IMG/VR virus record: IMGVR_UViG_3300035698_012504
Coordinates: 122,694 to 186,693 of that record
DNA from: a virus
Length of the DNA: 64,000 bases
Reading direction: 5' to 3' (one strand)
The position numbers and the translations under genes were made by a program. Each line of letters starts with the position of its first letter. The stretch's first letter is position 1. This document shows, in pieces, positions 1 through 64,000 of this stretch. Under the pieces are notes generated by a model that searched no databases, had not been told where the DNA came from, and worked only from the letters and a program-made list of their open reading frames with translations.

Positions 1-569
1 TTAATTTTGACGATATAATAATAAATGGATGTTCAACGAGACCAACTAAAAAACAAATAATTATTTATGATAGAATATTGTCAGAAAATATGATGTTAAA
101 CCACAATAGATATTCTTTTGAAAAAAGAATAGGTAATGATATCATTAATTATTCAGATGAAATACTTTCAAAAATATTATGTGGAATTATTGACGGAGAT
201 GGTTCTTTTATCCCAGAAAAAAGTAGAACATATATTTCTATGGAATTAACATCTGTTAAATTAATTCAAGAAATTCATCATATTTTAAATAAATTTAATA
301 TTAATCATAATGTAACATTATCTACTGTTAAACCTCTTACTAGACATCAATCATATACTATGAAAATATATCCATCAATAGAAGATAAAGATATATTTAA
401 ATATAGTTATAAAATTGATTTAGAAATACTTCCTAAAAAGAATGAAAGAAAAAAATATGATTCTCTTATTAATTATTATAAAGATGTTTTTTGGGACAAT
501 AATGAATATGTATATGATTTAACAACAGAAACTGGGACACTATCAATTAATGGAATATTTTCACATAAT
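1..569 (+). mobile_element. LAGLIDADG-type intein (C-terminal portion; N-terminal splice junction lies upstream of the window)
   Basis: LAGLIDADG motif ILCGIIDGDGSFI. C-terminal splicing block VYDLTTETGTLSINGIFSHN followed by Thr at the +1 position. Inserted immediately before the TGG(L/V) motif of the RNAP trigger-loop region. Confidence 0.65.
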
Positions 570-1322
570 ACTGGTGGTGTATCTGAGCTGAAACGATATG
601 ATATAATTGAAGCAGTTATGAAAAACGTAGAAGAGGTGTTACGAGATAAAGTAACATCAAGATTAAAGCAAGTTGATAATACACTGATAGCAAAAGACGA
701 ATTTGTTAGACTTAGAATTCCGAGAAAGATATATAGAGATGAATATAGAATAGATATAGATGAGGAATATATTACTTTACCAAATGGATACTTCGATTTA
801 GTTATGGGAGATATTACAACTCCTGTTACAATCGAACAGGAGGTTAAGATATACCTTAAAGAAGGAGAGATGAGTAAGGATGAAGAATACATAGAAATAA
901 TCTTTCCTCCAGACTCCAAGTTAGTTGAAGTAGAACTCCAACAACAAGACCCAACTAAATTGGTTCAGAAAATGGATCAGATGGTTGGAGGAAAATCTCC
1001 ATGGACTACCCCAGTATCTCTCTTCATGAAGTTCTATGACATCTTAGGTCCAACTGGGTCATGGGATTCAGTACACTTAGAAGTAATTATATCTAATATA
1101 TTAAGAGCAAAAAAGGATCCGAAACAACCCGCTAGATTAAAGGTACCATTCGATCCAATTACATTCCCAATCAAAACTTTACCTTATGTAATTTCATGGC
1201 CGTTGGGGTTGGCCTTCGAAAATTTCGGAAAAGGGATCAGATATGGTTTAATATCTGACAGAGCGCCATCATCTAACATTGAAAAAGTATTGTTTGGTGA
1301 ACCATTAGTAGAAGAAAAATAA
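1..1322 (+). CDS. RNA polymerase beta-prime subunit, C-terminal fragment (5'-partial; intein plus trigger-loop/region G-H extein)
   Basis: Frame open from nt 3. After the intein end (..SHN/T at nt 569/570) the extein reads TGGVSELKRYDIIEA, resembling beta-prime DITGGLPRVAELFEAR. Later VHLEVIISNILRAKKD resembles region H RHIEVIVRQMLRK, and ISWPLGLAFENFGKGIRYG resembles SFISAASFQETTRVLTEAA. Stops at 1322. Confidence 0.6.
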   Translation, partial: NFDDIIINGCSTRPTKKQIIIYDRILSENMMLNHNRYSFEKRIGNDIINYSDEILSKILCGIIDGDGSFIPEKSRTYISMELTSVKLIQEIHHILNKFNINHNVTLSTVKPLTRHQSYTMKIYPSIEDKDIFKYSYKIDLEILPKKNERKKYDSLINYYKDVFWDNNEYVYDLTTETGTLSINGIFSHNTGGVSELKRYDIIEAVMKNVEEVLRDKVTSRLKQVDNTLIAKDEFVRLRIPRKIYRDEYRIDIDEEYITLPNGYFDLVMGDITTPVTIEQEVKIYLKEGEMSKDEEYIEIIFPPDSKLVEVELQQQDPTKLVQKMDQMVGGKSPWTTPVSLFMKFYDILGPTGSWDSVHLEVIISNILRAKKDPKQPARLKVPFDPITFPIKTLPYVISWPLGLAFENFGKGIRYGLISDRAPSSNIEKVLFGEPLVEEK

Positions 1323-1333
1323 AGAGAATCATA

Positions 1334-3079
1334 ATGTTTAGATGTGAAATATGTGATAGAGAATTTAAAGGAATAAGATCGTTAGGTGTCCACATTAAAA
1401 GAATACATATGATTGAAACATCTGAATATTATTTAAAATATATTAATTTTAATAATAAATGTAAAATTTGTTCTAAAGAAACCAATTTTATAAATCTATC
1501 TAAAGGATTTAGAAAATATTGTAGTGGGTCTTGTAGAAATAAAGATCCTTATTATCAAAATAAGATTAAAGATACTAATTTAAAAAAATATGGTTCGGTT
1601 TCCCATTTTAATAATAATAAAATTCGTGATAAAATAAAGAAAACAAACTTAAAAAGATATGGGGATGATAACGCATTTAAAAATAAAGAGATTCGTGAAA
1701 GACAGAAAAAAACCCTCATAGAAACCTATGGTGTGGACCATCAATCAAAAATACATTCTGTTAAAAAAATATTAAGTAAAAAATCCAAAGAAAATTATCC
1801 AAATTATATAGATCAGATTAAACAAACAAATTTAGAAAGATATGGAACAGAATATGCGATTGCTTCAGATGAATTAAAAGAAAAGATAAAAAAATCCAAT
1901 CTAAAAAAATATGGGGTAGATAATGTGTTCAAACTCAAATTTTTCCAAGATAAATCAAGAAAAACAATAAAAGAAAAATATGGTGTAGATCATATATCTC
2001 AAAGTGAAATAAGAAAGAAAACAATTTTTACGAATTACTACACCAAACTTTTAACAGCTGAAAAATTTACTTCGAAAATTCTTCCCCTTTTTAATTTAAA
2101 AGATTATGATGGTACTAATAATAAATATTCATGGAAATGTAATAAATGTGATAATGAATTTGAAGATCATTTAAACAATGGACATATACCTAGATGTAAA
2201 AAGTGTTATCCAATTTGGTCAGGATCCTCAAAACTTGAAAAAGAAGTTAGAGAATTTATTGAAACACTTAGCATTAATTTCACCTCTAATACTAGAAAAA
2301 TTATTTTTCCTTTTGAATTAGATGTTTATATTCCAGAAAAAAATATAGCTATAGAATTTAATGGATTATATTGGCATAGTGAATTAAATGGGAAAAATAA
2401 GAATTATCATCTAGATAAAAATTTGAAGTGTAAAGAAAAAGGAATTCAATTAATTCATATATTTGAAGATGAATGGATTAATAAACAAGAAATAGTTAAA
2501 TCTATTATTAAAAATAAATTGGGATTGACTGAGACAAAAATATACGCTAGAAAATGTTTAATAAAAAATATTAATAATAAAGAAGCAACTGATTTTTTGA
2601 ATGATAATCATGTACAGGGAAGAATAAATGGAAAACATGTTGGTCTATATTTTAAAGACGAGTTGGTATCCATTCTTACAATTGGAAAAACTAGATTTAA
2701 TAAAAAATACGAATATGAAATATTAAGATTTTGTAATAAAATTAATACGAATACTATCGGTGGGTTTAGTAAGTTGCTAAAATATGTTATTAAAAATCAT
2801 TCTATATGTTCTTTAATTACATATGCAGATATACGTTATAGTGATGGAAAGTTATATAACTCTTCCGGTTTTAATCAATTAAATAAATCTACACCAAACT
2901 ATTTTTACTTAGATAAAAACTATAATTCTAGATTGAGTAGAATTCAATTTCAAAAACATAAATTAAAAAATTTATTAGAATCATTTGATCCTAAGTTAAC
3001 TGAGTGGCAGAATATGCAACTCAATGGGTATGATCGTATTTGGGACTGTGGGAATTTAGTATATGAATATAACTTTTAA
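1334..3079 (+). CDS. free-standing homing-endonuclease-like protein (N-terminal C2H2-like zinc finger, tandem KYG(V/S)xN repeats, DUF559/Vsr-like PD-(D/E)XK nuclease domain)
   Basis: N-terminal CEICDREFKGIRSLGVHIKRIH. At least six repeats of the form NLK(K/R)YG..N....KI...I.K. Nuclease-like FPFELDVYIPEKNIAIEFNGLYWHSE...KNLKCKEKGIQLIHIFEDEW. Sits in the 12-22 nt gaps between the RNAP beta-prime C fragment and beta genes. Confidence 0.55.
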   Translation: MFRCEICDREFKGIRSLGVHIKRIHMIETSEYYLKYINFNNKCKICSKETNFINLSKGFRKYCSGSCRNKDPYYQNKIKDTNLKKYGSVSHFNNNKIRDKIKKTNLKRYGDDNAFKNKEIRERQKKTLIETYGVDHQSKIHSVKKILSKKSKENYPNYIDQIKQTNLERYGTEYAIASDELKEKIKKSNLKKYGVDNVFKLKFFQDKSRKTIKEKYGVDHISQSEIRKKTIFTNYYTKLLTAEKFTSKILPLFNLKDYDGTNNKYSWKCNKCDNEFEDHLNNGHIPRCKKCYPIWSGSSKLEKEVREFIETLSINFTSNTRKIIFPFELDVYIPEKNIAIEFNGLYWHSELNGKNKNYHLDKNLKCKEKGIQLIHIFEDEWINKQEIVKSIIKNKLGLTETKIYARKCLIKNINNKEATDFLNDNHVQGRINGKHVGLYFKDELVSILTIGKTRFNKKYEYEILRFCNKINTNTIGGFSKLLKYVIKNHSICSLITYADIRYSDGKLYNSSGFNQLNKSTPNYFYLDKNYNSRLSRIQFQKHKLKNLLESFDPKLTEWQNMQLNGYDRIWDCGNLVYEYNF

Positions 3080-3100
3080 CAATAAAAGGAAGGTTAATTA

Positions 3101-6100
3101 ATGCAATATGCCAGTATAAAACCATTCAAACCGGTTACGAGTATTATAATTCCGCCGAAGGGAATTAAAGGAAAAAATGTATGCTTAGCAGTTTTTCCAG
3201 AGAACGATTTGTTCTTTGACTTCTATAGATTAATGGGAATAAAACCTGCGTTTGTTAAGCACGTTCATGTTCCTATAGTTCAGAAGCCGGTTCGAATTAG
3301 GTTGACTCCTACATACAAAAAAATAATCAAGTCTCATAAGTTGTTCCCATCACAAGGGCACTTCGGAGATTATACAAAAGTATCAGACAAAAACTTTTAT
3401 CTTGATATGAGTATGTATATAGCAGCTCTACAAGCGAAGTTTAAAATTACTAGATATAACTCTGGAAGAGCATACGTATCAATTCAAAAATTAATATCTG
3501 CTTTAGATAGTGTACCTGCAGAATCACACGAAAGAGTTATATTATATGCTGTCAATATAGATAAACCAATACCTAAGAAACTTTTAAGCAGAAGGATATA
3601 TCCTGTATGGGCCATGCTGTTTCAATACATTAGTGGCCGAACAGAATCTCTCCCATTCGATAAACTATTACTATTTATATATGGACAAGACGAAAAAAGA
3701 TTTGTATTATTGTATGATAAAGATAAGAAAGTAAATCTAGCTAGAATTAAAAGCTATCTTAAGAAACTTAAATCACTAGATAAAGATGATGAAGAAGCTG
3801 TCGAATCTGAGATCACCTCACAAAAAACTGTAGAAAATCTAAACTCTACCACAACACTTACAAATGTAGAGAAAGACAACGTTCAGAAAACAGTAGATGA
3901 ATACCTAGAAGTTGATCCGTCTGCCAAAGAAGAACCTATTGGGAATATAGTAGCTGCTGCGATTGCATATAAGGTAACAGGTAGTATTGAAAAAGCAAAA
4001 TCTATTTCTAAAAAGGCAACATCAACTGATAAAGAAAAAATAATACAAAACTATGCTAAAGATCTTATACCAAAACAAAAAGCCTATCCACAGATTAGAT
4101 CTGCTATGGTTAAGATGGCAAGTCCAGCAGATATAATAGATAATCAAGTTCCTACTCACCTCCTTGAGAAAAGAAAGAGAGACTTTGCTGAGAATTTAGT
4201 TGAGGATTTAACTGATGCATTCAAGGTCTTAGAAAATAAAGATATGCCTCTGAAGGTTAAAGATATAGAAGTTAAAACTATGAAGTCTCCTCCCAGTGAT
4301 CTAACCCCTACAATCAAGGATAGATATACCGTGACTATGACTGATGATAAAGGAGTAGACCAGACTGTATATATGGATCTCCCTCACCTTACAGAGAACG
4401 GAACGTTTATGATATATGGTCAGGAGAATGTATTAATCAATCAGATTATACCTTATCCTATATTCTTTCTAAAACCATACCTTGGTAGGTTTGAATCATC
4501 TTACTCTACTGTAGCAATATATAGCAAGAGACTTAAAAGAACTTCTTATTTAATGATTCATATAGGTAACTATAAAATTCCATTGACTATGTTCATGGCA
4601 TATAAATATGGATTAAAACAATGTCTAAATCTATTTGGAATGAAATATACTCTTACTGATAAAAAAGATGGAGAGAATTCTCTAAAGTTACATGATGGAA
4701 CATTCATTAATTTTACATTCGAAGATGATATACTTGGACCAGAGGTAATTGAATCATTTAGATTTGCTCTTCCTAGTATTCCAGAAGGAGAAGATATAGA
4801 ATCTTCTGAGACATGGCAACACGGACTGGAATCATATACAGATAATAGAAACTGTGTTGATACTATGGATCAGATATGGGCAAATATTGTGACCCCTATA
4901 GAGATTAAAATTCTTAAATCAAAAGGGGATCCTACTAATATAAGAGACATAATTATATTCATAGCTAAGGAAGTTGTTCGTGGTCGAGTAGATGATAGAA
5001 ATGGTTGTGATAAACTCAGAATAAGATCGTCTGAATTGTTTGTGGCATTAGCACAGAAGCAGGTACTGATGGCATACAATGAGTATATGAGTAAGAGAGC
5101 GGGTGGAGATACAACTGCTACTCTATATATAAATCCTACGTCTGTGTTCACTGATGTTATAACCTCTCAGAACGTTGCTATATTAGAAAATATAAATCCC
5201 GTTGAAGAGTTATCAACAATGACAAGAATATCCCCTGTTGGTATTGGTGGTGTTCCTAAGTCGGAAGCATTTCCAAGACAGGCTATGAACGTCCACCCAA
5301 CATACTTCGGATGTATAGATCCTTTAGATACACCAAACGGGCCAGGGGTTGGATTCCAGCAGCATCTGACAGTCGGTGCGACAATAAGTAATGTCAGAGG
5401 TCAGATGATTGTTAAGGATAGAAAGAATGTTAAAGCCACGGAAATATTAAGTGTCAGTCCAGCGTTAATACCATTTGTAGAATCGAATGAAGGTGCTAGA
5501 GTTACTATGGCTGCCGGTCAGCAGAAACAGGCAGTGCCTATTAAATTCCCAGAGAACCCTGCGGTTCAAACAGGATACGAAGCATGTCTCACCCCACTTC
5601 TATCAGATAGCTTTATTAAGAAGAGCCCAGTGGACGGAGAGATTGTAGATATAAAGGATGGATTTATTTTAGTACTTGATAAAAGTGGAAAGACTCATGT
5701 AGTTGGTACTCGTCCAGCTAACCTTAAGAGTGGTGGCGGTCAGGATGGGCTAAGTGTATTTCATCCAACTGTTAAACTAAAACAGAAGGTTAAAGAAGGA
5801 ACTATCATAGCAGAAGGGGCCAATGTTAAGGACGGATTAATATCTAATGGTGTTAATATGTTGACTGGAATGATGCCATGGAAAGGATATAATTTTGAGG
5901 ATGGTATGGTGATAAGTGAGTCAGCAGCGGCGAAATTCATATCTGTTCACGCAGAACATAACGAAGCACTCGTCACCCCAGAAGAAGATATATCATTCAT
6001 ACAAAGCATCGGAAACACAATTAGAAAAGGAGACATCCTCCTGACATATTCAACAGCAATATATGATGTACAGGCAAACAAACATATACGAGCAGAGAAC

Positions 6101-7144
6101 GGACGTGTAACAGACATAGAAGTATATTCTAATGTACCTGAAGATGCTATACCAGAAAAGCTATTACCAGCATATGAACGATTTAGAGATCAATATAAAA
6201 CATTGCATGGTAAATATCCTATAGGACACTTCAGAGAGAAGGGTGAGAAGTTTGAAGGGATTAAAGTAAAATTTATTATTGCACAAGAGCTTAGTATATT
6301 TAAAGGAGATAAACTTAATAATCGTCACTTCAACAAGGGAGTTGTTGCTATCATTGAGAAGGATGAAAATATGCCTGAGACTCCTTGGGGTGATAAATTG
6401 GAGATGTTATATAATCCATTAAGTATTTTAAATAGAATGATTACTGGTCAGTTATTAGAAATGGCAACTGGATTAGTAGCTAAAAGAATTGCAGATCTAA
6501 TGGAAGAACTACCAAGAAAGAGATTCGAAGTAATATATCATAAGATACTTGTACTAATGGATGGAACTAAAGGAAAGACATATAGTAAACGGGTACATCA
6601 AAAGATGTCAGCATTATCTGATCCAGCATATGAAACAATTAGAAAACAAGTTATAAAGAATGGATTCGTTCCAATTATATGTGCTCCATTTAAGAGTCCA
6701 GATAGAAAAGCAATTGAGGTAGCTCTGAAGTTAGTTGGTAGATCGGCTAGAACTAAATTAAAGATAGCTCATTTAGGTGTGACAACAGAACCAGTAGCAG
6801 TAGGATATGTTTATGTTAACAAGCTTGAGCATATGTCAGAGAAGAAGATCCACTCCAGAGGAACAGGCGGATATAATTCAATAACATTTCAACCAACTGC
6901 AGGTAAAAGGAAAGGTGGTGGTCAGAAGTTAGGTGAGTATGATATGTATTCTTTATTAGGATGGAATTGTCCCACTCTAATTGATGAGTTCTTTGGACCA
7001 CTTAGTGCCGATCATGCTACAAAGAACCAGATGGTATCTGAAATACATCAAACTGGATCTACAGAATTTAAGACTCCTGTTCATAATCCAGTTAAAGATC
7101 TATTCTCTCAGATGATGACAGCCATACACTTGGAGTCTGAATAA
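3101..7144 (+). CDS. multisubunit RNA polymerase beta subunit (full length, set 1)
   Basis: LPHLTENGTFMIYGQENVLINQIIPYPIFF (beta region D: GTFxINGxERV). GQQKQAVPI. FKGDKLNNRHFNKGVVAIIEKDENMP (GDKxxxRHGNKGV). HSRGTGGYNSITFQPTAGKRKGGGQKLGEYDMYSLLGW (GGQRFGEMEVWALEAYG). Confidence 0.9.
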   Translation: MQYASIKPFKPVTSIIIPPKGIKGKNVCLAVFPENDLFFDFYRLMGIKPAFVKHVHVPIVQKPVRIRLTPTYKKIIKSHKLFPSQGHFGDYTKVSDKNFYLDMSMYIAALQAKFKITRYNSGRAYVSIQKLISALDSVPAESHERVILYAVNIDKPIPKKLLSRRIYPVWAMLFQYISGRTESLPFDKLLLFIYGQDEKRFVLLYDKDKKVNLARIKSYLKKLKSLDKDDEEAVESEITSQKTVENLNSTTTLTNVEKDNVQKTVDEYLEVDPSAKEEPIGNIVAAAIAYKVTGSIEKAKSISKKATSTDKEKIIQNYAKDLIPKQKAYPQIRSAMVKMASPADIIDNQVPTHLLEKRKRDFAENLVEDLTDAFKVLENKDMPLKVKDIEVKTMKSPPSDLTPTIKDRYTVTMTDDKGVDQTVYMDLPHLTENGTFMIYGQENVLINQIIPYPIFFLKPYLGRFESSYSTVAIYSKRLKRTSYLMIHIGNYKIPLTMFMAYKYGLKQCLNLFGMKYTLTDKKDGENSLKLHDGTFINFTFEDDILGPEVIESFRFALPSIPEGEDIESSETWQHGLESYTDNRNCVDTMDQIWANIVTPIEIKILKSKGDPTNIRDIIIFIAKEVVRGRVDDRNGCDKLRIRSSELFVALAQKQVLMAYNEYMSKRAGGDTTATLYINPTSVFTDVITSQNVAILENINPVEELSTMTRISPVGIGGVPKSEAFPRQAMNVHPTYFGCIDPLDTPNGPGVGFQQHLTVGATISNVRGQMIVKDRKNVKATEILSVSPALIPFVESNEGARVTMAAGQQKQAVPIKFPENPAVQTGYEACLTPLLSDSFIKKSPVDGEIVDIKDGFILVLDKSGKTHVVGTRPANLKSGGGQDGLSVFHPTVKLKQKVKEGTIIAEGANVKDGLISNGVNMLTGMMPWKGYNFEDGMVISESAAAKFISVHAEHNEALVTPEEDISFIQSIGNTIRKGDILLTYSTAIYDVQANKHIRAENGRVTDIEVYSNVPEDAIPEKLLPAYERFRDQYKTLHGKYPIGHFREKGEKFEGIKVKFIIAQELSIFKGDKLNNRHFNKGVVAIIEKDENMPETPWGDKLEMLYNPLSILNRMITGQLLEMATGLVAKRIADLMEELPRKRFEVIYHKILVLMDGTKGKTYSKRVHQKMSALSDPAYETIRKQVIKNGFVPIICAPFKSPDRKAIEVALKLVGRSARTKLKIAHLGVTTEPVAVGYVYVNKLEHMSEKKIHSRGTGGYNSITFQPTAGKRKGGGQKLGEYDMYSLLGWNCPTLIDEFFGPLSADHATKNQMVSEIHQTGSTEFKTPVHNPVKDLFSQMMTAIHLESE

Positions 7145-8097
7145 TGAATAAACTAGAATTTTTGGAGGAGGCTATGTTCGGAGTTGGTAAGAAGAATGCT
7201 CCTACATTTATATATACTATATTAAATGGTAAACCACCGTACCCTCCTCTTGTAGGACAAACATCAGATCATAGACAAAAAATTTGGAATAGAATCGCAG
7301 TTGATTTTAACATTCCAGATAAGGCTCTTAATAATTTATTAAAAATAAAAGAAATAGAGATGAGAGCATCATGCGAAGGCCACTCAGAAGAGAGACCAAC
7401 ATTTCTTATTATAAGATTAAAGGATCAAAGAGAAGAATATATTAAAACATTTGTAGAAGCGTTAAATAAAGAAAAAGATATCGTAGCAGGATATGGTCTT
7501 GGAAATAAAGGATTCTATAGAGTCGGAATTACTATTGAGATATGGCATGATAAAGATCCTATTAGATTTAAAAAATGGTGGTTAGCATTACCAAAGAAAA
7601 TAAATAATGCATTTAAGTCTTCATATGTATCAGAGAGCTGTTACATTCAAGAAGTATCATCTAATCCTCTACAAGGAGTTGTAGGCCCATTCAGTGTAGG
7701 AACACACCAACTAACCGGTCTTCAGATGTGGACGCTTGGGAGCATGTTTAAGCCCTTCAGAAAGAACGTAGGTGATGCTGCCTGGTTGATCATAGCTAAA
7801 CCAAAAAATATTGAGAAGGTAGGTGGAGAATCTAAAATAAAAGTATTCTTTGGAAAGGTATTATTTGGAGACGCTCATAAAATTTATAGAAATATAAAGG
7901 AGTGGGAGACTGGAACGGCACTATATGGTATATGGGATACTACTAAAACAAAACGCCAAGGTGGGTTTGTTAAGAAGATAGAAGGTATAGATTCTATACA
8001 TACAAAGGCAGAATTTATAATTGAATTTGACTCCGGATTATTAAATAGTCCAGCGATTTCATCCCACATTAGTGGGAAGATAAGGAGAAATAAATAA
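7144..8097 (+). CDS. hypothetical protein (possibly an RNAP-associated subunit by position)
   Basis: 317-aa ORF starting at the stop of the beta gene (ATGA overlap). No recognisable motif. Confidence 0.4.
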   Translation: MNKLEFLEEAMFGVGKKNAPTFIYTILNGKPPYPPLVGQTSDHRQKIWNRIAVDFNIPDKALNNLLKIKEIEMRASCEGHSEERPTFLIIRLKDQREEYIKTFVEALNKEKDIVAGYGLGNKGFYRVGITIEIWHDKDPIRFKKWWLALPKKINNAFKSSYVSESCYIQEVSSNPLQGVVGPFSVGTHQLTGLQMWTLGSMFKPFRKNVGDAAWLIIAKPKNIEKVGGESKIKVFFGKVLFGDAHKIYRNIKEWETGTALYGIWDTTKTKRQGGFVKKIEGIDSIHTKAEFIIEFDSGLLNSPAISSHISGKIRRNK

Positions 8098-8646
8098 ATG
8101 GATTTAACAGATGATAAAACATTGGGAAGACTTTATCTTGATAAGGATGAACCTAGTATAACCCAAGAACAGATAAATGAACGACTGCTATATTTCCATT
8201 CTCAAAATGTGTTATTGGATGCTGCAAAACATCCGATGTCTAAATATGATATAGAATTTAATTATGATATTTTGGAGATAGATGATCAGGAATTTTGGAC
8301 ACATCTAATGGTGGAGTTAGCTAAGATTTATTCTTTGAATAATCTTAAAATGTTTTTGTCTCCATCGTTTACAATTTCAGAAATTCCTAACTCAGAAAAA
8401 CCGGAATCAATTAATTTGCCGGTCAATATTAAGAGGCTTTTTAAATGCCTAAAAGTTGATGTTCCAGACGCTATGAATGAGGGAAAAATTAGCAGCATAA
8501 CTACTCGTCAGGAGCTAGAAGAACTTACTATAAAAGAGGGATATTGCAGGCTGTTTTCATGGTCAATTTATAACTTAGATAAGGAGAATTACGTCAAGTT
8601 TTTACGTGAAATTTTACGTCAAAAAGACCTTGACTTTCCTGACTAA
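8098..8646 (+). CDS. hypothetical protein
   Basis: 182-aa ORF immediately following the previous gene (TAAATG junction). No motif recognised. Confidence 0.4.
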   Translation: MDLTDDKTLGRLYLDKDEPSITQEQINERLLYFHSQNVLLDAAKHPMSKYDIEFNYDILEIDDQEFWTHLMVELAKIYSLNNLKMFLSPSFTISEIPNSEKPESINLPVNIKRLFKCLKVDVPDAMNEGKISSITTRQELEELTIKEGYCRLFSWSIYNLDKENYVKFLREILRQKDLDFPD

Positions 8647-8692
8647 AACGGTTAAAAAACGACCAAAAATAGCCATTTTCTAGGGTTTTACT

Positions 8693-8716
8693 ATATATAT
8701 TAATTAGTGAGAAGGA
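8693..8716 (+). promoter_or_regulatory. copy 1 of conserved promoter-like motif TATATATTAATTAGTGAGAAGG
   Basis: One of four near-identical AT-rich motifs (consensus TATATATTAAATAGTGA) found only in intergenic regions upstream of small GC-rich genes. Contains TATATTA, reminiscent of phiKZ-type early promoters. Confidence 0.45.
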
Positions 8717-8798
8717 CAGGTTCAACCGTGTTTTACCAGTCTTTCTCCTCTCTTACCGGTACGTACTGGTGAGGGAGAAGCTGAGTTGGGTTTCCCGT

Positions 8799-8810
8799 CT
8801 AATAAAGAAT
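8799..8810. repeat. 12-bp direct repeat CTAATAAAGAAT (left copy) flanking the GC-rich cassette
   Basis: An identical 12-mer recurs at 9179-9190. The two copies bracket a roughly 370-bp segment of anomalously high GC. Confidence 0.4.
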
Positions 8811-8856
8811 TTTAATTGGGCGTGTTACCTACACTACACACATGAGGAGCAGGATT

Positions 8857-9081
8857 ATGGATCTCTTTGGAGCAATCGGAACGGCAATGGAAATCGTAGA
8901 AGAAGGTGCGGAGGTCGCTGAAGGACTCTCACCATTGGCCCTCGGTGGAATCGTCGCAGCCAGTGCCGTCGCCGGTGGCATCACCGTGGCAGCGATCACC
9001 CACACCATGGGCAAGGGCGGCACGGAGGGCAAGAAGAAGAAGAGCAAGAAGGAAAAGGCAGCCGCCCCCGCCACCGCCTAG
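8857..9081 (+). CDS. small GC-rich membrane protein (hydrophobic Ala/Gly-rich helix plus Lys-rich tail)
   Basis: SD GAGGAG 8 nt upstream of ATG 8857. MDLFGAIG...LALGGIVAASAVAGGITVAAI...KKKKSKKEKAAAPATA. Codon usage is GC-rich, unlike the rest of the window. Bracketed by the promoter motif and a strong hairpin. Confidence 0.45.
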   Translation: MDLFGAIGTAMEIVEEGAEVAEGLSPLALGGIVAASAVAGGITVAAITHTMGKGGTEGKKKKSKKEKAAAPATA

Positions 9082-9130
9082 TTACAACAGTCTTAACGAC
9101 ACGCGCCGAGCTGGCGGAGTCGCAGAGGTA

Positions 9131-9173
9131 GAGACGCGATCACTGGAGAGAAATCTCCTGGTGGTCGCGTCTC
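9131..9173 (+). terminator. strong 13-bp-stem hairpin (terminator-like, no U tract)
   Basis: GAGACGCGATCAC...GTGGTCGCGTCTC inverted repeat with a 17-nt loop, directly after the small GC-rich gene. Confidence 0.4.
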
Positions 9174-9178
9174 ATACC

Positions 9179-9190
9179 CTAATAAAGAAT
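9179..9190. repeat. 12-bp direct repeat CTAATAAAGAAT (right copy)
   Basis: Identical to 8799-8810. Confidence 0.4.
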
Positions 9191-9231
9191 CAAAATATTT
9201 TTGTTTTAAAATAAAAAGGAGAACGTGTATT

Positions 9232-9567
9232 ATGTTTACAGTTGAACAAAAGTCGTCGAATTTCAGTGTTGGTGGACAACTAATAGGATTTGATGGAGGT
9301 GGAGCAGACAATGAATTAATACTAAAATTTAGAACTAGAGTAGGAGATGTTGAAATAACTATACCAAATGTTTCCCCAATGGTTATTAAACTAATGCAAA
9401 AAGTTGGAGTGAATAATTTAAAGGGTCAGGTGCTTGATCTAGATAGAAATAGATTGAATGCTGAATCTGTACACCAAGAGACAGCAACGGTAGTTGGGTC
9501 AGGTATGCAGAAAAAAGGAGAAGAAGTTACTCCTGCAGTAGTAGTTGGCGCAGGAGTCCAGAAGTAG
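9232..9567 (+). CDS. hypothetical protein
   Basis: 111-aa ORF with SD AAAAGGAGA upstream. Confidence 0.35.
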   Translation: MFTVEQKSSNFSVGGQLIGFDGGGADNELILKFRTRVGDVEITIPNVSPMVIKLMQKVGVNNLKGQVLDLDRNRLNAESVHQETATVVGSGMQKKGEEVTPAVVVGAGVQK

Positions 9568-10240
9568 AACGAAAACAGAAAGGTCTCTAATGAGAATCCA
9601 AAAGCTCTTGGTAGAACGGGGTGTAGTTTACCCCTCTGCTGTAGCGAAAATGCTATTGGCAAAAGAAGTTATCGAACACATTTTATTAAAGTTCAGAGAG
9701 AAGACTAATTTAAGTTGGGAAAATCGTCCTCCTAAGGATGAGAAGTGTAAGAAATCAGTAACATTGGAAGTTGTAACTTCAGTAGATAAATGTTATAAAG
9801 TTGAGAACTGGGTCGACATCGATGGAATCGAAGGTCCGTTCTTAATGAAAAATAATATTGTATTTTATAATAGAACTGAGAAATTACTACTAGTAATAAT
9901 GTGTCCGTCGTTTATGAATATCCCAACAGAGATAACAGATGTCTGGGTTAGAAGAGTAATTCCATTCACATATGGCGTAGAAGATTTTACAGTCCCTGAA
10001 GTTGTAGGTACTGTGAACTTCGAAGAGTTCTTCAATCGGGCAGTGTTCTCTACCATATTTGGAAAAGGTCAGGACGAAGTCATTAAACTTCATAGAGTAT
10101 ATGGTACATTCCAATGGGCGATCTCAACCATTGAAAGCAAATTAAGAAGACCTGAAGTATTATCAGATGATGTAGTTACGGACACCCCACCGAAGGTTGT
10201 TGAACCAGTGGCGGATGAGGTATCTGTAATAGTTACTTAA
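9545..10240 (+). CDS. hypothetical protein
   Basis: 231-aa ORF. No motif recognised. Confidence 0.4.
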   Translation: MAQESRSRTKTERSLMRIQKLLVERGVVYPSAVAKMLLAKEVIEHILLKFREKTNLSWENRPPKDEKCKKSVTLEVVTSVDKCYKVENWVDIDGIEGPFLMKNNIVFYNRTEKLLLVIMCPSFMNIPTEITDVWVRRVIPFTYGVEDFTVPEVVGTVNFEEFFNRAVFSTIFGKGQDEVIKLHRVYGTFQWAISTIESKLRRPEVLSDDVVTDTPPKVVEPVADEVSVIVT

Positions 10241-10255
10241 ATAATAGGAGAAAGA

Positions 10256-11035
10256 ATGAGTTTAGAAAGTATTTTAAATGGTCTAAATTTCGCAGGACCA
10301 GAGTTTCATAAACAAAGAGTAGGAAAATTAACATTAGGGCTTTCAGTACTAAAGCCTGGAGGACGCTGTCAAGTATCAGTAGCTCCAGTACTAGATAAGA
10401 ATGAATCAGGAAGACCCCAGCCAGGTGTAAAGAGATATAATTATGCAAAGAAGTGTGATTTCTCATTAATGCCTTCTGAGTGTAGAGCATTAGTGACAGC
10501 CGCACCTAAAGTAATGGCTGGTACATATGAAAACCCTAATCCAAAAGTAGATGAAAAATATAAATCAGTTTTTCAAGTAGAACATTATCCTAGAGAAGGT
10601 AAAAGTTATTTTAATATGTTTAGACCAGAAAGAGGTGGTACTCCAGTGCCATCTATTGGAATTACAATTAGTACCCCAAAAGATTCTGGATTCGAAAGCA
10701 ATACATTTATAATGTCACAAGAAGAGAAGGATGAGTTCCTAGACTTCGTGACCAACTGTGCTAAAAATCTTCCGTTTTATACTGCACTCTCAAGTGGAAT
10801 ATGTAAAGCAATTAGAAGTACTCTTCCTAGGGGAGAATACAAAGGAGGAGACCCAGCCGGTAGATCTAGAGTTAGTGGAACTCCTGCTGGTAGATCTAGA
10901 GTTACATCTACGATTGAACATCCTGCTGATCGTCATGTTGATACTAAAGCCCCTAATGACTTTCAACCTGAAGATCTAGCATCCGTCAAAGAGGGCGGAG
11001 GATCTGCTGGGGATTATGATTGGGATTTTAGATAG
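10256..11035 (+). CDS. hypothetical protein with tandem PAGRSRV repeat
   Basis: 259 aa. SD AGGAGAAAG upstream. GDPAGRSRVSGTPAGRSRVTS internal duplication. Confidence 0.45.
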   Translation: MSLESILNGLNFAGPEFHKQRVGKLTLGLSVLKPGGRCQVSVAPVLDKNESGRPQPGVKRYNYAKKCDFSLMPSECRALVTAAPKVMAGTYENPNPKVDEKYKSVFQVEHYPREGKSYFNMFRPERGGTPVPSIGITISTPKDSGFESNTFIMSQEEKDEFLDFVTNCAKNLPFYTALSSGICKAIRSTLPRGEYKGGDPAGRSRVSGTPAGRSRVTSTIEHPADRHVDTKAPNDFQPEDLASVKEGGGSAGDYDWDFR

Positions 11036-11052
11036 GAATAATTTGGTTAGTC

Positions 11053-11077
11053 GGGGGCTCCTATTGTAGGGGCCCCC
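11053..11077 (+). terminator. GC-rich hairpin GGGGGCTC-loop-GGGCCCCC (terminator or processing-site candidate)
   Basis: 8-bp G/C stem in AT-rich DNA just after the stop of the 10256-11035 gene. No U tract. Confidence 0.35.
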
Positions 11078-11093
11078 AAACCTAAGGATTAAT

Positions 11094-12878
11094 ATGGATA
11101 AATACGATACATCATCAATAGAATTAGTTGATGCTATTACACACATTCGAAAACACACAAGTCTTTATTTAGGCGATACATCAAATGCTACTCAATTATT
11201 AATTGAAATGCTTGATAACTCATTGGATGAAGTAGCCGCTGGTGGTGCCAAAAGAATAAAAATAGAAATAGGAGATGATTATTTTTCTGTTGAAGATGAT
11301 GGAAGAGGTATACCATTCGATGGGAAACTTCCATTAGATAAAGATCCTCCTATTTTGATAACGCATGAAATAAATACTAGTGGTAAGTTTAGAAAGAATG
11401 AAAACGGATCTTCATATAAAATATCAGTTGGTCTTCACGGAATTGGATTGACTGCTGTATCAGCATTAAGTAATAAAATGTTAATAGATATTTATAGAGA
11501 TAATAAGCATGGATTATATACAATACTCCATGATGGCACGGCAGAGAGAAAGATATCTAGAGGTAATAAGAAACCACCCTACTCTACTAAGATGGTGTGT
11601 TATCCTAATCCAATATACTTCGACGACATTAGTGTAAATATGGATCAGATAATTGGTAGATTATCAATTGCATCTGCTAGATTTCCACGGCTTAAGTTAT
11701 ATATTAATGATGATAAAATTTCATGTACTGAAGAAGATTTATTTAAAACTTATCTTGGGGAAGCTCCTGAGTATTATAATACATATGTAGAGAAAAAACA
11801 TGAGTCTTGCACATTAACATTTGCCTGGGCGGAATGTGACTCTCCTAAACAAACTATATTCACTACAGTAAACTTGGCACCAGTATTATCTGGTCCACAT
11901 ATTACAAAAATAAATAACTTTATTAAAGCAGCATTTGAAAAACTAAAAAAGAAATATAACTATTCATTTGAACCATCTGATTGCTTAAATTGGTCTAGAA
12001 TATATATTAATTTAATGGTGGTGAAGAACCACTTTGATAGTCAAACAAAAGAAAGGCTATCTAAGAAATCAGATCTATCTATAATGGATGGATTGGAAAA
12101 ACAAATAGAAGTTACTATAAAGGCTATGGGTGAAGAAGAGTTAAAGAATTTACTCATACGATTTCAAGACTATAGAAAAGCAATTCAATCTAAAAAATTA
12201 ACTAAGACTCATGGAAAGAAAAGAGGGTCATCTAGGTCTACTAAGTTGCAGGACTGTACTTCTAATAATGGGGAACTAATTATTGGAGAAGGAGCTTCTG
12301 CAATTGGTGGGTTGGCACAAGTTAGAGATGAAGTAAAACATGCTGTGCTAGCTCTAAGAGGAGTCATACCTAATATATTAACTAAAAAGGATGCTCTTGA
12401 TAATCAAGAAGTAAAAGAAATAATAAGAGCGCTAGGTTGTGGGATTGGATCATCATGTGACATTTCCAAACTAAGATACGGTAAAGTTATCATTGCAGCT
12501 GATGCAGATCCAGCAGGGTATTTTATCACAGCTCTACTAATAATTCTATTTGCATCATTAGTCCCTGATTTAATAAAGGAGAATAAACTTTTCATCTGTA
12601 AGACTCCATTGTTTGGAATCAAAAAGAAAGGTAAGTTTGTTCCTCTTTGGACAAATAAAGATCTAGAAAAAGCAAGAAAAAATAAAGAATCGATAATCCG
12701 AATAAAAGGACTAGGTGAATTTGATCCAGATGATCTTAAAGTATTTACTCTTGATGAATCTACTAGGATATTAATCCCTGTAACTTGGTCTAAGAATTAC
12801 AAGGCCATTTTTAAATTGATGAGTGATGCTAAGGAACGTAGGAAACTAGTTCTTAATACGTGGAAAATTGAAGACTAA
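11094..12878 (+). CDS. type II DNA topoisomerase, ATPase plus Toprim subunit (GyrB/ParE-like; T4 gp39-like)
   Basis: GHKL/Bergerat motifs LDNSLDE, GDDYFSVEDDGRGIPFD, GLHGIGLTAVSALS. Toprim motifs IIGEGASAIGG and IIAADADPAGYFI. Confidence 0.85.
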   Translation: MDKYDTSSIELVDAITHIRKHTSLYLGDTSNATQLLIEMLDNSLDEVAAGGAKRIKIEIGDDYFSVEDDGRGIPFDGKLPLDKDPPILITHEINTSGKFRKNENGSSYKISVGLHGIGLTAVSALSNKMLIDIYRDNKHGLYTILHDGTAERKISRGNKKPPYSTKMVCYPNPIYFDDISVNMDQIIGRLSIASARFPRLKLYINDDKISCTEEDLFKTYLGEAPEYYNTYVEKKHESCTLTFAWAECDSPKQTIFTTVNLAPVLSGPHITKINNFIKAAFEKLKKKYNYSFEPSDCLNWSRIYINLMVVKNHFDSQTKERLSKKSDLSIMDGLEKQIEVTIKAMGEEELKNLLIRFQDYRKAIQSKKLTKTHGKKRGSSRSTKLQDCTSNNGELIIGEGASAIGGLAQVRDEVKHAVLALRGVIPNILTKKDALDNQEVKEIIRALGCGIGSSCDISKLRYGKVIIAADADPAGYFITALLIILFASLVPDLIKENKLFICKTPLFGIKKKGKFVPLWTNKDLEKARKNKESIIRIKGLGEFDPDDLKVFTLDESTRILIPVTWSKNYKAIFKLMSDAKERRKLVLNTWKIED

Positions 12879-12933
12879 GTTGAGAAGGGTCAAGTAGTGA
12901 TCTCATTTCTTGACGTTACATAAGGATAAATGA

Positions 12934-14265
12934 ATGGAGAAACTTGTACCCTGGTTGTATAGAGAATATGGTGAGTATGTAAATAAGAAAAAAATGCTAC
13001 CGTTAATGGTAGATGGATTACTACCAGTACAAAGAAGAGTATTATTAAGTCTTCATATGATGGCGAAAACAAGCTATGTAAAAACTGCTGAGGTACTGGG
13101 ACATACAATGGGTCACTTCCATCCTCATGCAGCAGCAGAAGGAACCGCAACATACCTGGTTCAAAACGAATTCTGTTTAGGATCTGGACAATGGGGAACT
13201 ACATTTGGAATAAACAAGATAGACCCAGCAGCTATGAGATACACAAAGATGAAGGCCAGTCCATTCATTGAGGATATGGCATTCAAATTTGTTAATAATA
13301 TCAAATGGGCAGAAGACGAACTGAAACCTGAACCCATTTTTTTACCAACGATGATTCCAATATGTTTGTTTGCTAAAAGTGATTTAGTATCTATAGCATT
13401 TGGATTTAAATGTAGAATCCCTGCATATAATCTCAAAGATCTGATAAGAAGATTACTATACCTAGAAGGTAGAAGAAAAACTAAACCAACAATTTCACCA
13501 ACTATAATGGGATGTGAGATACTATCTACTAAAAAAGAATTGGAAGAGTTGCTAACGACTGGAACAGGATCCATTAGTGTTAGAGGGATATATGAAGTCA
13601 GTAAGAAAAACTATTCTATCATTGTACGCGGATGGGGACCAGGAACTAGGTTCGAAGCGATACTATCTAGAATTGAAAAGTTAATGCTTGCCGCAGGTAT
13701 CTCAAGAGATGATTGGATTCATAGAGACTCATCTAATAAAAACAATGGAACTAAGGTTGTATTCGAAATAGATAAAACTAGAAACCGTGATCCCGCGTTT
13801 AAAGCTTTAGTTAAATCTATGAAGATTGCTCTCGAAGACAGGATTAAATATGATGTGATTGTTGTTAACTTGAAAGGAGAGTTGGCTCGACCATCTATAG
13901 ATGAAATGCTATCTAATACATTTAAGCATTGGAAATTTGCATTCAATAATAATACAGAAGAAAGAATAACTAATACTATAGTATTGATAAATGAAATGAT
14001 GTTAATAAAAAAGATTAGACCTTATATATCAATGGCCTCCAAAGAACCTACTGTCGATGGAATGATAACAAGGCTATCTACAAAATCTGGAGTATCCGAA
14101 GAGGATGTAAAGATAGTTGTAGATAAATATAAAATTAAAAAGATACTTACAGTTGATACAGACACCAAGGAATACAAAGATAAAATTAAGCGTCTAAAAG
14201 CAGTGTTATCTAACATAGATAAGCTTTCACTGGACACGTACGAAGAACTTCTAGCTTCTAAATAG
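12934..14265 (+). CDS. type II DNA topoisomerase DNA-cleavage subunit (GyrA/ParC N-terminal domain-like)
   Basis: LPVQRRVLLSL (GyrA LKPVHRRVL) and the catalytic-tyrosine motif AAMRYTKMK (AAMRYTE). Confidence 0.75.
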   Translation: MEKLVPWLYREYGEYVNKKKMLPLMVDGLLPVQRRVLLSLHMMAKTSYVKTAEVLGHTMGHFHPHAAAEGTATYLVQNEFCLGSGQWGTTFGINKIDPAAMRYTKMKASPFIEDMAFKFVNNIKWAEDELKPEPIFLPTMIPICLFAKSDLVSIAFGFKCRIPAYNLKDLIRRLLYLEGRRKTKPTISPTIMGCEILSTKKELEELLTTGTGSISVRGIYEVSKKNYSIIVRGWGPGTRFEAILSRIEKLMLAAGISRDDWIHRDSSNKNNGTKVVFEIDKTRNRDPAFKALVKSMKIALEDRIKYDVIVVNLKGELARPSIDEMLSNTFKHWKFAFNNNTEERITNTIVLINEMMLIKKIRPYISMASKEPTVDGMITRLSTKSGVSEEDVKIVVDKYKIKKILTVDTDTKEYKDKIKRLKAVLSNIDKLSLDTYEELLASK

Positions 14266-14274
14266 GAGAAGAAA

Positions 14275-14586
14275 ATGAAGATGGTTCGAGAAGAAAAACA
14301 AATCACCCTCGTTGGTGAGGTTTCATTCAGACCTCAAATTACTCCCGGTCTTGGTAGCCTTCAAAAGGATACTGCAATCATAACAACTAAACAGGGATCT
14401 GAATTCAGATTAAAATTCATTAGCGAAGATCCGTATAAACAAGAAATTACTAAAAAATATGAGAAGAAATCAATAGTGTGTACTGGTAGTTTCTTTAGGG
14501 ATATATTCTTTGCCAAGATGTATGAGACTCCCCGGAGAGCCCCGCGAAGACTTAGTGGAAGGTTGACAACAACTAGAAGAGTTTAA
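14275..14586 (+). CDS. hypothetical protein (basic C-terminus)
   Basis: 103-aa ORF with SD GGAGAAGAAA upstream. Confidence 0.3.
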   Translation: MKMVREEKQITLVGEVSFRPQITPGLGSLQKDTAIITTKQGSEFRLKFISEDPYKQEITKKYEKKSIVCTGSFFRDIFFAKMYETPRRAPRRLSGRLTTTRRV

Positions 14587-14601
14587 AAAAGGATTAAAAT
14601 T

Positions 14602-14925
14602 ATGTCAGAAAATAAAAAACCATTTGAAATTGAAACGCCCGGCGAACTTCTACGAGCTATTCTATTTGTTCTTGGCAGTATAGTTTTTAGTGGTGTATTG
14701 GTGTTACTTGCTTGTAAAATAATTATAGATATAGTTATAGCATTATCATATACTTCATTAGTAGGAATAATAATAGGATCATTTATAATTGCAACAGCCT
14801 CAGTAATTGGAAGTCCAATACAAGAAGAGATGATTAAATACTATGAAGAAAAAAATAAGAAATATTTAGAAGAAAAAAAGAAAAAAGAAGATGACAAAGA
14901 TGTTCAAACTAACAGTAAGAGTTAA
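14602..14925 (+). CDS. small membrane protein
   Basis: Two long hydrophobic segments (ILFVLGSIVFSGVLVLLACKII... and LVGIIIGSFIIATASVIG) followed by a Lys/Glu-rich tail. Confidence 0.4.
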   Translation: MSENKKPFEIETPGELLRAILFVLGSIVFSGVLVLLACKIIIDIVIALSYTSLVGIIIGSFIIATASVIGSPIQEEMIKYYEEKNKKYLEEKKKKEDDKDVQTNSKS

Positions 14926-15328
14926 CTTCTCAGCAGCACATAGATTAAAATATAGTAAAAGTGACTGTGCGTTTTTACATGGCCACAATTATAAACTATT
15001 AGTATACTATGAAGGAGATCTATCTCCAACAAGTGGAATGGTAGAAGACTTCAAAGAAATAGAATCAAATATTGCAGGATATGTATTAGAGAAGTTCGAT
15101 CATTCTATAATAATAAGTTCACATGACACTGAAATGTTAGATGTTATTGGCGAGATTTCACCTAAGAAAATAGCACTAGTAGATGGAGAACCTACTGCAG
15201 AAGTAATAGTTAACGACATTGCAAAACATATAAGATTTCTTGCACTAGAGTCAGACTTCTATAAAGGTTACAGCGAATTAGAATTATGGGAAACAGATAA
15301 ATACTGCGTCTCATTAAAATTATATTAG
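14891..15328 (+). CDS. queD: 6-carboxy-5,6,7,8-tetrahydropterin synthase QueD (PTPS family)
   Basis: KLTVRVNFSAAHRL...CAFLHGHNY...GMVEDFKEIE are the PTPS/QueD zinc-site and catalytic motifs. The true start may be ATG 14900. Confidence 0.8.
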   Translation: MTKMFKLTVRVNFSAAHRLKYSKSDCAFLHGHNYKLLVYYEGDLSPTSGMVEDFKEIESNIAGYVLEKFDHSIIISSHDTEMLDVIGEISPKKIALVDGEPTAEVIVNDIAKHIRFLALESDFYKGYSELELWETDKYCVSLKLY

Positions 15329-15336
15329 GAGTACAT

Positions 15337-17832
15337 ATGTTAATACGAAAGTCAGGTATCATCCTTCCGAAAGATGACCCTCAGTTAGAGTTGATAAAAT
15401 CAGACCTCACTAGGAAAGTCTTTCAGTGGGATGGATCATGGAAAACTATGACCTTTTACGAGGACATGTCAGACTACATAGTTATCCCTAGATTCTACCC
15501 TGCTCTTGGAAAAATAAGAGATGATAGAACTGACGGAGATGATATAGAAATAGAATCAAAAATAAAACCTTTGAATTCTAGACAAGAGAAGGTGATGAAC
15601 TTTCTTGAGAAAACAGAGAATTGTATACTTAGACTCGAACCTGGGAGTGGGAAAGCTCAACCAATTTATTCTAAAATATTGACACCTATTGGTTGGAAAA
15701 ACCTTCAAGATATTCAAATCGGGGATAATGTAATTGATCCAGTATCTGGAAGAAATGTAAAGGTATTAGGTGTTTTTCCTCAAGGTAAAAAAGAAGTATA
15801 TAAATTAACTTTTAATGATGGAGCCACAACGTTTTGTTGTAATGATCATTTATGGAAAGTAAAATATAAAAGATCATGTATTGGTGAAAAAGAATATTGG
15901 AAGATTAAACCATTAAATGATTTAAAAAATGATTATTATATAGATAAACAAAAAAGACTTAAATATTTTATCCCAATTACATCTCCTATTGAATTTGAAA
16001 ATCAAGAAATAAAAATAGACCCTTATCTTTTAGGTTGTTTGCTTGGAGATGGAACAATTAGATTTGGTGGTGGAACTATATCGTTATCTTCCAGGGATAA
16101 AGAATTGATAGAAACTTGTTCGGTGTTATTAGATAAATATAATCTTGAGTTCAAAAAAGATAACAAATATGACTACAGAATAAGAATTAAAAATAATAAG
16201 TTTAGAAAAAAATTTAGAAAAAAAGGAAAATATTTAAATCCTTTAAAAATATATTTGGATGAATTGGGTCTTCTGGGTAAAAAATCATATGAAAAATTTA
16301 TACCAAATACATATAAATTTAATTCTATGTATAATCGAATTAGTATTCTACAAGGACTCTTGGATACCGATGGATATGTTTCAGATAAAAAACAAGAAGT
16401 TAGTTTTTCATCTACATCTTATACGTTATGTAAAGATGTTAAATTTATAGTTGATAGTCTTGGTGGAAAATCCAAAATATATCCAAAACAAACATATTAT
16501 ACATATAAAAATATTAAGAAAAAAGGAAGACCTTCCTGGGTAGTAAATATAACTTTAGATAAAAATATAATTCCATTTAGATTATCTCGAAAAGTTAAAA
16601 GATATAATAATATTCATAAATATCCTCCTTCGAGAGCAATAAAAGATATTAAATATATTGGAAAAGAAGAATGTCAATGTATAAAAGTTGATTCAGATGA
16701 TGGATTATACATAACTGATGATTTTATAGTAACACATAATACTGTTACAGCAATAGAAACTATATGTAGATTAAAGAAACGAACTATTATATTTGCTCAT
16801 AAAACAGAACTATTAGATCAATGGAGAGGTGAATTTCTTAAACATACTAATCTAACAGAAGATGATATTCAGAAGGTTAATACAGACGATAAGAAGTTTG
16901 ATGGCTGTCTGAAAAAGAAAATCATTTTATGTACACCCCATACTATATCTGTAGCTATTAGATTAAATAAAAAAGATTTCATACGCGCATTATTAAAAGC
17001 AGGCATAGGTATTTGTTTTATAGACGAATGCCATGTTGGAATAGGTCCAGAGGAATTCTCCAAGAGTTCAATTTATATAAACGCCAAACGAATATATGGA
17101 TTATCTGCTACACCATTTAGACCAGATGGAAATGATGACATAATAAGATATCACCTCGGAGAGGTAAAGTATTTTCCTCCGGAGAAAGATGAACTAATAA
17201 ACCCCAAAGTTCTTATGGTACATATGCCGTTCCATGTATTTGAAACATATAATATGAAACAAAATTTAATGTGGGGAGGACGATTTCAGAATGCTAGATA
17301 CTGGAATCTATTGGCGAAGCAACCTAAGTATATTCATAATGTTGCGTCGATTATAAAGAGAGCATACACAGAGGGAAGAAATATATTAGTACTTGGCAAT
17401 AGAGTTCAGGGTCTAATGAACATGGCCGAGGCATGTAATATTCATAAAAAAGACATCGGTATATTTATGAGCACTGCCACCAGTGAACATAAGAAAAGAG
17501 TTCTAGAACTTTCAGATACTACAGATCTTAAAGAAGCATTCTATAAAAAGCGAGTTGTGTTTTCTACATATGGTATGGCTAGGGATGGAAACAACAGAAA
17601 AGATTTAGACTTTCTTGTATTATGTATACCGACTGGCAACATAGAACAAGCAGTGGGTAGAGTTCAGAGAGAACTCAAGGGGAAACGTAGACCAATAGTA
17701 ATAGATTTAGTAGATACCCAAAGTCCTAAGAATAAATCTGGAAATTATATATTTGAATACCAGGCACAGAGAAGGAAAGAATTCTATGCTAAGATGGGTT
17801 GGAAAGTTGAGACGATATTTTTTAAAGAATAA
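15337..17832 (+). CDS. SF2 (DExH) DNA/RNA helicase interrupted by an intein in the Walker A motif
   Basis: The extein reads ...LEPGSGK|TVTAIE... (Walker A GSGKT once the intein is removed). CFIDECH (motif II), LSATP (motif III), QAVGRVQR (motif VI). Confidence 0.8.
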   Translation: MLIRKSGIILPKDDPQLELIKSDLTRKVFQWDGSWKTMTFYEDMSDYIVIPRFYPALGKIRDDRTDGDDIEIESKIKPLNSRQEKVMNFLEKTENCILRLEPGSGKAQPIYSKILTPIGWKNLQDIQIGDNVIDPVSGRNVKVLGVFPQGKKEVYKLTFNDGATTFCCNDHLWKVKYKRSCIGEKEYWKIKPLNDLKNDYYIDKQKRLKYFIPITSPIEFENQEIKIDPYLLGCLLGDGTIRFGGGTISLSSRDKELIETCSVLLDKYNLEFKKDNKYDYRIRIKNNKFRKKFRKKGKYLNPLKIYLDELGLLGKKSYEKFIPNTYKFNSMYNRISILQGLLDTDGYVSDKKQEVSFSSTSYTLCKDVKFIVDSLGGKSKIYPKQTYYTYKNIKKKGRPSWVVNITLDKNIIPFRLSRKVKRYNNIHKYPPSRAIKDIKYIGKEECQCIKVDSDDGLYITDDFIVTHNTVTAIETICRLKKRTIIFAHKTELLDQWRGEFLKHTNLTEDDIQKVNTDDKKFDGCLKKKIILCTPHTISVAIRLNKKDFIRALLKAGIGICFIDECHVGIGPEEFSKSSIYINAKRIYGLSATPFRPDGNDDIIRYHLGEVKYFPPEKDELINPKVLMVHMPFHVFETYNMKQNLMWGGRFQNARYWNLLAKQPKYIHNVASIIKRAYTEGRNILVLGNRVQGLMNMAEACNIHKKDIGIFMSTATSEHKKRVLELSDTTDLKEAFYKKRVVFSTYGMARDGNNRKDLDFLVLCIPTGNIEQAVGRVQRELKGKRRPIVIDLVDTQSPKNKSGNYIFEYQAQRRKEFYAKMGWKVETIFFKE
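15655..16740 (+). mobile_element. LAGLIDADG intein (362 aa) apparently beginning with Ala rather than Cys/Ser
   Basis: Block A AQPIYSKILTPIGWKNLQDIQIGDNV. Two LAGLIDADG motifs, LLGCLLGDGTIRFGGG and ISILQGLLDTDGYVSD. C-terminal DDFIVTHN followed by +1 Thr (TVTAIE). Removal recreates GSGKT. Confidence 0.7.
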
Positions 17833-17892
17833 AATAAATAATATATTTAAATCATTTGAGATTCCACCTCAAGTTTGTACTGATATATATAT

Positions 17893-18165
17893 GTGCTTAT
17901 TAGTATTATGAGAGAAGCGATTGATGAGATCGCCATACATGGTACTGTAAGATTTGATGCAAAATATGAGATAGATACTATGGGGTATATATCAGATAAA
18001 ACAAGAATATTTCTTAGAACCACCTATGGCACTGGAGTATTAGAAGGACAGGATCGGTTCTTTGAAGATGCTATGTATTTTGCACCGTCTCAAAAAGGTA
18101 GACGATTATTTAAAGCAGATAATACATGTACTCTTAATAAGATTAACAGAGACATAGTAATATGA
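17893..18165 (+). CDS. hypothetical protein
   Basis: 90-aa ORF. Confidence 0.3.
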   Translation: MLISIMREAIDEIAIHGTVRFDAKYEIDTMGYISDKTRIFLRTTYGTGVLEGQDRFFEDAMYFAPSQKGRRLFKADNTCTLNKINRDIVI

Positions 18166-18413
18166 TAAGTGATTATAATATCTCAACAACACCAGGCGAT
18201 ATATATTTAATGATTTACTTTTTTAAAACAAATTCGATGGCGACTCTGGTCCCTGAAAATTTTACACCGACCTTGTTTGGTCTAACTGAACCTGTTATAG
18301 GTGCAAATCGACTTACCAGATGTACAGAATCTGGTACAAACTTGGGATTAGAACTTAGAAATATAACTAAGACTATGTACTTATACACTAACACGAAAGG
18401 AATATTAATTTAA
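18162..18413 (+). CDS. hypothetical protein
   Basis: 83-aa ORF overlapping its neighbours by 4 nt and 1 nt. Confidence 0.3.
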   Translation: MISDYNISTTPGDIYLMIYFFKTNSMATLVPENFTPTLFGLTEPVIGANRLTRCTESGTNLGLELRNITKTMYLYTNTKGILI

Positions 18414-19171
18414 TGAGCGAAGTATCATTACCAAATGATAAATTTTCTATCTTCCTAACCATTGTATCAATGATGCAACAGTCATGTGATAACATGCTTA
18501 TAAAGGGTGGGAAGATATGTCAATCCTCTAGTAGAAAAAGTTCAATCTTTGATATAGATTTAGAACCACTAGTAGGAGACATTGATCTAATCGTTAGTAG
18601 ATTAGAATCAAAAAAGGATCTACTTGAAACGTTTAGAAAACAAGAAGTAGATATGACTTTAGAAATTAATGAGAATAATTATATATTTAGAGATAGATTC
18701 TCTAGGGTAACTTGTCATAACATCAAACCTGAAATTGCATACAAAATGAATGTTCCTGTTTCTGATTTAGATAAGACACTGAAGTTAGATGATGTCGAAA
18801 TAATATTTGAATACACTATGAATAGAATGATGATAGATAGAATATCTTCTTTCAGAAAGGCCTTGAGTGCTAGGCATCTGGTGATCGAAGGAAAGGGAGA
18901 TAAGGTAAACTTAAAAATAAATACATCAGATAAGTCATTGGCTACGTTCGGAACCTTAGCAACTATAGATGATCTCCAACAAGAGTTCTCAGGGATTCTT
19001 CCGTACTATTTAAATGTTGTTATGACTAATGTAGAGAGTATAGTATTCACATTGTATTCACGACCAAAAGAAAAAGACTATCTACTTAAAATGGAATCAT
19101 CAATCGGTACCTCTCCCGAAATACCGATTACCGTTTGGGCACTATCAAATCAAACAGACGGAGAAGACTAA
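18413..19171 (+). CDS. hypothetical protein
   Basis: 252-aa ORF. Confidence 0.4.
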   Translation: MSEVSLPNDKFSIFLTIVSMMQQSCDNMLIKGGKICQSSSRKSSIFDIDLEPLVGDIDLIVSRLESKKDLLETFRKQEVDMTLEINENNYIFRDRFSRVTCHNIKPEIAYKMNVPVSDLDKTLKLDDVEIIFEYTMNRMMIDRISSFRKALSARHLVIEGKGDKVNLKINTSDKSLATFGTLATIDDLQQEFSGILPYYLNVVMTNVESIVFTLYSRPKEKDYLLKMESSIGTSPEIPITVWALSNQTDGED

Positions 19172-19175
19172 TAGG

Positions 19176-19460
19176 ATGTTCACTCAGAAGGAAAGAGATG
19201 TAGTTGTATCTAAATTAGCTCCAATAGTACCACCTACAATAGGACCAAATGGAATTAGTACATTTAATAGTTGTAGAGAATTTATCAATGAACTATTAAC
19301 AAAGGATAAGAATCTTTCCGAAGTCGAACAAGCCCTGCTGAGAAGATACGAACAATCGCTAAAAGAAATAGCATTAATATCAGGACAATTAAACTATGCC
19401 TACTTGGATCAACTTGAAAAACTCCAAAAGAAAGTCAAAGTCAAAAAAATCCGCAGCTGA
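19176..19460 (+). CDS. hypothetical protein
   Basis: 94-aa ORF with SD TAGGATG upstream. Confidence 0.35.
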   Translation: MFTQKERDVVVSKLAPIVPPTIGPNGISTFNSCREFINELLTKDKNLSEVEQALLRRYEQSLKEIALISGQLNYAYLDQLEKLQKKVKVKKIRS

Positions 19461-19620
19461 ACCCCTAGATACTTTAGATCTTAATGATGCATCATCAGAT
19501 GAATTAATTAATGTATTACAGGAGCATGAGGAAGTATTAGAATCTATTGAGAGTAATGAACCTAACGAGGAAGTCAAACTAGAGTTGTTTGACGGTGGAG
19601 AAATCAGAAAGGACGGCTGA
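19396..19620 (+). CDS. hypothetical acidic protein
   Basis: 74-aa ORF in a different frame overlapping the previous ORF by 65 nt. Its end abuts the start of the next gene. Confidence 0.3.
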   Translation: MPTWINLKNSKRKSKSKKSAAEPLDTLDLNDASSDELINVLQEHEEVLESIESNEPNEEVKLELFDGGEIRKDG

Positions 19621-22253
19621 TGTATTTTAACATATGGCCAGAAGAACCAACTGAAAACTTTTCCTGGGCTATTTGTAAGAACCCCGAGTCCATCTTCATG
19701 AGAGAGATGGGTAAGGAAGGAAGACGAATAGCTGGGTGGTTTTCAGTCGATGAAAAGACTGGGCGACAATCATATCATGGGTCTGCAGTAAATGCGCCCC
19801 TATCATTTTTAGCAACTGCAAAGAAACTTAATCTACCAGCATATGTCCACAATCATATGACTTCAGTCTGTCCATATAACCTCAAAGCATTTGATGAAAT
19901 CCTCAGATCAGTAATGCGGGGAAGAAATGCATCTGGTGGACACTTAACTGATGAACAATTCTCAGAGAAAAGAATGTGGGGAGCATACATGGGACCATAT
20001 ACTGTGGACCATGAGTATGCCTCTTCATCATTTTCACAAGTAGGAATATCGTGTGTAGATACAATCGGTCTTCCTGGTGGAACACATATGTACTCACTAA
20101 ACTCAATAGAACCAATGTCCATAACAGAATTTCTCCAGAAGGTATATGTAGTAAGCTTTTATCTTTCATTCAATAGAGATAGCATTTACTCAATGGGTGA
20201 AGAACAAGTTGTTAAGTTTATAAATCTTTGTAAAGAATGGATAATGGATTGCCCAATCAAAAACATGATTGTAAATAAAATATGTAGATATAACAAGAAC
20301 CTTATTAAATTATTTGAAACTGGACTGATAGAAGGTATTGAAGACGAAGATCTTAGAGGTGAAATTGCCAAGAAAATAGATGAGAGATTTACACGGATAG
20401 GCCTTCATCAGAAGCGTCACGATCTTGTACTTGAGCTCATGAAAAATCTCCATGCAGATGGAAAGTTTAATACCTTTGTTGATCTTGGTTTCTCAGAAGG
20501 TAAACTATTGTATGCCCTCAGAGAACAAGAAGAGTTTAATTCAGTACGTGCAGTTGGTATAGAGCTAGAAGAGTATCGTGTTAGAAAAGCTCGAAAGAAA
20601 ATGAGAAATACGAATACCAAGTTGATACAATGTGATGCGATGTTCCCGAATATCACTGAAGTGGATGTTAATCCAGACGTATTAGCTTGTGTTGAATTCA
20701 TAGAACACTTCGACAGTGAAGATAGACGTAACCTCGTATCCATAATCAGGGACGTCTTCCAACCGAAGCATCTAGTACTGACTACACCGAACGTAGCATA
20801 TAATGATATAATAGGATTGGAAGAAGGAATATGGAGACATAGAGATCATAAGATAGAGTTCAACTACGATGAGTTTGTTGCCGAGGTAGTAATTCCTCTT
20901 GCGAAGAAATACACTGTGGAAATGCGCCTCCTTGTCCCAGAAGAAGAAATACAACCATCGTTCTGTTTAGTATGTACCCGAGTTGAAACTCCTATCAAGA
21001 AGAAAAAGAAGAGAGGGAGAGGTAGATCTCCTGTTAACCATCAAACAATATCAATAAGAAAATGGCAGGAGATGTATCAAGGAATTCACTTCAGTCGCGT
21101 AGGGTATACTGTCAGACCCAATGAGATAGCGAATGGATATTCATCTCGCGCATTCAGAATGAATGGAAAAAATATATTCTATCTTGCCCCAACAATAAGC
21201 CCGTGCGATTGGACTGAGGGAGCTCCAGACTTCTTAGAGCACCCTCTTTCTTGCTTTGAGTACTATAGAAACCGTGGAGTTACTAAGCTCATTGGTGAAG
21301 AAAAGTACATGGGTTCAAGAGGATATATACTATGCTTCAAAAATCCAGAGGATGCTAAGGCAGCTGGATACAGATTACCACTAGTTATAAATTCAAGAGG
21401 TGGGTTCCCATTCTTCACCGACGATGCCACACTGATGGCCATATGGGAAGAGCTCGCCCCTGCAATGAAATTTGATTTCATGGTACTAGATGCAGAGATC
21501 ATGCCCTGGAATTTGAAGGCTGGTAAGATGATTGATCGCCAGTTCAGACAGCCAGGTGAATGTGCATTTCTTTCTAGATCATACGCATCCGGAACCTCTC
21601 TGGAGGTTCCAAGCGATTACACCCAAAGTTCTGTAGACTTCCTAGAAACAGTAGACACATATGCTGCAGATTCCAGACTAGAAATAAGACCGTTCCATGT
21701 TCTAGCATATGGATCATGTGATCAGCATCCCAAAGGACTTAGGTTCAGAGATGTTGTGAATGGATTCTTTATGGATCATGGAAAACATCTAGAATTAATT
21801 CAAGATATCTCAAATACAAAAGGCGATGCCAGTTTCATTAAACATTGTGTTGGACATGTTGTATACTTACAAGAGCCGAAGTCAGTAGCAGATTCCATTG
21901 AGAGATGGATGAAGTATTGTGACAATGAAGTAGGCGAAGGATTCGTATACAAACCAATGGACTTCATGAGATATTCAGCGAATGGATATTACATTCAACC
22001 AGCAGTTAAAGTTCGAGGAAAGAGATACCTACAGATAGTATATGGTATCGACTATCTCCAACCTGATTATTTCGAACAATTAAAGAGAAGGGGAACGAAG
22101 AAGAAGAGAGTCCTTGCAGCTCAAGAGTTTGACGTGTCCCTCAATATGTTAACTGCATTCCTTAGAAGAGATCCGGTGATGCTTAAGCGGTACACTGCAG
22201 CGTTTATCGGAATGGAATCAGTAAACATGAGAGGTATTGACGCGACTCTTTAA
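19620..22253 (+). CDS. Hen1-like RNA 3'-terminal 2'-O-methyltransferase fused to an ATP-dependent RNA-ligase-like nucleotidyltransferase
   Basis: Methyltransferase motifs: FVDLGFSEGKLL (SAM motif I), LACVEFIEHF, LVLTTPNVAYN, WRHRDHKIEFNYDEF (Hen1 metal-site signature). Ligase-like motifs: EEKYMGSRGYI (motif I Lys), FMVLDAEIM (III), EGFVYKP (IV), VKVRGKRY (V). Confidence 0.65.
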   Translation: MYFNIWPEEPTENFSWAICKNPESIFMREMGKEGRRIAGWFSVDEKTGRQSYHGSAVNAPLSFLATAKKLNLPAYVHNHMTSVCPYNLKAFDEILRSVMRGRNASGGHLTDEQFSEKRMWGAYMGPYTVDHEYASSSFSQVGISCVDTIGLPGGTHMYSLNSIEPMSITEFLQKVYVVSFYLSFNRDSIYSMGEEQVVKFINLCKEWIMDCPIKNMIVNKICRYNKNLIKLFETGLIEGIEDEDLRGEIAKKIDERFTRIGLHQKRHDLVLELMKNLHADGKFNTFVDLGFSEGKLLYALREQEEFNSVRAVGIELEEYRVRKARKKMRNTNTKLIQCDAMFPNITEVDVNPDVLACVEFIEHFDSEDRRNLVSIIRDVFQPKHLVLTTPNVAYNDIIGLEEGIWRHRDHKIEFNYDEFVAEVVIPLAKKYTVEMRLLVPEEEIQPSFCLVCTRVETPIKKKKKRGRGRSPVNHQTISIRKWQEMYQGIHFSRVGYTVRPNEIANGYSSRAFRMNGKNIFYLAPTISPCDWTEGAPDFLEHPLSCFEYYRNRGVTKLIGEEKYMGSRGYILCFKNPEDAKAAGYRLPLVINSRGGFPFFTDDATLMAIWEELAPAMKFDFMVLDAEIMPWNLKAGKMIDRQFRQPGECAFLSRSYASGTSLEVPSDYTQSSVDFLETVDTYAADSRLEIRPFHVLAYGSCDQHPKGLRFRDVVNGFFMDHGKHLELIQDISNTKGDASFIKHCVGHVVYLQEPKSVADSIERWMKYCDNEVGEGFVYKPMDFMRYSANGYYIQPAVKVRGKRYLQIVYGIDYLQPDYFEQLKRRGTKKKRVLAAQEFDVSLNMLTAFLRRDPVMLKRYTAAFIGMESVNMRGIDATL

Positions 22254-22264
22254 CAATACAATTT

Positions 22265-22292
22265 CCAGGGGGAGGAATGGTTCTCCCCCTGG
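22265..22292 (+). terminator. GC-rich hairpin CCAGGGGGAGG-loop-TCTCCCCCTGG
   Basis: 11-bp stem immediately after the stop of the 19620-22253 gene. No U tract. Confidence 0.35.
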
Positions 22293-22313
22293 CACCCTTA
22301 AAGGAGACATCTA

Positions 22314-22802
22314 ATGGGTAGTATATCAGACGGACGAGACAAACCAATTAATGGATTTTTTAATCAATATGAATTCCTATCTAATTTTCATCCCGCTCCT
22401 GTAGAATTTGAAGGGGTAATCTATCCAACTGTAGAAAATGCGTATCAGGCTGCGAAAAGCAGAGACCCAAAAACAAGAGAGAGATTTGTAAATATTACTC
22501 CTGGCCAAGCAAAGAAACTAGGGCAGGAAATAGAAATAAGAGAGGATTGGGAAGCAGTTAAATTAGGGGTCATGTTCATATTATTATTTGAAAAAATTGA
22601 CGAACATGAAGATCTGCTGGAGAAATTAGTAGAGACTGGAAATGCACATCTAGAAGAGACAAATACATGGGATGATAAATACTGGGGAGTATGTGATGGT
22701 GTAGGTGAAAATCATTTAGGTATTTTATTAATGACAGTACGAGGAGCTATTGCAATTGAGAGAGGTATTATATTACAATGTGGATCATCTGCATCCTCTT
22801 AG
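22314..22802 (+). CDS. NADAR (YbiA/DUF1768) domain protein
   Basis: FFNQYEFLSNFHPAPVEFEGVIYPTVENAYQAAK, the NADAR signature (SNF..P....G..Y.S.E..FQA.K). Confidence 0.8.
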   Translation: MGSISDGRDKPINGFFNQYEFLSNFHPAPVEFEGVIYPTVENAYQAAKSRDPKTRERFVNITPGQAKKLGQEIEIREDWEAVKLGVMFILLFEKIDEHEDLLEKLVETGNAHLEETNTWDDKYWGVCDGVGENHLGILLMTVRGAIAIERGIILQCGSSASS

Positions 22803-23092
22803 GATCATTGCTCCTTCTTAAACTTAATATTAGTTTCTCTAATTGGGACATCACTTTAATAAATACATTAAAGCTTACACCTGTTATCATACTCGCTAAC
22901 TATTTATATTGGGTAGCATTTCAAAGAGGACCAACAATATTTGTGGTTTGGATTATAGCTACGGGATGTATATCAGTTCTTTCATTTCTTTATTCCATTT
23001 ACTTCGACAACCAATTAATTAATTTAAAATTGATAGTAGGATCACTAATGATACTACTTGGAAGTTACATCCTGACGACGACAACTAGCTAA
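22778..23092 (+). CDS. small multi-pass membrane protein
   Basis: 104 aa with three or four hydrophobic helices (IICILLGSLLLL..., VIILANYLYWV..., IFVVWIIATGCISVLSF..., LIVGSLMILLGSYIL). Confidence 0.4.
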   Translation: MWIICILLGSLLLLKLNISFSNWDITLINTLKLTPVIILANYLYWVAFQRGPTIFVVWIIATGCISVLSFLYSIYFDNQLINLKLIVGSLMILLGSYILTTTTS

Positions 23093-23104
23093 GGAGAAAG
23101 AAGA

Positions 23105-24346
23105 ATGGAAAGAGAAAGTTCATTACACCGGGTAACAAAAGGTAAATTCCTTAAGATGTATCTTACCCATTATGGTTATCTTTATAGATTGATGACTGAT
23201 TGCCTGCACTCCCATGAAGGGGAGCCGAACCGATACCATCTAGAGGATAATCTATGGACTCATACCATGTTAGTATTCAATGGACTGAATCTTTTCGATC
23301 CTTCTCTCTGTTACAACGGTATAAATATAAGTGATGTGGGAAATAAAGTAATTTTGACTGCAGCTTTGGTCCATGACTATGGAAAGATTTCACGTAGGCA
23401 ACCCAATAGAAAAGGGGACGGCGTGGCTTTCTATGGACATGGTCAAGCAGGCACACAGTTTGCAGCAGAGGTGTGTCACAAATTGTTTGGGGACGATCCT
23501 GATTTTGGTCTCATTCTACATTGCGTAACATTACTTACAAGTAGACACATTGATGCTTATCAATTGAAAGATAAAGGAAATATTGAAGGATTTTGTAACA
23601 ATTCATGGTTCATTACTGAATGCTTCAATAGATTATTAAGTGCTGATGAATATGGTCAGATCACCGATGATGACAATGATCGGATGAAGAATCCTGACCT
23701 CAGGTCGAACCAATTTACCATAGCGATTCAATCCCTACGGGAATGTGGGGTAGACCCTATATTAGATTTAAATAGAGAAATCTATTTAAATAAAGATGGT
23801 TCCAAATTAAAAGAAGACGATGATATTAATGGATGTATATTTTGTGGAGCTCCGGGCGTAGGGAAAGACTACCTCGCATTAAAATTAGGGTTCAAAATAT
23901 TTAGCTTCGATGATATCAGAGTAGCCGAATATATTAAAGAACATCCTGAGGCAGTTGATTCCTGCGACCCGGACACTTTATATAATGAAGCATACAGATG
24001 GTGCAACTCTAATAAGGTTGACTTAATGGCCTTGCTACGGAATGCGATTGTAGAATTCAGAGCAATCAATGGTACAGATGCGAAAATAGCAATATGTAAT
24101 ACGAGTCTTACGGTTAAATCTCGTAAGCAATTATTCAGTCTCTTGAAGAAAATACTAGGAAAAACATCCAAGATAGGATGTAAGTTTATAATATGTAACA
24201 CAAAAGATTACATTGCAAGAGATGCAGATAGAAAAGAGAAAACTGTAAAAGAACATGTAATAAATTGGATGATTCCTAAAATGAGTATCCCTACTCAGCG
24301 AGAAGGATTTCATAAAGTTGAGGTGATCTGGAACGACACCGAATAG
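23105..24346 (+). CDS. HD-domain phosphohydrolase fused to a T4 Pnk-like P-loop polynucleotide kinase (RNA end-healing candidate)
   Basis: HD motifs HTMLVF...TAALVHDYGKIS. Kinase motifs CGAPGVGKDYLALKLG (Walker A), FDDIR, IAICNTSLTVKSRKQ (T4 Pnk ISDTNLNPERR-like). Confidence 0.65.
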   Translation: MERESSLHRVTKGKFLKMYLTHYGYLYRLMTDCLHSHEGEPNRYHLEDNLWTHTMLVFNGLNLFDPSLCYNGINISDVGNKVILTAALVHDYGKISRRQPNRKGDGVAFYGHGQAGTQFAAEVCHKLFGDDPDFGLILHCVTLLTSRHIDAYQLKDKGNIEGFCNNSWFITECFNRLLSADEYGQITDDDNDRMKNPDLRSNQFTIAIQSLRECGVDPILDLNREIYLNKDGSKLKEDDDINGCIFCGAPGVGKDYLALKLGFKIFSFDDIRVAEYIKEHPEAVDSCDPDTLYNEAYRWCNSNKVDLMALLRNAIVEFRAINGTDAKIAICNTSLTVKSRKQLFSLLKKILGKTSKIGCKFIICNTKDYIARDADRKEKTVKEHVINWMIPKMSIPTQREGFHKVEVIWNDTE

Positions 24347-24358
24347 AAAGGAATATTA

Positions 24359-25093
24359 ATGGGATTAGATGTATCTTTATATAAATTGAATGGTGTTACG
24401 TATGATGAAATTATTGAAATGTCCAATGATTCTGATGAAGATCGCTGGGAAGAAATCGATGCAGCTAAAGAATCAATAGGAATAGATTCTAAATTATATC
24501 CTGATGAGTTATTTAAGATTGGATATTTTAGAAGTAGTTATAATGAAGCAGGAATTAATAGAGTATTGGATCAAAGAATAGGTAAATCATTACCAGATAT
24601 ATTTCCTGGTAAAGTTAAAGATGAATATCATGTTCGAGTTGATTGGGAACAATCATTACGATTAGCCACAGAAGTAAAAGAAGAATTCATAAAATTTGTA
24701 GAGTTATATGGTGACTTTACAATCATGACTGTGAACATGATTAATCCATTCCAACAGGCTCCAAGATCATCAGTATCTGATTCCGATGCCTTAAAAACAT
24801 TTATAGATGTAAAAGAAAAACATAAAGAGCCAAGTCCCTTTGGATCAAATTGGTTTAATAGCAACGAGGGAACATTTTTCTTAGACGATTCTCCCACAAT
24901 ACTTGCTGTCATCCCTGGCCAGAGCGTCATGGGTTCTCAAGTAATTCATCTTATAATCGAGAGTAAACGAGATGAGAATGGTGAACTAGCTTTAGATAGT
25001 TATGTTAGATCATTAGAGATCGTAGAAGAAACTTGCCAGTGGGTATTGACACAAGAAGACCCAACCAAATACATACTAGGTTGGTCAGGATAG
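24359..25093 (+). CDS. hypothetical protein
   Basis: 244-aa ORF. Confidence 0.4.
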   Translation: MGLDVSLYKLNGVTYDEIIEMSNDSDEDRWEEIDAAKESIGIDSKLYPDELFKIGYFRSSYNEAGINRVLDQRIGKSLPDIFPGKVKDEYHVRVDWEQSLRLATEVKEEFIKFVELYGDFTIMTVNMINPFQQAPRSSVSDSDALKTFIDVKEKHKEPSPFGSNWFNSNEGTFFLDDSPTILAVIPGQSVMGSQVIHLIIESKRDENGELALDSYVRSLEIVEETCQWVLTQEDPTKYILGWSG

Positions 25094-25099
25094 GAAACA

Positions 25100-25993
25100 A
25101 TGGGAGCAGTAACAGCTAAACTAAAAGAGAAGGGAGTGATTCAACCTCCCCCATTTTTACTAGATAATATACATTATGAAACCATGATGGGTAGTCATGC
25201 CTATGCAGTAAACAATTCCGATTCTGATGTAGATATATATGGGTTTTGTATACCCCCAAAAGAAATTATATTTCCACATCTAGGTGGAGACATAGTTGGG
25301 TTTGGACTGCAGAAGAAAAGGTTCGAGCAGTTTCAAGCACACGCAGCAGTCGATCCTGACACTGGTGTAGATTATGATATTACCATATATAGTATAGTCA
25401 AATACTTTCATTTATGTATGTTAAATAATCCTAATATGATTGATTCATTATTTACATCTAGACGTTGTGTATTGCATGCAACTAAAGTAGCAAACATTGT
25501 AAAAGAAAACAGAAAGTTGTTTCTTCATAAGGGTAGCTGGCACAGGTTTAAGAACTATGCCTACTCCCAAATAAATCAAATAAGAACTAAGAATCCAAAA
25601 GGAAAAAGAAAACAATTGGTAGAACAATTTGGGTATGATGTTAAGTATGCATACCATCTTGTTAGACTGATGTGTGAGGTTGAACAAATTCTTTTGGAAC
25701 ATGATATAGATCTTGAAAGAAACAGAGAACAACTTAAATCAATAAGAAGAGGAGAATGGACTAAAGAAGATGTATTCGACTGGTTTTCTAAGAAAGAAAA
25801 AATACTGGAAGAAATATATGTCAAGTCTGATCTCCGAGAAGAAGCAGAAGAAGATGCTATCAAGCAACTACTAATGGATTGTTTAGAAGAACACTATGGA
25901 TCATTGGATGGAGTGATCGTTACTCCTAGTAAATCTGGTAAAATTCTAGACGATTTAGAAGGGCTTCTTCACAAACATAGAATGTATGAATGA
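25100..25993 (+). CDS. predicted nucleotidyltransferase (Pol-beta superfamily, PF10127-like)
   Basis: MGSHAYAVNNSDSDVDIYGF matches the GS-x(9-13)-DxD nucleotidyltransferase signature. Confidence 0.6.
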   Translation: MGAVTAKLKEKGVIQPPPFLLDNIHYETMMGSHAYAVNNSDSDVDIYGFCIPPKEIIFPHLGGDIVGFGLQKKRFEQFQAHAAVDPDTGVDYDITIYSIVKYFHLCMLNNPNMIDSLFTSRRCVLHATKVANIVKENRKLFLHKGSWHRFKNYAYSQINQIRTKNPKGKRKQLVEQFGYDVKYAYHLVRLMCEVEQILLEHDIDLERNREQLKSIRRGEWTKEDVFDWFSKKEKILEEIYVKSDLREEAEEDAIKQLLMDCLEEHYGSLDGVIVTPSKSGKILDDLEGLLHKHRMYE

Positions 25994-26008
25994 ATGGAAA
26001 AATAATTT

Positions 26009-26776
26009 ATGTTTAAATATGGAGAAGTAATTTGGATTGTTAAATCCAATAAAGAAAATAATATAATCGAATTACAGGGTCCTCTTGTAGTGGGGAGAAA
26101 GGACTCAGACCACATTTACTTTAATGGTAATAAACGAATATCTACTTTTGATATATCTTCTGGAAAAGTAAAGTGTTATTCTAATCCCGAAGAAGCAATG
26201 ATCTCTTATAAGAAGCTGGCACTTACTGAAGGTCTACTTGACCCAGATGGAGATAAATTTGGATGGGCACGGGTAAGTCCTGAACCAAGAAAAGAAGATG
26301 ATATATCTGCAGATGAATCTCCATCAAGTATTACAGATCTATTAAGAGAAAAAGAAAGAGAAGTAACCACACCCGATAACCATACAATTCCTGTTAGAGA
26401 TGGATATAATTCTTTTCCTACTGGCCCACATTGGGAGCAACTCCAAAGGGGCCTGGCGGAAGGAATTGCAACCGATATAGATAGAAATATTATAGATGAT
26501 ATCGTTAACTTCCATCCTCCTTTTTACATATCTGACTATGGAACGGCTACAGATTCTACTGGCGGTTATAGTAGTACTGGTAGTATTAGGGATTATAATA
26601 GAATAGATCTAAGTAACTATATAACTGGTGGGTATACATCCATTCAATCTTATGTTACTCCTGTTGCTCCTCTTGAGCGCATTAATGTTACATTCACAAT
26701 TGATGGTACCATCGACACAAGTACAGAAGTAGATCTAGGGACAGAAGTAGAGACAGAAGAGGAGGAGATTGATTAG
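26009..26776 (+). CDS. hypothetical protein with acidic C-terminus
   Basis: 255 aa. Ends ...TEVETEEEEID. Confidence 0.4.
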   Translation: MFKYGEVIWIVKSNKENNIIELQGPLVVGRKDSDHIYFNGNKRISTFDISSGKVKCYSNPEEAMISYKKLALTEGLLDPDGDKFGWARVSPEPRKEDDISADESPSSITDLLREKEREVTTPDNHTIPVRDGYNSFPTGPHWEQLQRGLAEGIATDIDRNIIDDIVNFHPPFYISDYGTATDSTGGYSSTGSIRDYNRIDLSNYITGGYTSIQSYVTPVAPLERINVTFTIDGTIDTSTEVDLGTEVETEEEEID

Positions 26777-26778
26777 TT

Positions 26779-27330
26779 ATGTTTGGTAAAAACCAGCCAC
26801 AGTTTTTTGTTACTCGTATACATAACGAATACTTAAAAATTACTGGTCATCATAGTCTCTTCAGCGTCGTAAATGATATTGTTAACCCTAGAATTTTTAA
26901 TTATTTAGACATACAATATAGCTATGCATCTCAAATTAATATCCTCTTAGCTTCTCCTGATATGGTTAAGGGAATCATACGAGACGTACAATACGATGAG
27001 GGTTTACACCGTTCTATATTAGAGTTATCAATAAGTCAGTTAGAATGGTTAGGATATGACCCAAATAGATTATCATTAAAGATAGATCTATTTCAGGGAC
27101 CATTCCCGACTGTAATATCCCCTAGAAACTTTTACACATATGTAGCATTATCTGGGTTTAAATTAAAAGATATCGAGGTTAAATCAGGAATGATGTATAA
27201 AAAATATTATACCAATTGGTTATGTAGATTCTATTGGAACAATAGAAAAGATTATGGTTTGGTTTATAATAACAAACTTTCTATACCAAACTATATTAGT
27301 GAGCTATTTGATGGAGGAATTATAATTTAG
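26779..27330 (+). CDS. hypothetical protein
   Basis: 183-aa ORF. Confidence 0.4.
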   Translation: MFGKNQPQFFVTRIHNEYLKITGHHSLFSVVNDIVNPRIFNYLDIQYSYASQINILLASPDMVKGIIRDVQYDEGLHRSILELSISQLEWLGYDPNRLSLKIDLFQGPFPTVISPRNFYTYVALSGFKLKDIEVKSGMMYKKYYTNWLCRFYWNNRKDYGLVYNNKLSIPNYISELFDGGIII

Positions 27331-27354
27331 ATTCCTTATCACTACTGGAGAATT

Positions 27355-28008
27355 ATGGAAATAAAAACTAAAAAACAAGCTAATGAAATTACAGGTGGAT
27401 TATCATCACCAAGTAAGATGCCCGGTAAGTCATGGGCGATTCCTGCTAGTTCGTGTAAACGTGGATCCAACTTAAGAAATAAAAAGAATTCTATCTGCAG
27501 TAAATGTTATGCATCTAAGAATAGATATACGTTTACAACTGTTATAAAGGCAGGAGAAAGAAGACTCGACACTATATCTGATCCTAACTGGGCCGATGCT
27601 ATGGTCGTTCTAATAAAAGGTGAAAAATATTTTAGATGGTTTGATAGTGGTGATCTACAAAACGTTAAACATCTAAGAAAAATAGTTGAGGTTGCTGAAA
27701 GAACTCCCAATTGCAAACATAGACTTCCAACAAAAGAAGTAGGGACTGTTAAACTATTTCTAAAAGCTGGTGGGGTAATTCCAGATAATTTAAACATAAG
27801 AATCAGCGCAGATTATATTAGTCAATTGCCAGCTGAAGTACCAGATGGATGCAATATATCTACATGTTCTGTAGATGGAAAAATGCTAGGGGTCGGAGCT
27901 TATAATTGCCCTGCTACATTTAGAGAAGGTGTGAAATCTTGTAGTGATGCAAAATGTTATAGATGTTGGAACAAGAGTCAATATCATATAAATTATAAGT
28001 TACATTAA
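27355..28008 (+). CDS. hypothetical Cys-rich protein
   Basis: 217 aa with several Cys clusters (SSCKRG...ICSKCY; CNISTCS; CPATFREGVKSCSDAKCYRCW). Confidence 0.4.
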   Translation: MEIKTKKQANEITGGLSSPSKMPGKSWAIPASSCKRGSNLRNKKNSICSKCYASKNRYTFTTVIKAGERRLDTISDPNWADAMVVLIKGEKYFRWFDSGDLQNVKHLRKIVEVAERTPNCKHRLPTKEVGTVKLFLKAGGVIPDNLNIRISADYISQLPAEVPDGCNISTCSVDGKMLGVGAYNCPATFREGVKSCSDAKCYRCWNKSQYHINYKLH

Positions 28009-28024
28009 ACCATTGGAGAATTAA

Positions 28025-29041
28025 ATGAAGTTTATTTTTACTGCCGACATTCATCTTAAGTGGTGGCAAGATAGGGACCACGATGAGAATGGAGTTCCTA
28101 TGAAATTAGTAGAGACTTTAAATGCATTTGAAGACATGTGTAAGTATGCTGTAGAACATAAGATAGAAAAGATTATAATTGGAGGAGATTTAAATGATAC
28201 AAAATCTACAGTTAATACTAGATCATTTGTATTGTTTAGAAAAATACTTGAGAAATATGAAAAAGAATATACACAACTAACATTTATATTCATCCCAGGC
28301 AATCATGACCTCACAGCAAAATTCACATACAATAATGCTGTAGATCTAATGGTAGGTCCTAGTAATGTATTAGTATACAATGATCCTACTGTGATAGATG
28401 ATATAACTCTTATACCCTGGAACTATAACATAGCAGATGAAATTTATAAAGCAGATAGAAATAGAATTTTAATATCTCACTTCGGTTTATCTGATGCTAA
28501 ACTAAGTTCTGGTATATCTATTCGTGCTAATTTATCGTCCGATGATCTGAAGAAATTTGATCTGGTTCTACTGGGTCATTATCATAAGCCTCAGACAATT
28601 GGACATGTTCACTACGTAGGGTCACCTATCCCATTTAAACGGGATGAAGCAGAAGAAGAAAAGAGATTCCTAGTTGTCGACACCGCTACCTTAGAGGTTG
28701 AGTCTATACCAACCAAAGGGTATAGACAATATAGAATAGTAGAGATCACTGAGGAATCAGATGTTAGAGAATTAAATGAATTAATAAGATCATATAAAGA
28801 AAATGGTGACTTTATAATAGTAAAGAAAAGAGTTAAGACTCTTCCTAAATCATTAGAAGAATTCAAAGACATACAACTTCTAGATTTATATGAGGAAGAT
28901 CATCAGATGAGAGGGATAACTTCCTCTATGAATATAGAAGATCAAATGAAACAATATATGAAGATCAAAGAAGTTCCAGACAATGAAAGAGACAAGCATC
29001 TACGGATCGCAGTGAGGGCCATATCAGATGACAGCGGATAA
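28025..29041 (+). CDS. Mre11/SbcD-like nuclease (calcineurin-like phosphoesterase; T4 gp47 analogue)
   Basis: FTADIHL (motif I), IIGGDLND (II), FIPGNHDL (III), LLGHYHKPQ (IV). Confidence 0.85.
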   Translation: MKFIFTADIHLKWWQDRDHDENGVPMKLVETLNAFEDMCKYAVEHKIEKIIIGGDLNDTKSTVNTRSFVLFRKILEKYEKEYTQLTFIFIPGNHDLTAKFTYNNAVDLMVGPSNVLVYNDPTVIDDITLIPWNYNIADEIYKADRNRILISHFGLSDAKLSSGISIRANLSSDDLKKFDLVLLGHYHKPQTIGHVHYVGSPIPFKRDEAEEEKRFLVVDTATLEVESIPTKGYRQYRIVEITEESDVRELNELIRSYKENGDFIIVKKRVKTLPKSLEEFKDIQLLDLYEEDHQMRGITSSMNIEDQMKQYMKIKEVPDNERDKHLRIAVRAISDDSG

Positions 29042-29453
29042 AAAAGAACCAGCATATCTAGCAATGATAAGAGCAGAAAATAAGTATTATTTATTAGCAA
29101 ATGATTCTGATGGAACTATTGTAGCATTTGATACTTTAGAAACAGCAACCAATTTCTTTGAGAAAGGTTATGAAGAATCACATGCTAGAAGCTATGAAGC
29201 ATCGATGTCAGCATGTATTAATTATATATTCTTTAACCCTAGTATTATTAAGTTGGAAGATAAAGAAGATATAGTAAACACAGTAATCGTATTTCCTATT
29301 AAGATGGTACGTTTAACTCATGTGGCTGGTAATGTAAATGCTCTTCCGTGTGAAGGGCCAGATGCTGAGGCATGGTTTGAAGCTGGTATAAAACCAAGGC
29401 TAATACATAACGGTGAACCAATAGGACAGATGGACCTTCCAGGAATAGAATAA
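29028..29453 (+). CDS. hypothetical protein
   Basis: 141-aa ORF inserted between the Mre11-like and Rad50-like genes. Confidence 0.35.
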   Translation: MTADKKEPAYLAMIRAENKYYLLANDSDGTIVAFDTLETATNFFEKGYEESHARSYEASMSACINYIFFNPSIIKLEDKEDIVNTVIVFPIKMVRLTHVAGNVNALPCEGPDAEAWFEAGIKPRLIHNGEPIGQMDLPGIE

Positions 29454-29468
29454 CATTTAAGGAGTTTA

Positions 29469-30134
29469 ATGCGAGCTAGTATAGGTTATAAGAAAGATTG
29501 GTATTATGGTATAATTAAACAATTATCCCCTAGAATGAAAGAAGCATTGATAAACATATATGGATACTTTTTAGATACTGATAGAAGTTACCCTTGTGGA
29601 TTGTGGTTACACTCAGGATATTATAATTACGATAGGTATTGTACGAAGTATGAAAAAGAGATAGAAGATGATACGATTTTCAGCGGACAATTTCAACCAA
29701 TATCTAGAGTTGGTGAAAAAAGACCCGAAGGGGTTCCTAGTTGGAATTGGCACCACACTGAAGTATATGTATATGAATCTGGAGAGGTTGATCAGAAAGA
29801 CGAAGAGGTCAATCCAGATCCATACTTTAAATCTTATTATAGAGAATATATAAATACATGCCAAGCTTTAAAAAGAAGAGAATTAATTTATAGAGATAAA
29901 GAAACTAAAGCTTTTGTTTATACAGTAAGCCCCCCCAAAGAGGCATTACCAAATACGGTACCGATCCCAACTCCAACTCTTAGAAATTATCCATTTACTC
30001 GTACCATTAGAAAAGATCAACATCGCATTAGATACGACCTCACCGATAGAGGATACGTAGTAGCAAAAATGTTATATAAAATAAGGAATGAAGACATGTC
30101 AAGATTTGTTATGTATAATGGAATAGAGATCTAA
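29469..30134 (+). CDS. hypothetical protein
   Basis: 221-aa ORF. Confidence 0.4.
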   Translation: MRASIGYKKDWYYGIIKQLSPRMKEALINIYGYFLDTDRSYPCGLWLHSGYYNYDRYCTKYEKEIEDDTIFSGQFQPISRVGEKRPEGVPSWNWHHTEVYVYESGEVDQKDEEVNPDPYFKSYYREYINTCQALKRRELIYRDKETKAFVYTVSPPKEALPNTVPIPTPTLRNYPFTRTIRKDQHRIRYDLTDRGYVVAKMLYKIRNEDMSRFVMYNGIEI

Positions 30135-30156
30135 CTTTTGATTCTTAGGAGACATA

Positions 30157-32502
30157 ATGATTAATATCATATTCAAAAAAATTAGAATGAAAAACTTTCT
30201 TTGTCATGAAGATATGGAGTTTGCATTCACCCCGAATAGATTTGTTAGTATAACTGGAAAGAATGGAGTTGGTAAGACAGCTATATTCGATGCTCTTCTT
30301 TGGTGTTTATATGATACCACAACTCGTGGAATCACCGGCGACAAAATAATAAGGAAGAGAGCAAAGAAGAACTGTTATGTTGAATTAGAATTTTCCATAG
30401 GAGAAGACGAATACATTATTAAGTGTTATAGAAAGCATTATAAATTTAGTAATGAGAAAATTCTAATTAAGAATGGTGTAGATATTACAGAGTCTCTCAG
30501 GCGATTAACAAATAAGAAAATAGCTGATATCATAATGGAACCAGAAGTGTTCATGAACAGCTTGTTGTTCTCACAATACATCGGGAGTGACCGTGGATTC
30601 GTAGAGATGAATCATACAAATCAAAAAACTATCTTAGATAAAATGTTATCATTAGATAGATATGATGATTACTATGATAAGATATCAGATAGAATAAAAG
30701 AAATTGATTCTGAAATAGTAAACAAACAACATGATAAAGATAATATAAACGGAATCAAAGATTCAAATCATAATATTTTAATTGATTATGAATTACACTT
30801 ATCAGAGTTAGATGAACATCATGATGATACTAAGAGATTAATATTAGATGAATTAGAAACACATAGGTTGACAATAGAAGAAGGTAGACGGTATATAGAT
30901 ACTCATTTATTATACTATGAAAAGAGATCTGAATTGGGTGAAGCTCTAGTAGTTATAAAGCATGCAGCTGAAAAGATCTCAGAAGAAAAACAAACTAAAA
31001 AGAATGATTTATTAAGAGAGAAAGAATCTAGAATAGATTCCATAAGATCAGAGTTATATAGATCATATATGAATAAGAAAGATTCTCTCACCCAGAAGGT
31101 ACATGAATTAGAGAATCAATTACTAGAACTATACACAATATATGAAGTAGAGAAAAGTAGTATGGATAGTAAGTACTCCAGACAACGCGAATCAATACTT
31201 CAACTAACTACTGAGAAAGTAAATGAATTTAATTCTGTATTAACCAATCAAAGAGAAGTAATATCTAAATGTAATAATAGAATCGAATCTATTGGATTAT
31301 ATTTAAATGATAAAATAGAGAAGCTGTCTCAATATAAAAATTCCAAGTGTCCTGAATGTGGGCAGAGTCTAAAAGATATGGATGATACATCTAGCAGAAT
31401 ATCACAATTAGAAAAAGAAATATCAGAATTGAAAAGAGAGTTGAGTGAAAATGAGGACAACGCTGCCAACGCATCTTCTATTCTTAGAGATTATCAGAAG
31501 GAAAAAAATGATTGGGAAGAAAAGTCTGTAAACAATTTATCATTTTTTAAAACTGAAAGACAAGAAGCAGCAGAATTATTAACCTCAAAGTATAAGGAAG
31601 ATAAAAGAGCGCGGGAGTCTGAGGTCGGGCCATTAAGATTAGAGTTAGTTGATATGGAAAATAAATATAACGAAGATCTAGAATTAGAAATTGAAAAAAT
31701 AAACAGAGAGTTTGAGGTGAAAATATCCGATTCTCTGATTAAATATAATAGAGAATTGAAAGATAAGTTAGAAGAGATCGGAGAGATTGAGTACGATTAC
31801 AATGATATGAAAGAGAAGTGTGAGAAGTTGGATGAAATTAAGATGGACCTCTCTACATCTATTACACAGGTAGAGAACAGAGAAAGAAATCTTGGAGAAT
31901 ATGAATCCCAATACAGGGACAATAAAGAAACATTCAATAGAAATATATCAAAGATAAAGATCTCCCTAGATGAAGGAGATGAGCAGATAGAAGAACTAGA
32001 TAAAAATATATCATCATTAGAAGAAGAAACTAAAATTCTAGAATTTTGGAAGACTGCATTTTCTAATATGGGAATAAAATCTTTACTGTTAGACGAGGCC
32101 ATACCTATCTTAAATAGTAAATCGCTAGAGCTATCCCGTTTAACAGAAAACATCAGGGTATCATTCGACAGTCAGACAACTCTTAAGTCAGGAGAACATA
32201 GAGATAAGTTCTCCATAAATGTAATACATACACAAAACCTATCCGAGCTAGGAGAACTCTCTGCTGGAGAATCAAGACTCACCAGTATAATAGTCCTTCT
32301 GTCTCTTAGACATTTGTTAGAAGTAATGAATGGAACATCTATTAATATCTTATTACTAGATGAAATATTAGACGGTCTAGACATTGATAATGTAACTGTG
32401 GCATTGAATATGTTGAGGAGACTGTCTAAGAAACGGTGCGTAGTCCTAATTTCTCATACACTCAGAGATAATATAGAAGCAGATGATTATCTACCTATGT
32501 AG
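30157..32502 (+). CDS. Rad50/SbcC-like SMC ATPase (T4 gp46 analogue)
   Basis: N-terminal Walker A ITGKNGVGKTAIFDAL. Long coiled coil with a CxxC zinc hook (KCPECGQ). C-terminal signature LSAGESRLTSIIVLLSL and Walker B ILLLDEILDGLD. Confidence 0.85.
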   Translation: MINIIFKKIRMKNFLCHEDMEFAFTPNRFVSITGKNGVGKTAIFDALLWCLYDTTTRGITGDKIIRKRAKKNCYVELEFSIGEDEYIIKCYRKHYKFSNEKILIKNGVDITESLRRLTNKKIADIIMEPEVFMNSLLFSQYIGSDRGFVEMNHTNQKTILDKMLSLDRYDDYYDKISDRIKEIDSEIVNKQHDKDNINGIKDSNHNILIDYELHLSELDEHHDDTKRLILDELETHRLTIEEGRRYIDTHLLYYEKRSELGEALVVIKHAAEKISEEKQTKKNDLLREKESRIDSIRSELYRSYMNKKDSLTQKVHELENQLLELYTIYEVEKSSMDSKYSRQRESILQLTTEKVNEFNSVLTNQREVISKCNNRIESIGLYLNDKIEKLSQYKNSKCPECGQSLKDMDDTSSRISQLEKEISELKRELSENEDNAANASSILRDYQKEKNDWEEKSVNNLSFFKTERQEAAELLTSKYKEDKRARESEVGPLRLELVDMENKYNEDLELEIEKINREFEVKISDSLIKYNRELKDKLEEIGEIEYDYNDMKEKCEKLDEIKMDLSTSITQVENRERNLGEYESQYRDNKETFNRNISKIKISLDEGDEQIEELDKNISSLEEETKILEFWKTAFSNMGIKSLLLDEAIPILNSKSLELSRLTENIRVSFDSQTTLKSGEHRDKFSINVIHTQNLSELGELSAGESRLTSIIVLLSLRHLLEVMNGTSINILLLDEILDGLDIDNVTVALNMLRRLSKKRCVVLISHTLRDNIEADDYLPM

Positions 32503-32506
32503 TACG

Positions 32507-32532
32507 ATTATATATATTAAATAATGAAGTGG
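32507..32532 (+). promoter_or_regulatory. copy 2 of conserved promoter-like motif (ATTATATATATTAAATAATGAAGTGG)
   Basis: Same TATATATTAAATA(G/A)TGA core as 8693, 55121 and 56918. Roughly 100 nt upstream of an SD-led small gene. Confidence 0.45.
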
Positions 32533-32630
32533 TATTTATACCAATGTCTCATACGTATGAGGCATCTTCAGCTGAGGAAAAATTAAGAGCACCAAACTTT
32601 TTTATTTTAATAAAAATAAGGAGAATCAAA

Positions 32631-32906
32631 ATGAGTAATAGATTTTATTCAGGCGGTCCCATAGGTGCAATGAGCGGATCTCGTTGTGACTTTTGTGGAT
32701 ACATACATCCACCGCCAGTAGGAGAAGCATGTCCTAATAAAAAGAAAAACAACTCAACCTGGAGAGAGCGTGGAGATGAAATAGAACAGCTTGTAGAGGA
32801 GGTGTCTAATGCTGTTCTATCGTCAAAGCACTACAAACATCTCATAAAAGAGATAACGGAGGCAATGAAACGAGATGCCGCAAAGAACGGAGTCCCCAGA
32901 AAGTAA
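32631..32906 (+). CDS. small zinc-ribbon protein
   Basis: SD AAGGAG 7 nt upstream of ATG 32631. CDFCGYIHPPPVGEACPNKK. The upstream GTG-started extension in the ORF track is probably leader sequence. Confidence 0.45.
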   Translation: MSNRFYSGGPIGAMSGSRCDFCGYIHPPPVGEACPNKKKNNSTWRERGDEIEQLVEEVSNAVLSSKHYKHLIKEITEAMKRDAAKNGVPRK

Positions 32907-33756
32907 TTGGAGATTTCCCTTAACTGGTAGCCATGAGCTTACAGACTCAGATGGAAGACAAGTATATGTCTATGAAGAAATATTAGATCCAGATACTAAT
33001 CCTAAAAAAGTATTTAATGTATTTTGTCAAACAGATGGTGGGACCTGGGCTGTATCAAAACGAGTCCTGTCTGAAAATTACGTAGTAGTTAAATTAGATA
33101 AAGTTGTTGAACTAATAGAACAAAATGTAGATCTTGTTGGAGACCCAACTATAACTGTATCTCCATTCAAATCTGTGTGGTTCAGAAAAACTAGTCAAGA
33201 AATAAATTTATTCGATGATGCTACTATGAAACTAGTATTTAGTTTAGTAACAGGAATAGAATCTCCCGAGATAACATCCCCAATGGTAGTAGCTGAAGTT
33301 CAGTGTGCCAATTCATACGATGGTAACTCTGCATTAAACTTCAGTTTCTCATTAAATATTACTGCTGGGGTTGGTGAAACATCTGTATCATATAGAGACT
33401 ATCTTTGTTTGGCTCACTTGACAAAAAGGATTAATCATACTGGTACAATCGCCAACATTGAAGACGACATATTTGAATTACAGGGTCGAGTAGATCATGT
33501 AGTAGCGAATTTAAAAAGCATTGGTATTGATAATGAAATTAATGTATACATAGAAATTCTAACAAACCTTTTTACAAGAGATGCGAAGAGACTATTCTCA
33601 TCACTATGTGAGAACTTAGTAGGTGATTTTAGAAACTTATTTGTGGTATTATCAATTGCATCTTATTGTCTACATAAACATTATGATCATACACGGCACT
33701 GGAGATTAAAGTCATACACGTCAGCAATGTACAAGAGTCTATTCACATCCCAATAG
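32875..33756 (+). CDS. hypothetical protein
   Basis: 293-aa ORF. Its start overlaps the previous gene and is uncertain. Confidence 0.4.
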   Translation: MPQRTESPESNWRFPLTGSHELTDSDGRQVYVYEEILDPDTNPKKVFNVFCQTDGGTWAVSKRVLSENYVVVKLDKVVELIEQNVDLVGDPTITVSPFKSVWFRKTSQEINLFDDATMKLVFSLVTGIESPEITSPMVVAEVQCANSYDGNSALNFSFSLNITAGVGETSVSYRDYLCLAHLTKRINHTGTIANIEDDIFELQGRVDHVVANLKSIGIDNEINVYIEILTNLFTRDAKRLFSSLCENLVGDFRNLFVVLSIASYCLHKHYDHTRHWRLKSYTSAMYKSLFTSQ

Positions 33757-33767
33757 GAGAATTCTAA

Positions 33768-34211
33768 ATGGGCCAAGACCAAATTAAAAAACCTTCAGAA
33801 GATAAAGTACAAGGTAAACTATCTGATGGTAAAGGGCTCGACGAGAGCGAAGTACTAGGTAAAGTAGAAAAATTTAAGAAGTCATTAGCAGTAGGTGAAA
33901 AATACGGTTACAAAATTAGAGAAGAAGGTGGAAAGAATGTAGTTACACTTCCTGAAAATAATGAAGAAGTTACACTTGAGAAGGGCGAGAGTGTCCTTGT
34001 AATCAATGGCGACTCTGAATACAGATGGGTTGTGGAAGACCCGGAAGATGTCATCTCTGCTATTAACAAGTTCAAGGATGATAAAGGATTCTCCGTAGTA
34101 CTCATTGAGGACCTGGCAACAGGTAAGACTGTTTCTAAGCCCGGTGAAATTGATACTCAGGCTGCTGTGTTGTTCTTAGACATTAGACGACACAACAAGG
34201 CTGGAAAATAA
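33768..34211 (+). CDS. hypothetical protein (147 aa)
   Basis: SD AGGAGAAT upstream. No recognisable motif. C-terminus ...RRHNKAGK. A GC hairpin follows. Confidence 0.4.
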   Translation: MGQDQIKKPSEDKVQGKLSDGKGLDESEVLGKVEKFKKSLAVGEKYGYKIREEGGKNVVTLPENNEEVTLEKGESVLVINGDSEYRWVVEDPEDVISAINKFKDDKGFSVVLIEDLATGKTVSKPGEIDTQAAVLFLDIRRHNKAGK

Positions 34212-34220
34212 GAATGAATA

Positions 34221-34241
34221 GGGGGTAGCCTAGCTACCCCC
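34221..34241 (+). terminator. GC-rich hairpin GGGGGTAGC-CTA-GCTACCCCC
   Basis: Perfect 9-bp stem with a 3-nt loop between the 33768-34211 gene and the E2-like gene. No U tract. Confidence 0.35.
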
Positions 34242-34246
34242 TAACC

Positions 34247-35485
34247 TTGAAAGGAAAATTTATGCCATCAAGTGGATACAGAGTATCAGTCATGAAATAT
34301 TTCACTGATGCTCAGTGTGAAATTACAGCGTATCTGGATAATTGTAACTTCGAAAAAAAGAAATGGTTAGGTAAATTATTTGAAGGTCTTCCGACAATTA
34401 TATCATTAAGTGGGAAACATATATATTCAGTCAAGACAAATATTAATGTAAATCACGAAACATTTAGAAGATTGATAGAGAACTTCTCAATGAAAAAACT
34501 CAATCAATCATTTCTAGTTAATGACTTTAACAATGCATTTGCGTTATTTTGTTATGGTGCTGATGATATAATCTTTGCTTACATATCTACTAGTGGTAAA
34601 ATATTCTTTATCGATGTGGCATGTCAACACTTTTATGATGTGTTAGGTAAAGATGAATTCGAAACAGTAATAGCAGACATATTTGAATTTAGAGAACAGG
34701 CAGTACTAAGATATGATAAGTCAAAAATAGAAAAAGGGGAAGCAGATGGTACATTAAGATCAGATACTGCAGACTCCATTGCGCACAAGTTAGCAGTATC
34801 ATTACCAACTGATAGAAAAATAACGGAGGAGATGATCACGCGTGTTATCGATGAGTCGGTATCAGCTCTAGTCGATCCCGAAAGCAGTAGCCCAATGTCT
34901 CATAGAATACTACTTGCTAGAAATGAATTCTATCGTTTAGCAATTAAAGATTATCTACTTAGTAATGATAAGTTAAAGTCACAGGCATTTAACGATGGAT
35001 TCAATGTTGGCCTTACTTTTGTAAACGTTTTACGTAAAGTAGGATATGAAGTTGAGGGAGAGTATTTTGTAAAACATCCGAAGTGGGTACCATCTAAGTG
35101 TTGCCACGATGGTACAATATATATTCTTCCAGCGGAACATCCATACACTATAAAGAAATTAATGATACCTGTTAATTGTGTAAAACCTGGTAGACATATT
35201 CAATTCTTGGCAGTTGGTAATCATCCAAATGTCAACGGTGGTAAAACAACGCCCGGCGGAGTATGCCTAGGTAGCTATCATCCAAAAGAACTCACCATTG
35301 GATCAGGTGGGAAATTTAATGAACAACAGTTTATGGATGCATTGATAGGAGCAGAGACTACTATTAAAATGATTAACTTTGATTCTTCATATAAACAATT
35401 GTCGTCATCCCTTAGCTTCAGTGAAATGGATAAAGAATCTCTGAGTTATGACAAGACTAAGAAGAAAAAGATAAGGAAAATATAA
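34247..35485 (+). CDS. E2 (UBC-fold)-like ubiquitin-conjugating-enzyme homolog with an N-terminal domain of unknown function
   Basis: C-terminal GTIYILPAEHPYTIKKLMIPVNCVKPGRHIQFLAVGNHPNVNGGKTTPGGVCLGSY resembles the UBC core (PxxYPfkPPkvxFxTxIyHPNIxxxGxICLDIL). Its stop overlaps the start of the E1-like gene (ATAATG). Confidence 0.55.
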   Translation: MKGKFMPSSGYRVSVMKYFTDAQCEITAYLDNCNFEKKKWLGKLFEGLPTIISLSGKHIYSVKTNINVNHETFRRLIENFSMKKLNQSFLVNDFNNAFALFCYGADDIIFAYISTSGKIFFIDVACQHFYDVLGKDEFETVIADIFEFREQAVLRYDKSKIEKGEADGTLRSDTADSIAHKLAVSLPTDRKITEEMITRVIDESVSALVDPESSSPMSHRILLARNEFYRLAIKDYLLSNDKLKSQAFNDGFNVGLTFVNVLRKVGYEVEGEYFVKHPKWVPSKCCHDGTIYILPAEHPYTIKKLMIPVNCVKPGRHIQFLAVGNHPNVNGGKTTPGGVCLGSYHPKELTIGSGGKFNEQQFMDALIGAETTIKMINFDSSYKQLSSSLSFSEMDKESLSYDKTKKKKIRKI

Positions 35486-36480
35486 TGCCACCATCTGAGA
35501 AAAAGATTCCAGGGAAGCTTTCCAAATATACTGATAAGTTAGTAAGAGATGCGGTTGGAAATCAATACGACAGAGAGACTAGATTAAACATAGGGACTAC
35601 TGACTATAACTTATATAACGCAGCAATAGTAATTGGATGTGGGGGAACAGGTTCTTGGACCAGCTTCTTCCTTGGAAAAATAAGAACAATTCAGCATCTT
35701 TATCTCATTGATCCTGATACAATAGAGACATCCAATTTACAAAGAACTCCTTATCATTATTCTCATATAGGAGAACCAAAAGTATCTGCTCTAGCATCTA
35801 TCATCTCTGGTTCTTCATTAGACACAACAATCTTTCCAATAAATAGATACTTTAATGAAGAGACTGCAAATGATTTAATATCTGAGAAATTACTTCAGGA
35901 CTGTGTAGATAAATCTGTGTTGGTAATAGATTGTAGAGACAATGACTTTCAAGACCATGATCAGATTAAGAGACTCGCGTCCGAGTTTTCATTTAATAAG
36001 TTGGCTATACTAAGATGTGCATATAATGGAATATCTGTAACCCTTGACTTTGATCCAGAGAGTCACCCATCATGGGGAGAAGGCGGATATACAGAGACTC
36101 CATCACATGTGATCCCAGCTTCTATGGCAGCATTCTTAGTAGTGTCAGCAGCGTTTAAATATTATGAATATAAGAACAAGAAGCCTTGGATATTTAATAA
36201 TCCTATGACTTTTAACTCAACCGATTTTCTCGAAATGCTATCTATGGGTCATGCACTAGTGCAACCACCTACATCAGAAAAAGATAGAATAGAATTGTCT
36301 ATAGTTCTTAAAGATATGATCCAACAGAAGGAAGTATCATCTAGTAGAAAAGGCATTGTCAGAGAAATAGTGGCTCGTTATTTACGTGCCCAGTTTGATG
36401 ATATAAAAGAAAAACTTACGCCTGAGATTATTGAGAGGGCAGTAGAAATCGCATTGAAAGAAACGGAGAAAGATTCATAA
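35485..36480 (+). CDS. E1-like (ThiF/MoeB/HesA family) adenylyltransferase
   Basis: AAIVIGCGGTGSWTSFFLGKIRTIQHLYLIDPDTIETSNLQRTPY: Rossmann GxGxxG followed by the DxDxxExSNLNRQ motif. Confidence 0.8.
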   Translation: MPPSEKKIPGKLSKYTDKLVRDAVGNQYDRETRLNIGTTDYNLYNAAIVIGCGGTGSWTSFFLGKIRTIQHLYLIDPDTIETSNLQRTPYHYSHIGEPKVSALASIISGSSLDTTIFPINRYFNEETANDLISEKLLQDCVDKSVLVIDCRDNDFQDHDQIKRLASEFSFNKLAILRCAYNGISVTLDFDPESHPSWGEGGYTETPSHVIPASMAAFLVVSAAFKYYEYKNKKPWIFNNPMTFNSTDFLEMLSMGHALVQPPTSEKDRIELSIVLKDMIQQKEVSSSRKGIVREIVARYLRAQFDDIKEKLTPEIIERAVEIALKETEKDS

Positions 36481-37580
36481 TGCCTATAACAAGACTTAAG
36501 AAAGATAAGAGTGTACCCAAAGATGTGGGTGGATCGGGATTGGTTCCTAAAGCTAGCAAGCTTGCCCCGACTCACGCCTATGGAGCGGGTGTAAAGACTT
36601 CGAACGCGTGGGAATCCAAAGATCCAAAAATAATAGATTTCGTTAGTACTAGTAAAACAGTTCCTTGCGCAATTCCAGAACCAATTTATCAAGTATGTAG
36701 AGGATTAGATGCAGAATATCCCAGTGTAGAGTGGAGCATTCTGGTAAAGGGTAGCTGGGATGTTGAAAGAGATATGTTTGTATTGGAAGACGAATACTTT
36801 CTTCCTCAGCAAGAAGTCTCCGGAGCCCATGTGGATTACGAAGAGGACAATCCAGACTTCAATGGAGTGATACACAAACATCCAGGTGGAGTGACAAGTT
36901 TCTCTGCCACAGATGAATCATATATTAACAGGAATTTTATAATAAGCTTATTGTGGGTTAACCACGATTTTCATTATGGTATTGCTAACACTAGATCCAG
37001 AGATATGGGTGCAACAAGAATAAGACTTAAACTTAAACCAATACCGATGCAGGATCATATAGCAGTCCTTCCGGAAAATCATGCAGAGAAAATAAAAGAA
37101 AGATCATATGCTTATAAAAGATCATATGCTTATAGTGGTAGTCAATTTGGTGGGCTAGGAAACTGGCAAGGCAGAGGCAACCACAACGTTCACTCTAGCC
37201 AAGGCGCAGGTATGAGACACCAGGGTACCCAGAACGGCAAGCCAGGATACTGGCAAGGCGGTGTATTCCACCCTACCGAAGGTCATGGCTCGAACGACTC
37301 GTCTTCGGGGATGACCGGGAATAGAAGCGGTTCTGCGTTCGCCGAAGATGCTGACCTCGATCCCGACGAAGACCGCGCAGGCGGTGGGATAGGTGGTTGG
37401 AACCCATACGAAGATGATGACCTTCAATCATTATCAGGCGTCCCCGATGACGACGACGATGATGACGGAAAACCTCTAGGCGCACAATCGTACAACGATA
37501 TGGACGCCGAAGAATGGGAAGCATATATGGAATCTATTGACCACGAGTACGCAAAAATACCAGCGTGGATGTGGAAGTAA
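36480..37580 (+). CDS. JAB/MPN (JAMM) metalloprotease with a long Gly/Gln/Asp-rich low-complexity C-terminal tail
   Basis: Perfect JAMM motif NGVIHKHPGGVTSFSATDE (HxHx7Sx2D) with upstream acidic residues (DVERDMFVLEDE). The tail at 37050-37560 is GC-rich and disordered-looking. Start overlaps the E1 stop (TAATG). Confidence 0.8.
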   Translation: MPITRLKKDKSVPKDVGGSGLVPKASKLAPTHAYGAGVKTSNAWESKDPKIIDFVSTSKTVPCAIPEPIYQVCRGLDAEYPSVEWSILVKGSWDVERDMFVLEDEYFLPQQEVSGAHVDYEEDNPDFNGVIHKHPGGVTSFSATDESYINRNFIISLLWVNHDFHYGIANTRSRDMGATRIRLKLKPIPMQDHIAVLPENHAEKIKERSYAYKRSYAYSGSQFGGLGNWQGRGNHNVHSSQGAGMRHQGTQNGKPGYWQGGVFHPTEGHGSNDSSSGMTGNRSGSAFAEDADLDPDEDRAGGGIGGWNPYEDDDLQSLSGVPDDDDDDDGKPLGAQSYNDMDAEEWEAYMESIDHEYAKIPAWMWK

Positions 37581-39307
37581 TGTGTTTCATTTCAGCTTAT
37601 TGGGCGATTGAATCCGTACCGACTGAGGAGGTCCTTATGGGCCTTCTCAGTTCGGGTCCCGCCCGAGGTATGGATGGGTTTGGGACATGTATAATTAAGC
37701 CCAATGGAAGAGCAAATTCTCAACATAGACGAACCCATCCTAATGTTGTAGATCCTAACTACGAAGTTAAGATGGGAGACAAAGTACGATTAAATAGAAT
37801 GATAGATGATATCCAGAATGTAGTTAGAATAGATAGTAAGAACATTCAAGTAGGAGATATACATCTATCTAATTTCAGAGCCATCCCAGAAACAGAAGCG
37901 GAGTCAAGTGTATTAGAACTACAGCCTATAATGGAAGAAGGATTTCAGCTTGTTCATAATGGCGGAATATCTAATCATATAGTTGAAGAATTAAGAGAGA
38001 AAGTAGAGAATAAATTTGTATCCATTTCTAGTGGAGCTATAGATAGTGAAGCAATTCTATGGTCCTATTATTTACATAGTGGAGACATTAAAAAAGCTGT
38101 AGAATATTTAGTAGGGGGTCTTGCATTTATTTTAGTTGATCAAAAATATCAACACAAATTGTATGCCGTATGTAATCACAACCCATTGTTCTGTGGATAT
38201 GTAGTCGGGCATGGAATGTTCTTCGCGTCTTCAGAAGATGCAATATGGAGAGTCATAAGTAGACTGAGAGGTAAAGATACAACTAGATGTAATACAAAAG
38301 TATGGGAAGATTATTATTGTCAAGAGATACCAGAGAATACAATAGTATCGATAGATACTCAAACTGGTCAACGAGAAGATATAAAATTTACACCTAGATA
38401 TATTACGAATAATTATGATCCATTAACGAAAAAGAAATCGGGAAAAGAAAAGGTTCTTGTTTCCCTTTCAGGTGGATTGGATAGCTCTGCTACTGCTGTG
38501 CTGCTACATCTAGCTGGGTATGATGTGACTGCTGTACACTTTATGTATGGTCATGTTGGAGAACAATCAGAGTTTCAGGCAGCCCGTAGGGTGTGTGAGA
38601 TGAGCGGAATTGGATTACATAATCTTAAAGTAATGCATATACAAAAACCTATGCAAGAGATGGGATTTGGTATGTTATTAGATAAGAATGTACCTGTCAA
38701 CTCAGGAGATCCAAACTATATAAAAACTACAGTAGCATGGGCTCCGTTTAGAAATGGAATATTTGCTTCTTATTTAGGGGCACTTGCAGAGAGATATATT
38801 ACACAAGAAGATTACGATAAAGTATATATTGCTGGAGGATTTCTAAACCTAAGTGAGTCAGGAGTTTATCCAGATAATACTGAGAGATTTGTTAGAAGGT
38901 TTCAAGAATTTGCTGTGCTATCATCTATTATAGGGACTAAAATAGAACCATTATTTTGTTGTAGCAATCTATTAAAGCGGGAAATATGTACCCTGTTAGA
39001 TGGGTTAGATATATTTGAAATGATTGCTACCAATACTATCAGTTGTGATAGACCTAGGATGCATCTAGAAGGGTGTAGCTATAAAGGTTGGCCAGCATGT
39101 GGGTCAGGAATACTTTCTCATTTAGCATTCCTTCAAGCAGGGTTAGAAGACCCAAGAAAATACTACGAACTTGACGATGATCCTGGAGATCTACTTCACG
39201 GAGAAGCAACTCAAATGTATGTTGCTTATCCAGAAGAATTAATTAATAGACTTAATATAAGTGACGAAGGTAAAGAAAGATTACTGAATCGATTAGTAAA
39301 AAAATAG
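37565..39307 (+). CDS. glutamine amidotransferase (class II, Ntn) fused to a QueC-like PP-loop synthetase (Gat-QueC; 7-deazaguanine modification enzyme)
   Basis: N-terminus MCFISAYW...GPARGMDGFG...LVHNGGISNH (AsnB-type MCGI...RGPD...NGEIYN). PP-loop VLVSLSGGLDSSATAVLL. QueC-like FRNGIFASYLGALAERY...SGVYPDNTERF (QueC VPGRNLLF...SGYPDCRPEF). C-terminal Cys cluster SCDRPRMHLEGCSYKGWPACGSG. Start overlaps the JAB gene. Confidence 0.7.
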   Translation: MDVEVMCFISAYWAIESVPTEEVLMGLLSSGPARGMDGFGTCIIKPNGRANSQHRRTHPNVVDPNYEVKMGDKVRLNRMIDDIQNVVRIDSKNIQVGDIHLSNFRAIPETEAESSVLELQPIMEEGFQLVHNGGISNHIVEELREKVENKFVSISSGAIDSEAILWSYYLHSGDIKKAVEYLVGGLAFILVDQKYQHKLYAVCNHNPLFCGYVVGHGMFFASSEDAIWRVISRLRGKDTTRCNTKVWEDYYCQEIPENTIVSIDTQTGQREDIKFTPRYITNNYDPLTKKKSGKEKVLVSLSGGLDSSATAVLLHLAGYDVTAVHFMYGHVGEQSEFQAARRVCEMSGIGLHNLKVMHIQKPMQEMGFGMLLDKNVPVNSGDPNYIKTTVAWAPFRNGIFASYLGALAERYITQEDYDKVYIAGGFLNLSESGVYPDNTERFVRRFQEFAVLSSIIGTKIEPLFCCSNLLKREICTLLDGLDIFEMIATNTISCDRPRMHLEGCSYKGWPACGSGILSHLAFLQAGLEDPRKYYELDDDPGDLLHGEATQMYVAYPEELINRLNISDEGKERLLNRLVKK

Positions 39308-39317
39308 GAGGATAATT

Positions 39318-49439: not shown

Positions 49440-50162
49440 ATGGTTAATAAAAACTTACCATTAGTTCTATCTGATTTATTTGAATATGATATCTCTTCAT
49501 GTTATTATAGAATACTTAAAAATATTGGTTGGGACTTAAGCGAGGTTGTCGAAGACGATAAGATAACTAGAAATATTCAATTGGGACTGATGCAGCGGGA
49601 TAATGTAAAGTTATCCCGTTTTCTTCAGGACTCAACTAAATCCATAATAGATTTCTACCTAAAGGAAAATAATATATCTCCCAATGAGGTAGCAGTGAGA
49701 CAAAAAGATGGGGTGATTCTAACTAAAAATCTAGAAAGAATTAATCTAACATTACCAATAGATTTCAGAGGAGTTGTATCTAAATTAATAATAAGTAGAA
49801 CATACAATGAATGGCTTATCCTTTACATGGATGGACGAGTAGATGTAAAAGGAGTATCAAATAAGCCAGTAGACATCAGCTTCTATAATCTATTTAGAAA
49901 CTTAGACTTCACTAATAAGAAAAATTTAGTGAAGGGGATAGAAATAATAAGAAGAAAAATACTAAGCAGTGAGAACGTAGAATGGTTTGCATGTAAATCA
50001 GAAGACGAATACTCTATTCCTGTAAAAGGAGAAGGTGAAATAAAACTTAGAAAGTCTAGCCTACATTCAATAGATCAAAACGATATAGATAAAGATTTGT
50101 TATGGGATAAATACGTATGGCCATTTGTCCAGTCTCTAGTTTCTGTGTATATAATAGGATAA
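49440..50162 (+). CDS. hypothetical protein
   Basis: 240-aa ORF. Confidence 0.4.
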   Translation: MVNKNLPLVLSDLFEYDISSCYYRILKNIGWDLSEVVEDDKITRNIQLGLMQRDNVKLSRFLQDSTKSIIDFYLKENNISPNEVAVRQKDGVILTKNLERINLTLPIDFRGVVSKLIISRTYNEWLILYMDGRVDVKGVSNKPVDISFYNLFRNLDFTNKKNLVKGIEIIRRKILSSENVEWFACKSEDEYSIPVKGEGEIKLRKSSLHSIDQNDIDKDLLWDKYVWPFVQSLVSVYIIG

Positions 50163-50165
50163 AAT

Positions 50166-50615
50166 ATGAAACATCTAGAAAAGATCGGTAGATACTTGTG
50201 CGGAGCACAAGAAGAAAGTAAACAGGTAGAAGAATTAAATGACAAAATTGAATCATTGATGAAACTACATGAGGAATTAGCAACTGAATTTGCAATGTAT
50301 AAAATTGAATGTGCTAAAATTAGACTTAGTGGTGCTGAACAACAATTAGGATTAATGGATTTAATAGATGTGCTATTAAAGAAACGTAAAAGAACTATAT
50401 TCGATAATGAATTAGTTGAGGAATTAGATCATGGTCTTATATCCGATGAGGAAATGAGTATTATAGATAGATTAATCGAAGAAGATAATTCTCAAGAAGT
50501 GTATAGCGACCAGGAGTTTGGAGAGGGGCTTCCACCTGATTATGTTGATGACTGGGATGATCCTGAAGTAATTGAGTCGCTACAAAAAGAAGCTGAGGGC
50601 AGAGACGATGAGTAA
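50166..50615 (+). CDS. hypothetical acidic coiled-coil protein
   Basis: 149 aa with a D/E-rich C-terminus. Confidence 0.4.
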   Translation: MKHLEKIGRYLCGAQEESKQVEELNDKIESLMKLHEELATEFAMYKIECAKIRLSGAEQQLGLMDLIDVLLKKRKRTIFDNELVEELDHGLISDEEMSIIDRLIEEDNSQEVYSDQEFGEGLPPDYVDDWDDPEVIESLQKEAEGRDDE

Positions 50616-50865
50616 ACCAAAAGTATATCCAATAACTAATTTAAAAGGCGTAGAAGTAGTAGTTAATAATCATGGTGAAAATTTTGAAAAAGGTTTGAAA
50701 AGATTTAAAAGAATGTGTAACAATGAAGGAGTCTTACAGGACCTGAGAGAAAAAGAAAGCTTTGAGAAACCAAGCGATAAGCGTAGAAGGAGAAGGCGAG
50801 CAGCAATTAAACGCTGTATGGATGCCGAACTCGACGAGTTGGAGAAAATGGATCACCATGGCTAG
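50608..50865 (+). CDS. rpsU: ribosomal protein bS21 homolog (phage-encoded)
   Basis: VVVNNHGENFEKGLKRFKRMCNNEGVLQDLREKESFEKPSDKRRRRRRAAIKRC matches the bS21 consensus (V.V..nE.f.kALRRFKR.cek.GvL.e.rrR.fyEKPs.kRkR...a..kR). Start set at internal ATG 50608 behind GAGGG. The ORF track begins 36 nt upstream. Confidence 0.8.
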   Translation: MSKPKVYPITNLKGVEVVVNNHGENFEKGLKRFKRMCNNEGVLQDLREKESFEKPSDKRRRRRRAAIKRCMDAELDELEKMDHHG

Positions 50866-51451
50866 ATCCCTTATAATAGGACCAGGGAAACGTTGGGTAC
50901 ACTGGTGTAACCACGCATACACTTACAAAGAAAGAGATGGAATTGATATAGTAGATAAAGATTCAATTGATGTAACTAGTAACATAGCATTCTCTGGAGA
51001 TAATAGACCAACTGACATCAGATTGTATGCTGAAAGTATACGAGATTATTCTGAGCGTCCTGTTCCAGAAGGGACATATGATTACATAGTTGCTGAGAGA
51101 GTACTAGAACATTTGGATTATATGGCAGTGATGTATACCCTGTTTGGATTATATGGTATGTCTGCACCAAGAGCAGAGTTAGAAATAGTTGTTCCAGACT
51201 TTGAAAAAGTATTTGATTCCCTTCGCCGGTTGAATCCGTTTGACGATCAAGCGGATAAATTCCAACGAGATTTTGTTAGGGTAGATACAGAAATATTTAA
51301 CGATGAGGAAGATCCTCATCAATCAGCATGGACACCTTTACTTGCTAGATATTATATAGAATGTGAAGGGCTTTGGACAGTTGAAGACATGGAACATATT
51401 ACAATAGAAGGTAGGGATTGGTATTTAAAGATCCTTGCAATAAGGAAATAG
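50858..51451 (+). CDS. hypothetical protein (weak class-I methyltransferase-like DYIVAERVLEHLDY)
   Basis: Start ATG 50858 overlaps the bS21 stop (ATGGCTAG). Only a weak post-motif-II-like segment is visible. Confidence 0.4.
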   Translation: MARSLIIGPGKRWVHWCNHAYTYKERDGIDIVDKDSIDVTSNIAFSGDNRPTDIRLYAESIRDYSERPVPEGTYDYIVAERVLEHLDYMAVMYTLFGLYGMSAPRAELEIVVPDFEKVFDSLRRLNPFDDQADKFQRDFVRVDTEIFNDEEDPHQSAWTPLLARYYIECEGLWTVEDMEHITIEGRDWYLKILAIRK

Positions 51452-51454
51452 ATA

Positions 51455-51769
51455 ATGGCTGATGAAACTAGTTTTGATGATGGTAAATTAAAAGTACTTA
51501 AAGAATTTAGAGTTCCCGATCCGTGGGATGGAGCAGAATCAGGAGCACTGATAAGAGTATATACCTACGACGGAAGTAAACCAAAAGTAAATATACTACG
51601 ATACTATAAAAAATCCAAAGGGTTTGATGAAGGTGATAACACCGAAGTCGTATCGAATAAAGGTAATCTCCCAATGGAGAATGTACAGAAGGTTGGAGAA
51701 CTCCTTGTCAGTATAGGCAAGGAACTAAATAGGGTAGACACCCAAGAGGTACCAAATGGCATCAGGTAG
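51455..51769 (+). CDS. hypothetical protein
   Basis: 104-aa ORF. Confidence 0.35.
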   Translation: MADETSFDDGKLKVLKEFRVPDPWDGAESGALIRVYTYDGSKPKVNILRYYKKSKGFDEGDNTEVVSNKGNLPMENVQKVGELLVSIGKELNRVDTQEVPNGIR

Positions 51770-52997
51770 CAAAATAGACGACGAACTATCAAGAACAAAT
51801 ATGCCCATTCAACGAGCAATTATGTATGCATTGGATAGTGTTGAAATGAGGATGCAGGGAATCGAATGTGCGATTCCGTATCTAGTAGGTACTCCCGGTG
51901 GCGGGAAGACTCAAATGACCAATAAATTTGCTCTTGAACGCGGATACAATTTCATCTCAGCTTCTCCTGCCCTTGAACGAGTAGAGAAGTTCGGTGGAAT
52001 TCCCGATCTAGTTCATATGGAAAATGGAGATCTTCATACCGTATGGTCAGTACCTCAATTGATCTGTGAAATAAGAAAAGTTTCAGAGAATGGAAAGCCC
52101 ACGGTAGTTCTTCTTGATGACTGGCATCTCTGCCCAGAAGAGATTCAGCAAATTGGTTTTGAATTGTTTACATATCATTCACTCAATGGTCATAAGATTC
52201 CTGAAAATGCTCAGTTCATCTTAGCTGGTAATGAAACCAGTGCTGCAGGAGCAAGAGTTCAGCTTTCAGCCATAAGAAATAGATGTGTGAATTACAGAGT
52301 GTTCAGTGATCCAGAATATTGGATTGATAATTATGCAGCACCAAAAGGAATTCATGATATTGGAATAAGCTTCTTCAGTTCAAAGGATCATTTCACATTG
52401 TTCCATGAAGAAGAGGCCACTTCACATCAATTTGGTTCTCCGAGATCTTGGACCCATGCGTTCATTCAGTTAACTTGGGCTGAAAATAATGAGAAGTACC
52501 ACGCAGTAGATCCTAGAACCAAGAAGACTGGGCTTCCAATTGCCGACCTTCAAGCTATCTTAGAGGGATCAGTAAGTAAGAAAGCCGCTGCAAAATTCAT
52601 AGAGTATTACAGAATATACCGAGAAGTAAATGCTACAAAAATATTCGACACTGGTAAATATGTCATTCCAGAAAAGAACATTAATAGATTTGCATTCGCT
52701 TCTGCCATATGTGCTGAGTTCTATCATCGGTTCACTTCTGGTAAAAGAAAGAAAGAAGCTGCTCACCTATTTGTTAGTATTATGAATGACCTTCAGACTC
52801 ACTCAAGAGAGATTGCAGTCAAAACATTAAGAACAATAGCAAAGAAACCAAAAGTTGAAGAGTTCGATAAAATAAAAGGAGCTAAGGCTTACTCTGGTGC
52901 AGAGATCCTTACAGAGATCATCAAAGCAGGCATCCTTGATCTTAAGCTGGTTGATGACTTGAGACAAACAGTAGCTCTATTAAACGCAGATAAATAG
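51756..52997 (+). CDS. MoxR-like AAA+ ATPase
   Basis: Walker A LVGTPGGGKTQMTNKFA. Walker B-like VVLLDDWHLC. Overall single-AAA MoxR/CbbQ-like layout. Confidence 0.75.
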   Translation: MASGSKIDDELSRTNMPIQRAIMYALDSVEMRMQGIECAIPYLVGTPGGGKTQMTNKFALERGYNFISASPALERVEKFGGIPDLVHMENGDLHTVWSVPQLICEIRKVSENGKPTVVLLDDWHLCPEEIQQIGFELFTYHSLNGHKIPENAQFILAGNETSAAGARVQLSAIRNRCVNYRVFSDPEYWIDNYAAPKGIHDIGISFFSSKDHFTLFHEEEATSHQFGSPRSWTHAFIQLTWAENNEKYHAVDPRTKKTGLPIADLQAILEGSVSKKAAAKFIEYYRIYREVNATKIFDTGKYVIPEKNINRFAFASAICAEFYHRFTSGKRKKEAAHLFVSIMNDLQTHSREIAVKTLRTIAKKPKVEEFDKIKGAKAYSGAEILTEIIKAGILDLKLVDDLRQTVALLNADK

Positions 52998-53011
52998 ATG
53001 GGACCAATTCT

Positions 53012-54472
53012 ATGTCAGAAAAAACTCCAGCCCCCGAGGTTCCCAAGGAGGCTACAGAGGAGATACCTCCATCATTATCAAGATTTGGAGAGGAATTAAA
53101 AGACGCTCTTGTCATTCTTCTCAACAAACAAGACACGGAATTCTTTGGCACTCTAGCCTATGGAATTCCGTTTCATGTTTTAGATAAGGAACAATATAAA
53201 TCAAATAGTGGTGGAATACCATCGGCTGGATATACTGATCACGAATGTATAGTATTTCTTGCAGATAATGAAACAACTAAATCAGAAATTATATTCATTA
53301 CTATCCATGAAATAATTCATATCATTTGTTCACATGTTAGGCGGCGTGGAAACAGGCACCCTATGATGTGGAACCTTGCAATCGATCACGTCACGAATAG
53401 ATTTGTAAGGGAGATAGCCAATAGAAAAAATTATATTAAAGAACCCCATGGTGGATGTATATTCTTTGAGGATATCCACAGAGAGTTTCCAGATATAATT
53501 CCTGAAGAACTATATGAAATAATGTGCAAGAAAGCAAGTATGAATTCTAAAGAGGGAGAAGACTCAGATAAAATAACAAATGTTTATGGTACTGGAGATT
53601 GTTCTGATCCGACATATGAAATCACCTGGGAAGACTTAAAAGACAATGAAGGAAATAGTACTGGTAAAATTAAAGTTACTGTCAAAAATATAGAGACTGG
53701 TGACGAACAAACAATGGTATATGATTCCAAAATGGAAGATGAAGAGTATCGGAAAAAGGCAGAAGAAGCCTTTGGAGATATAGCACAAGATGCTCGTACC
53801 CTATGGTACGCTACTCCTACCGAAGCAAGAGGATCTCTTTCTGGATCAATGATAGAATTTCTAGACACTTTATTTAAAGTGGAGATTCCTTGGGACGATG
53901 TACTTGAAGATGCTGTATTGTATAATGTTCAAAACGCCCAGAGCAGATCTTGGGTAGAGAAGAACTTTTACATTCGGCATCCTCGTGTCCCAGGTAAAAG
54001 AAATAAACGAAATCCTTTCTATCTTATAGCAACAGTAGACTGTTCAGGATCTATCAGTAAGAATGATCTGAAGAGATTTGCTGGAGTATTAATAGGAAGT
54101 GCTCAGTATTATAAAGCGATTCATATGATTGTACATGACCACGCAATACAAGATGAGTTAATGATTACTAGTAATCTTACAGAAGCTGGTGTCGCAGAGC
54201 ATGTCAAATCATTCAGAGGTAGAGGTGGCACTAGTCACAGAGAACCATTTGATAGAATTCAAAATATAGTTCAGGAAGAACGGGTAAGTACAATACTATT
54301 TCTGACAGATTATTATTCTGATGTACAACATATACATACAGATTACAGATGGTTCCATGATTACGAAACCATATGGGTTCTAAACAGCAAAGAAGAGGTA
54401 TTCCTAGATGAGTGCAGAACAAAGTCAATCCACCTCGACGCTCACGGTCGAGGCAAAAGACGAGACTTCTAA
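53012..54472 (+). CDS. VWA-domain protein with an N-terminal HExxH metallopeptidase-like motif (MoxR partner)
   Basis: TIHEIIHIICSH (HExxH). C-terminal MIDAS IATVDCSGSISKND (DxSGS). Immediately downstream of the MoxR-like ATPase. Confidence 0.7.
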   Translation: MSEKTPAPEVPKEATEEIPPSLSRFGEELKDALVILLNKQDTEFFGTLAYGIPFHVLDKEQYKSNSGGIPSAGYTDHECIVFLADNETTKSEIIFITIHEIIHIICSHVRRRGNRHPMMWNLAIDHVTNRFVREIANRKNYIKEPHGGCIFFEDIHREFPDIIPEELYEIMCKKASMNSKEGEDSDKITNVYGTGDCSDPTYEITWEDLKDNEGNSTGKIKVTVKNIETGDEQTMVYDSKMEDEEYRKKAEEAFGDIAQDARTLWYATPTEARGSLSGSMIEFLDTLFKVEIPWDDVLEDAVLYNVQNAQSRSWVEKNFYIRHPRVPGKRNKRNPFYLIATVDCSGSISKNDLKRFAGVLIGSAQYYKAIHMIVHDHAIQDELMITSNLTEAGVAEHVKSFRGRGGTSHREPFDRIQNIVQEERVSTILFLTDYYSDVQHIHTDYRWFHDYETIWVLNSKEEVFLDECRTKSIHLDAHGRGKRRDF

Positions 54473-54869
54473 AGAAGATAGTAATGTCAATTGGGTTAAA
54501 CATCAGTATCACTATTTCGTAGGCATTATTAAAGACAAAACCGGTAACAAACTGGACTTCTATTTCAGATTTGAATCAGATGAATTGAGAGCCATGAGCG
54601 CAGAAGCAATGCTTGAAGAGCTTTCTCATAATGATGGAGACATTGACTCCTCATCCAATGAGAAGCTCGGAGAGAGCTTTGAAACAATGTGGCTAGTGAT
54701 GGCATTGAAAACAAGAATAGAAGAGAATCTCGTGGCTTGTCTGTTCCATAGTGACAAGCTAAGAAACCGAGATGAAATGATTAAATTAATAGAAGAAGAA
54801 TTATCAGATGAACAAGTTGAAGCAGCTACAGTAATGAATGGAACAGATAGCGACTTCACAAATTATTAG
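54408..54869 (+). CDS. hypothetical acidic protein
   Basis: 153-aa ORF overlapping the previous gene by 65 nt. Start uncertain. Confidence 0.35.
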   Translation: MSAEQSQSTSTLTVEAKDETSKEDSNVNWVKHQYHYFVGIIKDKTGNKLDFYFRFESDELRAMSAEAMLEELSHNDGDIDSSSNEKLGESFETMWLVMALKTRIEENLVACLFHSDKLRNRDEMIKLIEEELSDEQVEAATVMNGTDSDFTNY

Positions 54870-54888
54870 AATATAAACGAAAGGTCAA

Positions 54889-55116
54889 ATGGGTAAGAAT
54901 AAAAAATCTAAGAATCAAATAGCAAGTTTTTTCTCGGAGTTGTTAAAGACTACAAAAATTAGTTACGAGCTCGATGCAGATAAAAAGCACTCACTGTCCG
55001 TGAACATCGATGACGGATCAGACATGTGTGCAGACGTTGAACTGGAGCAGAGTCTAGAAAAGTCTGGCTCTGCTCCAGTTATTAAAATTAATTTAGGTAA
55101 ACAAGATAATAAATAA
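54889..55116 (+). CDS. hypothetical small protein
   Basis: 75-aa ORF. Confidence 0.3.
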   Translation: MGKNKKSKNQIASFFSELLKTTKISYELDADKKHSLSVNIDDGSDMCADVELEQSLEKSGSAPVIKINLGKQDNK

Positions 55117-55120
55117 TACT

Positions 55121-55145
55121 ATACATATTAAATAGTGAGAACACA
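55121..55145 (+). promoter_or_regulatory. copy 3 of conserved promoter-like motif (ATACATATTAAATAGTGAGAACACA)
   Basis: Same core as 8693, 32507 and 56918. Followed by SD AAAGGAG and a GC-rich small ORF. Confidence 0.45.
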
Positions 55146-55515
55146 TTTTCAGAAAGGAGTATTGTTGCCAACCATCCAGGACGAAAGGATAAACCGTTTA
55201 AGAAATTCCAAAAATACGCAGGTATCTGAGCGTGTTCTCAGAGAAAATGCGGCTTTGCGTAAGCAGGTTGAGGGTCTCCAGCAGGGCTCGACAGTTCCAG
55301 CTCGAAGTGTTTGTGGCGTTTTAGTAAGAAAAGGTGACATCCAAACGGTAGTTGCCAATTCTATGCACGTATTCCTTTCTTCATTGATTGGTAATGAATT
55401 CGGCGGTGTTGGTGAACTAGTCGCTGCCGGTGTCGCGGTGGCAACTGGTACATTGATTGAAGAAATCTTCCCAGAGGTTCAGTCTGAGGAAGACCTTGAT
55501 GCTGATGAGGAATAA
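55135..55515 (+). CDS. small GC-rich protein (start uncertain; possibly TTG 55162 behind AAAGGAG)
   Basis: The ORF track starts at a GTG inside the promoter motif. The coding part is GC-rich relative to the window and ends at a canonical terminator. Confidence 0.4.
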   Translation: MRTHFQKGVLLPTIQDERINRLRNSKNTQVSERVLRENAALRKQVEGLQQGSTVPARSVCGVLVRKGDIQTVVANSMHVFLSSLIGNEFGGVGELVAAGVAVATGTLIEEIFPEVQSEEDLDADEE

Positions 55516-55520
55516 AAAAG

Positions 55521-55552
55521 AGGGGGTGCACTGCAACACCCTTTCTTTTTTT
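55521..55552 (+). terminator. rho-independent terminator
   Basis: AGGGGGTG-CACTGCAA-CACCCTTT stem-loop followed by CTTTCTTTTTTT. Confidence 0.65.
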
Positions 55553-55611
55553 GGTTGTATTTATTCTGAGGACAAATTTTATATAAACCAATTAAACTAT
55601 AGGGGTTAAAT

Positions 55612-56871
55612 ATGTCAATTCCAAGAAACGAGAGACCATTTTATGTTATTAATTTTAATGTAGGCGATATGGACCTATCATTAAATGTAACATCGGTTAA
55701 ATTAGCTAGTTCAATAGCGTCTGTTTATCCTGCTGTAGTTATTGAATTTGAAATAGATGCGGCAGAGATGGTGTTAGAGAAAATATATGGACAAGAATCT
55801 ATTACATTATCAATTAAATTAACTACTGAAGATCAAGATGAGAAAGGTATGTTTGAATTTAATTTAATTAATGTTGATATTAAATCTACAATAGAACCTA
55901 AGGGACAGAACCAAGAATCTGATCATCAAGAATCTAATCATGTTAAGCTGACATGTGTAATAAAAGAAGCATTTAAAGCAATGAATACAACAATAAATAG
56001 ACTTATAGATGAGTCAAAAGAGTTCACTCCCATTGAAGCATTGCAGGATATAATAGATAACTGTACAGATATTTCTCCAAATATAATAGATAAAAATAAA
56101 AATACAGAAAAGATTTATCAAATAATTATACCTCCTATGACACTATCTAAGAGTATAAAATATCTAGATGAATACTTTGGAATATTTAATGGACCAATGA
56201 ATTCATTTTGTACAGTATTAGATGGAGACATAGTATTAACTATTGCTGATCTTAGTCATATGATAAAGGATGAAGAAAAATATAAAATCCATTTGTTAAC
56301 TGAGGGTGGAGATGAATCAAAAATATATGAGGAATCTGATCCTACTAATAATGTTTTTTATGTTTATAATCCAATGGTATCTAAATACGAAGGTAATAAA
56401 CAGGTAATGAAGAACGCATATAAACAAAGATATGTATCTCTACCTATGGATAAATTATTTCATAATATAGATTTTACTGTGGATGATGTGTATAATGACA
56501 ATTCTGTACAGTCCGCGTCCGGTGGAGACTTCTATTATAATGACGATGTAAAAGAAAGATATCAAGTACACACAAATCATACTGGATATGAAACAACTGA
56601 GACATTTGCAAGAGCAGATCTAGCAAGAAGTATATCTAATTTAACATACCTTACATTTGAATTGCATAGAAATATGGATATTAGTGAACTAATTAAGATA
56701 GGGGTTCCTATATTAATAGAACCTCATGTAGCAGAGTACGATGAATATAAAGGAAAATATATAGTTAGCTCCTCATACGCAGTATTCGAACGATCTTCTG
56801 GAACAATGTATGATTGTCATGTGAGGAATAAATGCTTCAGGGGTAATGTTCTAGAGACAGGTGGGGGATAG
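55612..56871 (+). CDS. hypothetical protein (419 aa, possibly structural)
   Basis: Long ORF with no motif recognised. Confidence 0.45.
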   Translation: MSIPRNERPFYVINFNVGDMDLSLNVTSVKLASSIASVYPAVVIEFEIDAAEMVLEKIYGQESITLSIKLTTEDQDEKGMFEFNLINVDIKSTIEPKGQNQESDHQESNHVKLTCVIKEAFKAMNTTINRLIDESKEFTPIEALQDIIDNCTDISPNIIDKNKNTEKIYQIIIPPMTLSKSIKYLDEYFGIFNGPMNSFCTVLDGDIVLTIADLSHMIKDEEKYKIHLLTEGGDESKIYEESDPTNNVFYVYNPMVSKYEGNKQVMKNAYKQRYVSLPMDKLFHNIDFTVDDVYNDNSVQSASGGDFYYNDDVKERYQVHTNHTGYETTETFARADLARSISNLTYLTFELHRNMDISELIKIGVPILIEPHVAEYDEYKGKYIVSSSYAVFERSSGTMYDCHVRNKCFRGNVLETGGG

Positions 56872-56917
56872 AAGAAGATTTTAAGTGGTAAAATAAAGAG
56901 TGGGTAACTTTTGAAAT

Positions 56918-56946
56918 GATTATATATATTAAATAGTGACAGCACA
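56918..56946 (+). promoter_or_regulatory. copy 4 of conserved promoter-like motif (GATTATATATATTAAATAGTGACAGCACA)
   Basis: Same core. The 3' end forms the hairpin AGTGACA-GCACACGT-TGTCACT. Followed by SD GAAAGGAGAG and a GC-rich small gene. Confidence 0.45.
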
Positions 56947-56985
56947 CGTTGTCACTATCATTTCAAGCACCCCGAAAGGAGAGCC

Positions 56986-57219
56986 ATGAGTGGTAGTATT
57001 TGGAATGCAATTCGGGAAGCGGGATTAGATCCTGCAGACGTCGATGACAATCTGCTTGGAGCTTTGAAGGCTCAGAAGAAGATGCGAAAACTTCTTCGAG
57101 GCAAAGCCCTCCAGAAGACATCTGGCCCTAAAGTACCTCTTTCCATAAGAGCTGCTAAGAGTAAGCGGAACAAATCACGACAGAGAAAGGAGAGACGGAA
57201 AAATAGAAGTTCTAAGTAG
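56986..57219 (+). CDS. small basic protein (Arg/Lys-rich C-terminus)
   Basis: 77 aa, ending ...AKSKRNKSRQRKERRKNRSSK. GC content higher than the surrounding sequence. Confidence 0.45.
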   Translation: MSGSIWNAIREAGLDPADVDDNLLGALKAQKKMRKLLRGKALQKTSGPKVPLSIRAAKSKRNKSRQRKERRKNRSSK

Positions 57220-57229
57220 TATCCGATCC

Positions 57230-57650
57230 GGAAACACTTCTATAACTTCAAGTTGCCCTTTAGAAAATGGATCTCCTAAAGGCGAGAGTTCACATGGATG
57301 TGCAACTGAGGGATGTTTAAGAGGCATTCCAGGAAGGGGTTCTGCATGAAAGCAGACAAGTGTTCGGCAAGATTTCGATGTGGTGGTCGTATTGTGGTAC
57401 GAGATGAAGAGTCATCTTCCATGACAGATGGAAAGCTCCCTGCCGAGGGGCTTGCATGGGATGGTATTATATCATTCAAGAAGATGCTACTCGTACTGAA
57501 AGATACTCTTCAAATAGCCCAAAGGGCTTTAATCATATCAATACCCTTATCTGTGTGCTGGCCCGATGAGGGTCAGTACCGTATATTTTTTATTTCTTTT
57601 TTTATTTAATTTGATAATATAAAGAAAAATGAGGACAAACTATAAACGAT
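57230..57650 (+). other. GC-rich, hairpin-dense non-coding island upstream of the terminase gene (candidate structured RNA or packaging site)
   Basis: About 420 nt at roughly 47% GC, against about 33% for the window. No convincing ORF. Multiple short inverted repeats (TCTGC-ATGAAA-GCAGA; GAAGAGTCATCTTC). Confidence 0.3.
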
Positions 57651-57666
57651 TGGAGCAGAGGAGATT

Positions 57667-59415
57667 ATGGCAGTTGTAACAACTAACTCAGTAGAAAAAG
57701 CTAATTTAATAATTAAATATAAAAAGGATCCTATTAAATTTATGGAAGAGTGTATTAAAATACCTGTTCCAGGTGGCTCCCAATTCATTAAATTGTATGA
57801 ACCACAGAAAAGAATTGTAAAGGATTTTTTAATAAATCATGATTTAATCCTATTAAAAAGCAGACAGATTGGTATGAGTACTATCTGTCAAGCTATGATA
57901 GCATATCTAAGTATTTTCTTTGACAACTGTATAATTGGATTAGTATCTAGAGATAATGCTGAGGCGTCTGACTTTTGTAGAAAAGTAAAGGACATGTTAT
58001 TCCATCTTCCTGATTGGATTAAACCAGAATATGCTAATGATCAGATACAATATTTTGTATTAACAAACGGTTCAGCACTATATGCAGCAACTATACCTAC
58101 CACTAACCCAGCTTCTACTCTTCGTGGTAAAGCAATTACTATGTTAGTTGTAGATGAGGCAGCCTTCTTAAGAAACATAGACGATGCATGGACAGCTCTT
58201 TCTCAGTCAGTAAATAGATCGCAGCAGGATGCAAAGGCAGCAGGAATTCCATATGGAAACATAGTTATTTCTACTCCAAATAAAACAGAGGGTATAGGTA
58301 AGTGGTATTTTAATAACTATCAAAAGGCAAAGAGAAAAGAAAATCAATTTATTCCTCATGAGATCCACTGGTCTGAGATTCCACTGTTTAAAAATGATCC
58401 ATTTTGGTATGTTCGACAATGCAATCTATTAAATAATGATCAAAGAAAGATTGCTCAAGAGTTAGAACTCAAATTCATTGGTACAGATAGTACATTGTTT
58501 GATGCAGATACTCAGGAAGCTTTACAGGAAGGAGACAGAACTCCATTAAAAGAAATGAAATTAAAATGGGGTGGAGAACTTTTTATATTTAGTGAAAGAC
58601 AACATGGTAAATTTTATATCATAGGAGTGGACACTGCTTCCTCTGCGGGTGATGACTTCTCTGGTATCCAGGTGATGGACTTTGAAACATGTGAACAGAT
58701 TATGGAGTATAAAGGAAAGCTAGAGCCTAAAATGTTTTCCGAAGTAGTTAAGATGGTAGCCAGAATGGTACCACATAATATAATAGTTGTAGAAAATACA
58801 GGTGGGTTTGGATTAACTGTAATAAATGAATTACAATTCGATACACAAACTAAGTTTAACATCTTCGGTGAGTTTAGAGGTAAGAATAAACCCAATCATA
58901 GTAGCAGTAGAAGTCATAAGAAAGAACAAAATAAACAATTCGTATATGGATTAAGTACTAATGGTAAATCTAGACCATTGATTTTAGATTCTTTATTTGA
59001 TTATGTAACTACAGATACAAATACAATTAAGTCTGAGAGATTAGCCATGGAGTTATTAGGACTCACAAATAAAAATGATAAGATTCAAGCTGACTTAGGA
59101 TTCAATGATGACTTAGCATTATCATGGGGCTTCTGTTGTTACGTAAGAAAATACTGTTCAGTACAATTAGGAAACACATCCACTGTAACCCAGAGCGAAC
59201 TAGAGACTATGCCATTAGAGAATACAATAGACAATATAATAAAAATGAATAATACGAATGGATCATTGTATTTAGATTCATTAGAACAAGAACCTAAACA
59301 ATTTAAAAAGTCATTAGAGAGATACATTAAAGAAAATGTAGGAACCAAACTTACTGGTCATGTAAATGTAATGGACCTTTGGAGACAAGATAATGAGCAA
59401 GCCGGTAAATATTAA
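57667..59415 (+). CDS. terL: terminase large subunit
   Basis: LLKSRQIGMST (degenerate terminase Walker A SRQxGK(S/T)). MLVVDEAAFL (Walker B). Nuclease-domain acidic motifs IIGVDTASSAGDDFSGIQVMD. Confidence 0.7.
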   Translation: MAVVTTNSVEKANLIIKYKKDPIKFMEECIKIPVPGGSQFIKLYEPQKRIVKDFLINHDLILLKSRQIGMSTICQAMIAYLSIFFDNCIIGLVSRDNAEASDFCRKVKDMLFHLPDWIKPEYANDQIQYFVLTNGSALYAATIPTTNPASTLRGKAITMLVVDEAAFLRNIDDAWTALSQSVNRSQQDAKAAGIPYGNIVISTPNKTEGIGKWYFNNYQKAKRKENQFIPHEIHWSEIPLFKNDPFWYVRQCNLLNNDQRKIAQELELKFIGTDSTLFDADTQEALQEGDRTPLKEMKLKWGGELFIFSERQHGKFYIIGVDTASSAGDDFSGIQVMDFETCEQIMEYKGKLEPKMFSEVVKMVARMVPHNIIVVENTGGFGLTVINELQFDTQTKFNIFGEFRGKNKPNHSSSRSHKKEQNKQFVYGLSTNGKSRPLILDSLFDYVTTDTNTIKSERLAMELLGLTNKNDKIQADLGFNDDLALSWGFCCYVRKYCSVQLGNTSTVTQSELETMPLENTIDNIIKMNNTNGSLYLDSLEQEPKQFKKSLERYIKENVGTKLTGHVNVMDLWRQDNEQAGKY

Positions 59416-60274
59416 TGAATTTTTAGAACTCTCTCCTGTTATGTTAAAACCATATGGGATAGTTGGGAGTCAGATGATACACTCCAACGAAAAGATTGGA
59501 GAGAATACTAAAGATTGGTGCAGCAAATCAAAAATCACAAAAGATATAAATGCTAAAATATCAGAGGGAATAGATAAGAAAAGAATCATACCTGGATACT
59601 TAGACTCAAGTACAGTTTCTTTTTTATTTAAAAAACTTCTATATAAAAATAGAGGTACTACTACTCTAGGGTTTTATGCATCCAATACTAAGAACATTGC
59701 ATTAGTATTAGATAAGAATGTTACATTTTTTGGTAAGGCTATGAGAGAACTACCACCAATATTAGTACATGAGCTCGTTCACTTTGTTGCTAACATAGAC
59801 ACCAAATTATTTTTAAAGTATTCATTGGGTCCTTATATTGCACCATTCTATAAAGAATTTTTTAGATCTATGCTGCCCAATGAATATAAAAAAATAGATC
59901 AGAAAAGACTTAGAGAGTTTGCAATAGAATTAACGCTTATATCTGATGGTATGGAAAGTGTATTTAGTTTAAAAAACCACGCAGCTATATTGAATAGTTT
60001 TTTAACTACATTTTTAAGTAAGGATAGAGCGGATGAAGTAACAACAAATATGATAGGATCGTATGCATATTTTGTAATGGGAAAATCTAAGTATCGTATA
60101 TGTGCCAAAAGAACATTGCCTCACTATTTTAAAGCGTATGATTCGCTCGGTGTGGATGGGAGAATAACCACTCCATGTCAAGAAGCTATTTATCCATCAG
60201 AAATAGTAGCAATATGTAATGAATTTAAACCTTCAAGATTTACAATAACTATGATTAATAATCTTAAACTGTAG
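59393..60274 (+). CDS. hypothetical protein
   Basis: 293-aa ORF overlapping the terminase stop. Confidence 0.4.
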   Translation: MSKPVNINEFLELSPVMLKPYGIVGSQMIHSNEKIGENTKDWCSKSKITKDINAKISEGIDKKRIIPGYLDSSTVSFLFKKLLYKNRGTTTLGFYASNTKNIALVLDKNVTFFGKAMRELPPILVHELVHFVANIDTKLFLKYSLGPYIAPFYKEFFRSMLPNEYKKIDQKRLREFAIELTLISDGMESVFSLKNHAAILNSFLTTFLSKDRADEVTTNMIGSYAYFVMGKSKYRICAKRTLPHYFKAYDSLGVDGRITTPCQEAIYPSEIVAICNEFKPSRFTITMINNLKL

Positions 60275-60282
60275 GATAAGAT

Positions 60283-63200
60283 ATGTCAGAAGAAGATTTC
60301 AAAAAAGAAAAACAAGAACTAGCAAAAAGTCTCGGTGGGCTAAGTAAGACCATTACTCAAAGCTCTTCAGAAGTCGAACGTGCATCTAGAAAAGCTGCTA
60401 TAACTATGAATAAAGGAATTATTCAAGGCACCCAGCAGATGGAAGAGATACGTAAGATGGCTAAGGATAGAATTACTAAGTCCATGATTAAATCTATGGA
60501 CACTGAAGTAAGTAAAGTAAAAAATGCAAACAAAGAGGGATTGAAAGTTATCACTGAGGCTACAGATTCTCTCTTCACTTCAGTAGATAGTATGACTACT
60601 AATTTTGAAACAATAAATGATTCATCTGAAAAGATGGCTAAAGCATCTTCAGATATTGGAGACTCTGTTTCTGAATTTGGAGACATGACTGCAGAGCACT
60701 CTGATAGATTAGACTATGTGATGAAAGGATTTGAATCATCTTCCCTGAAGTTGGCGAAGGGTGTCTTTGGTGCTACTAAAGCTATTAGTTTTTTAAGTGT
60801 TAAGTATGGTGCGAAGACAGGTGTGGCTGCTACAAAGAAGGCTGCACGTATAGCCACTGCTCCAATCAGAGCTCCTCTGAGAGTCATGGGTGAAGCTAGA
60901 GATAAGGTGCTTGATCCCGCTAGACAAGAAACAGATAATATAGTAGATAATTTTAAAGGTCTCCTGGGCGCTGGACTGATAGGTGGAAAGGGAGGTCCTG
61001 TAGCTGCGGATGCAAATGCAATGGTAAGAACTGGGTTCAGTTCTATATTTGGAAAGAAAGGAGATGAAGGTGAAGGTGGCTCTGGAACAATATCAAAAAT
61101 ACTCGGGGCATCTAAAGATATTACCTTAGCTGGTTTTGGTGGTCTACAGAATACGATGGGTGAGATGGTTGGGTGGATAAAAAATATACCTGGTGCTAAG
61201 CAAGGAAGAGATGGCAATGAATGGGCCAAAGATTTAAAAAGAGATGCAGCAAAAGGATCATTTAGATTAGCATCTAGTGGGGAAATAGTAGGACCAGAAG
61301 ATGATTATGAAATAAAATCTGATAATAGGGGTGCAAATATAATCCTCTCTACAAAAGAAAAAGATATTGATGGTGGTAGTGAAATGGATGATCCAGTCGT
61401 AAAAAGACTGGAAGATATAAAACAAGTAGCTGTTGCCCACGCCGCGCATGAAGGAGTTCAACTCAGAAGAATGCCTGGAGTTAGACAAGGTAAGAGTAGA
61501 ATACTATGGACTCAGAATGAAAGAGAATCGAAAGATGACAAGGGACCGAAATCCCCAGAGATGCCTGGGTTCCTTGGAGAACAGTTCTCTAATATATTTG
61601 GTATTAAATCTGTTATTGGTTATGCTCTTCCATTCTTTGGTATGGGTTATAGATCTGAATTACCTAACCCCAGATCTATAGGAGTTATTCCAGCAATATA
61701 TAAAGTACTATCTCTTATATATGTGCATGCTAGATTTGCATCAGATGAAATTAATGGTTTAGTATATCAACAGTCTAGATTAATACAAGAAGGATTTGGA
61801 ATAGAAGGTAATCTAAAAAGACCTAAGTCTAGATCTATTGGTCAATGGCTTGGTTCTGCTATTAAAAGTAGAATAGCTCAAGAGTTAATTAAACAAAAAC
61901 AGGATCCAGACTCTCAACTTAATAAAATAATGGGACAATTTATTAAGAGTGAAGAGTATCAAAAGATGGCTGGAGACTTAGTAGATTCATATATTGAACA
62001 TGGACGAGAAGCCGACTTCAAAATTGCTGAAGGGGGTCAAGCAGGTATACTTATAGGCATAAGGGATATACTTCAAAAGCAATTAGAGTTCTTTTTAAAT
62101 ATAAAAAGGTTTGCTGATGGTGGTACTGTTGGCGAACACGGTGGAGAGTTAATCATTGCTGGAGAGAAAGGTAAAGAAAAGATATCATCTGCTCAGGAAA
62201 CTGCACAAGAAGAAAAATCAAATGTTGCACAGGCTAAAGATAAGTCTAAAATAAGAGATGAAGGTCTAGCTAAAAACAAGGAAGGCGAAGAAGGAGGCGG
62301 TGGAGCTAAAGGAATCTTTGGAAAGATAGGAGCATTCTTTGGAGCCTTAGTTAATTTAAAAAGTATTAAGGAATCATTACTAGGTATGTGGGAAAGTATT
62401 AAGAAGATCCCATCTCTCCTATCTAATGCTATATTCGGGAAAATAGATGGAGAAGGAAATACACAAGGCGGAATAATAAGTTTACTTATAGGAATTAAAG
62501 ATGGGATAGTGGCAATGGCTACGGGTTTAAAAGAAGGACTAGGTTCTCTTTGGGATGATACTGAATGGAAAGAAGGTAAGTTCAAAGGGTTCCAAGAGAA
62601 GCAGGGATTTATTGCTAGATTCTTTGACTTTGTTGTAAGCGCCATATCTTCTGGTCATAGTAAATTAATGGAAACAATTAATAAAGAATTGGATCCTGCT
62701 AATAAATCTATAGGTGAGAGACTCATATTTGCTTATCAGAAGTTAGTACCACAAGCAGTAACCTCTGCTCTGTTCGGAGATACAGATGCAGAAGGAAAAC
62801 CCACTGGTATATTTGGAATAATGAAAGGCATATTTGATGCTGGTTTAAAAGCTGCTAAGGTATTTGGTGAAGCAGGTACTACATTTTTTAATGCTGTCAA
62901 AAATTTTGGAGATTCTTTATCTAAGTATAAAGATTCTGTAAAGGAAATATGGAACGATAAAGAAGCCGGAGGTTTTAAGAAACTTATGGCTCCGCTCACA
63001 GAGATACCAGTTCTTTTAAAGGACTTCATAGATGGTACCATTAAAGTTGGATCTGGATTAATGGAAATAATGAATTCCCAGATGGAACTATATTATGTCC
63101 CAGCTAAAATGAAAAGAATAATGAAGGACATGAGAGTTAAGCTAGCCAAAAATATTTTGTCTGATCCATTTCAACATATATATGAAGCAATAGAAGAAAG

Positions 63201-64000
63201 AATGTTTGACTGGGCACTGTCTTCTTTCCACTCACTTGAGGGTGTGATCGGAGCAATGTTTGGATCAAAAGATGGAGCTGCTACTGCTGGTGTAGCGTAT
63301 AGAGAAGCTGTATGGCAGAAGGCTGCTAAGAAAGAGAAGGAAGGAAAAGCTTACATTCAGAGATTCGGCCTTCCAAATCTTAAAGGAATATGGGCAGGAC
63401 TTGGAAACATTGCTTGGGCTGGTGCGAAACCATATTTCGATTTTGTAGCTAGACTAAAAGATAATATTAAAGAGCTGTGGGCTGGTGTAGAATTCTATGC
63501 TAGAGGTAAATCCTCTGGAGGAAATCTAAGCATAGTATCATTTGTTAAAAGTGTAATGGGAGATGTATTAGATACTTGGACTAATATTATAAATGTTTCT
63601 CATGATATTCATGATAGATTTTCAGATGTCTGGGGTGTATCTGTTATGGGTAGAGATGAAGCTACTGTGTCTGCGATGAATCAAAAACCGATTAAGCCCC
63701 AGAAACCAATTGAGTCCCATGCTAAAGGTGGGGTGATAGGAGAAGGTCAACCAGCCGGTGCTCCTGTGGATATGGTTGGACATGCAGGAGAAGGAGTTCT
63801 ATCTTTAGATGGTCAAAACAATAAAGAAATGTTTTCACCTGTTACAACTATATTAGAACATATGCAGGCAGAACTAGAAGTACATACTGGTTTACTTGGA
63901 CGGTTGATTGAAGAAACAACTAATATTTATTCTGGTAAGGGTCGTAAGAGTCATGGAATCATAGGTGCGATAGTAAGTATTCCTCTCAAAGTTACAGCTG
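60283..64000 (+). CDS. very large Gly/Ala/Lys-rich protein, 3'-partial (tape-measure-like or virion-internal protein)
   Basis: ATG 60283 (frame 1) stays open to the window end. I checked codon by codon over 61441-62220 and inferred the rest from the absence of competing + ORFs and the presence of only low-complexity antisense ORFs. Coiled-coil and glycine-rich segments are typical of tape measure proteins. It is missing from the ORF track because it has no stop in the window. Confidence 0.55.
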   Translation, partial: MSEEDFKKEKQELAKSLGGLSKTITQSSSEVERASRKAAITMNKGIIQGTQQMEEIRKMAKDRITKSMIKSMDTEVSKVKNANKEGLKVITEATDSLFTSVDSMTTNFETINDSSEKMAKASSDIGDSVSEFGDMTAEHSDRLDYVMKGFESSSLKLAKGVFGATKAISFLSVKYGAKTGVAATKKAARIATAPIRAPLRVMGEARDKVLDPARQETDNIVDNFKGLLGAGLIGGKGGPVAADANAMVRTGFSSIFGKKGDEGEGGSGTISKILGASKDITLAGFGGLQNTMGEMVGWIKNIPGAKQGRDGNEWAKDLKRDAAKGSFRLASSGEIVGPEDDYEIKSDNRGANIILSTKEKDIDGGSEMDDPVVKRLEDIKQVAVAHAAHEGVQLRRMPGVRQGKSRILWTQNERESKDDKGPKSPEMPGFLGEQFSNIFGIKSVIGYALPFFGMGYRSELPNPRSIGVIPAIYKVLSLIYVHARFASDEINGLVYQQSRLIQEGFGIEGNLKRPKSRSIGQWLGSAIKSRIAQELIKQKQDPDSQLNKIMGQFIKSEEYQKMAGDLVDSYIEHGREADFKIAEGGQAGILIGIRDILQKQLEFFLNIKRFADGGTVGEHGGELIIAGEKGKEKISSAQETAQEEKSNVAQAKDKSKIRDEGLAKNKEGEEGGGGAKGIFGKIGAFFGALVNLKSIKESLLGMWESIKKIPSLLSNAIFGKIDGEGNTQGGIISLLIGIKDGIVAMATGLKEGLGSLWDDTEWKEGKFKGFQEKQGFIARFFDFVVSAISSGHSKLMETINKELDPANKSIGERLIFAYQKLVPQAVTSALFGDTDAEGKPTGIFGIMKGIFDAGLKAAKVFGEAGTTFFNAVKNFGDSLSKYKDSVKEIWNDKEAGGFKKLMAPLTEIPVLLKDFIDGTIKVGSGLMEIMNSQMELYYVPAKMKRIMKDMRVKLAKNILSDPFQHIYEAIEERMFDWALSSFHSLEGVIGAMFGSKDGAATAGVAYREAVWQKAAKKEKEGKAYIQRFGLPNLKGIWAGLGNIAWAGAKPYFDFVARLKDNIKELWAGVEFYARGKSSGGNLSIVSFVKSVMGDVLDTWTNIINVSHDIHDRFSDVWGVSVMGRDEATVSAMNQKPIKPQKPIESHAKGGVIGEGQPAGAPVDMVGHAGEGVLSLDGQNNKEMFSPVTTILEHMQAELEVHTGLLGRLIEETTNIYSGKGRKSHGIIGAIVSIPLKVTA

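Follow-up and report, generated by a model that had tools for sequence, protein, structure and literature searches.

Jumbo phages of the phiKZ/SPN3US/AR9 type encode a virion and a non-virion multisubunit RNA polymerase (msRNAP) (PMC7598289; PMC7824862). Every β and β′ subunit is split in these phages: β′ is divided after the DPBB (DFDGD) in both enzymes, and β in two in the non-virion (nv) or in three in the virion (v) polymerase. Such split, σ-less enzymes have been viewed as cyanobacterial acquisitions, as products of intron-driven splitting, or as pre-LUCA relics whose pieces were later fused (PMC7598289, PMC7824862). The mReC phages, in turn, are Caudovirales with unsplit β and β′ (Weinheimer & Aylward 2020, PMC7481178). 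From the side of mobile elements, the closest described arrangement is that of the "fractured genes", in which a split intein goes together with an endonuclease gene that is free-standing; the eight types of enzyme listed for it do not include RNA polymerase (Dassa et al. 2009, PMC2677866). Natural inteins can also be atypically split with a very short IntN, as in PolB16 OarG, with an IntN of 15 aa and an IntC of 168 aa (PMC10189870).

The stretch of DNA considered here (the window, 64,000 nucleotides) belongs to an uncultured, AT-rich, large phage with a contig of at least 152 kb, and contains two paralogous msRNAP gene sets within a phage genome, hereafter set 1 and set 2. Relatives are contigs of 230-335 kb that carry both sets, which are co-resident on contigs of 236 kb and 307 kb. 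Pfam and PHROG profile scans also identify a T4-like terminase, a phage-type topoisomerase II, SbcCD and homing endonucleases, all in one co-directional gene array; no α, ω or σ genes were detected near the RNAP sets of the window. Taken as a whole, the region probably represents a large phage with two RNAPs, of which the nv-type set 2 is unsplit and the v-type set 1 has its β′ gene interrupted by a LAGLIDADG intein, accompanied by selfish homing elements.

Set-2 β′ (42271..45069, + strand) is a full-length, unsplit, non-virion/mReC-type subunit of 932 aa with Pfam Rpb1 domains 1-5, and includes both the N-terminal Zn motif and the β′ C-terminus. Its DFDGD lies at aa 418 and RTFHISGVASS at aa 793-803, with 129 conserved residues after the motif region. 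An earlier note on this DNA had read the same ORF as an N fragment ending at RTFHIGG; the motif is RTFHISG, it begins at aa 793 of 932 and conserved residues continue beyond it. A single ORF spans the gp55- and gp74-type profiles, matching phrog_2987 (phiKZ gp55 family) at residues 25-455 (E 1.4e-35) and phrog_3015 (gp74 family) at residues 603-828 (E 1.2e-30), and upwards of 100 homologues 870-990 aa long are likewise unsplit. The nearest cultured β′ proteins are also unsplit and come from Rhizobium phages RHph_TM30/Y65, Vibrio Va2 and Yersinia YerA41/GN1, the best of them at 26% identity over 84% of β′. Judged by these best matches, set 2 appears to correspond to the mReC unsplit enzymes, and, as in that group, its β and β′, encoded in a Caudovirales genome, can be recognised with models of cellular RNAP. 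The split-β′ architecture that the note had proposed was to be given up should an unsplit β′ be found, and set 2 holds one.

The non-virion-type β of set 2 (45681..48698, + strand, 1005 aa) is likewise unsplit, with Pfam Rpb2_3, Rpb2_6 and Rpb2_7 (E 7e-51) and a match to phrog_3295 (phiKZ gp71/73 family, E 2e-51). Two ORFs separate it from β′, not one as had been thought, given that an in-frame stop divides 45080-45697: a 71-aa ORF (45080..45295, + strand) and a 131-aa Zn-ribbon ORF with a DnaJ-type CXXCXGXG repeat (45302..45697, + strand), the latter matching PF00684 at E 1.6e-4, under the family cut-off. Both are lineage-specific. In the syntenic loci of two relatives (L012, L013) β directly adjoins β′, the 71-aa ORF is missing and no homologue of the Zn-ribbon ORF is found, which speaks against the suggestion that this interval encodes extra RNAP subunits. 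A putative accessory protein is encoded at 41565..42290 (+ strand, 241 aa), which overlaps the β′ start by 20 nt and keeps its position in relatives: in both L012 and L013 the ORF immediately preceding β′ is a blastp match (E 1e-14 to 4e-19), while Pfam and PHROG scans gave none. Downstream of β there are two ORFs of 248 aa and 240 aa (48689..50162, + strand), the second of which (49440-50162) is conserved at ~50% identity in relatives; a single-sequence AlphaFold model of this 240-aa protein reached a pLDDT of 34 and was unusable.

In set 1, the virion-RNAP-type β (3101..7144, + strand) is again unsplit, with 1347 aa, Pfam Rpb2_3 and Rpb2_6 (E 2e-37) and a match to phrog_3148 (SPN3US gp241 family) over residues 483-1123 (E 1.9e-46). 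The two full β genes described earlier are thereby borne out, each a single ORF running from Rpb2_3 through Rpb2_6/7. Set-1 β orthologues of 1340-1368 aa follow β′ in four relatives (L006, L008, L011, L022). The next ORF (7144..8097, + strand, 317 aa), put forward before as another RNAP subunit, does not fit that role: neither Pfam nor PHROG gives a match, the syntenic loci L006, L008 and L011 lack a homologue, and the ORF is lineage-specific and without detectable family. A better candidate for a set-1-associated protein is the ORF that follows (8098..8646, + strand, 182 aa), without a match in Pfam and PHROG scans and conserved directly after β in those same three loci (blastp E 1e-8 to 2e-15).

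Positions 1-1322 (+ strand) are the tail of an intein-interrupted β′ gene. They had been described as a separate β′ C fragment; the last 251 codons and stop (567..1322) are indeed β′ C-terminal sequence: this C-extein starts with TGGVSELK, is the C-terminal-most part of β′, is 45% identical to P0031, a β′ relative of 731 aa, over residues 470-721 of the latter and matches phrog_2926 (SPN3US gp244 family) over the whole profile (E 1.3e-8), and the set-1 family HMM also hits the set-2 β′ C-terminus (E 5e-13). It does not stand alone, however, and the description fails for the first 189 codons (1..566, frame from base 3), which are the C-terminal portion of a LAGLIDADG-type intein terminating in NEYVYDLTTETGTLSINGIFSHN. 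PF14528 (LAGLIDADG_3) matches codons 1-189 at E 1.5e-5, above the family cut-off, with the motif KILCGIIDGDGSF, and all 189 aa are 52-57% identical to inteins of ~400 aa that occupy the identical site in five proteins (P0171, P0183, P0165, P0182, P0163); the start in homologues reads SFH/C or SFH/S (here and below, a slash marks the splice point). In translation the downstream junction reads GIFSHN/TGGVSELK, that is, a C-terminal His-Asn with Thr at +1, and GC changes exactly at this junction from 21.6% in the intein to 34.9% in the adjacent extein. The insertion is in frame within the β′ trigger loop, at FH/TGG, a bacterial-type β′ site that we did not find described as an intein host in the literature searched. 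Intein-free alleles are present in relatives (P0031, P0019 and others), and the trigger loop is uninterrupted in 64 out of 168 representatives of the set-1 β′ family. No stop interrupts the frame as far as the window edge, so the gene starts upstream; the intein's N-terminal portion and the β′ N-extein precede base 1 and the C-terminal part alone is visible.

Set-1 β′ would be translated with the intein inside its trigger-loop motif (FH, intein, TGG), and the intein would excise itself by protein splicing via the C-terminal His-Asn and Thr+1, rebuilding the catalytic trigger loop. Judging from the closest homologues, a further ~460 codons of the ORF probably lie upstream, with a second intein element probably at a distance of three residues (MK–intein a–SFH–intein b–TGG); the site-a element may itself be a split intein.

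Between β′ and β lies a free-standing homing endonuclease gene (1334..3079, + strand, 581 aa, GC 23.7%) whose product combines DUF7487 with a Vsr/PD-(D/E)xK-like REase_MTES_1575 domain, with profile matches to phrog_3339 "homing endonuclease" (E 1e-145) and PF24308 (E 9e-24). It is 42-49% identical to endonuclease genes beside or inside fractured β′ genes in L011 and is absent from the β′-β interval in L006 and L008. Both this gene and the endonuclease domain of the intein may be selfish homing elements that spread during co-infection.

Relatives illustrate how variable the set-1 β′ gene is. It is cut ~50-85 residues before DFDGD, and its trigger loop may be intact, hold an intein at one or two sites three residues apart, be fractured, or be split without an intein. 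The fractured state, read directly in L011 and L015, consists of the N-extein carrying an IntN of 23-25 aa, then a Vsr-like/DUF7487 endonuclease gene of the phrog_3339 family, and lastly a ~240-aa IntC with the C-extein; a fractured piece has sometimes been moved elsewhere in the genome. The intein-less split, which resembles phiKZ, falls ~24 residues downstream and at most ~10 residues from the phiKZ gp80/SPN3US gp244 boundary. As for the double site, 13 of 16 representatives with the site-b intein have, three residues upstream of it, a site-a element as well; in 11 of these 13 the ORF starts as IntC.

Profile matches suggest that set 1 belongs to the virion-RNAP families of phiKZ/SPN3US, and would be the packaged enzyme, and set 2 to the non-virion families. 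PHROG identities were checked against SPN3US gp240/241/244 and phiKZ gp55/71/73/74/80, and the assignment was made from relative profile scores at low identity. The N piece of the relatives' set-1 β′ scores E 5e-40 with phrog_2986 vs E 5e-14 with phrog_2987, and the middle part E 8e-26 with phrog_2962 vs E 4.5e-19 with phrog_3015, values that are not strictly comparable because the profiles span different segments. Orthology of set 1 to SPN3US gp240/gp241/gp244 and phiKZ gp80 is seen at the profile level only: hhalign against SPN3US gp244 alone is co-linear and weak (E 0.08), and direct phmmer/hmmsearch comparisons of the window with phiKZ/SPN3US proteins are near or below significance. Of the virion plus non-virion architecture claimed before, then, the two sets with v-type and nv-type affinity stand and the phiKZ-like splitting of β and β′ does not.

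The same note had called the region the mark of a phiKZ-like, nucleus-forming jumbo phage, with 42271-45069 as N fragment and 1-1322 as stand-alone C fragment, split in the phiKZ manner; such a phage would encode chimallin. We regard this as very unlikely. The presence of two msRNAP sets, one with v-type and the other with nv-type affinities, genomes of 230-335 kb in relatives, and homing endonucleases beside RNAP genes, as with phiKZ gp56 and gp72, all agree with it, but two msRNAPs are a Chimalliviridae feature that is not diagnostic, and not a hallmark of nucleus formation, because phages without chimallin have them (PMC10299810). The complete set-2 β′ and the two unsplit β subunits count against a phiKZ-type architecture. 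Comparing 95 kb of phiKZ/SPN3US ORFs (including gp54 and gp68) with the window gave only weak similarity, in β and terminase. Within the window, 64 kb from a genome that measures 152 kb or more, phmmer with chimallin gp54, an insensitive single-sequence search, had no match at E<0.01 among all six-frame ORFs, and PHROG and Pfam scans gave no chimallin candidate. The fifth nvRNAP subunit (phiKZ gp68/AR9 gp226 family, phrog_3209) was unmatched among ~50 window ORFs, also in phmmer with gp68, and no other phiKZ-specific genes were detected there. With the large subunits mostly in one piece and the β′ "fragment" being the tail of an intein gene, the region shows gene breakup and marks no nucleus-forming phage.

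Within the intein-based reading, the chances are about even that 1-1322 is the end of a separate gene that starts ~460 codons upstream and is made up of a long site-a IntC (the C-half of a split intein), SFH, a complete site-b intein and the C-extein; set-1 β′ would in that case be broken within its trigger loop and joined again by trans- and cis-splicing combined. The frequency of the site-a element, its presence along with the site-b intein in all five closest homologues of the window intein, and the fractured loci L011 and L015 point in this direction; contiguous versions are known, however (P0161, P0233, L016), and the window DUF7487 gene comes after the β′ stop codon and not between intein halves. 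A reading of set 1 as a paralogue in decay, overrun by selfish elements and leaving only the unsplit set 2 functional, seems very improbable. An intein with an adjoining endonuclease gene and a small family (171 cluster representatives in 1.84 billion proteins) could be taken as signs of decay, but all set-1 ORFs are intact and long, the C-extein and β are at 45-54% identity to relatives with catalytic motifs kept across many lineages, and the intein retains canonical C-terminal splice residues. Inteins, moreover, are characteristically located in essential, conserved sites. A cellular origin of the genes, as bacterial rpoB/rpoC, and a chimeric assembly can both practically be dismissed: Pfam cellular RNAP domains do match, but the proteins are far shorter than bacterial β/β′ and nearest to phage homologues, they share the window with the phage gene array described above, and identical sequence was independently assembled from four sources.

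We tentatively speculate that this clade retains a little-fragmented v/nv RNAP pair in which fragmentation is in progress, and that the split subunits of phiKZ-type phages are products of fracture by mobile elements and not pre-LUCA relics. Intein, split-intein and endonuclease insertions where the genes break would be one concrete route of fission, and a clade with both paralogues, nv unsplit and v partly split, could act much as an outgroup does when the phylogeny of each is rooted. The double-intein state would need trans- plus cis-splicing around the SFH tripeptide, and the β′ split inteins (IntN of 23-25 aa, Cys1 or Ser1) would be additions to the few atypically split natural inteins in use for protein semisynthesis; unsplit enzymes may also be easier to express for biochemistry. 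For annotation, two msRNAP sets are insufficient to call a nucleus-forming phage, and what looks like an RNAP "fragment" beside a window edge may instead be a gene with an intein.

Compared with canonical LAGLIDADG inteins, the window element is alike in being inserted in frame into a catalytic motif of high conservation, in its LAGLIDADG motif, the C-terminal His-Asn followed by Thr+1, the empty-site alleles in relatives and the compositional discontinuity; it differs in that homologues of the window β′ hold a second intein site three residues away. The fractured genes (PMC2677866) find a parallel in L011 and L015, where β′ is broken at the trigger loop by IntN, endonuclease gene and IntC, and in the window, where the same endonuclease family adjoins the same β′ gene, although here the endonuclease gene falls outside the coding sequence, and the intein that can be seen is of the contiguous LAGLIDADG type; against known split inteins, the ~240-aa IntC of relatives is unusually long. 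With the phiKZ/SPN3US/AR9 polymerases the window shares two paralogous β/β′-type enzymes in one phage and homing endonuclease genes adjoining catalytic motifs, whereas both its β and its set-2 β′ are single ORFs and identity to phiKZ-like RNAPs is only ~21-26%. The mReC phages are matched by the unsplit, adjacent and co-directional β′ and β of set 2 (~900-1000 aa) and by the terminase; cultured mReC examples, however, have a single β′ locus each in tblastn, and the window clade has a second, v-type set.

The window is a genuine two-RNAP phage locus, and the core of what the earlier note had observed stands: the presence of two RNAP gene sets is well outside chance, the ORFs lie exactly where that note had placed them, and both of its full β genes carry Pfam Rpb2 domains, namely set-1 β at 3101-7144 (+ strand, 1347 aa; Rpb2_3 and Rpb2_6, E 2e-37) and set-2 β at 45681-48698 (+ strand, 1005 aa; Rpb2_3, Rpb2_6 and Rpb2_7, E 7e-51). 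Two of its four RNAP gene descriptions, a β′ N fragment and a β′ C fragment, proved wrong. Read directly from the gene content, the architecture is a new variant and not of the phiKZ type: its main enzymes are not split, and what stands out is the intein and endonuclease traffic through the set-1 β′ trigger loop. The window is AT-rich (GC ~35%) and the + strand carries nearly all genes; coding switches to the minus strand only beyond ~60.3 kb (~60300-63100), the sole strand switch. Assemblies of the same phage sequence come from four public data sets. Near-identical DNA was not found among GenBank phages, nor were close relatives in IMG/VR using peptide patterns from set-1 β; relatives with both RNAP sets are found on contigs of 236, 307 and 335 kb. 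Moraphages were considered as the source lineage and rejected, given that they have no RNAP genes (PMC12619734). Scans for tRNAs and Rfam families over the window returned no match, so the RNAP genes and their surroundings gave no sign of a group I intron.

Set-2 β′ (42271-45069, + strand, 932 aa; Pfam Rpb1 domains 1-5) had been described as an N fragment ending right after RTFHIGG. The protein instead starts with the N-terminal Zn motif of β′; NADFDGD lies at aa 418 and RTFHISGVASS at aa 793, and the chain extends 129 residues past the latter through the conserved C-terminal block, covering both the phiKZ gp55 PHROG family (non-virion N-β′, residues 25-455) and that of gp74 (non-virion C-β′, 603-828). 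More than 100 homologues of 870-990 aa were found in metagenomes, every one a single ORF. The interval 45080-45697, previously taken for one ORF and a candidate extra RNAP subunit, is divided by an in-frame stop into ORFs of 71 and 131 aa, the latter a DnaJ-type Zn-ribbon; both are missing in relatives, where β lies directly 3′ of β′, which argues against a subunit role. These two ORFs share a frame; between the first ORF and the ATG of the second lie a single stop codon and two sense codons. Set 2 has two conserved neighbours, a 241-aa ORF (41565-42290) that overlaps the start of β′ and a 240-aa ORF (49440-50162) with ~50% identity to its counterparts in relatives. A word-indexed homologue search with the former returned the query as the sole match, and a single-sequence structure model of the latter (pLDDT 34) is unusable. 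Further downstream, 51756-54472 encodes an ATPase (phrog_1297) and, next to it, a DUF2201 metallopeptidase/VWA-like protein, a pair kept downstream of set 2 in the relative contig L012.

The open frame at 3-1322 (+ strand), whose sole Pfam match is LAGLIDADG_3, translates as ...KILCGIIDGDGSF...NEYVYDLTTETGTLSINGIFSHN/TGGVSELK..., the slash marking the splice junction. Its first 189 codons present 52-57% identity to the C-terminal halves of ~400-aa LAGLIDADG inteins that, in five other proteins, separate SFH from TGG in the β′ trigger loop, and the following 251 aa, the C-extein (567-1322), present 45% identity to residues 470-721 of P0031, a 731-aa intein-free β′. The junction is canonical, His-Asn and then Thr+1, and GC drops exactly there (34.9% in the extein vs 21.6% in the intein); junction anatomy and compositional boundary are both direct observations. 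The β′ C fragment proposed for 1-1322 is therefore correct for the last 251 aa, the first 189 codons being intein, and since the frame is open up to the window edge the gene must start upstream. Window residue 1 aligns with residue 462 of P0171, a 913-aa homologue. No sequence upstream of base 1 was recovered: contigs found via window proteins stop at window position 979 or 2222, and JGI metagenome contigs, scanned twice for exact matches to 32-36-mers from intein and C-extein, gave none. A protein search with the partial ORF found no identical full-length protein, and by tblastn GenBank phages have no match to the C-extein.

The β′ stop codon is immediately followed by a free-standing homing endonuclease gene (1334-3079, + strand, 581 aa; DUF7487 plus a Vsr/PD-(D/E)xK-like domain; phrog_3339, E 1e-145; GC 23.7%), and set-1 β comes next; in relatives without this gene β′ and β abut. 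Contig L002 was considered as a polymorphic form without the endonuclease gene and rejected, as it is identical to the window and merely ends inside the gene. Beyond β, the 317-aa ORF at 7144-8097, also put forward as an RNAP subunit, matches no family and is missing from three syntenic loci, which speaks against that role; the 182-aa ORF at 8098-8646 is the one conserved after set-1 β. Topoisomerase II follows as two genes at 11094-14265, GyrB-like (594 aa) and ParC/GyrA-like (443 aa), and its synteny with set-1 β is kept in the relative contig L011.

Relatives have a set-1 operon of β′-N (~305 aa), 0-4 small ORFs, β′-rest (~725 aa) and β (1340-1368 aa), whose β′ pieces jointly tile set-2 β′ from residue 9 to 924. 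Their β′ is cut at ~residue 368 in set-2 numbering, ahead of DFDGD by ~50 residues in that numbering and ~85 in the relatives' own sequence. Phages of the phiKZ/AR9 type have β′ cut after the DPBB domain (PMC7598289), and the site is therefore different. One IMG/VR relative, L022, has the N piece fused to the middle part, and the family's more distant members are each encoded by one ORF of ~1000 aa. In the 335-kb relative (L006, 9080-12196) β′-N and β′-rest share one reading frame, with only a single TAA and then ATG between them, which may be coincidence, a recent nonsense split or read-through.

Assignment to virion and non-virion enzymes was based on PHROG profiles whose identities were confirmed with reference proteins: SPN3US gp240 (phrog_2986, virion N-β′), gp241 (phrog_3148, virion β) and gp244 (phrog_2926, a small virion protein that is the C-terminal-most part of β′; PMC7598289), and phiKZ gp80 (phrog_2962, virion C-β′), gp55 (phrog_2987, non-virion N-β′), gp74 (phrog_3015, non-virion C-β′) and gp71/73 (phrog_3295, non-virion β). 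Set-1 β matches phrog_3148 co-linearly over residues 483-1123 (1.9e-46) and the C-extein matches the whole phrog_2926 profile (1.3e-8). Relatives' set-1 β′ N piece scores 5e-40 on phrog_2986 vs 5e-14 on phrog_2987, and their middle part 8e-26 on phrog_2962 vs 4.5e-19 on phrog_3015. Set-2 β′ has the opposite preference (1.4e-35 on phrog_2987 and 1.2e-30 on phrog_3015; 2.7e-22 and 4e-16 on the virion-type profiles) and set-2 β matches phrog_3295 at 2e-51. From these preferences we infer, by homology at low identity, that set 1 would be virion-type and set 2 non-virion-type. The gp244 link rests on the PHROG profile: searching the SPN3US and phiKZ ORFs directly (hmmsearch) with a family HMM of the C-extein gave no match, and hhalign against gp244 alone was weak (E 0.08).

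Nothing in the window points to the phiKZ-like, nucleus-forming phage that the earlier note had proposed, a reading that is unsupported yet not disproved, since the window covers only part of the genome. Compared with phiKZ and SPN3US ORFs (95 kb, chimallin gp54 and gp68 among them), the window shows weak matches only, at set-2 β and the terminase, and the gp68 family had no match among the ~50 window ORFs scanned against PHROGs. The large terminase (57667-59415, Terminase_6N) is T4-type, with best matches in Flavobacterium and cyanobacterial myoviruses. Among cultured phages, set-2 β′ has its best matches (26% identity) in Rhizobium RHph phages, Vibrio Va2 and Yersinia YerA41/GN1, whose enzymes are unsplit and which are of the kind described as mReC, Caudovirales with unsplit β and β′ (PMC7481178). 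Multisubunit RNAPs without chimallin are known in PBS1, PALS_2 and phiR1-37 (PMC10299810).

An SF2 (ResIII/DEAD) helicase (15337-17832) has a 362-aa LAGLIDADG intein (~15655-16740) in its Walker A motif, with junctions PGSGK/AQPIY...FIVTHN/TVTA, Ala as first residue rather than Cys or Ser, and GC of ~25% vs 34-38% in the exteins. An 877-aa protein (19620-22253) fuses a Hen1-like methyltransferase region with a Pnkp-type ligase domain (PF16542, E 6e-59) and looks like an RNA-repair module in one gene; RtcB, T4 RNA ligase and 2′-phosphotransferase lie near RNAP genes in relatives L008 and L025. A QueD-like PTPS gene lies at 14891-15328, and ThiF/E1-like, GATase+QueC-like and, weakly, JAB-like genes cluster at 35485-39307; relatives also have GTP cyclohydrolase I immediately downstream of set-2 β. 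Taken together, these genes resemble a pathway for 7-deazaguanine modification of DNA or RNA, located next to the RNAP genes.

In this family the trigger loop is an insertion hot spot. The C-extein, run through a complete HMMER search of 1.84 billion representatives, yields just 171 family members, 168 of which were classified by trigger-loop state. The loop is uninterrupted in 64, alleles in which the empty site is seen directly. Site a, where the intein ends ...[HS]N before SFH, is occupied in 35, including 26 ORFs that start as a ~240-aa intein C-half. The window's own site b, three residues on, where the intein ends ...HN before TGG, is occupied in 16; 13 of these also have the site-a element, so that the tripeptide SFH is left between two inteins. 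Another 18 are stand-alone, Met-initiated C pieces of 219-246 aa that start ~24 residues past the site. Split inteins were read directly from DNA in two relatives: the upstream gene ends ...AEKIMK/CGVGLINKNKKLISMDDIWEEKDKL and a stop codon in L011, a 25-aa IntN, and ...EKIMK/CSTGLVNTEKHGIISLDELWDQN and a stop codon in L015. In both, a DUF7487 endonuclease gene follows, then an ORF of IntC ...HN/SFHTGG plus C-extein; contiguous versions of this intein are found in contig L016 and the β′ protein P0161. L022 is split without an intein, with a 333-aa ORF between the pieces. In L025 (7001-9742) a gene of IntC(a)-SFH-intein(b)-β′ C-extein lies among RNA-ligase and small ORFs, with no other RNAP gene within 7 kb upstream or ~4 kb downstream, an isolation that points to a trans-spliced piece moved within the genome.

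Following established intein biology, the set-1 β′ precursor would lack activity as long as it contains the intein, whose excision, with ...FH ligated to TGG..., would restore the trigger loop, and the LAGLIDADG domain and DUF7487 endonuclease may drive homing into intein-less or endonuclease-less genomes at co-infection. By homology, set 1 would enter with the virion and transcribe early genes, set 2 being made later. By analogy, the chance is about even that the sequence immediately 5′ of the window contains a second intein, which may be split.

Set-1 β′ has another insertion hot spot, right after its catalytic DFDGD (L014 6277-6867; L016 4522-6000; the P0161 N-terminus). Its in-frame inserts are of ~197 aa, or ~490 aa with LAGLIDADG motifs, with non-canonical ends (start T/S..., end ...(I/L)(Q/Y)D/T); P0161 starts with what resembles the C-terminal piece of this element, and a split version may therefore exist. 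PhiKZ gp55 is likewise interrupted at the DFDGD motif, adjoined by the HNH gene gp56. The phiKZ gp80 profile ends ~13 residues past the FH.GG motif, about where the gp244 profile begins, which places the third β′ break of phiKZ-type enzymes within ~10 residues of this family's intein-less breaks and 15-25 residues from the intein sites. It is suggestive, though not proof, that these breaks may share a cause. The L011 and L015 arrangement corresponds to the "fractured gene" of Dassa et al., among which RNA polymerase was not reported (PMC2677866), and both split inteins, given their very short IntN, belong to a rare, atypical type (cf. PMC10189870).

Follow-up and report, generated by a model that had tools for sequence, protein, structure and literature searches.

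An intein in the trigger loop of a phage RNA polymerase beta'-like subunit

The first 569 nucleotides of a 64,000-nt stretch of viral DNA (positions 122,694 to 186,693 of IMG/VR record IMGVR_UViG_3300035698_012504, one strand; hereafter the window) were analysed together with their surroundings, and nt 3-569 were confirmed as a real intein in the trigger loop of an RNA polymerase (RNAP) beta' subunit. The element is very probably the 3' part of a mobile intein of the class-1 type that contains a LAGLIDADG homing endonuclease, inserted in frame into a phage beta' between the positions equivalent to H936 and I937 of E. coli. An intein in the beta' trigger loop had been proposed in a preliminary description of this DNA, and that proposal is borne out by the junction motifs, by intein-free homologues and by a profile alignment to the E. 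coli protein. Judged from its sequence, the host protein is a beta'-like subunit of the multisubunit RNAP of an uncultivated huge phage. The intein and its host gene comprise the following features, with the evidence for each in brackets.

3..569, plus strand: C-terminal part of an intein of the LAGLIDADG type (translation, Pfam, TIGR01443, 111 homologues, absence in 16 homologues, GC step)
123..452, plus strand: second LAGLIDADG half-domain of the nested homing endonuclease, aa 41-150 (AlphaFold, Foldseek, motif alignment, invariant columns)
504..569, plus strand: C-terminal splicing region, block F and block G (TIGR01443, match to the Neq Pol intein C-fragment, family-invariant columns)
570..572, plus strand: +1 nucleophile Thr (ACT), the first C-extein residue, equivalent to E. 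coli beta' I937 (translation, profile alignment)
570..1322, plus strand: C-extein, the 250-aa C-terminal module of the phage beta'-like subunit, to the stop codon (homologues, chained hhalign, PHROG 2926)

A single ORF in frame 3 occupies nt 3-1322 and is open as far back as the window's first base; across the intein/extein junction its translation reads ...EYVYDLTTETGTLSINGIFSHN, followed directly by TGGVSELKRYDIIEAVM.... The last 189 residues of the intein correspond to nt 3-569 and end in ...NGIFSHN, with all 189 visible codons open, and the end ..FSHN at position 569 given in the preliminary description is exact. His188-Asn189 is encoded by nt 564-569 (Asn189 by 567-569) and Thr190, the +1 residue, by nt 570-572. 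The segment has the C-terminal splicing motifs of a class 1 intein, namely block F (EYVYDLTTETGTL, nt 504-542), block G with its His-Asn (NGIFSHN, nt 549-569) and a residue of the Cys/Ser/Thr type at +1, and the C-terminal catalytic set (block F Asp172, His188, Asn189 and Thr+1) is present. The NCBIfam model TIGR01443 (intein_Cterm) matches aa 169-190 with 15.6 bits, which is exactly its cut-off. In addition, the C-fragment of the Nanoarchaeum split Pol intein (5oxx_B) matches YVYDLTTETGTLSINGIFSHNT, the last 23 residues, in a phmmer search against the PDB, a match that is weak alone (E 0.31). In an alignment of 20 family sequences, V170, Y171, D172, T175 and N189 are invariant. The GC content is 0.215 in the intein part (GC3 0.085) vs 0.352 in the C-extein (GC3 0.272), giving a step at the junction. 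The insertion is in frame at a conserved site and is cleanly missing in orthologues. The intein signals exceed chance.

Pfam LAGLIDADG_3 matches aa 57-122 with 25.6 bits (gathering cut-off 22.5). The sole LAGLIDADG motif in the window, L59-CGIIDGDG-67 (LCGIIDGDG, nt 177-203), aligns with the second motif of the related proteins P0038, P0039 and P0041, in which motif 1 precedes it by about 95 residues. From the motif order in complete relatives, the start of the window falls between both endonuclease motifs, with the first motif upstream of base 1. The visible endonuclease half is open and retains the acidic D66, a putative metal-binding residue, as well as the family-invariant columns (G65, D66, S84 and Q116 in the 20-sequence alignment). 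A model of aa 1-197, built by AlphaFold with the same alignment, has a pLDDT of 81-97 for aa 41-150, while the final 40 residues are modelled poorly, as is expected for a Hint fragment without its N-terminal half. The best structural matches found by Foldseek in the PDB are PI-SceI (1vde), I-DmoI, I-Tsp061I and bI3 maturase (probability 0.97-1.00), and the model together with these matches shows the alpha-beta-beta-alpha-beta-beta-alpha fold of a LAGLIDADG half-domain.

The C-extein consists of the trigger-loop tip (TGGVSE...), the second trigger-loop arm (about nt 636-665), a beta-rich region and the DSVHLEVIISNILR motif (nt 1065-1106), which matches NDKHIEVIVRQMLR of E. coli. It is 38-50% identical to the C-termini of metagenomic proteins of about 720 aa that carry Pfam Rpb1_2/3/5 and a GADFDGD motif, and it matches PHROG 2926 (E 1.3e-8). 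The direct match to E. coli beta' is weak and consists only of DSVHLEVIISNILR vs NDKHIEVIVRQMLR (E 0.038). The profiles were chained by hhalign: C-exteins of the window clade were aligned with diverse beta' C-exteins (99.65% probability, E 3.9e-25), and the latter with E. coli beta' 937-942+1131-1407 (99.45%, E 4.8e-22). For the second link SI3 (residues 943-1130) was deleted from E. coli beta', and the alignment is clean. According to this chain, the C-extein is homologous to beta' downstream of the trigger-loop tip.

The insertion site was located with 38 homologues. Sixteen of them are intein-free and read ...AAQE(C/V)xSLSEKIMKSFH↓TGGAV..., where the window reads ...SHN↓TGGVS (arrows mark insertion points or splice junctions). 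Hereafter, the window's site, FH↓T, is called site b, and the site three residues upstream, R↓TFH (...IMK↓...HN↓S/TFH), is called site a; 16 homologues have an intein at site a only and four have inteins at both. A profile of 13 intein-free homologues gave a single 207-bit domain against PDB beta' chains, ending at ...MRTFHTGG, and phmmer against the same chains likewise ended there. By hmmsearch, mklfhlGGav of the profile was aligned with MRTFHIGGAA of E. coli RpoC (M932-R933-T934-F935-H936-I937-G938-G939). This profile alignment of intein-free homologues places the insert directly after the catalytic trigger-loop His, between H936 and I937 of E. coli beta'. The window contains no N-extein; in intein-free homologues of the same clade it is present as beta' through NADFDGD, the bridge-helix region and the first trigger helix to the catalytic His.

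The preliminary description had matched TGGVSELKRYDIIEA to DITGGLPRVAELFEAR of E. coli (residues 1133-1148), that is, to the second trigger-loop arm after SI3. This match is wrong: the +1 Thr aligns at I937, and GGLPRVADLF (E. coli 1136-1145) falls in the chained hhalign opposite C-extein residues 23-32 (VLRDKVTSRL, nt ~636-665) and not opposite residues 1-15, so that the counterpart of DITGGLPRVAELFEAR lies about 20 residues further downstream than had been proposed. By eye there is a certain likeness, since both sequences have the tripeptide TGG in common and LKRYDIIEA loosely resembles LPRVAELFEA in the form L-x-R...EA. However, the N-extein of the homologues aligns unbroken to FH (E. coli F935-H936) with TGG directly next, and hhalign treats C-extein residues 7-15 as an insertion. 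Therefore, it is exceedingly improbable that the earlier register is right and that the intein sits at the C-terminal trigger-loop arm, immediately before the equivalent of DITGGLPRVAELFEAR. Another candidate, in which the beta-rich region of the C-extein was an SI3-like trigger-loop insertion and GGKSPW the equivalent of GGLPRV, was dropped, because in the hhalign result the counterpart of the beta-rich region is the regular beta' segment that follows the trigger loop (PAILAEISG...) and that of GGKSPW... is LRGVHAVTRY....

The intein belongs to a family that surfaced only through an exhaustive HMMER search, in which aa 1-192 were compared with 1.84 billion representative proteins; a word-indexed protein search with the intein alone gave no match. 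The HMMER search returned 111 matches at E<=1e-3, 55 of them at E<=1e-10, with a best E of 2.6e-59. The C-terminal junction xN↓[ST]G[GSA] was found in 59 of the 111, the N-terminal junction ...GERGTQLxMKSFH↓C in 52 and both in 43, and site b is common to at least 59 representative clusters, all from metagenomes. Cys1 is present in 48 of the 52 relatives with the N-terminal junction, His-Asn in 55 of the 59 with the C-terminal one, and the +1 residue of the latter is Thr in 33 and Ser in 25. In the 43 proteins with both junctions, the intein has a median length of 393 aa and, in all cases except one, a length of 254-420 aa. Twenty-two carriers are beta-beta' fusions of 2400-4700 aa, and IMG/VR contains at least one carrier contig, of 170 kb. 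Most members of the family are unnamed in annotation.

Complete inteins 43-55% identical to that of the window are found in P0039-P0045, and a further one, 51% identical, lies in the 1415-aa beta' of the IMG/VR contig L011 (junctions KVKH↓CMHSD...WTHN↓TGG); all eight of these close relatives carry contiguous site-b inteins. In six of the eight, the site-b intein has a second intein (site a) or a split arrangement in front of it. The intein of P0039, for example, is contiguous and 398 aa long (SFH↓CTSKD...NSN↓TGG). In the relatives, Cys1 after FH is followed by block B with xQDNHP (CQDNHP), a CxxC...CxxC zinc ribbon, LAGLIDADG motif 1 (LFGMFLAEGS), motif 2, which is aligned with LCGIIDGDG of the window, and blocks F and G. 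Some relatives have degenerate residues, namely Ser1 in P0041 and P0045 and a penultimate Ser in P0039 and P0042. By analogy with these proteins, the full element of the phage is probably about 390-440 aa long, begins with a Cys1 directly after ...SFH and is likely to include a block B of the xQDNHP type, a CxxC...CxxC zinc ribbon and the first LAGLIDADG motif; the N-terminal part upstream of the window would then comprise roughly 200-240 residues. The preliminary description had made its reading depend on intein blocks A and B upstream and on an extein alignment across the junction. Checked in the relatives, blocks A and B and Cys1 are present and the exteins align.

Downstream of the intein-bearing gene, the window contains a second endonuclease gene and the components of two polymerases.

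1334..3079, plus strand: free-standing homing-endonuclease gene outside the intein, flanked by the beta' C-module and beta (Pfam, PHROG 3339)
3101..7144, plus strand: partner beta subunit of the same polymerase, 1347 aa (Pfam Rpb2_6 2e-37, Rpb2_3)
42271..45069, plus strand: beta' of a second RNAP, trigger loop uninterrupted (Pfam Rpb1_1 to Rpb1_5)
42271-48698: second RNAP set
57667-59415: T4-type large terminase

The genome is that of a phage with two RNAP sets. The second beta' provides an internal control: it reads ...ATQLVLRTFH↓ISGVASS... and has no insert. The product of the free-standing endonuclease gene has an N-terminal C2H2 Zn finger, DUF7487 repeats and a Vsr/MTES_1575-like nuclease (Pfam DUF7487 9e-24, MTES_1575 6e-4; PHROG 3339 'homing endonuclease' 1e-145; a weak match to TIGR00632 vsr), and the gene has a GC content of 0.237. 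A group I intron around this gene was considered and rejected, as the window has no Rfam match and the space between the two neighbouring genes is taken up by the endonuclease gene itself. In the related locus L004, beta' and beta follow each other in the same order as in the window without an endonuclease gene between them, and in L011 a 1532-aa ORF lies directly 3' of beta'.

Sequence upstream of the window was sought in several ways. The exact 54-nt junction pattern had no match in IMG/VR, the exact 50-nt window start had none in JGI metagenomes, an exact-protein look-up of the partial ORF gave no match, and scans of JGI metagenomes and IMG/VR for close relatives were empty. Look-ups of the neighbouring endonuclease and beta proteins returned two contigs only, L001 of 2.2 kb and L002 of 152 kb, the latter ending 878 bp upstream of beta. 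ENA entries ERZ27315536 and ERZ27315667 contain relatives of the phage genome. Among 50,697 GenBank phage records, megablast and tblastn found no match to the 8-kb region, the C-extein or the intein, and the beta subunit matches GenBank phages at <=30% identity. In GTDB species genomes, the block-F pattern was found in four archaeal Top6B inteins and in no cellular beta', a search by one peptide pattern that is no proof of absence.

With the region upstream of the window start hidden, the ORF might alternatively be the C-terminal piece of a fractured gene, in which the site-b intein is naturally split and trans-splices with an N-extein and IntN supplied by another gene further upstream. Such an arrangement exists at the neighbouring site in L004, where beta'N with a 25-aa IntN and a stop is followed by a DUF7487 endonuclease gene and then by IntC with the C-extein; about 15 homologues begin at METKxL..KGKDG, and an endonuclease of the same family (DUF7487) is encoded in the window. 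However, the intein reading frame is open to base 3, and its first 57 residues are collinear with the middle of contiguous site-b inteins, between the LAGLIDADG motifs, where a break would split the endonuclease. Moreover, the closest relatives (P0039-P0045 and L011) are contiguous in eight cases out of eight, and the free-standing endonuclease gene of the window lies 3' of the extein stop (1322) and not inside the intein, so the visible part does not have the layout of a fractured gene. We regard a split intein here as very unlikely.

Closure of the trigger loop is required for catalysis by multisubunit RNAPs, and the precursor would be unable to form a working trigger loop. Splicing would start with an N-S acyl shift at Cys1, a residue known from the relatives, followed by transesterification to Thr+1; cyclisation of Asn189, assisted by His188, and an O-N shift would then excise the intein and restore ...SFH-TGG.... 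In the proposed homing step, which would take place during co-infection, alleles lacking the intein would be cut by the endonuclease in their conserved trigger-loop coding sequence, and the intein would be copied in by recombinational repair. The element would stay fixed because the host loop would not tolerate imprecise deletion. The sporadic distribution of the intein, its foreign composition and the intein-free paralogue in the same genome suggest a selfish mobile element rather than a domain recruited by the host.

This copy is presumably competent for splicing, and its endonuclease, which the preliminary description had called apparently intact although the window holds just the second half-domain, may be intact. 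The opposite reading is that the intein is decaying and no longer splices and/or has a dead endonuclease, leaving a beta' pseudogene or little active enzyme, for which the second RNAP compensates. Its N-terminal half is unseen, its GC3 is very low (0.085), a second, uninterrupted beta' is encoded in the window, and relatives show degenerate residues (Ser1 in P0041/P0045, a penultimate Ser in P0039/P0042) and, at the related locus L003, a frameshift within the intein. The contig with L003 is a long-read one, however, and its frameshift may stem from a sequencing error. In the window itself, 189 of 189 visible codons are open, all family-invariant residues of the visible part are kept (including D66, D172, H188 and N189), Thr+1 is present, and the C-extein runs intact through all 250 aa to its stop, with 38-50% identity to homologues. 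Decay of this copy is thus unlikely.

The insert might also have been domesticated, either as a conditionally splicing element that gates the polymerase or as an unspliced, SI3-like trigger-loop domain. It lies six residues from the SI3 site of E. coli and belongs to a widespread site-b family; moreover, the unspliced precursor should be catalytically crippled, so that splicing would necessarily control activity. On the other hand, the canonical splice residues are conserved throughout the family, the homing-endonuclease domain is retained, the composition looks foreign, presence and absence vary sporadically among close homologues in the way typical of a selfish mobile element, and the data hold no pointer to a sensor. 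A domesticated insert is highly improbable on these grounds. According to a broader proposal, which we consider quite unlikely, a hot-spot for inteins lies in the first trigger-loop helix of viral beta', and splicing is an obligatory, possibly condition-dependent maturation switch that times one of the two polymerases. The hot-spot would comprise at least three sites within eight residues, GE(P)G↓TQ, R/K↓S/TFH and FH↓T/S; tandem inteins could be separated by Ser-Phe-His alone, and natural split forms would be part of the same picture. The switch would follow from the inability of the unspliced trigger loop to close, and the timed polymerase would probably be the virion-packaged one, since the PHROG matched by the C-extein carries the annotation of a virion protein.

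No description of an intein in the beta' trigger loop or in a phage multisubunit RNAP was found in the open-access full-text literature. An RNAP trigger-loop intein is not new in kind, because an archaeal A'' intein lies in the same helix; what is new is the site after the catalytic His, in a phage/bacterial-type beta', with a large family behind it. The catalytic trigger loop appears as a recurrent landing site of inteins in bacterial-type and phage RNAPs, and the trigger-loop inteins of phages are tied to the intein of archaeal A'', which has been listed for a long time and which, by the model coordinates, lies in the same helix. Automatic annotation will label intein-bearing beta' genes wrongly, as fragments or hypothetical proteins. 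For mechanistic work, the unspliced precursor would offer a natural 'off' state of a multisubunit RNAP. In addition, natural split inteins that combine an N-fragment of 25 aa with Ser/Thr at +1 occur among the relatives; inteins of this sort are in demand for protein labelling. The value of the finding rests mainly on the family and the relatives; that of the window copy alone is limited, as half of the element is missing.

Among known systems, the closest are the archaeal A'' inteins. When Goodwin et al. (2006, PMC1635734) listed inteins of the largest RNAP subunit, the known ones were Mja rPol A', Mja rPol A'' and Nph rPol A'' alone. The archaeal A'' insert was located with two NCBIfam models, PRK14898/NF011491 (intein-containing, 860 positions) and TIGR02389 (intein-free, 367 positions). 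The E. coli ...TQLTM932 corresponds to position 77 of PRK14898 and position 64 of TIGR02389, and TFH to positions 547-549 and 66-68, respectively, with about 468 extra positions between ...M(R) and TFH in the former. The profile coordinates alone thus place the archaeal A'' intein between ...M(R) and TFH. Like the window's intein, it lies in a largest-subunit homologue and inside the first trigger-loop helix; in contrast, it occupies site a, three residues upstream of site b, and its host is an archaeal A'' rather than a bacterial-type phage beta', so the two insertion sites are not the same. The window protein has no match to PRK14898 at E<=1, and P0008, a phage site-a intein, weakly matches the insert region of the model (E 3.5e-4, profile 142-202). 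Inteins in RPB2, RPA2, RPC2 and viral second-largest subunits also occupy conserved sites near the RNAP active centre, several of them with LAGLIDADG endonucleases (PMC1635734). They differ in lying at unrelated sites of beta/Rpb2 homologues of eukaryotes and nucleocytoplasmic large DNA viruses. Split inteins with free-standing Vsr-like endonucleases are known from 'fractured genes' (Dassa et al. 2009, PMC2677866), and a 25-aa IntN from atypical split inteins such as AceL-TerL (PMC11766414). L004 and others show the same arrangement at site a, the IntN being 25 aa long and the two halves being separated by a DUF7487/Vsr-like endonuclease gene, whereas the free-standing endonuclease gene of the window is intergenic, after the extein stop, and the visible intein is of the contiguous type.

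With PI-SceI and other class 1 inteins, the window's element shares a Hint domain interrupted by a LAGLIDADG endonuclease, a C-terminal His-Asn and a hydroxyl/thiol residue at +1. It differs from PI-SceI in an identity of about 10%, a comparison in which the window shows half an element. Canonical class 1 inteins have TxxH in block B, whereas the relatives of the window's intein have QDNHP and an extra CxxC...CxxC zinc ribbon. The last comparison concerns SI3, the 188-aa trigger-loop insertion of E. coli, which is a permanent, non-splicing sandwich-barrel domain. Both are large polypeptide inserts in the trigger loop, six residues apart; unlike SI3, the element of the window has splice-junction chemistry and a homing endonuclease.

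Two inteins can lie in tandem in the trigger loop of beta', with only the tripeptide Ser-Phe-His between them (...HN↓SFH↓C...HN↓TGG; arrows mark junctions). The upstream element occupies site a, and the downstream one occupies site b, which is the insertion point in the window. The tandem pairs among homologous metagenomic proteins and a contiguous site-a intein are as follows.

P0011, P0014, P0016 and P0020: tandem pair with a mini site-b intein
P0040-P0045: tandem pair with a LAGLIDADG site-b intein
L003 (ENA long-read contig), 5939-9284: contiguous site-a intein, EKIMK↓CSCGLVHVGD...VQNHN↓SFH

Because six of the eight relatives closest to the window's site-b intein carry the site-a intein too, the beta' gene of the window may hold one as well. 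The L003 copy is interrupted by a frameshift at about 8001-8029, which may be either a homopolymer error or genuine decay.

The same trigger-loop helix has a third intein site, located seven residues ahead of the trigger-loop histidine, between GE(P)G and TQ, and occupied in P0099 (aa ~1300) and P0103 (aa ~2262) with the C-junctions ...HN↓TQLTMRTFHSGG and ...HN↓SAMSSFHSGG, respectively. An additional intein-like element with LAGLIDADG motifs lies within the catalytic NADFDGD↓T motif and is contiguous in P0039 (aa ~92-610); it lacks Cys1, and at its end, ...(Y/Q)D↓TM, Asp replaces Asn. This element is apparently split in P0024, P0027, P0029 and P0044, the N-termini of which read ...LIPCS(E/D)L.I.LD...DFTVEDYYTFST.DG.FVQD↓TMS.

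In some relatives the beta' gene itself is fractured.

L004 (JGI 3300022697, 236-kb contig), 2447-7485: N-part of beta', endonuclease gene, and IntC with C-extein

The N-part terminates as ...EKIMK↓CGVGLINKNKKLISMDDIWEEKDKL*, that is, a 25-aa IntN followed by a stop codon; it is followed by a DUF7487 endonuclease gene and then by an IntC of about 240 aa joined to the C-extein. The same arrangement is present in the gene table of the contig encoding P0014, and the start METKxL..KGKDG, as in the IntC piece of the fractured gene, is common to about 15 homologues. The trigger loop of L004-type relatives thus holds a natural atypical split intein.

In a comparison of the NCBIfam models PRK14898 (intein-containing archaeal A'') and TIGR02389 (its intein-free counterpart), the long-known archaeal A'' intein falls within the trigger loop, after ...TQMT(L)R and before TFH. 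Going by these profile-model coordinates, the archaeal A'' intein is allelic with phage site a; no published statement to this effect was found in the literature.

Many site-b intein carriers have beta and beta' fused in one polypeptide of 2400-4700 aa, and these come from metagenomic or viral contigs. P0066, a partial site-b carrier of 1185 aa without the fusion, is assigned by its label to a Weeksellaceae MAG.

P0056-P0058, P0065, P0069-P0073, P0088, P0092 and others, and L012 (IMG/VR 170-kb contig): beta-beta' fusion carriers

In the window, the beta' C-module is separated from beta by a homing-endonuclease gene.

1334-3079, + strand: free-standing homing-endonuclease gene (C2H2 finger, DUF7487, Vsr-like nuclease)

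The same endonuclease is broken at the contig end in L002 (1-857), an assembly whose beta protein is identical to that of the window, and the DUF7487-type family occurs at two other RNAP-cluster positions in L004 (1-1194 and 3932-6001). Assembly ends lie within a few kb of the intein locus in all independent assemblies of this phage (L001 and L002), and the first base of the window falls inside the intein. These breaks could reflect population polymorphism for intein and endonuclease insertions.

Further genes of this phage are listed below.

Window 37565-39307: QueC-like amidotransferase fusion
L002 12678-13106 (about window 14900-15328): PTPS (QueD-like) gene
Window 15337-17832, + strand: ResIII-type helicase gene bearing an intein with two LAGLIDADG motifs
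Window 42271-45069, + strand: second multisubunit RNAP beta', 932 aa
Window 45681-48698, + strand: second multisubunit RNAP beta, 1005 aa

The QueC-like fusion and the PTPS gene hint that the DNA of this phage carries a 7-deazaguanine modification. The helicase intein, the second intein within the window, is inserted in the Walker A loop (...LEPGSGK↓AQPIYSKILTPIGW...DDFIVTHN↓TVTAIE), and its first residue appears to be Ala rather than Cys. Its block-B His is followed by Trp, block F contains a Cys and position G5 is Thr, a set resembling the "WCT" pattern of class 3 inteins. The second beta'/beta pair lies about 40 kb downstream of the intein-bearing set, and nothing interrupts the trigger loop of its beta'. 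With this pair the phage encodes two RNAP sets, the same as phiKZ-like jumbo phages.

What the first reader, a model, noticed from the sequence alone, without database searches (positions are those of the whole stretch)
8693..8716. Conserved promoter-like motif TATATATTAAATAGTGA (4 copies) driving small GC-rich genes
Near-identical 17-25-nt AT-rich motifs occur at 8693, 32507, 55121 and 56918, with a weaker variant near 17848. All are intergenic and all are followed by a leader, a strong SD and a small gene or island whose GC content is markedly higher than the window average (8857-9081, 32631-32906, 55135-55515, 56986-57219). The TATATTA core resembles phiKZ-type early promoters read by the virion RNAP. 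The GC-rich small genes may form a co-regulated class of early, possibly host-takeover, genes.
Basis: partly seen in the sequence, partly recalled or inferred. Interest (0 to 1): 0.6.

Follow-up and report, generated by a model that had tools for sequence, protein, structure and literature searches.

The report
Phage RNA-polymerase promoter motif, clade-wide
A 20-base AT-rich sequence found four times in this uncultivated phage is almost certainly a promoter read by the phage's own multi-subunit RNA polymerase; it is nearly invariant across a whole clade of such phages and closely resembles the mapped early promoters of giant phages AR9 and phiKZ.

Summary
The motif CTATATATATTAAWTANTGA occurs four times in the window (8691, 32508, 55119, 56920). 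All four copies are on the + strand and intergenic, and each is followed by a leader, a Shine-Dalgarno site and a small GC-rich gene. They score 26-29 bits against 10 bits for the next best site. The "variant" at 17848 is not a member.

The window comes from a phage of the mReC lineage (tailed phages encoding multi-subunit RNA polymerase). It encodes two beta paralogues and a beta'.

- **Conservation:** the same 20-mer recurs in relatives with only 38-49% terminase identity and 22-37% GC: 49 hits against 1 in shuffles, and 51 of 59 intergenic.
- **Position:** it precedes small ORFs, tRNAs, a structured non-coding RNA, a beta'-beta operon and a replication block. It never directly precedes the terminase.
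- **Form:** it has no -35 element. It shares ATATATTA plus a conserved purine 6-7 nt downstream with AR9 and phiKZ-type virion-polymerase early promoters.

Best reading: a phage-polymerase promoter, probably of the early class. GC-richness of the downstream genes is real in the window but is not clade-wide. Many units behave as autonomous, variably present cassettes. This is a new member of a known kind. No transcription start or timing has been measured.

The parts
8691..8710 (+). Promoter-like motif copy 1, CTATATATATTAATTAGTGA
   Evidence: 29.0 bits, the top score in the window. It lies in the intergenic gap 8647-8856. A relative (L266) has the motif at the same position, between the beta-like paralogue and the gyrB block.
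8709..8856 (+). Structured GC-rich 5' leader: two strong hairpins, the first starting at the G of TGA, then the Shine-Dalgarno site GAGGAG
   Evidence: MFE -53.8 kcal/mol, z = -4.0. The first hairpin has z = -2.6.
8857..9081 (+). 74-aa ORF, 61% GC, predicted membrane-type small protein; strict ORFan
   Evidence: GC z = +4.7. No Pfam or PHROG hit. It matches only itself among 5.8 billion proteins.
9124..9180 (+). Very stable 3' hairpin after the 74-aa ORF (possible terminator or stabiliser; no T-run)
   Evidence: Fold of 9079-9235: -56.9 kcal/mol, z = -7.25.
32508..32527 (+). Promoter-like motif copy 2, TTATATATATTAAATAATGA
   Evidence: 26.9 bits. It lies in gap 32503-32630, just after the SbcC-like gene.
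32526..32570 (+). 5' leader hairpins starting at the G of TGA
   Evidence: -14.7 kcal/mol, z = -2.4.
32631..32906 (+). 91-aa gene (GC 0.43). It overlaps the next gene (32875-33756), so this unit probably continues downstream.
   Evidence: Weak PHROG hit to a transcriptional regulator, E = 0.0013.
55119..55138 (+). Promoter-like motif copy 3, CTATACATATTAAATAGTGA
   Evidence: 26.0 bits. It lies in gap 55117-55164.
55165..55515 (+). 116-aa gene (TTG start at 55162 or 55165; GC 0.46), ORFan
55514..55551 (+). Intrinsic-terminator-like hairpin plus T-run that closes cassette 3
   Evidence: 15-pair stem followed by a T-run.
56920..56939 (+). Promoter-like motif copy 4, TTATATATATTAAATAGTGA
   Evidence: 26.9 bits. 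The orthologous copy in L035 (2266-2285) sits at the same junction, after the 419-aa gene homologue.
56938..56953 (+). 5' hairpin starting at the G of TGA. The L035 orthologue has a hairpin at the same place with an unrelated stem sequence.
   Evidence: z = -1.9 for the window, -1.5 for L035.
56986..57219 (+). 77-aa very basic protein (GC 0.45), homologous to the 59-aa protein after the L035 motif
57220..57609 (+). GC-elevated, probably non-coding 3' region. ORF 57313-57609 is doubtful. A terminator-like hairpin lies at 57555-57579.
   Evidence: The L035 counterpart has no ORF. Terminator scan.
42271..48698 (+). Adjacent unsplit beta' (932 aa) and beta (1005 aa) genes: one candidate reader of the motif, or a product of motif-driven transcription
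   Evidence: Pfam Rpb1 and Rpb2 domains. In relative L259 the motif heads the operon that contains the orthologues.
3101..7144 (+). Second beta-like paralogue (1347 aa): evidence for a second polymerase
   Evidence: Pfam Rpb2_6 E = 2e-37 and Rpb2_3. Orthologue at 38% identity in L266.

Best explanation
The 20-nt block [CT]TATATATATTAAWTANTGA is a single-block promoter recognised by a phage-encoded multi-subunit RNA polymerase of an mReC-lineage phage. Transcription starts at or next to the conserved G/A at its 3' end.

By analogy with AR9 and phiKZ, it is most likely the early-class promoter. In that model the polymerase delivered with the virion reads it. It then drives small accessory genes, tRNAs and small RNAs, and the operons for replication functions and the second polymerase.

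In the window it starts four units:
- Two are short self-contained cassettes in the packaging/structural region, closed by terminator-like hairpins (55119-55551 and 56920-57580).
- Two sit at the heads of long gene arrays (8691 and 32508).

Many transcripts begin with a stem-loop at the very 5' end, which probably stabilises them.

**Shown:** sequence, position, strand, conservation, absence of a -35 element, and similarity to mapped promoters.
**Inferred:** promoter activity, which polymerase reads it, early timing, the exact +1, and the role of the hairpins.
For: 1. **Non-random and bimodal.** The four sites score 26-29 bits against 10.3 for the next best site. Shuffles give 0 expected.
2. 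**Directional and intergenic.**
   - In 133 non-redundant related loci (1.79 Mb) there are 49 hits of at least 16 bits, against 1 in shuffles.
   - 51 of 59 hits of at least 14 bits are intergenic, although only about 7% of the DNA is intergenic.
   - 34 of 45 intergenic hits are followed, on the same strand, by a Shine-Dalgarno site and an ORF. Median leader is 45 nt and median first ORF is 67 aa.
3. **It also precedes non-coding genes.** A tRNA-Arg starts 9 nt after the motif in L107. A tRNA starts 24 nt after it in L199. A 160-nt structured RNA (z = -9) follows it in L036. The element therefore acts on transcription, not translation.
4. **Near-invariance across distant genomes.**
   - Relatives have 38-49% terminase identity and 22-37% GC.
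   - A MAG-binned relative has 19 sites and another has 6.
   - This argues for a conserved phage-encoded reader.
   - 36 loci carry the beta orthologue.
   - Contigs L130 and L213 are listed as mReC phages.
5. **No -35 or other upstream element**. The sigma-70 scans did not flag the sites.
6. **Resemblance to mapped early promoters read by virion polymerase.**
   - AR9: AAATATATATTAT-N6-G+1 (sites read).
   - phiKZ, 201phi2-1 and OBP: TATATTAC/ATATTAT-N5-TG.
   - General description: an AT-rich block of about 10 nt at about -10.
7. **Division of labour with a second motif.**
   - The motif never directly precedes the terminase or other conserved packaging genes (0 of 41).
   - A second motif, AGAACAAA, directly precedes the terminase in 76 loci.
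   - In L259 the motif heads the beta'-beta operon. In AR9 and phiKZ the non-virion polymerase genes are likewise early.
8. **Autonomous units.**
   - At the junction between the 419-aa gene and the terminase, 51 loci have no insert and no motif.
   - About 48 loci have inserts of 275-1500 nt.
   - 19 of those inserts carry the motif, mostly antisense to the flanking genes.
9. **5' hairpins are enriched.** Mean z is -0.94 against -0.21 in controls, p = 0.004. In about 10 of 45 sites the stem starts exactly at the G of TGA.
Against: - No transcription start site, timing or polymerase-dependence data exist for any member of this lineage.
- It is unknown whether any mReC polymerase is packaged in virions.
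- The block contains -10-like hexamers (TATATT, TATTAA) at a plausible distance from the conserved purine, so a host sigma-70-family enzyme is not formally excluded.
- The spacing from ATATATTA to the conserved G is one base shorter than in AR9 and phiKZ-type promoters.
- The strict mReC weight matrix does not score AR9 promoters.
- The window's beta and beta' genes are unsplit, unlike those of AR9 and phiKZ. Homology of the recognition mechanism is therefore assumed, not shown.
- In the window the beta'-beta genes lie 9.7 kb from the nearest upstream motif.
- In L037 the one copy points antisense into a gene end, with only a hairpin after it.
Confidence: 0.6

Rival explanations
1. It is a promoter for a phage-encoded polymerase or specificity factor, but not of the early/virion class. 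For example, it could be a middle-class or constitutive promoter read by the polymerase made after infection.
For: - All the evidence for promoter function applies equally.
- Nothing here measures timing.
- It is unknown whether mReC phages package a polymerase.
- The 8691 and 32508 sites head replication, modification and polymerase gene arrays, which are middle genes in many phages.
Against: - In every multi-subunit-polymerase phage studied, the long, highly conserved AT-rich block is the early promoter, and middle/late promoters are short and weak.
- A separate short AACA-containing motif occupies the terminase promoter position.
- Clusters of tiny ORFs each with its own copy (8 copies in 7 kb in L102, 6 in L104) look like early regions.
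Confidence: 0.2
2. It is a strong promoter read by host RNA polymerase: a sigma-70/sigma-A -10 region without a -35 element.
For: TATATT and TATTAA hexamers lie about 7 nt upstream of the conserved purine. Many phages use host polymerase for their earliest genes.
Against: - There is no -35 element and no TG extension.
- Sites 8691, 32508 and 56920 were not picked up on the + strand by the sigma-70 scan; the one + strand hit near 55119 lies just upstream of the motif.
- 13 consecutive positions are essentially invariant over phages with 22-37% GC and very divergent proteins, which presumably have different hosts. Host promoters are not that uniform.
- In the 40 exact 20-mer matches among 185,579 species genomes, every contig with more than one match belonged to the phage-like CAYYIP and JAAOXY MAG contigs. 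Only the CAYYIP contigs were shown by protein homology to be mReC-related. All other hits were single copies.
Confidence: 0.1
3. The motif's main role is not initiation. It could be the boundary of a mobile regulatory cassette used for recombinational gene shuffling (as proposed for T4 PeSLs), or an operator for a DNA-binding regulator.
For: - Motif-bearing inserts are present or absent at the same junction in different relatives, and occur in either orientation.
- The associated genes are ORFans.
- Near-identical 20-mers could serve as micro-homology for recombination.
Against: - PeSLs are themselves promoters, so this reading adds to initiation rather than replacing it.
- The motif is strictly co-oriented with what follows it.
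- It has a fixed 3' G/A and is not palindromic.
- It also sits at conserved positions heading conserved operons.
Confidence: 0.05
4. It is an archaeal-type TATA-box/BRE promoter read by an archaeal host's machinery. Some relatives are binned in archaeal MAGs.
For: The TATATATA run resembles a TATA box. Three relatives are labelled archaeon or Aenigmatarchaeota.
Against: - The conserved block extends 12 nt past the TATA run to TGA. Archaeal promoters show little conservation there.
- A tRNA begins 9 nt after the block. A start about 25 nt from the TATA centre would fall on or past the tRNA's first base.
- Other relatives are binned with Hyphomicrobiales, so the bin labels are unreliable.
- Hairpin-plus-T-run terminators and strong Shine-Dalgarno use are present.
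Confidence: 0.03

Closest known systems
AR9 (PBS1-group) early promoters read by the virion multi-subunit RNA polymerase: AAATATATATTAT-(6N)-G+1
   Same: - It shares the 9-mer TATATATTA and a conserved purine 6-7 nt downstream.
- It is a single AT-rich block with no -35 element.
- It sits upstream of small genes, and in a relative upstream of polymerase genes.
- The genome encodes two beta paralogues.
- A second AACA-containing motif sits in front of late-type genes, as in the AR9 late promoter AACA-N6-TA/G.
   Different: - The spacing to the conserved G is one base shorter, and the block is longer (20 nt, with TAnTGA conserved).
- The beta and beta' genes are unsplit.
- Beta identity to AR9 is only 26%.
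- There is no evidence for uracil DNA.
- Nothing has been mapped experimentally.
phiKZ-group early promoters (phiKZ TATATTAC; 201phi2-1 TATATTAC-N5-TG; OBP and N1M2 ATATTAT-N5-TG)
   Same: The TATATTA core is followed by a TG a few bases downstream. It lies at about -10 and is highly conserved within and between related phages.
   Different: - phiKZ-type motifs also have a T-rich or TTT element upstream of -19. No such element is present here.
- The phage lineages differ.
- No phage-nucleus genes were examined here.
T4-type PeSLs (promoter-early stem-loop cassettes) and lambdoid 'morons'
   Same: Small ORFan genes each carry their own promoter and a flanking stem-loop or terminator. They are inserted between conserved genes and are variably present among relatives, in either orientation. 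The PeSL papers are PMC2839356 and PMC4122927; I saw only their titles and abstract openings.
   Different: PeSL and moron promoters are sigma-70 promoters read by host polymerase. Here the promoter type points to a phage polymerase. A recombination role has not been tested.
Single-block promoters of single-subunit phage polymerases (T7 class, about -17 to +6)
   Same: A contiguous block of about 20 nt that ends at the start site and is nearly identical at every copy in a genome.
   Different: No single-subunit polymerase gene was seen among the window proteins scanned. The sequence is unrelated. This comparison rests on my own knowledge of T7-class promoters.

Membership tests
Early promoters of multi-subunit-polymerase jumbo phages, read by the virion polymerase (AR9 / phiKZ type) | Highly conserved AT-rich block containing (T)ATATTA, centred near -10 | tested here: met
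   Positions -19 to -7 are essentially invariant (TATATATATTAA) in 45 sites. Compared with the AR9 consensus and annotated sites and the phiKZ-group consensus.
Early promoters of multi-subunit-polymerase jumbo phages, read by the virion polymerase (AR9 / phiKZ type) | Conserved transcription start 6 nt downstream of the block | tested here: inconclusive
   - A conserved G (34 of 45) and A (43 of 45) lie at the 6th and 7th nt after ATATATTAA.
- A tRNA starting 9 nt after the motif bounds the start site.
- 5' stems begin at that G.
- No start site has been mapped.
Early promoters of multi-subunit-polymerase jumbo phages, read by the virion polymerase (AR9 / phiKZ type) | No host-type -35 element | tested here: met
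   Information content is at most 0.35 bit at every position from -59 to -20.
Early promoters of multi-subunit-polymerase jumbo phages, read by the virion polymerase (AR9 / phiKZ type) | The genome encodes two sets of beta/beta' homologues (virion and non-virion polymerases) | tested here: inconclusive
   The window has two beta paralogues (1347 and 1005 aa) but only one beta'. Both beta paralogues are conserved in a distant relative. The rest of the 152-kb contig could not be fetched.
Early promoters of multi-subunit-polymerase jumbo phages, read by the virion polymerase (AR9 / phiKZ type) | Located in front of early genes, including the non-virion polymerase genes, and not in front of virion or packaging genes | tested here: inconclusive
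   The motif heads the beta'-beta operon in L259. It directly precedes conserved packaging genes in 0 of 41 copies, whereas AGAACAAA precedes the terminase in 76 loci. Gene timing itself is unknown.
Early promoters of multi-subunit-polymerase jumbo phages, read by the virion polymerase (AR9 / phiKZ type) | Transcribed early, without new protein synthesis, by a polymerase carried in the virion | not testable with these tools
   This needs infection time courses, translation inhibitors and virion proteomics. No cultured member is known to me.
phiKZ/AR9-type jumbo phages (as a phage group) | beta and beta' each split into two or more polypeptides | tested here: not met
   beta' (932 aa) and beta (1005 aa) carry the full Pfam domain series in single ORFs. 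The best cultured-phage matches are below 33% identity.
mReC lineage (multi-subunit-polymerase-encoding Caudovirales, Weinheimer & Aylward 2020) | Tailed-phage contig encoding both beta and beta' of a multi-subunit RNA polymerase, clustering with the published mReC contigs | tested here: met
   - beta' and beta are adjacent in the window, with a T4-type terminase.
- Terminase relatives include Ga0114923_10000049 (L130) and Ga0180432_10000070 (L213), both listed in the paper's supplementary tables.
- 36 relatives carry the beta orthologue.
- No polymerase phylogeny was run.
Host sigma-70-type promoter | -35 and -10 hexamers 16-18 nt apart (or a TG-extended -10) | tested here: not met
   There is no conserved -35 or TG. 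The consensus scan gives no hit on the + strand at three of the four motif sites (8691, 32508 and 56920). The one + strand hit near 55119 lies upstream of the motif.
PeSL / moron-type autonomous cassettes | A small non-conserved gene with its own promoter and terminator, inserted between conserved genes and variably present among relatives | tested here: met
   - Cassettes 55119-55551 and 56920-57580 have both a promoter motif and a terminator-like hairpin.
- The junction between the 419-aa gene and the terminase is polymorphic among relatives.
- The small proteins are ORFans.
PeSL / moron-type autonomous cassettes | The promoter is a host sigma-70 (early) promoter; the motif mediates recombinational shuffling | tested here: inconclusive
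   The sigma-70 architecture was tested and not met. Recombination at the motif could not be tested, because no closely related genome pairs were available.

The most novel reading that the evidence does not exclude
The mReC lineage and the AR9/phiKZ jumbo phages share one ancestral two-polymerase transcription programme with homologous promoter classes:
- an early class, (T)ATATTA followed by a purine start 6-7 nt downstream;
- a late class containing AACA about 10 nt before the start. Here this is tTTAGAACAAAnAATAAAGGAG in front of the terminase; in AR9 it is AACA-N6-TA/G.

Promoter recognition would then be an independent character linking the deep-branching mReC polymerases to the jumbo-phage polymerases. 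Sequence trees have not been able to place the latter.
Probability: 0.3. Interest if true: 0.7.

Novelty: new member of a known kind. Interest (0 to 1): 0.5.

Why it matters
The mReC phages were described for their deep-branching polymerase. That paper does not mention promoters at all, and my search of the held library for mReC promoters found nothing relevant.

A 20-nt, nearly invariant promoter candidate gives three things:
- a defined template for in vitro transcription with recombinant mReC polymerase;
- a way to split uncultivated mReC genomes into transcription units and likely temporal classes, together with the separate AGAACAAA motif in front of the terminase;
- a new character for asking whether the mReC and AR9/phiKZ polymerases share a promoter-recognition mechanism.

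It also marks a pool of tiny ORFan genes, tRNAs and small RNAs that are likely expressed first in infection.

Tried and rejected
- **Exact-motif scans of IMG/VR.** They returned 33 and 55 single-copy hits. None is related to the window by tblastx apart from generic topoisomerase-type matches, so these are chance matches.
- **Single-protein locus searches in IMG/VR.** They found nothing. Only the terminase alignment reached relatives.
- **Nucleotide search of cultured phages.** No match.
- **Fetching the rest of the 152-kb source contig.** Only short duplicate contigs could be fetched.
- **Rfam on the window and six relatives.** Only tRNAs were found.
- **Pfam and PHROGs on the small proteins.** One weak hit only.
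- **Homologue search for the 74-aa protein.** It matched only itself.
- **GC-richness as a property of the promoter class.** Rejected: clade-wide excess is +0.015, p = 0.46.
- **The 17848 "variant".** Rejected: -4.3 bits.
- **Scoring AR9 promoters with the mReC weight matrix.** It failed because the matrix is too strict, so the similarity claim rests on the aligned consensus, not on a score.
- **YerA41's annotated promoter.** The one promoter feature in the stretch fetched is annotated as sigma-70 -10/-35 boxes, which is not useful here.
- **ORF 57313-57609 as a fifth small gene.** Rejected: the L035 counterpart has no ORF.
- **Apparent strand switch after 60.3 kb.** Rejected: an open + strand ORF runs from 60283 to the window end.
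Full report
**1. The observation**

The 17-mer TATATATTAAATAGTGA matches four times with at most one mismatch, at 8694, 32511, 55122 and 56923. All four are on the + strand, and shuffles give 0.00 expected. With three mismatches allowed there are seven matches against 1.7 expected. The three extra matches lie inside genes.

Aligning the sites extends the conserved block to 20 nt, [CT]TATA[TC]ATATTAAWTARTGA. A weight matrix built from the clade splits the window cleanly.

All genes up to the window end are on the + strand. Only 14 gaps of at least 30 nt exist, and the four sites occupy four of them. Each is followed by a leader (146, 103, 23 and 46 nt), a strong Shine-Dalgarno site and a small ORF of 74, 91, 116 and 77 aa.

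The GC claim is correct for this window. The four genes have GC of 0.61, 0.43, 0.46 and 0.45, against a mean of 0.353 (sd 0.054). The p-value is 3e-6 against all genes and 2.6e-4 against other small genes. GC is raised at all three codon positions.

**2. What the window is**

It is a densely packed phage genome segment with about 35% GC. It encodes:
- an unsplit beta' (932 aa) next to an unsplit beta (1005 aa);
- a second beta-like paralogue (1347 aa);
- topoisomerase II subunits, an SbcC-like ATPase, an intein-bearing helicase, an RNA-repair-type ligase and a T4-type terminase.

It has no nucleotide match among cultured phages. Its beta is at most 33% identical to any cultured phage protein, and 26% identical to AR9.

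A terminase alignment recovered 160 related loci from metagenomes and IMG/VR at 38-49% identity. 36 of these carry the beta orthologue upstream of the terminase. Two of the contigs (Ga0114923_10000049 and Ga0180432_10000070) are listed as members of the "mReC" lineage in Weinheimer & Aylward 2020. That paper never mentions promoters. A search of the held library for mReC promoters returned nothing relevant.

**3. Behaviour of the motif across the clade**

- **Enrichment.** In 133 non-redundant loci (1.79 Mb) the matrix gives 49 hits of at least 16 bits, against 1 in shuffled sequence.
- **Location.** 51 of 59 hits of at least 14 bits are intergenic, although only about 7% of the DNA is intergenic.
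- **Boundaries.** The conserved block is sharply bounded. Positions -19 to -7 are essentially invariant, -5, -4, -2, -1 and +1 are strongly conserved, and nothing upstream of -20 carries information. There is no -35 element.
- **Direction.** 34 of 45 intergenic sites are followed on the same strand by a Shine-Dalgarno site and an ORF. Median leader is 45 nt and median first ORF is 67 aa.
- **Non-coding targets.** Other copies precede tRNAs, 9 nt away in L107 and 24 nt away in L199. In L036 a copy precedes a 160-nt strongly folded RNA with no ORF and a T-run at its end (z = -9). The element therefore works at the level of transcription.
- **Clusters.** Some loci hold arrays of tiny genes each with its own copy: 8 copies in 7 kb in L102 and 6 in 12.5 kb in L104.
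- **Cellular genomes.**
  - A scan of 185,579 species genomes for the exact 20-mer found multi-copy contigs only in phage-like contigs mis-binned into MAGs.
  - One MAG is labelled Hyphomicrobiales (22-25% GC, 19 distinct sites) and one is labelled Aenigmatarchaeota (6 sites).
  - The former carries orthologues of beta', beta and the beta-like paralogue.

The same 20-mer is thus kept almost base for base in genomes of 22-37% GC whose proteins have diverged to 30-50% identity.

**4. Positional conservation and what the motif drives**

- **L266.** The motif lies between the beta-like paralogue and the gene block leading to gyrB. This is the same place as the window's 8691 site.
- **L259.** The motif heads the operon that contains beta' and beta.
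- **L035.** This is the closest relative, at 51-69% protein identity. Its motif, a 5' hairpin and a homologous small basic protein occupy the same junction as the window's 56920 site.
- **The junction between the 419-aa gene and the terminase is polymorphic across the clade.**
  - 51 loci have the two genes adjacent and no motif.
  - About 48 have inserts of 275-1500 nt.
  - 19 of those inserts carry the motif, mostly antisense to the flanking genes.
- **Division of labour.** The motif never directly precedes the terminase or other conserved packaging-region genes (0 of 41). A different conserved motif, tTTAGAACAAAnAATAAAGGAG, directly precedes the terminase in 76 loci. The window has the variant AGGACAAA at 55569 and 57632. 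These are its only intergenic copies, and they lie 43 and 35 nt before the 419-aa gene and the terminase.

**5. Comparison with mapped promoters**

AR9 early promoters are read by the injected virion polymerase and are independent of protein synthesis. Their consensus is AAATATATATTAT-(6N)-G+1 (PMC5312081). I read eight annotated AR9 sites directly.

The review of jumbo-phage polymerases describes early promoters in general as highly conserved AT-rich blocks of about 10 nt centred near -10. It says they are findable bioinformatically in every such phage, whereas late promoters are short (PMC7598289).

Published consensus sequences for the phiKZ group are TATATTAC (phiKZ), TATATTAC-N5-TG (201phi2-1) and ATATTAT-N5-TG (OBP, N1M2) (PMC7058600).

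The present motif contains TATATATTA, followed by A, WTANT, G and A. It therefore has the same core and a conserved purine at the 6th and 7th base. The spacing to the G is one base shorter.

The second motif contains AACA followed about 5 nt later by TA. That recalls the AR9 late promoter AACA-N6-TA/G. This is a lead, not a test.

**6. Mechanism proposed**

*Shown:* sequence, strand, position, conservation, absence of a -35 element, association with coding and non-coding units, and cassette polymorphism.

*Inferred:*
- The block is a promoter read by a phage-encoded multi-subunit polymerase.
- Initiation is at the G/A of TGA.
- It belongs to the early class and is read by a virion-delivered enzyme.
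- In the window, the sites at 55119 and 56920 start short autonomous units in the packaging region. These are closed by terminator-like hairpins at 55514-55551 and 57555-57579.
- The sites at 8691 and 32508 start units that may read on into the replication/repair array and the modification/polymerase array. Only GC-rich hairpins without T-runs intervene.

5'-terminal stem-loops are enriched after the motif (mean z of -0.94 against -0.21, p = 0.004). In about 10 of 45 sites, including three of the four in the window, the stem begins exactly at the G of TGA. The orthologous pair of window 56920 and L035 keeps the hairpin with unrelated stem sequences. From general knowledge of bacterial mRNA decay, a stem at the extreme 5' end protects against 5'-end-dependent nucleases. 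I take the hairpins as transcript stabilisers and as indirect support for the predicted start.

**7. The GC-rich genes**

GC-richness holds for the window, L035, L036 and a minority of other sites, but not for the class as a whole. The four window proteins are ORFans.

Two readings remain open:
- The cassettes were acquired from elsewhere, in the manner of morons.
- Selection acts on the RNA or on codon usage. The small basic protein keeps its raised GC in both the window and L035 despite long divergence, which favours selection over recent transfer.

I could not discriminate further without knowing the host.

**8. Rivals**

A host sigma-70-type promoter is unlikely. There is no -35 or TG element, the motif is invariant across presumably different hosts, and multi-copy occurrences in cellular genomes are confined to phage-like contigs mis-binned into MAGs. 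An archaeal TATA-type promoter is unlikely because of the tRNA 9 nt after the block and the conserved 3' half. A non-early class of phage-polymerase promoter cannot be excluded. A role as recombination micro-homology (PeSL-like) may coexist with initiation.

**9. Verdict**

The interpretation needs three adjustments:
- Drop the 17848 site.
- GC-richness is local, not a class property.
- The motif drives more than small genes.

In kind, this is a new member of a known class: a phage-polymerase-specific promoter. It is found in a lineage for which the original mReC description does not mention promoters and my literature search of the held library turned up none.

Noticed in passing
window 55569-55576 and 57632-57639; relatives, e.g. 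L150 and L154, just upstream of the terminase: There is a second clade-wide motif, tTTAGAACAAAnAATAAAGGAG (window variant AGGACAAA), directly before the Shine-Dalgarno site of the terminase and of the 419-aa gene. AGAACAAA has 103 of 291 copies intergenic, and it precedes the terminase in 76 loci. It contains AACA, like the AR9 late promoter, so it is a candidate late-promoter class.
   Followed up: partly
window 11036-11093, 22254-22313, 34212-34246: Short gaps between long genes hold GC-rich GGGGG...CCCCC hairpins without a T-run. They may be terminators or attenuators for the phage polymerase, or RNA stabilisers.
   Followed up: no
window 9124-9180 and 8709-8856: The 61%-GC ORFan gene is bracketed by unusually stable RNA structures (z = -4.0 upstream, z = -7.3 downstream). 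CTAATAAAGAAT is repeated at 8799 and 9179, on either side of the ORF.
   Followed up: partly
window 57220-57609; L035 2520-2830: Downstream of the small basic protein gene lies a region of about 350-400 nt with elevated GC, ending in a terminator-like hairpin. ORF 57313-57609 has no counterpart ORF in L035, so this is probably a long 3' UTR or a non-coding RNA.
   Followed up: partly
window 35485-39307 (GC island at 37126-37500); L037 4700-5551: The window holds a cluster of ThiF-like, JAB-like and QueC-like/glutamine-amidotransferase genes, with a 55-60% GC island inside the JAB-like gene. A relative has GTP cyclohydrolase I. Together these suggest a 7-deazaguanine-type DNA or RNA modification pathway.
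   Followed up: no
window 19620-22253 and 25100-25993: A PNKP-type ligase fused to a methyltransferase domain, plus an RlaP-family nucleotidyltransferase. This is an RNA-repair-like module, possibly a counter to host tRNA-cleaving defences.
   Followed up: no
window 78-3079 and 15337-17832: There are LAGLIDADG domains in the first ORF and inside the helicase (intein-like), and a DUF7487/restriction-endonuclease-like ORF. These are selfish elements clustered next to the 1347-aa beta-like gene.
   Followed up: no
window 60283-64000: An open + strand reading frame of at least 1239 aa runs off the window end. The - strand ORFs listed there are probably spurious.
   Followed up: partly
L259-L296 (CAYYIP01 contigs), L267 and L287 (JAAOXY010000082.1), L036 (GCA_048619025.1): Phage contigs of this lineage are binned into MAGs labelled Hyphomicrobiales, Aenigmatarchaeota and 'archaeon'. 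The bin labels are unreliable as host evidence. L036 also carries an IS200/IS605 TnpA plus TnpB pair.
   Followed up: partly
L037 7384-7445 (- strand): One motif copy points antisense into the 3' end of a + strand gene. It is followed only by a perfect 14-bp hairpin and TTAGTTTT. This could be a tiny antisense RNA, or a hairpin shared with the + strand terminator.
   Followed up: no
L257 41440-41452 (AR9) versus L118, L146, L157, L161 around position 9874-9890: In AR9 an annotated early promoter on the opposite strand lies immediately upstream of the terminase gene. Many mReC relatives show the same arrangement, with the motif on the - strand about 110 nt before the terminase. This may be coincidence.
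   Followed up: no

Follow-up and report, generated by a model that had tools for sequence, protein, structure and literature searches.

The unit comprising a 74-aa open reading frame (ORF74) and its GC-rich surroundings is probably a lineage-specific, horizontally acquired ORFan, i.e. a 'moron'-type accessory gene, inserted in the leader of an early operon. The window, to which all coordinates refer, is the whole stretch of 64,000 nucleotides analysed. The locus contains the following features:

8098–8646, + strand: 182-aa upstream anchor gene, matched by tblastn (E values 1e-8 to 2e-15) in the loci of 9/9 relatives (L005–L013)
8692–8710, + strand: conserved phage promoter-like motif TATATATATTAATTAGTGA, 19 nt, immediately downstream of the 182-aa gene's stop codon
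8709–8747, + strand: leader hairpin 1, GAGAAGGAC...GUCUUUCUC, from the minimum-free-energy fold, at the 5′ end of the predicted transcript
8748–8777, + strand: leader hairpin 2, a 13-bp stem around CCGGTACGTACTGG, from the predicted fold and an inverted repeat
8799–8810, + strand: direct repeat copy 1, CTAATAAAGAAT, an exact match, not at a composition boundary
8844–8849, + strand: Shine-Dalgarno sequence GAGGAG, 7 nt before the ATG, read from the sequence
8857–9081, + strand: ORF74, the 74-aa ORFan, from the ORF list and called by gene callers on the source contig
9127–9178, + strand: 3′ stem-loop of about 23 pairs, an inverted repeat with core arms 9131–9143 and 9161–9173
9179–9190, + strand: direct repeat copy 2, CTAATAAAGAAT, an exact match, with the right edge of the GC island at its first base
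9232–9567, + strand: 111-aa gene, in relatives ordinarily the first gene after the conserved promoter

An earlier note on this DNA had described a jump in GC content at this site, and the jump is real: it is the strongest GC island in the window. Measured in 150-nt windows, GC content peaks at 0.66 within 8810–9212, which is 5.1 sd above the mean of the 64-kb window (0.346, sd 0.061). The maximum-likelihood island spans 8905–9179 and ends sharply on the right. On the other side, the leader upstream of repeat 1 (8711–8798) is 51% GC already, and the left edge of the foreign segment is undefined by composition. One other GC island is present in the window (37110–37528), where a normal gene encodes a low-complexity stretch rich in Gly, Ser and Asp. 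An assembly artefact can be dismissed for the ORF74 unit, since the identical ORF74 protein is found on four long contigs and in several sources (JGI, Logan, ENA and MetaClust), and every copy of ORF74 seen is identical.

Relatives of the phage were reached through homologues of the RNA polymerase (RNAP) beta gene and the contigs that carry them; all are distant. Seven (L005, L006, L007, L009, L011, L012 and L013), with approximately 47–52% identity in RNAP beta, keep the order of 182-aa homologue, promoter core, leader and 111-aa homologue, with no ORF between. The leaders of these seven are 114–237 nt long and AT-rich (17–28% GC), whereas 585 nt separate the 182-aa and 111-aa genes in the window. 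Among the relatives compared, some 380–470 extra GC-rich bases with ORF74 are found only in this phage. The 111-aa gene is homologous to genes of 89–99 aa at the syntenic place (E = 1.7e-12 for the match in L013, with shared motifs visible by eye). Behind it lie a 216-aa gene, a Whirly-like gene (a weak, sub-threshold Pfam match) and topoisomerase II, and the downstream order through topoisomerase II is also kept in L009, L011 and L013. The comparison with related phage genomes that the earlier note had called for thus yields seven syntenic relatives with neither the ORF nor the GC-rich insert. The second check it proposed, a search for the same cassette elsewhere in the genome, was carried out on the window and the nine related loci and found no copy.

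No close relatives were found in IMG/VR using the 182-aa, 111-aa, RNAP beta and topoisomerase proteins. An exact look-up of the 111-aa protein returned no record, and a word-indexed search of 5.8 billion proteins returned no homologue of the 182-aa protein besides itself, yet tblastn against the loci of the relatives detects distant homologues of the latter. An empty-site allele was not found either, as all contigs with the upstream gene either include the cassette or break off inside it; a search of metagenome_contigs for the promoter and leader returned nothing, that collection being without this phage. Since the relatives are distant, loss in other lineages or fast local turnover may also explain why ORF74 is absent from them.

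The promoter-like motif (also written as TATATATATTAAWTAGTGA) has a core, TATATATATTAA, at 8692–8703. Four copies of the motif occur in the window, all on the + strand and all intergenic (8692, 32509, 55120 and 56921), against 0.38 expected. The core, as TATA[T/C]ATATTAA, is found at the syntenic place in the same seven of the nine distant relatives and varies by at most one substitution across the clade, though RNAP beta is only about 50% identical. The phage encodes two RNAP gene sets, and transcription is predicted to start near 8707. No sigma-70-like site was found upstream of ORF74, and a literature search for the core sequence returned only unrelated eukaryotic papers.

The leader of ORF74 folds with z = -3.7, and the leaders of relatives contain a strong hairpin at the same place too (z from -2.2 to -4.3). 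The stem of hairpin 2 contains G-U pairs and is therefore specific to the + strand RNA. The composite of promoter and stem-loop at 8692–8777 appears again at 56921–56956 and in the relatives. A structured leader around CCGGTACGTACTGG had been described before and is borne out, its 13-bp stem being preceded by a second hairpin. What the earlier description missed is that this leader, as read from sequence, belongs to a promoter and stem-loop arrangement conserved across the clade, and that the whole ORF74 unit appears to sit inside an operon leader. The 13-bp-stem hairpin of the earlier note forms the core of the longer 3′ stem-loop, which folds with z = -6.2 (0/200 shuffles fold as well). The 3′ stem-loop has no adjacent U-tract and is not scored as an intrinsic terminator.

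The direct repeats invite a different account of how ORF74 arrived. It could be a mobile mini-cassette that entered by recombination at CTAATAAAGAAT, the repeats being its true borders and the site a recombination hotspot. The route would be either a small circular DNA acting via short homology, as proposed for the mini-circles of promoter-early stem-loop (PeSL) cassettes, or site-specific insertion with target duplication. Both exact copies of CTAATAAAGAAT are present as first reported; they flank ORF74 together with its 3′ hairpin, and the right one coincides with the sharp composition edge. Removal of 8811–9190 would leave an intergenic region of 205 nt, inside the range of the relatives. 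In other samples, two short contigs end 8 and 34 nt past repeat 1, and the chance of a repeat pair bracketing ORF74 within both untranslated regions is approximately 0.01, a post hoc estimate. However, 12 pairs of exact direct repeats, each 12 nt or longer and with spacings of 50–600 nt, occur in the window, and the left copy of CTAATAAAGAAT lies off the composition boundary, within DNA that is GC-rich already. The 12-bp repeats are therefore weak evidence and not in themselves beyond chance. A third exact copy of CTAATAAAGAAT lies at 6948–6959 on the - strand, inside the RNAP beta gene. Nor does the locus contain terminal inverted repeats, a recombinase or attC-like core sites, and no second copy of the cassette was found in the window, the nine related loci or any collection scanned, just as no empty-site allele came to light. 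We regard entry by recombination at the repeats as unlikely, though it is the best placed of the alternatives; a cassette bounded by direct repeats, or a recombination hotspot, as the earlier note had it, is not established. By comparison, its idea of a horizontally acquired mini-cassette gains support from foreign synonymous codons and from the lack of any ORF at the site in the seven syntenic relatives.

An extended form of the same account appears highly improbable. Here a self-contained, promoterless 'plug-in' cassette would move between large phages as a small circle, using about 12 bp of homology to enter strongly transcribed early-operon leaders. The tiny bitopic effector it delivers would be of a new class (acidic N-terminus outside, glycine/alanine-zipper helix, poly-Lys tail inside) and would act early in infection by remodelling or depolarising the host membrane. 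Three further candidates were rejected. A transposon or MITE with target-site duplication would require elements that the locus does not have, there being no terminal inverted repeats at the inner ends, no second copy and no transposase ORF. As for an integron gene cassette, the palindrome seen on inspection of 9082–9231 is neither followed by a GTTRRRY core nor preceded by a proper RYYYAAC. Lastly, CTAATAAAGAAT is ruled out as a second promoter type, as its other near-copies lie inside genes.

The 74-aa ORF of the earlier note is present, has a good Shine-Dalgarno sequence and was picked up by gene callers on the source contig. It is overlapped by two further ORFs (81 aa on the - strand and 102 aa on the + strand), neither of which gave family hits. 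An ORF of 74 codons is not rare in sequence of 60% GC. The predicted product consists of an acidic N-terminal helix (net -6), a Gly/Ala-rich predicted transmembrane helix and a Lys-rich C-terminal tail (net +6). Its best 19-residue Kyte-Doolittle window scores 1.98, and AlphaFold2 places helices at residues 3–23 and 26–50 (pLDDT ~78; ~69 for the two-helix model). These predictions support the earlier suggestion of a single-pass membrane protein. No signal peptide or lipobox was found in ORF74.

Searches for homologues of ORF74 returned only ORF74 itself, both in the word-indexed search of 5.8 billion proteins and in a full phmmer search against 1.84 billion representatives. There was no homologue by tblastn against phages, and comparison with Pfam, PHROGs, NCBIfam, PADLOC and PDB sequences at permissive E-values gave noise only. 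The best profile matches, MarC (E = 0.056) and BnzA (E = 0.003), are both short matches to transmembrane segments and fall within the noise. No profile similarity to holin, spanin, coat-protein, toxin or defence families was found in Pfam, PHROGs, NCBIfam or PADLOC. Scans of genome_contigs and metagenome_contigs with ORF74 peptide patterns found nothing, and blastn of the locus DNA against phages and plasmids was empty. Likewise, neither the exact hairpin in viral_contigs nor a degenerate hairpin pattern in genome_contigs gave a match. A 126-aa ORF behind another promoter copy also has a Gly/Ala-rich C-terminus; kinship with ORF74 was rejected, the two having no similarity. As no donor or homologue was found for either the protein or the DNA, horizontal transfer rests on composition and on absence in the relatives.

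GC islands in AT-rich phages are often RNA genes, and those of the equivalent variable region of L005 are 10 tRNA genes. The island could accordingly encode a non-coding structured RNA (a phage sRNA, an RNA stabiliser or a decayed tRNA-like element), with ORF74 a chance frame. The strong hairpins in the untranslated regions, the three overlapping ORFs in the island and the lack of homologues of the ORF74 protein are all consistent with this. However, the 225-nt coding part shows no excess RNA structure against shuffled sequence (z = +1.2). ARAGORN found no tRNA at the locus, Rfam gave no hits at E ≤ 1 over 8000–10000 and two noise hits (E = 3–8) over 8640–9240, and there is no similarity to the tRNA regions of relatives; on these grounds a decayed tRNA cluster is ruled out. 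Moreover, GC content by codon position in ORF74 is 0.64/0.53/0.68, following the order GC3 > GC1 > GC2 in frame, and GC3 reaches 0.90–0.95 in the 3′ half, which is a coding signature. That order, the well-placed Shine-Dalgarno sequence, the unstructured coding part and the lack of any Rfam or tRNA match argue that ORF74 is coding. The ordered layout of its predicted product, from acidic helix through transmembrane helix to basic tail, likewise counts against an RNA gene, which we consider quite unlikely.

A coding ORF74 could also be an old native gene, its GC content arising from Ala/Gly content and selection on the mRNA, with relatives that lost it or in which it was never sampled. GC1 and GC2 are raised by its 28 Ala and Gly residues out of 74, the second GC island in the window belongs to a normal gene, and the relatives are only about 50% identical in RNAP beta. 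Against this, synonymous sites show the strongest excess, with GC3 at 0.68 over the whole of ORF74 and at 0.15–0.34 in 13 other genes, and at only 0.48 in the island at 37110–37528, which serves as a control. All five Ile codons are ATC (11% in the genome) and all eight Lys codons are AAG (34% in the genome). The excess also extends beyond the coding part into the non-coding 3′ UTR (57–58% GC), and 7/7 relatives with the same gene order have no ORF at the site. A native origin is thus very unlikely. Least probable of all is a holin-like or type I toxin-antitoxin-like module, in which a small hydrophobic toxin is held in check by RNA structure or antisense RNA: ORF74 is small with one predicted transmembrane segment and a charged tail, lies between a long structured 5′ leader and a 3′ stem-loop, and is preceded by a pyrimidine tract, UCUUUCUCCUC (8740–8750), complementary to the Shine-Dalgarno region (8844–8854), but the predicted fold leaves the Shine-Dalgarno sequence free, no antisense promoter of phage or sigma-70 type was found on the - strand in 8000–10000, no toxin, holin or defence family matched, the gene sits in a transcription and replication block and not beside lysis genes, and the structured leader is general for this promoter, occurring also in relatives without the ORF.

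A horizontally acquired accessory gene in the operon leader is thus our preferred reading, and it has counterparts in other phages. In the literature on lambdoid and Mu-like phages (summarised in PMC4378225), a moron is an extra gene set between two that lie side by side in related phages. ORF74 is likewise a single small coding region between two genes adjacent in relatives, its composition differs from that of its neighbours (GC peak of 0.66 vs 0.346), and it has a promoter upstream and a stem-loop downstream. It departs from the textbook moron in having no promoter of its own, using instead the resident, clade-conserved promoter of the downstream operon. Its stem-loop has no U-tract and would have to allow read-through. 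Moreover, the phage looks lytic, is large and encodes RNAPs, unlike the temperate lambdoid phages, and lysogenic conversion is therefore not an expected role of ORF74.

PeSL cassettes of T4-type phages combine a sigma-70-like early promoter with a stem-loop and recur upstream of ORFans in plastic regions, motif copies on either side of an ORFan allowing homologous exchange or the formation of mini-circles (Arbiol et al. 2010, PMC2839356; Comeau et al. 2014, PMC4122927). An analogous composite may be present here, in which a short and highly conserved promoter-like motif of putative early type, with only four copies in 64 kb, is coupled to a predicted stable stem-loop directly upstream of small ORFans in a plastic region. 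For both, recombination at short repeats has been proposed for ORFan turnover. In contrast, the motif here bears no relation to sigma-70 promoters, and the RNA polymerase that reads it is presumably a phage enzyme. A promoter copy lies only to the left of ORF74, none being present between 9082 and 9231, and the right border is just the 12-mer. No mini-circles or exchange events were observed here, and the phage is not T4-like. The promoter itself may have a parallel in jumbo phages with virion and non-virion multisubunit RNAPs, such as phiKZ and AR9, whose early promoters are AT-rich, approximately 10 nt long and centred near -10 (PMC7598289). The present phage shares with them two RNAP gene sets and a motif that is AT-rich, about 12 nt long, highly conserved and upstream of operons. 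The sequence of the motif, however, departs from the published consensuses, its start site is a predicted one, and RNAP beta is one unsplit protein of 1347 aa.

With regard to the protein, its charge dipole (-6, +6) around a single helix rich in small residues, within only 74 aa, recalls a wider group. These are small bitopic membrane proteins of phages in which one transmembrane helix separates an acidic N-terminus from a basic C-terminus, among them the inovirus major coat proteins Pf3 and M13 g8p, and small holins and superinfection-exclusion proteins. ORF74 resembles none of them in sequence or profile, has neither signal peptide nor lipobox, and does not lie among lysis or inovirus genes.

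We propose the following course of expression for the inserted DNA, which comprises a single small gene and its strong 3′ stem-loop. The resident promoter at 8692 would start transcription near 8707, giving a transcript that opens with two stable predicted hairpins and continues into ORF74 with its strong ribosome-binding site. The stem-loop of about 23 pairs would come next, and transcription would continue past it into the 111-aa gene and those that follow. Such read-through would be required because no second promoter copy precedes the downstream genes and because the same promoter directly serves them in relatives. A full terminator is therefore less likely than a role for the stem-loop in RNA stabilisation or processing, or in partial attenuation. 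ORF74 would be translated into a small bitopic inner-membrane protein, for which the positive-inside rule predicts the acidic N-terminal helix outside, the Gly/Ala-rich helix in the membrane and the Lys-rich tail in the cytoplasm. Its most plausible target as an early product might be the host envelope, for example in superinfection exclusion, membrane perturbation or host takeover; these functions are speculative, as is the small toxin-like effector role put forward in the earlier note, and are suggested wholly by the layout of charge and hydrophobicity.

Taken alone, ORF74 is one more horizontally acquired phage ORFan, and its significance is modest. It does provide an example that is clean and well delimited, as the ancestral arrangement of promoter, hairpin leader and first gene can be reconstructed from seven relatives. 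Because that state can be reconstructed, the insertion is seen to hijack a strong resident promoter and not to bring its own, and thus informs how accessory genes come to be expressed in large lytic phages. If ORF74 is membrane-active, it would represent a new family of small phage effectors. The more useful by-product may be the core TATATATATTAA, which gives this uncultivated clade, whose phages have two RNA polymerases, a promoter consensus that can be tested.

Every long ORF in the window, whose GC content is 34.6%, lies on the + strand. The genes listed here are accompanied by one for an SbcC-like nuclease and, with two RNA polymerase (RNAP) sets encoded among other genes, the window therefore belongs to a large phage of ~152 kb that possesses two multisubunit RNA polymerases.

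3101-7144, +, RNAP beta, unsplit
11094-14265, +, topoisomerase II subunits
42271-45069 and 45681-48698, +, second RNAP subunit set
57667-59415, +, terminase

No DNA-level relative was found among deposited phages, and single-protein queries detected none in IMG/VR. About 20 relatives of RNAP beta were found in metagenomes (47-52% identity, contigs up to 335 kb), and the loci of nine (L005-L013) were fetched for synteny comparison. The features of the region under study are as follows.

8692, +, copy of the promoter-like motif TATATATATTAAWTAGTGA
8709-8747, leader hairpin 1
8748-8777, leader hairpin 2, a stem around CCGGTACGTACTGG adjoining hairpin 1
8799-8810, +, repeat 1, exact CTAATAAAGAAT
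8857-9081, +, ORF74, an ORF of 74 aa
9131-9143 / 9161-9173, core arms of the 3′ stem-loop, which extends to ~23 pairs
9179-9190, +, repeat 2, exact CTAATAAAGAAT

The window has four copies of the 19-nt motif (8692, 32509, 55120 and 56921, against 0.38 expected), all of them intergenic and on the + strand. The copy at 8692 lies directly 3′ of the stop codon of a 182-aa gene. Seven of the nine relatives (L005, L006, L007, L009, L011, L012 and L013) carry a homologue of this gene (tblastn E from 1e-8 to 2e-15) followed at once by the core of the motif, which reads TATATATATTAA, or TATACATATTAA in L013; gene order is rearranged in L008 and L010. The leader after the core in relatives is merely 114-237 nt long, has 17-28% GC and includes a strong hairpin, with z from -2.2 to -4.3. 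Next comes an 89-99-aa gene, a homologue of the 111-aa gene at 9232-9567 of the window (E = 1.7e-12 in L013). L009, L011 and L013 share the order of the window onward through a 216-aa gene, a Whirly-like gene (a weak, sub-threshold Pfam match) and topoisomerase II. At the syntenic place the window has an interval of 585 nt containing the GC-rich ORF74, which is absent there in seven relatives, the comparison that the earlier note had proposed. Since core and hairpin leader recur in relatives, the "structured leader" that the same note had assigned to a GC-rich cassette is part of a clade-conserved promoter plus stem-loop arrangement. The gene orders indicate that what is new in this phage is the ORF74 segment, which lies as an insertion between a conserved promoter and its usual first gene.

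The GC jump noticed earlier is real: GC peaks at 0.66 in 150-nt windows within 8810-9212, the maximum of the window (mean 0.346, sd 0.061). A second island at 37110-37528 (peak 0.61), the Gly/Ser/Asn/Asp-rich low-complexity C-terminal tail of a 366-aa ORF (36480-37580), served as a control; its GC3 is only 0.48 (GC1 0.63), so the excess there falls mainly at non-synonymous codon positions. For ORF74, GC at codon positions 1, 2 and 3 is 0.64, 0.53 and 0.68, with GC3 at 0.15-0.34 in 13 other genes. All five Ile codons are ATC (11% genome-wide) and all eight Lys codons AAG (34% genome-wide). Over the first 30 codons GC3 is 0.45, rising to 0.90-0.95 over the final 35, and the non-coding 3′ UTR has 57-58% GC. 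The GC excess of ORF74 is thus more than its Ala and Gly content. Composition and absence from the seven syntenic relatives support acquisition of the segment from a GC-rich source. Searches for a donor found none, whether for protein homologues among 5.8 billion and 1.84 billion sequences, by tblastn against phages, by pattern scans of GTDB genomes, JGI metagenomes and IMG/VR, or by blastn against plasmids.

The ORF, too, is present as first described, with GAGGAG well placed 7 nt 5′ of the ATG, and gene calling recovered it on the 152-kb source contig. An identical protein is encoded on four long contigs and occurs in several sources, and so the segment is not a chimeric assembly. That it might instead specify an RNA is disfavoured: the 225 coding nt show no more structure than shuffled versions do (z = +1.2), and the cassette region contains no tRNA and no Rfam match above noise even at E <= 10, which favours coding. 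GC islands in the equivalent region of L005 are tRNA genes, with which the cassette has nothing in common. A real gene is indicated by the periodic GC at third positions, by the Shine-Dalgarno sequence and by the ordered layout of the protein.

Residues 1-23, acidic, net -6, helical
Residues 26-50, Gly/Ala-rich hydrophobic helix, best 19-residue Kyte-Doolittle window 1.98
Residues 52-74, Lys-rich, net +6, disordered

AlphaFold2 run on the single sequence predicts helices at 3-23 and 26-50 (pLDDT about 78), and by the positive-inside rule the protein would lie N-out, C-in.

The two exact 12-bp direct repeats are likewise present, and had been read as the borders of a horizontally acquired mini-cassette or recombination hotspot. 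Acquisition is supported by foreign codon use and absence in seven relatives, but that the repeats bound a hotspot is not established. Exact direct-repeat pairs of 12 nt or longer, 50-600 nt apart, number 12 in the window; from this rate, the post hoc probability of such a pair bracketing ORF74 within its UTRs is ~0.01. A third exact copy lies within the RNAP beta gene (6948-6959, - strand) and six one-mismatch copies are scattered, mostly within genes, giving 9 matches against 1.9 expected. The maximum-likelihood GC island is 8905-9179, its sharp right edge coinciding with repeat 2, while repeat 1 falls within DNA already 51% GC. Neither terminal inverted repeats, a recombinase nor attC-type cores were found at the cassette, nor was an empty-site allele; a second copy of the cassette, which the earlier note had suggested looking for, was not found either in the window or in the nine loci. 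As mobile-element borders the repeats are weak evidence. Two short contigs from other ENA samples, L003 and L004, are identical to the window until they end at 8844 and 8818 (34 and 8 nt past repeat 1), which could reflect population polymorphism or a coverage drop in GC-rich DNA.

Among known systems, the cassette lacks the defining features of a transposon or MITE, an integron cassette and any Rfam family, and ORF74 lacks the antisense promoter that marks a type I toxin-antitoxin unit and any match above noise to holin or coat families. By position and deviant composition it fits a moron, as the definition is summarised in PMC4378225; however, the segment brings no promoter of its own, and its 3′ stem-loop may or may not act as a terminator. 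It also partly resembles the T4-type PeSL cassette, an early promoter and stem-loop repeated before ORFans in plastic regions (PMC2839356, PMC4122927), but the promoter type differs and here only one side of the ORF carries the motif. ORF74 is best read as a phage accessory ORFan, of a known kind and of modest interest.

Both RNA structures described earlier are present (leader z = -3.7, 3′ stem-loop z = -6.2), and because each contains G-U pairs they are more stable as + strand RNA than as the complement. A pyrimidine tract in the leader, UCUUUCUCCUC (8740-8750), can pair in turn with three purine-rich segments, 8709-8717, 8770-8779 and 8844-8854, the last being the Shine-Dalgarno region of ORF74; such alternative pairings could regulate translation. 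RNAP-encoding jumbo phages each have a highly conserved AT-rich motif of ~10 nt near -10, upstream of early operons and read by the virion RNAP (PMC7598289). By analogy, the motif at 8692 would be an early promoter with a start site near 8707. Its transcript would open with two protective hairpins, followed by ORF74 as a new first cistron and by the ~23-pair stem-loop, which has no U-tract. The 111-aa gene and the replication genes have no further promoter copy in front of them, so the transcript would have to run on into them, and with transcription reading past it, the 3′ hairpin would more probably stabilise the RNA, be a site of processing or attenuate in part than terminate. The gene would yield, early in infection, a small bitopic protein of the inner membrane; a part in superinfection exclusion or membrane perturbation is plausible but unsupported by any homology, and the toxin-like or membrane-active effector first suggested is hypothetical.

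A 317-aa ORFan (7144-8097) separates RNAP beta from the 182-aa gene, whose homologue directly follows beta in L005 and L007-L012, with other genes between in L006 and L013. No homologue of the 317-aa protein was detected among the nine loci, and it is probably another lineage-specific accessory gene. Immediately 5′ of RNAP beta is a 581-aa HNH/homing-endonuclease-like gene (1334-3079, 23-27% GC); at that place most of the relatives examined have a beta′ fragment directly next to beta. Inteins or LAGLIDADG domains interrupt beta′ in L006, L007, L011, L012 and L013, and likewise the ResIII helicase of the window (15337-17832); selfish elements heavily colonise the RNAP and replication genes of the clade. 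The variable region after RNAP beta holds 10 tRNA genes in L005 (15414-16040, 17142-17217, 18534-18785, 23780-24036), and L010:18949-19024 is a UAA-suppressor tRNA (anticodon TTA); no tRNA gene occurs in the window. Beside the topoisomerase genes, L011:20368-21054 encodes proteins that match the Pfam families Acb2/Tad1-hairpin and "Lockin", the former a candidate anti-defence gene; no such hits were recorded at the matching place in the window.

Two further copies of the promoter motif precede small ORFs, neither similar to ORF74. The C-terminal segment of one, 126 aa long (55135-55515), is hydrophobic and Gly/Ala-rich, and a canonical terminator follows this ORF at about 55518-55552. The other encodes a very basic 77-aa protein (56986-57219), and the hairpin before it abuts the promoter. 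A second intergenic motif, TGAGGACAAA-N(1-6)-TATAAAC, is a candidate late promoter, with two + strand matches (55567-55588 and 57630-57647, against 0 expected) ~20-25 nt 5′ of the start codons of a 419-aa gene and the terminase large subunit.

Promoter-like cores in the relatives lie at the following positions.

L005:14569, L006:15672, L007:14602, L009:14589, L010:15418 and 15847
L011:14603, L012:10493, L013:7672, 12137 and 16310

The core TATA[T/C]ATATTAA (extended, ACTATATATATTAAATAnTGA) shows at most one substitution across phages whose RNAP beta is only ~50% identical. It is invariably intergenic and on the coding strand, and a stem-loop follows in the cases folded. We propose it as a candidate consensus for the early (virion RNAP) promoters of a clade of uncultivated two-RNAP phages, and this conserved promoter is a more reusable result than the finding of ORF74.

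Follow-up and report, generated by a model that had tools for sequence, protein, structure and literature searches.

Divergent QueD-type and Gat-QueC genes in an uncultured jumbo-type phage, with a flanking gene block that resembles a ubiquitin-like conjugation module

DpdA is considered the signature of 7-deazaguanine in DNA; every virus with 7-deazaguanine synthesis genes examined to date encodes some DpdA, and a DpdA was later found in all of the phages that had once been thought to be without one (PMC10516641). Phage 9g (Queuovirinae) encodes FolE, QueD, QueE, Gat-QueC and DpdA1, and its five genes form one compact cluster. Expression of 9g Gat-QueC together with DpdA in E. coli led to dG+ at 9-18% of G positions, and dG+ was also formed in a queC deletion strain, with dADG below detection; 9g Gat-QueC without DpdA gave no modification, and the authors concluded that having Gat-QueC in place of QueC results in dG+ (PMC6884629). 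Gat-QueC is also found in archaea, where it is an archaeosine synthase, and the archaeal and phage proteins cluster together in similarity networks (PMC6884629). A survey of jumbo phages noted that some of them carry only a subset of the deazaguanine genes and that host enzymes may complement these subsets (PMC7824862).

The window, i.e., the entire 64-kb stretch of DNA analyzed here, is gene-dense, has a GC content of approximately 34% and carries all of its convincing genes on the plus strand. The genome measures 152 kb or more, of which the window covers well below half. In addition to the beta' subunit of a multisubunit RNA polymerase, it encodes two beta-like RNA polymerase proteins, a type II topoisomerase, SbcCD-like proteins, a large terminase subunit, ribosomal protein S21, inteins, homing endonucleases and an RNA-repair gene set. 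No tRNA genes were found in the 64-kb window. A megablast search with 25 kb of the window against deposited phages gave no match, so that no close relative was found at the DNA level; relatives of this phage are found on contigs of 190-307 kb. This DNA comes from an uncultured phage of the jumbo type, which encodes a multisubunit RNA polymerase of its own. Pfam matches to "Serglycin" and to proline-rich families were artefacts of the linkers used for packing ORFs together and were rejected. The two genes related to deazaguanine synthesis and the polymerase gene are as follows:

14891..15328, plus strand: QueD-type 6-carboxytetrahydropterin synthase (T-fold, PTPS family), 145 aa, identified by Pfam PTPS, PHROG and the CxxxHGH motif
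37580..39307, plus strand: Gat-QueC, with a class-II (Ntn) glutamine amidotransferase at the N-terminus joined to a PP-loop ATPase of the QueC family, 575 aa, identified by Pfam, PHROG and homology to 9g
42271-45069: beta' subunit of a multisubunit RNA polymerase, with an NADFDGD motif

The ORF at 14891..15328 carries the strings FSAAHRL, CAFLHGHNY and GMVEDF and was matched by Pfam PTPS (PF01242; E 5.4e-23, 81.7 bits against a cut-off of 22.4, residues 7-142) and by PHROG 2389, "QueD-like" (3.3e-23). The Pfam family PTPS is also matched by DpdL, a paralog of QueD; the QueD signature is CxxxHGH, in which the Cys is essential and catalytic, and DpdL has LxxxHRHxF instead (PMC10516641). Because the window protein has CAFLHGH (i.e., CxxxHGH) where DpdL has LxxxHRHxF, it was assigned to the QueD type and its identification as DpdL could be ruled out. 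Its score against the NCBIfam equivalog TIGR03367 was 71.2 bits, under the cut-off of 89.25, and its identity to phage QueDs was 25-34%. The ORF thus encodes a divergent QueD-type enzyme and, given this divergence, its function as a CPH4 synthase is predicted from the motif. The first-pass annotation had described a "textbook QueD" at 14.9 kb; the family assignment holds, while "textbook" overstates the fit to the equivalog and the identity to known phage proteins. Among described systems, QueD of phage 9g shares the CxxxHGH motif with the window protein.

The reading frame of Gat-QueC is open from a GTG at 37565 (37565..39307). Since the homologs and a recorded identical product (P0001), known from contigs as long as 152 kb, begin with Met-Cys at the position corresponding to 37580, the ATG at this position is the probable start, and the N-terminus would then read MCFIS.... 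A Met-Cys(Gly) start was present in 33 of 37 Gat-QueC sequences (36 family homologs and 9g). N-terminal Met-Cys is a hallmark of the N-terminal-nucleophile class-II amidotransferases. Amidotransferase residues C2, R29, G30, D32, H126, G128, D155 and S156 were invariant in 28 homologs, in which the motifs RGxD, HNG and DSE are conserved. The best Pfam match was QueC (PF06508; 2.5e-25), which covered the 210 residues from 296 to 505, and matches were also found to GATase_7 (2.5e-9), GATase_6 (2.5e-8) and PHROG 10428 (2.5e-30). Alignment with 9g Gat-QueC by blastp showed 25% identity over 469 columns, approximately 79% of the length (E 3e-32), and the best deposited phages in a tblastn search were of the Nonagvirus and Seuratvirus types, in which the protein is annotated as "dPreQ0 and archaeosine synthase". 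The amidotransferase-QueC fusion reported at 37.6 kb was therefore confirmed, with the same arrangement of an Ntn-Cys class-II amidotransferase and a QueC PP-loop domain as in 9g. The window protein is approximately 100 aa longer than that of 9g.

The canonical QueC signature includes SGGxDS, VPxRN, YPD-, YxQxHxxE and the zinc motif C(x)8CxxCxxC (PMC13082051). Gat-QueC of the window retains SGGLDS (SGGxDS), FRN (the RN of VPxRN) and YPDN; all three are shared with 9g and YPDN is the variant found in 9g. By comparison, the zinc motif has been remodeled. The clade to which the window protein belongs has SC...(10-60 aa)...NC...(8 aa)...ACGSG in place of C(x)8CxxCxxC, which means that the fourth zinc Cys is replaced by Gly in the whole clade P0001-P0040 (ACGSG, compared to TCGPC in 9g) and that insertions separate the remaining three, whereas 9g and P0041 retain CGxCGPC. 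This three-Cys variant is also found in P0039, whose gene adjoins a genuine DpdA, and is therefore compatible with a DpdA-linked role. Instead of YxQxHxxE, the window protein has YGHVGEQSE, with YGHRG as the clade consensus and YGCRA in 9g. As the Gat-QueC group as a whole departs from YxQxHxxE, this element may not define Gat-QueC.

QueD and Gat-QueC are located 22 kb apart in the window, and both fall under the respective NCBIfam equivalog cut-offs. Gat-QueC was also matched by the NCBIfam asn_synth model (TIGR01536, 9e-15), and other PP-loop families matched the N-terminal part of its QueC domain. These observations would fit two genes related neither to each other nor to 7-deazaguanine, i.e., a T-fold enzyme with a role in the metabolism of pterins or folate, and an amidotransferase similar to asparagine synthetase with some other carboxylate as its substrate. 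This reading is very improbable given that the QueC model is the best match and extends over 210 residues, that the QueC-specific RN and YPDN are found in the fusion protein and that CxxxHGH is the signature of QueD. Judged from their sequences, both proteins belong to their assigned families and have intact catalytic motifs, and the family matches are not attributable to chance.

Relatives of Gat-QueC were found by an alignment-based scan of viral contigs, where a query with the single protein had found none, and pathway and neighbor genes were then scored with HMMs that were run locally on 40 loci and tabulated. Six distinct loci (L011, L023, L024, L025, L026 and L027) carry QueE, a separate QueC, Gat-QueC and DpdA; FolE and QueD are additionally present in four of these (L023-L026). 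The Gat-QueC proteins of these six loci show 33-35% identity to that of the window and have the same three-Cys zinc variant. The DpdA of L011 is 31% identical to that of 9g (E 9e-24). These uncultured contigs carry the nearest Gat-QueC relatives outside the jumbo clade, and they differ from the window in that DpdA and a standalone QueC are found beside Gat-QueC, where the window has E2-like, E1 and JAB genes. The presence of a separate QueC in these cassettes suggests that this Gat-QueC subfamily may not make preQ0 itself.

Among the jumbo-clade relatives (L004, L015, L018, L020 and L031-35), FolE and/or QueD are encoded within 10 kb of Gat-QueC, and no DpdA, QueE or QueC was found within 10-20 kb of Gat-QueC in the 20-30 kb sampled. 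Extension by 10 kb downstream of FolE on a 236-kb relative also revealed no DpdA, QueE or QueC; this stretch encodes a radical-SAM/SPASM protein and an HPRT-like phosphoribosyltransferase. Proteins of approximately 330 aa encoded next to Gat-QueC in L010 and L012 were considered as DpdA candidates and were rejected, as they were not DpdA-like by hhalign. In a scan of viral contigs for DpdA, the jumbo contigs were absent among the best 80 of more than 477 matches; contigs with a known DpdA were missing among these 80 as well, and the absence of the jumbo contigs is therefore uninformative. Taken together, the cassette loci and the proximity of FolE and QueD to Gat-QueC in jumbo phages place the Gat-QueC family firmly in a deazaguanine setting. 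The pathway genes of the jumbo clade are dispersed, and a transglycosylase, if there is one, was unseen in the sampled stretches. The assignment of both window genes to families of the 7-deazaguanine (preQ0/archaeosine) pathway, as made in the first-pass annotation, is supported, and the closest relatives of Gat-QueC outside the jumbo clade are part of complete DpdA cassettes.

A complete preQ0 pathway consists of FolE, QueD, QueE and either QueC or Gat-QueC, and only QueD and Gat-QueC were found in the window, in two separate places as opposed to the single cluster of 9g, which includes DpdA. Pfam scans of all window ORFs identified no GTP cyclohydrolase I, radical SAM, TGT, DUF6610 or second QueC, and BLAST of the 9g and L011 reference proteins against the window identified no DpdA, FolE, QueE or standalone QueC. 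An HMM built from 87 DpdA sequences and run against the window with filters off gave a best E of 1.6. When all window ORFs of at least 150 aa were compared to the DpdA alignment with hhalign, the best probability was 3.7%, compared to 99.6% for the positive control. The DpdA3 references (phiST and Flavobacterium phage immuto) gave at best 1.8%, a comparison of low power as the DpdA3-versus-DpdA control reached only 19%. Overall, no DpdA of types 1-4 was detectable within the 64-kb window.

Since full DpdA cassettes were found in six loci, and FolE or QueD but no DpdA near Gat-QueC of jumbo phages, archaeosine-type modification of the phage DNA is our best guess for the role of QueD and Gat-QueC; it is unproven, and we would give it about an even chance. 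In this reading, the phage would encode some of the steps in the branch of 7-deazaguanine biosynthesis that leads to preQ0 and archaeosine. FolE, from either the host or the phage, would supply dihydroneopterin triphosphate, which QueD would convert to 6-carboxytetrahydropterin. A QueE step, for which the window has no gene, would follow, and its product would be taken up by Gat-QueC. In this enzyme, the PP-loop domain would consume ATP, the N-terminal Cys amidotransferase domain would free ammonia from glutamine, and the presumed substrate, 7-carboxy-7-deazaguanine, would be converted first to preQ0 and from there to G+, the formamidine base. We infer that a DpdA-type transglycosylase, encoded elsewhere in this genome of approximately 150 kb or larger, would exchange guanine for G+, with the phage DNA as its presumed target, and the G+ in the DNA could then provide protection from restriction.

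The same chemistry could also operate in a phage without a DpdA of its own. In that case, the phage would top up a precursor (CPH4, preQ0 or G+) for host enzymes, or perturb the queuosine-tRNA or Dpd systems of the host, and DNA modification would be host-dependent or absent. The restriction of both the window and its jumbo relatives to a subset of the pathway is consistent with this possibility, as are the gene subsets and the host complementation noted in the jumbo-phage survey (PMC7824862) and the RNA-repair gene set of the window, which points to an investment in tRNA biology. On the other hand, the window has neither tRNA genes nor a TGT, the bacterial TGT requires preQ1 (made via QueF) and not G+, and the characterized phage Gat-QueCs are all from dG+ phages. 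Taking into consideration also that other phages thought to be without a DpdA all proved to have one, a role without a phage DpdA seems unlikely.

For the DNA-modification reading, the expected product of Gat-QueC in the window is G+, and dG+ rather than dADG would be expected in the DNA, by homology to the 9g enzyme. The first-pass annotation had predicted from the amidotransferase fusion that the DNA carries an amido derivative similar to dADG. Support for this could be seen in ADG being the intermediate that QueC forms first, and with its changed zinc motif the enzyme might conceivably stop at the amide. However, the prediction is contradicted by the 9g experiments, where Gat-QueC and DpdA together gave dG+ (deoxyarchaeosine) and not dADG; moreover, the dADG of phages and bacteria has been ascribed to QueC* or DpdC and not to Gat-QueC, and the archaeal Gat-QueC makes archaeosine. 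There is thus only a slight chance that dADG is the base formed. The likeness to the archaeal enzyme, an alternative to ArcS and QueF-L, lies in the domain fusion and in the shared cluster of the published networks (PMC6884629). The two also differ in context: archaeal Gat-QueC acts on preQ0-tRNA made by arcTGT, and no arcTGT, TGT or tRNA genes were found in the window.

Gat-QueC is embedded in a block of genes that was not mentioned in the first-pass annotation:

34247..35485, plus strand: E2-like protein, 412 aa, UBC-like domain at the C-terminus, active-site motif HPNVN...VCLG
35485..36480, plus strand: E1-like ThiF-family adenylating enzyme, 331 aa (Pfam ThiF, 1.4e-14)
36480..37580, plus strand: JAB/JAMM metallopeptidase, 366 aa, its tail acidic, Gly-rich and of low complexity
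39318..39887, plus strand: E1', a short ThiF-like protein, 189 aa (Pfam ThiF, 1.7e-6)
39878..40138, plus strand: small protein, 86 aa, with the conserved C-terminus (L/M)PIV(E/N)SA, a candidate conjugated tag

The E2-like family comprised 109 representative clusters in an exhaustive search, and the exact motif HPN(V/I)...C(I/L/M)G was present in 92 of 110 family sequences. When a profile of 97 sequences was compared to PDB, it matched E2 enzymes (E 5e-4) over a region spanning the HPN-Cys site and the next helix, and hhalign against an E2 alignment gave a probability of 87% over 86 columns. Pfam UQ_con was matched by four members of the family. The E2-like protein thus has features of an E2, i.e., a UBC fold and an HPN...Cys active site. 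PADLOC and the Pfam E2 models do not recognize the window protein itself, and Foldseek with this protein gave no significant match; the AlphaFold model used was based on the alignment of 97 sequences, and a version from two sequences (pLDDT 35) was discarded.

The E1 protein, in which the motifs GCGGTGS and SNLQR can be read, has an E1 adenylation domain with NCBIfam matches to ThiF/MoeB/UbaA and a PADLOC match to the CBASS Cap2 "E1-E2" model (2e-9). In the JAB protein, the JAMM residues (E...HxHx7Sx2D) are E84 and H132-x-H134-x7-S142-x2-D145, which were invariant in five orthologs; its match to Pfam Prok-JAB was weak (2.7e-4, under the cut-off), and a query with this protein against deposited phages gave no match. 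The E1' protein scored 27.8 bits against ThiF, just below the cut-off of 28.1, and 1.4e-8 against the PADLOC E1-E2 model. It has GCGNLGS, and "ENKNLPF" is found at the position of SNLxR; from these residues, E1' is possibly an inactive adenylation-domain partner. The small protein is always encoded directly after E1'. Over nine loci its C-termini include PIVNSA, PIVESA, PMIESA, PEIEAA, PVTGAA and PVTDAA, ending in Ala and not in Gly, and hhalign detected no similarity to ubiquitin, ThiS or MoaD.

The block resembles a phage-encoded ubiquitin-like conjugation module. Like Bil (BilABCD) and the Cap2/Cap3 system of type II CBASS, it combines an E1, an E2 with HPN...Cys and a JAB peptidase with a small protein alongside. 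It differs from these systems in that it is encoded by a phage and not in a bacterial defense island, in that the E2-like domain is located at the C-terminus of a protein of approximately 410-750 aa, in having an extra short E1-like gene and in its small protein, whose last residue is Ala and not Gly and for which no similarity to beta-grasp proteins was detected. The papers searched contained no description of such a conjugation module in phages, which does not by itself prove that the module is new. Whether the block on its own is a functional phage-encoded cascade of E1, E2 and deubiquitinase, unrelated to Gat-QueC, is in our estimate evenly balanced, which makes this far more probable than a joint role with Gat-QueC.

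Alternatively, Gat-QueC could work together with the flanking E2-like, E1, JAB, E1' and small-protein genes as a hybrid of nucleobase and ubiquitin-like protein modification, for example by joining the carboxylate of a 7-deazaguanine to an amine on a protein, as Cap9 and QatC do, or by amidating an activated C-terminus. In the window, and likewise in five or more distinct contigs, Gat-QueC has JAB on one side and E1' on the other, and in L015 and L016 E1' and the small protein are found 1-3 kb from Gat-QueC, though E2, E1 and JAB are absent nearby. Protein deazaguanylation is known for QueC-family enzymes, and the remodeling of the zinc motif relative to 9g would be in line with such a role. 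By comparison, on contig 3300009502_000023 the block (L040) and Gat-QueC (L021) are approximately 34 kb apart, and both L039 and L040 have E2-E1-JAB...E1'-small ORF with other genes in the place of Gat-QueC; the small ORFs of these two loci end in PVTGAA and PVTDAA. Since the genomes are broadly collinear overall, adjacency is weak evidence of a link, and the same three-Cys subfamily is found in ordinary DpdA cassettes (L011 and L027).

The chemistry of Gat-QueC also bears on this question. Cap9 and QatC are QueC-family protein deazaguanylases with the same QueC PP-loop scaffold, and the PADLOC Cap9-type "QueC" model matched Gat-QueC (4.7e-12) only in the P-loop region (residues 287-355). Neither Cap9 (approximately 185 aa) nor QatC has been described with a glutamine amidotransferase domain such as that of Gat-QueC, in which the intact domain argues for ammonia and not a protein amine as the nucleophile. 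In addition, no CD-NTase, Cap10 or QatA, QatB or QatD partner was found in the window. A functional coupling between the two is therefore quite improbable and, as the block also occurs without Gat-QueC inside, the conjugation block and Gat-QueC are probably independent. If a coupling did exist, it would represent a phage-encoded hybrid of two chemistries of protein modification that to date have been described solely in bacteria, in CBASS types II and IV and in Qat defense.

QueD and Gat-QueC of this phage are divergent additions to already known phage deazaguanine systems; unlike those of 9g, they belong to a jumbo phage that has a multisubunit RNA polymerase of its own. If the DNA-modification reading is true, a widespread clade of uncultured jumbo phages would be added to the phages in which guanine is exchanged for bases of the archaeosine type, with pathway genes that are scattered and not clustered, and this would matter for predicting resistance to restriction and CRISPR as well as sequencing artefacts in metagenomic phages. 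Gat-QueC of the window also provides a natural zinc-site variant for enzymology, and partial pathways without a nearby DpdA represent a test of the published rule that DpdA always accompanies such genes. The E2-like/E1/JAB block is the more surprising feature of this locus, and the conservation of E2-like, E1, JAB, E1' and tag genes suggests that phages, and not hosts alone, run ubiquitin-like conjugation.

The window carries a conserved block resembling a ubiquitin-like conjugation module encoded by the phage, as well as a second E2-like gene and RNA polymerase genes:

34247-40138, conserved block encoding, in order, an E2-like protein, an E1/ThiF protein, a JAB/JAMM peptidase, Gat-QueC (the glutamine amidotransferase-QueC fusion), E1' (a short ThiF-like protein) and an 86-aa protein
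41565-42290, shorter E2-like paralog (241 aa; family HMM E 1e-9; motif HPNAENHSFCLG)
42271-45069, RNA polymerase beta'
3101-7144 and 45681-48698, two RNA polymerase beta-like genes

The E2-like member of the block has a UBC fold with an HPN...Cys motif, and the 86-aa protein at the end of the block has the C-terminus PIVNSA. At least 8 different contigs of jumbo phages carry the E2-like, E1, JAB, E1' and 86-aa genes as a block, and in some of these contigs Gat-QueC is not inside the block. The JAB protein carries a Gly/Ser/Asp-rich low-complexity tail, the length of which is not conserved among orthologs and which coincides with a GC-enriched stretch (the C-terminal half of 36480-37580). GC is locally raised there, to 0.42 vs 0.34; noted alongside is one further ORF:

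8906-9214, Arg/Pro-rich ORF, RRARRRRARRKRQPPPPPP

The beta' gene is located directly downstream of the 241-aa E2-like paralog, and this arrangement recurs in two other sampled loci, L008 and L009. Among the polymerase genes of the window, the Pfam test covered beta' only. The first beta-like gene is diverged, reading NRHFNKG vs NRHGNKG in the other; together with the presence of two beta-like genes and one beta', this sequence divergence suggests that the phage has two polymerase sets, as other jumbo phages do.

In a 236-kb relative (contig IMGVR_UViG_3300022697_000186; L125:9368-19256), an RNA polymerase beta gene is followed by the deazaguanine pathway gene FolE, with a radical-SAM/SPASM protein and an HPRT-type phosphoribosyltransferase encoded 5-9 kb beyond FolE. 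In Flavobacterium phage immuto (L124), too, a phosphoribosyltransferase is encoded within the deazaguanine cluster. Counterparts of the FolE, radical-SAM/SPASM and phosphoribosyltransferase genes of the 236-kb relative were not found in the window.

Other features of the window include selfish elements, RNA-repair genes and a ribosomal protein:

78-1322, LAGLIDADG domains
1334-3079, DUF7487/REase-like protein
15337-17832, superfamily-2 helicase split by a LAGLIDADG intein
19620-25993, RNA-repair set (methyltransferase/PNKP-type ligase fusion, NADAR domain protein and RlaP nucleotidyltransferase)
50572-50865, ribosomal protein S21 (Pfam 1.1e-16)

An intein is also found within Gat-QueC of some relatives (homolog P0021; L020:10001-12997), where the protein reaches ~980-1000 aa. 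In the RNA-repair set, the methyltransferase domain is fused to the PNKP-type ligase domain (E 5.8e-59); a CCA-adding enzyme is encoded in the relative L009, and no tRNA genes were found in the 64-kb window. Taken together, the phage-encoded S21 and the GC content of 34% may provide a hint at the host group.
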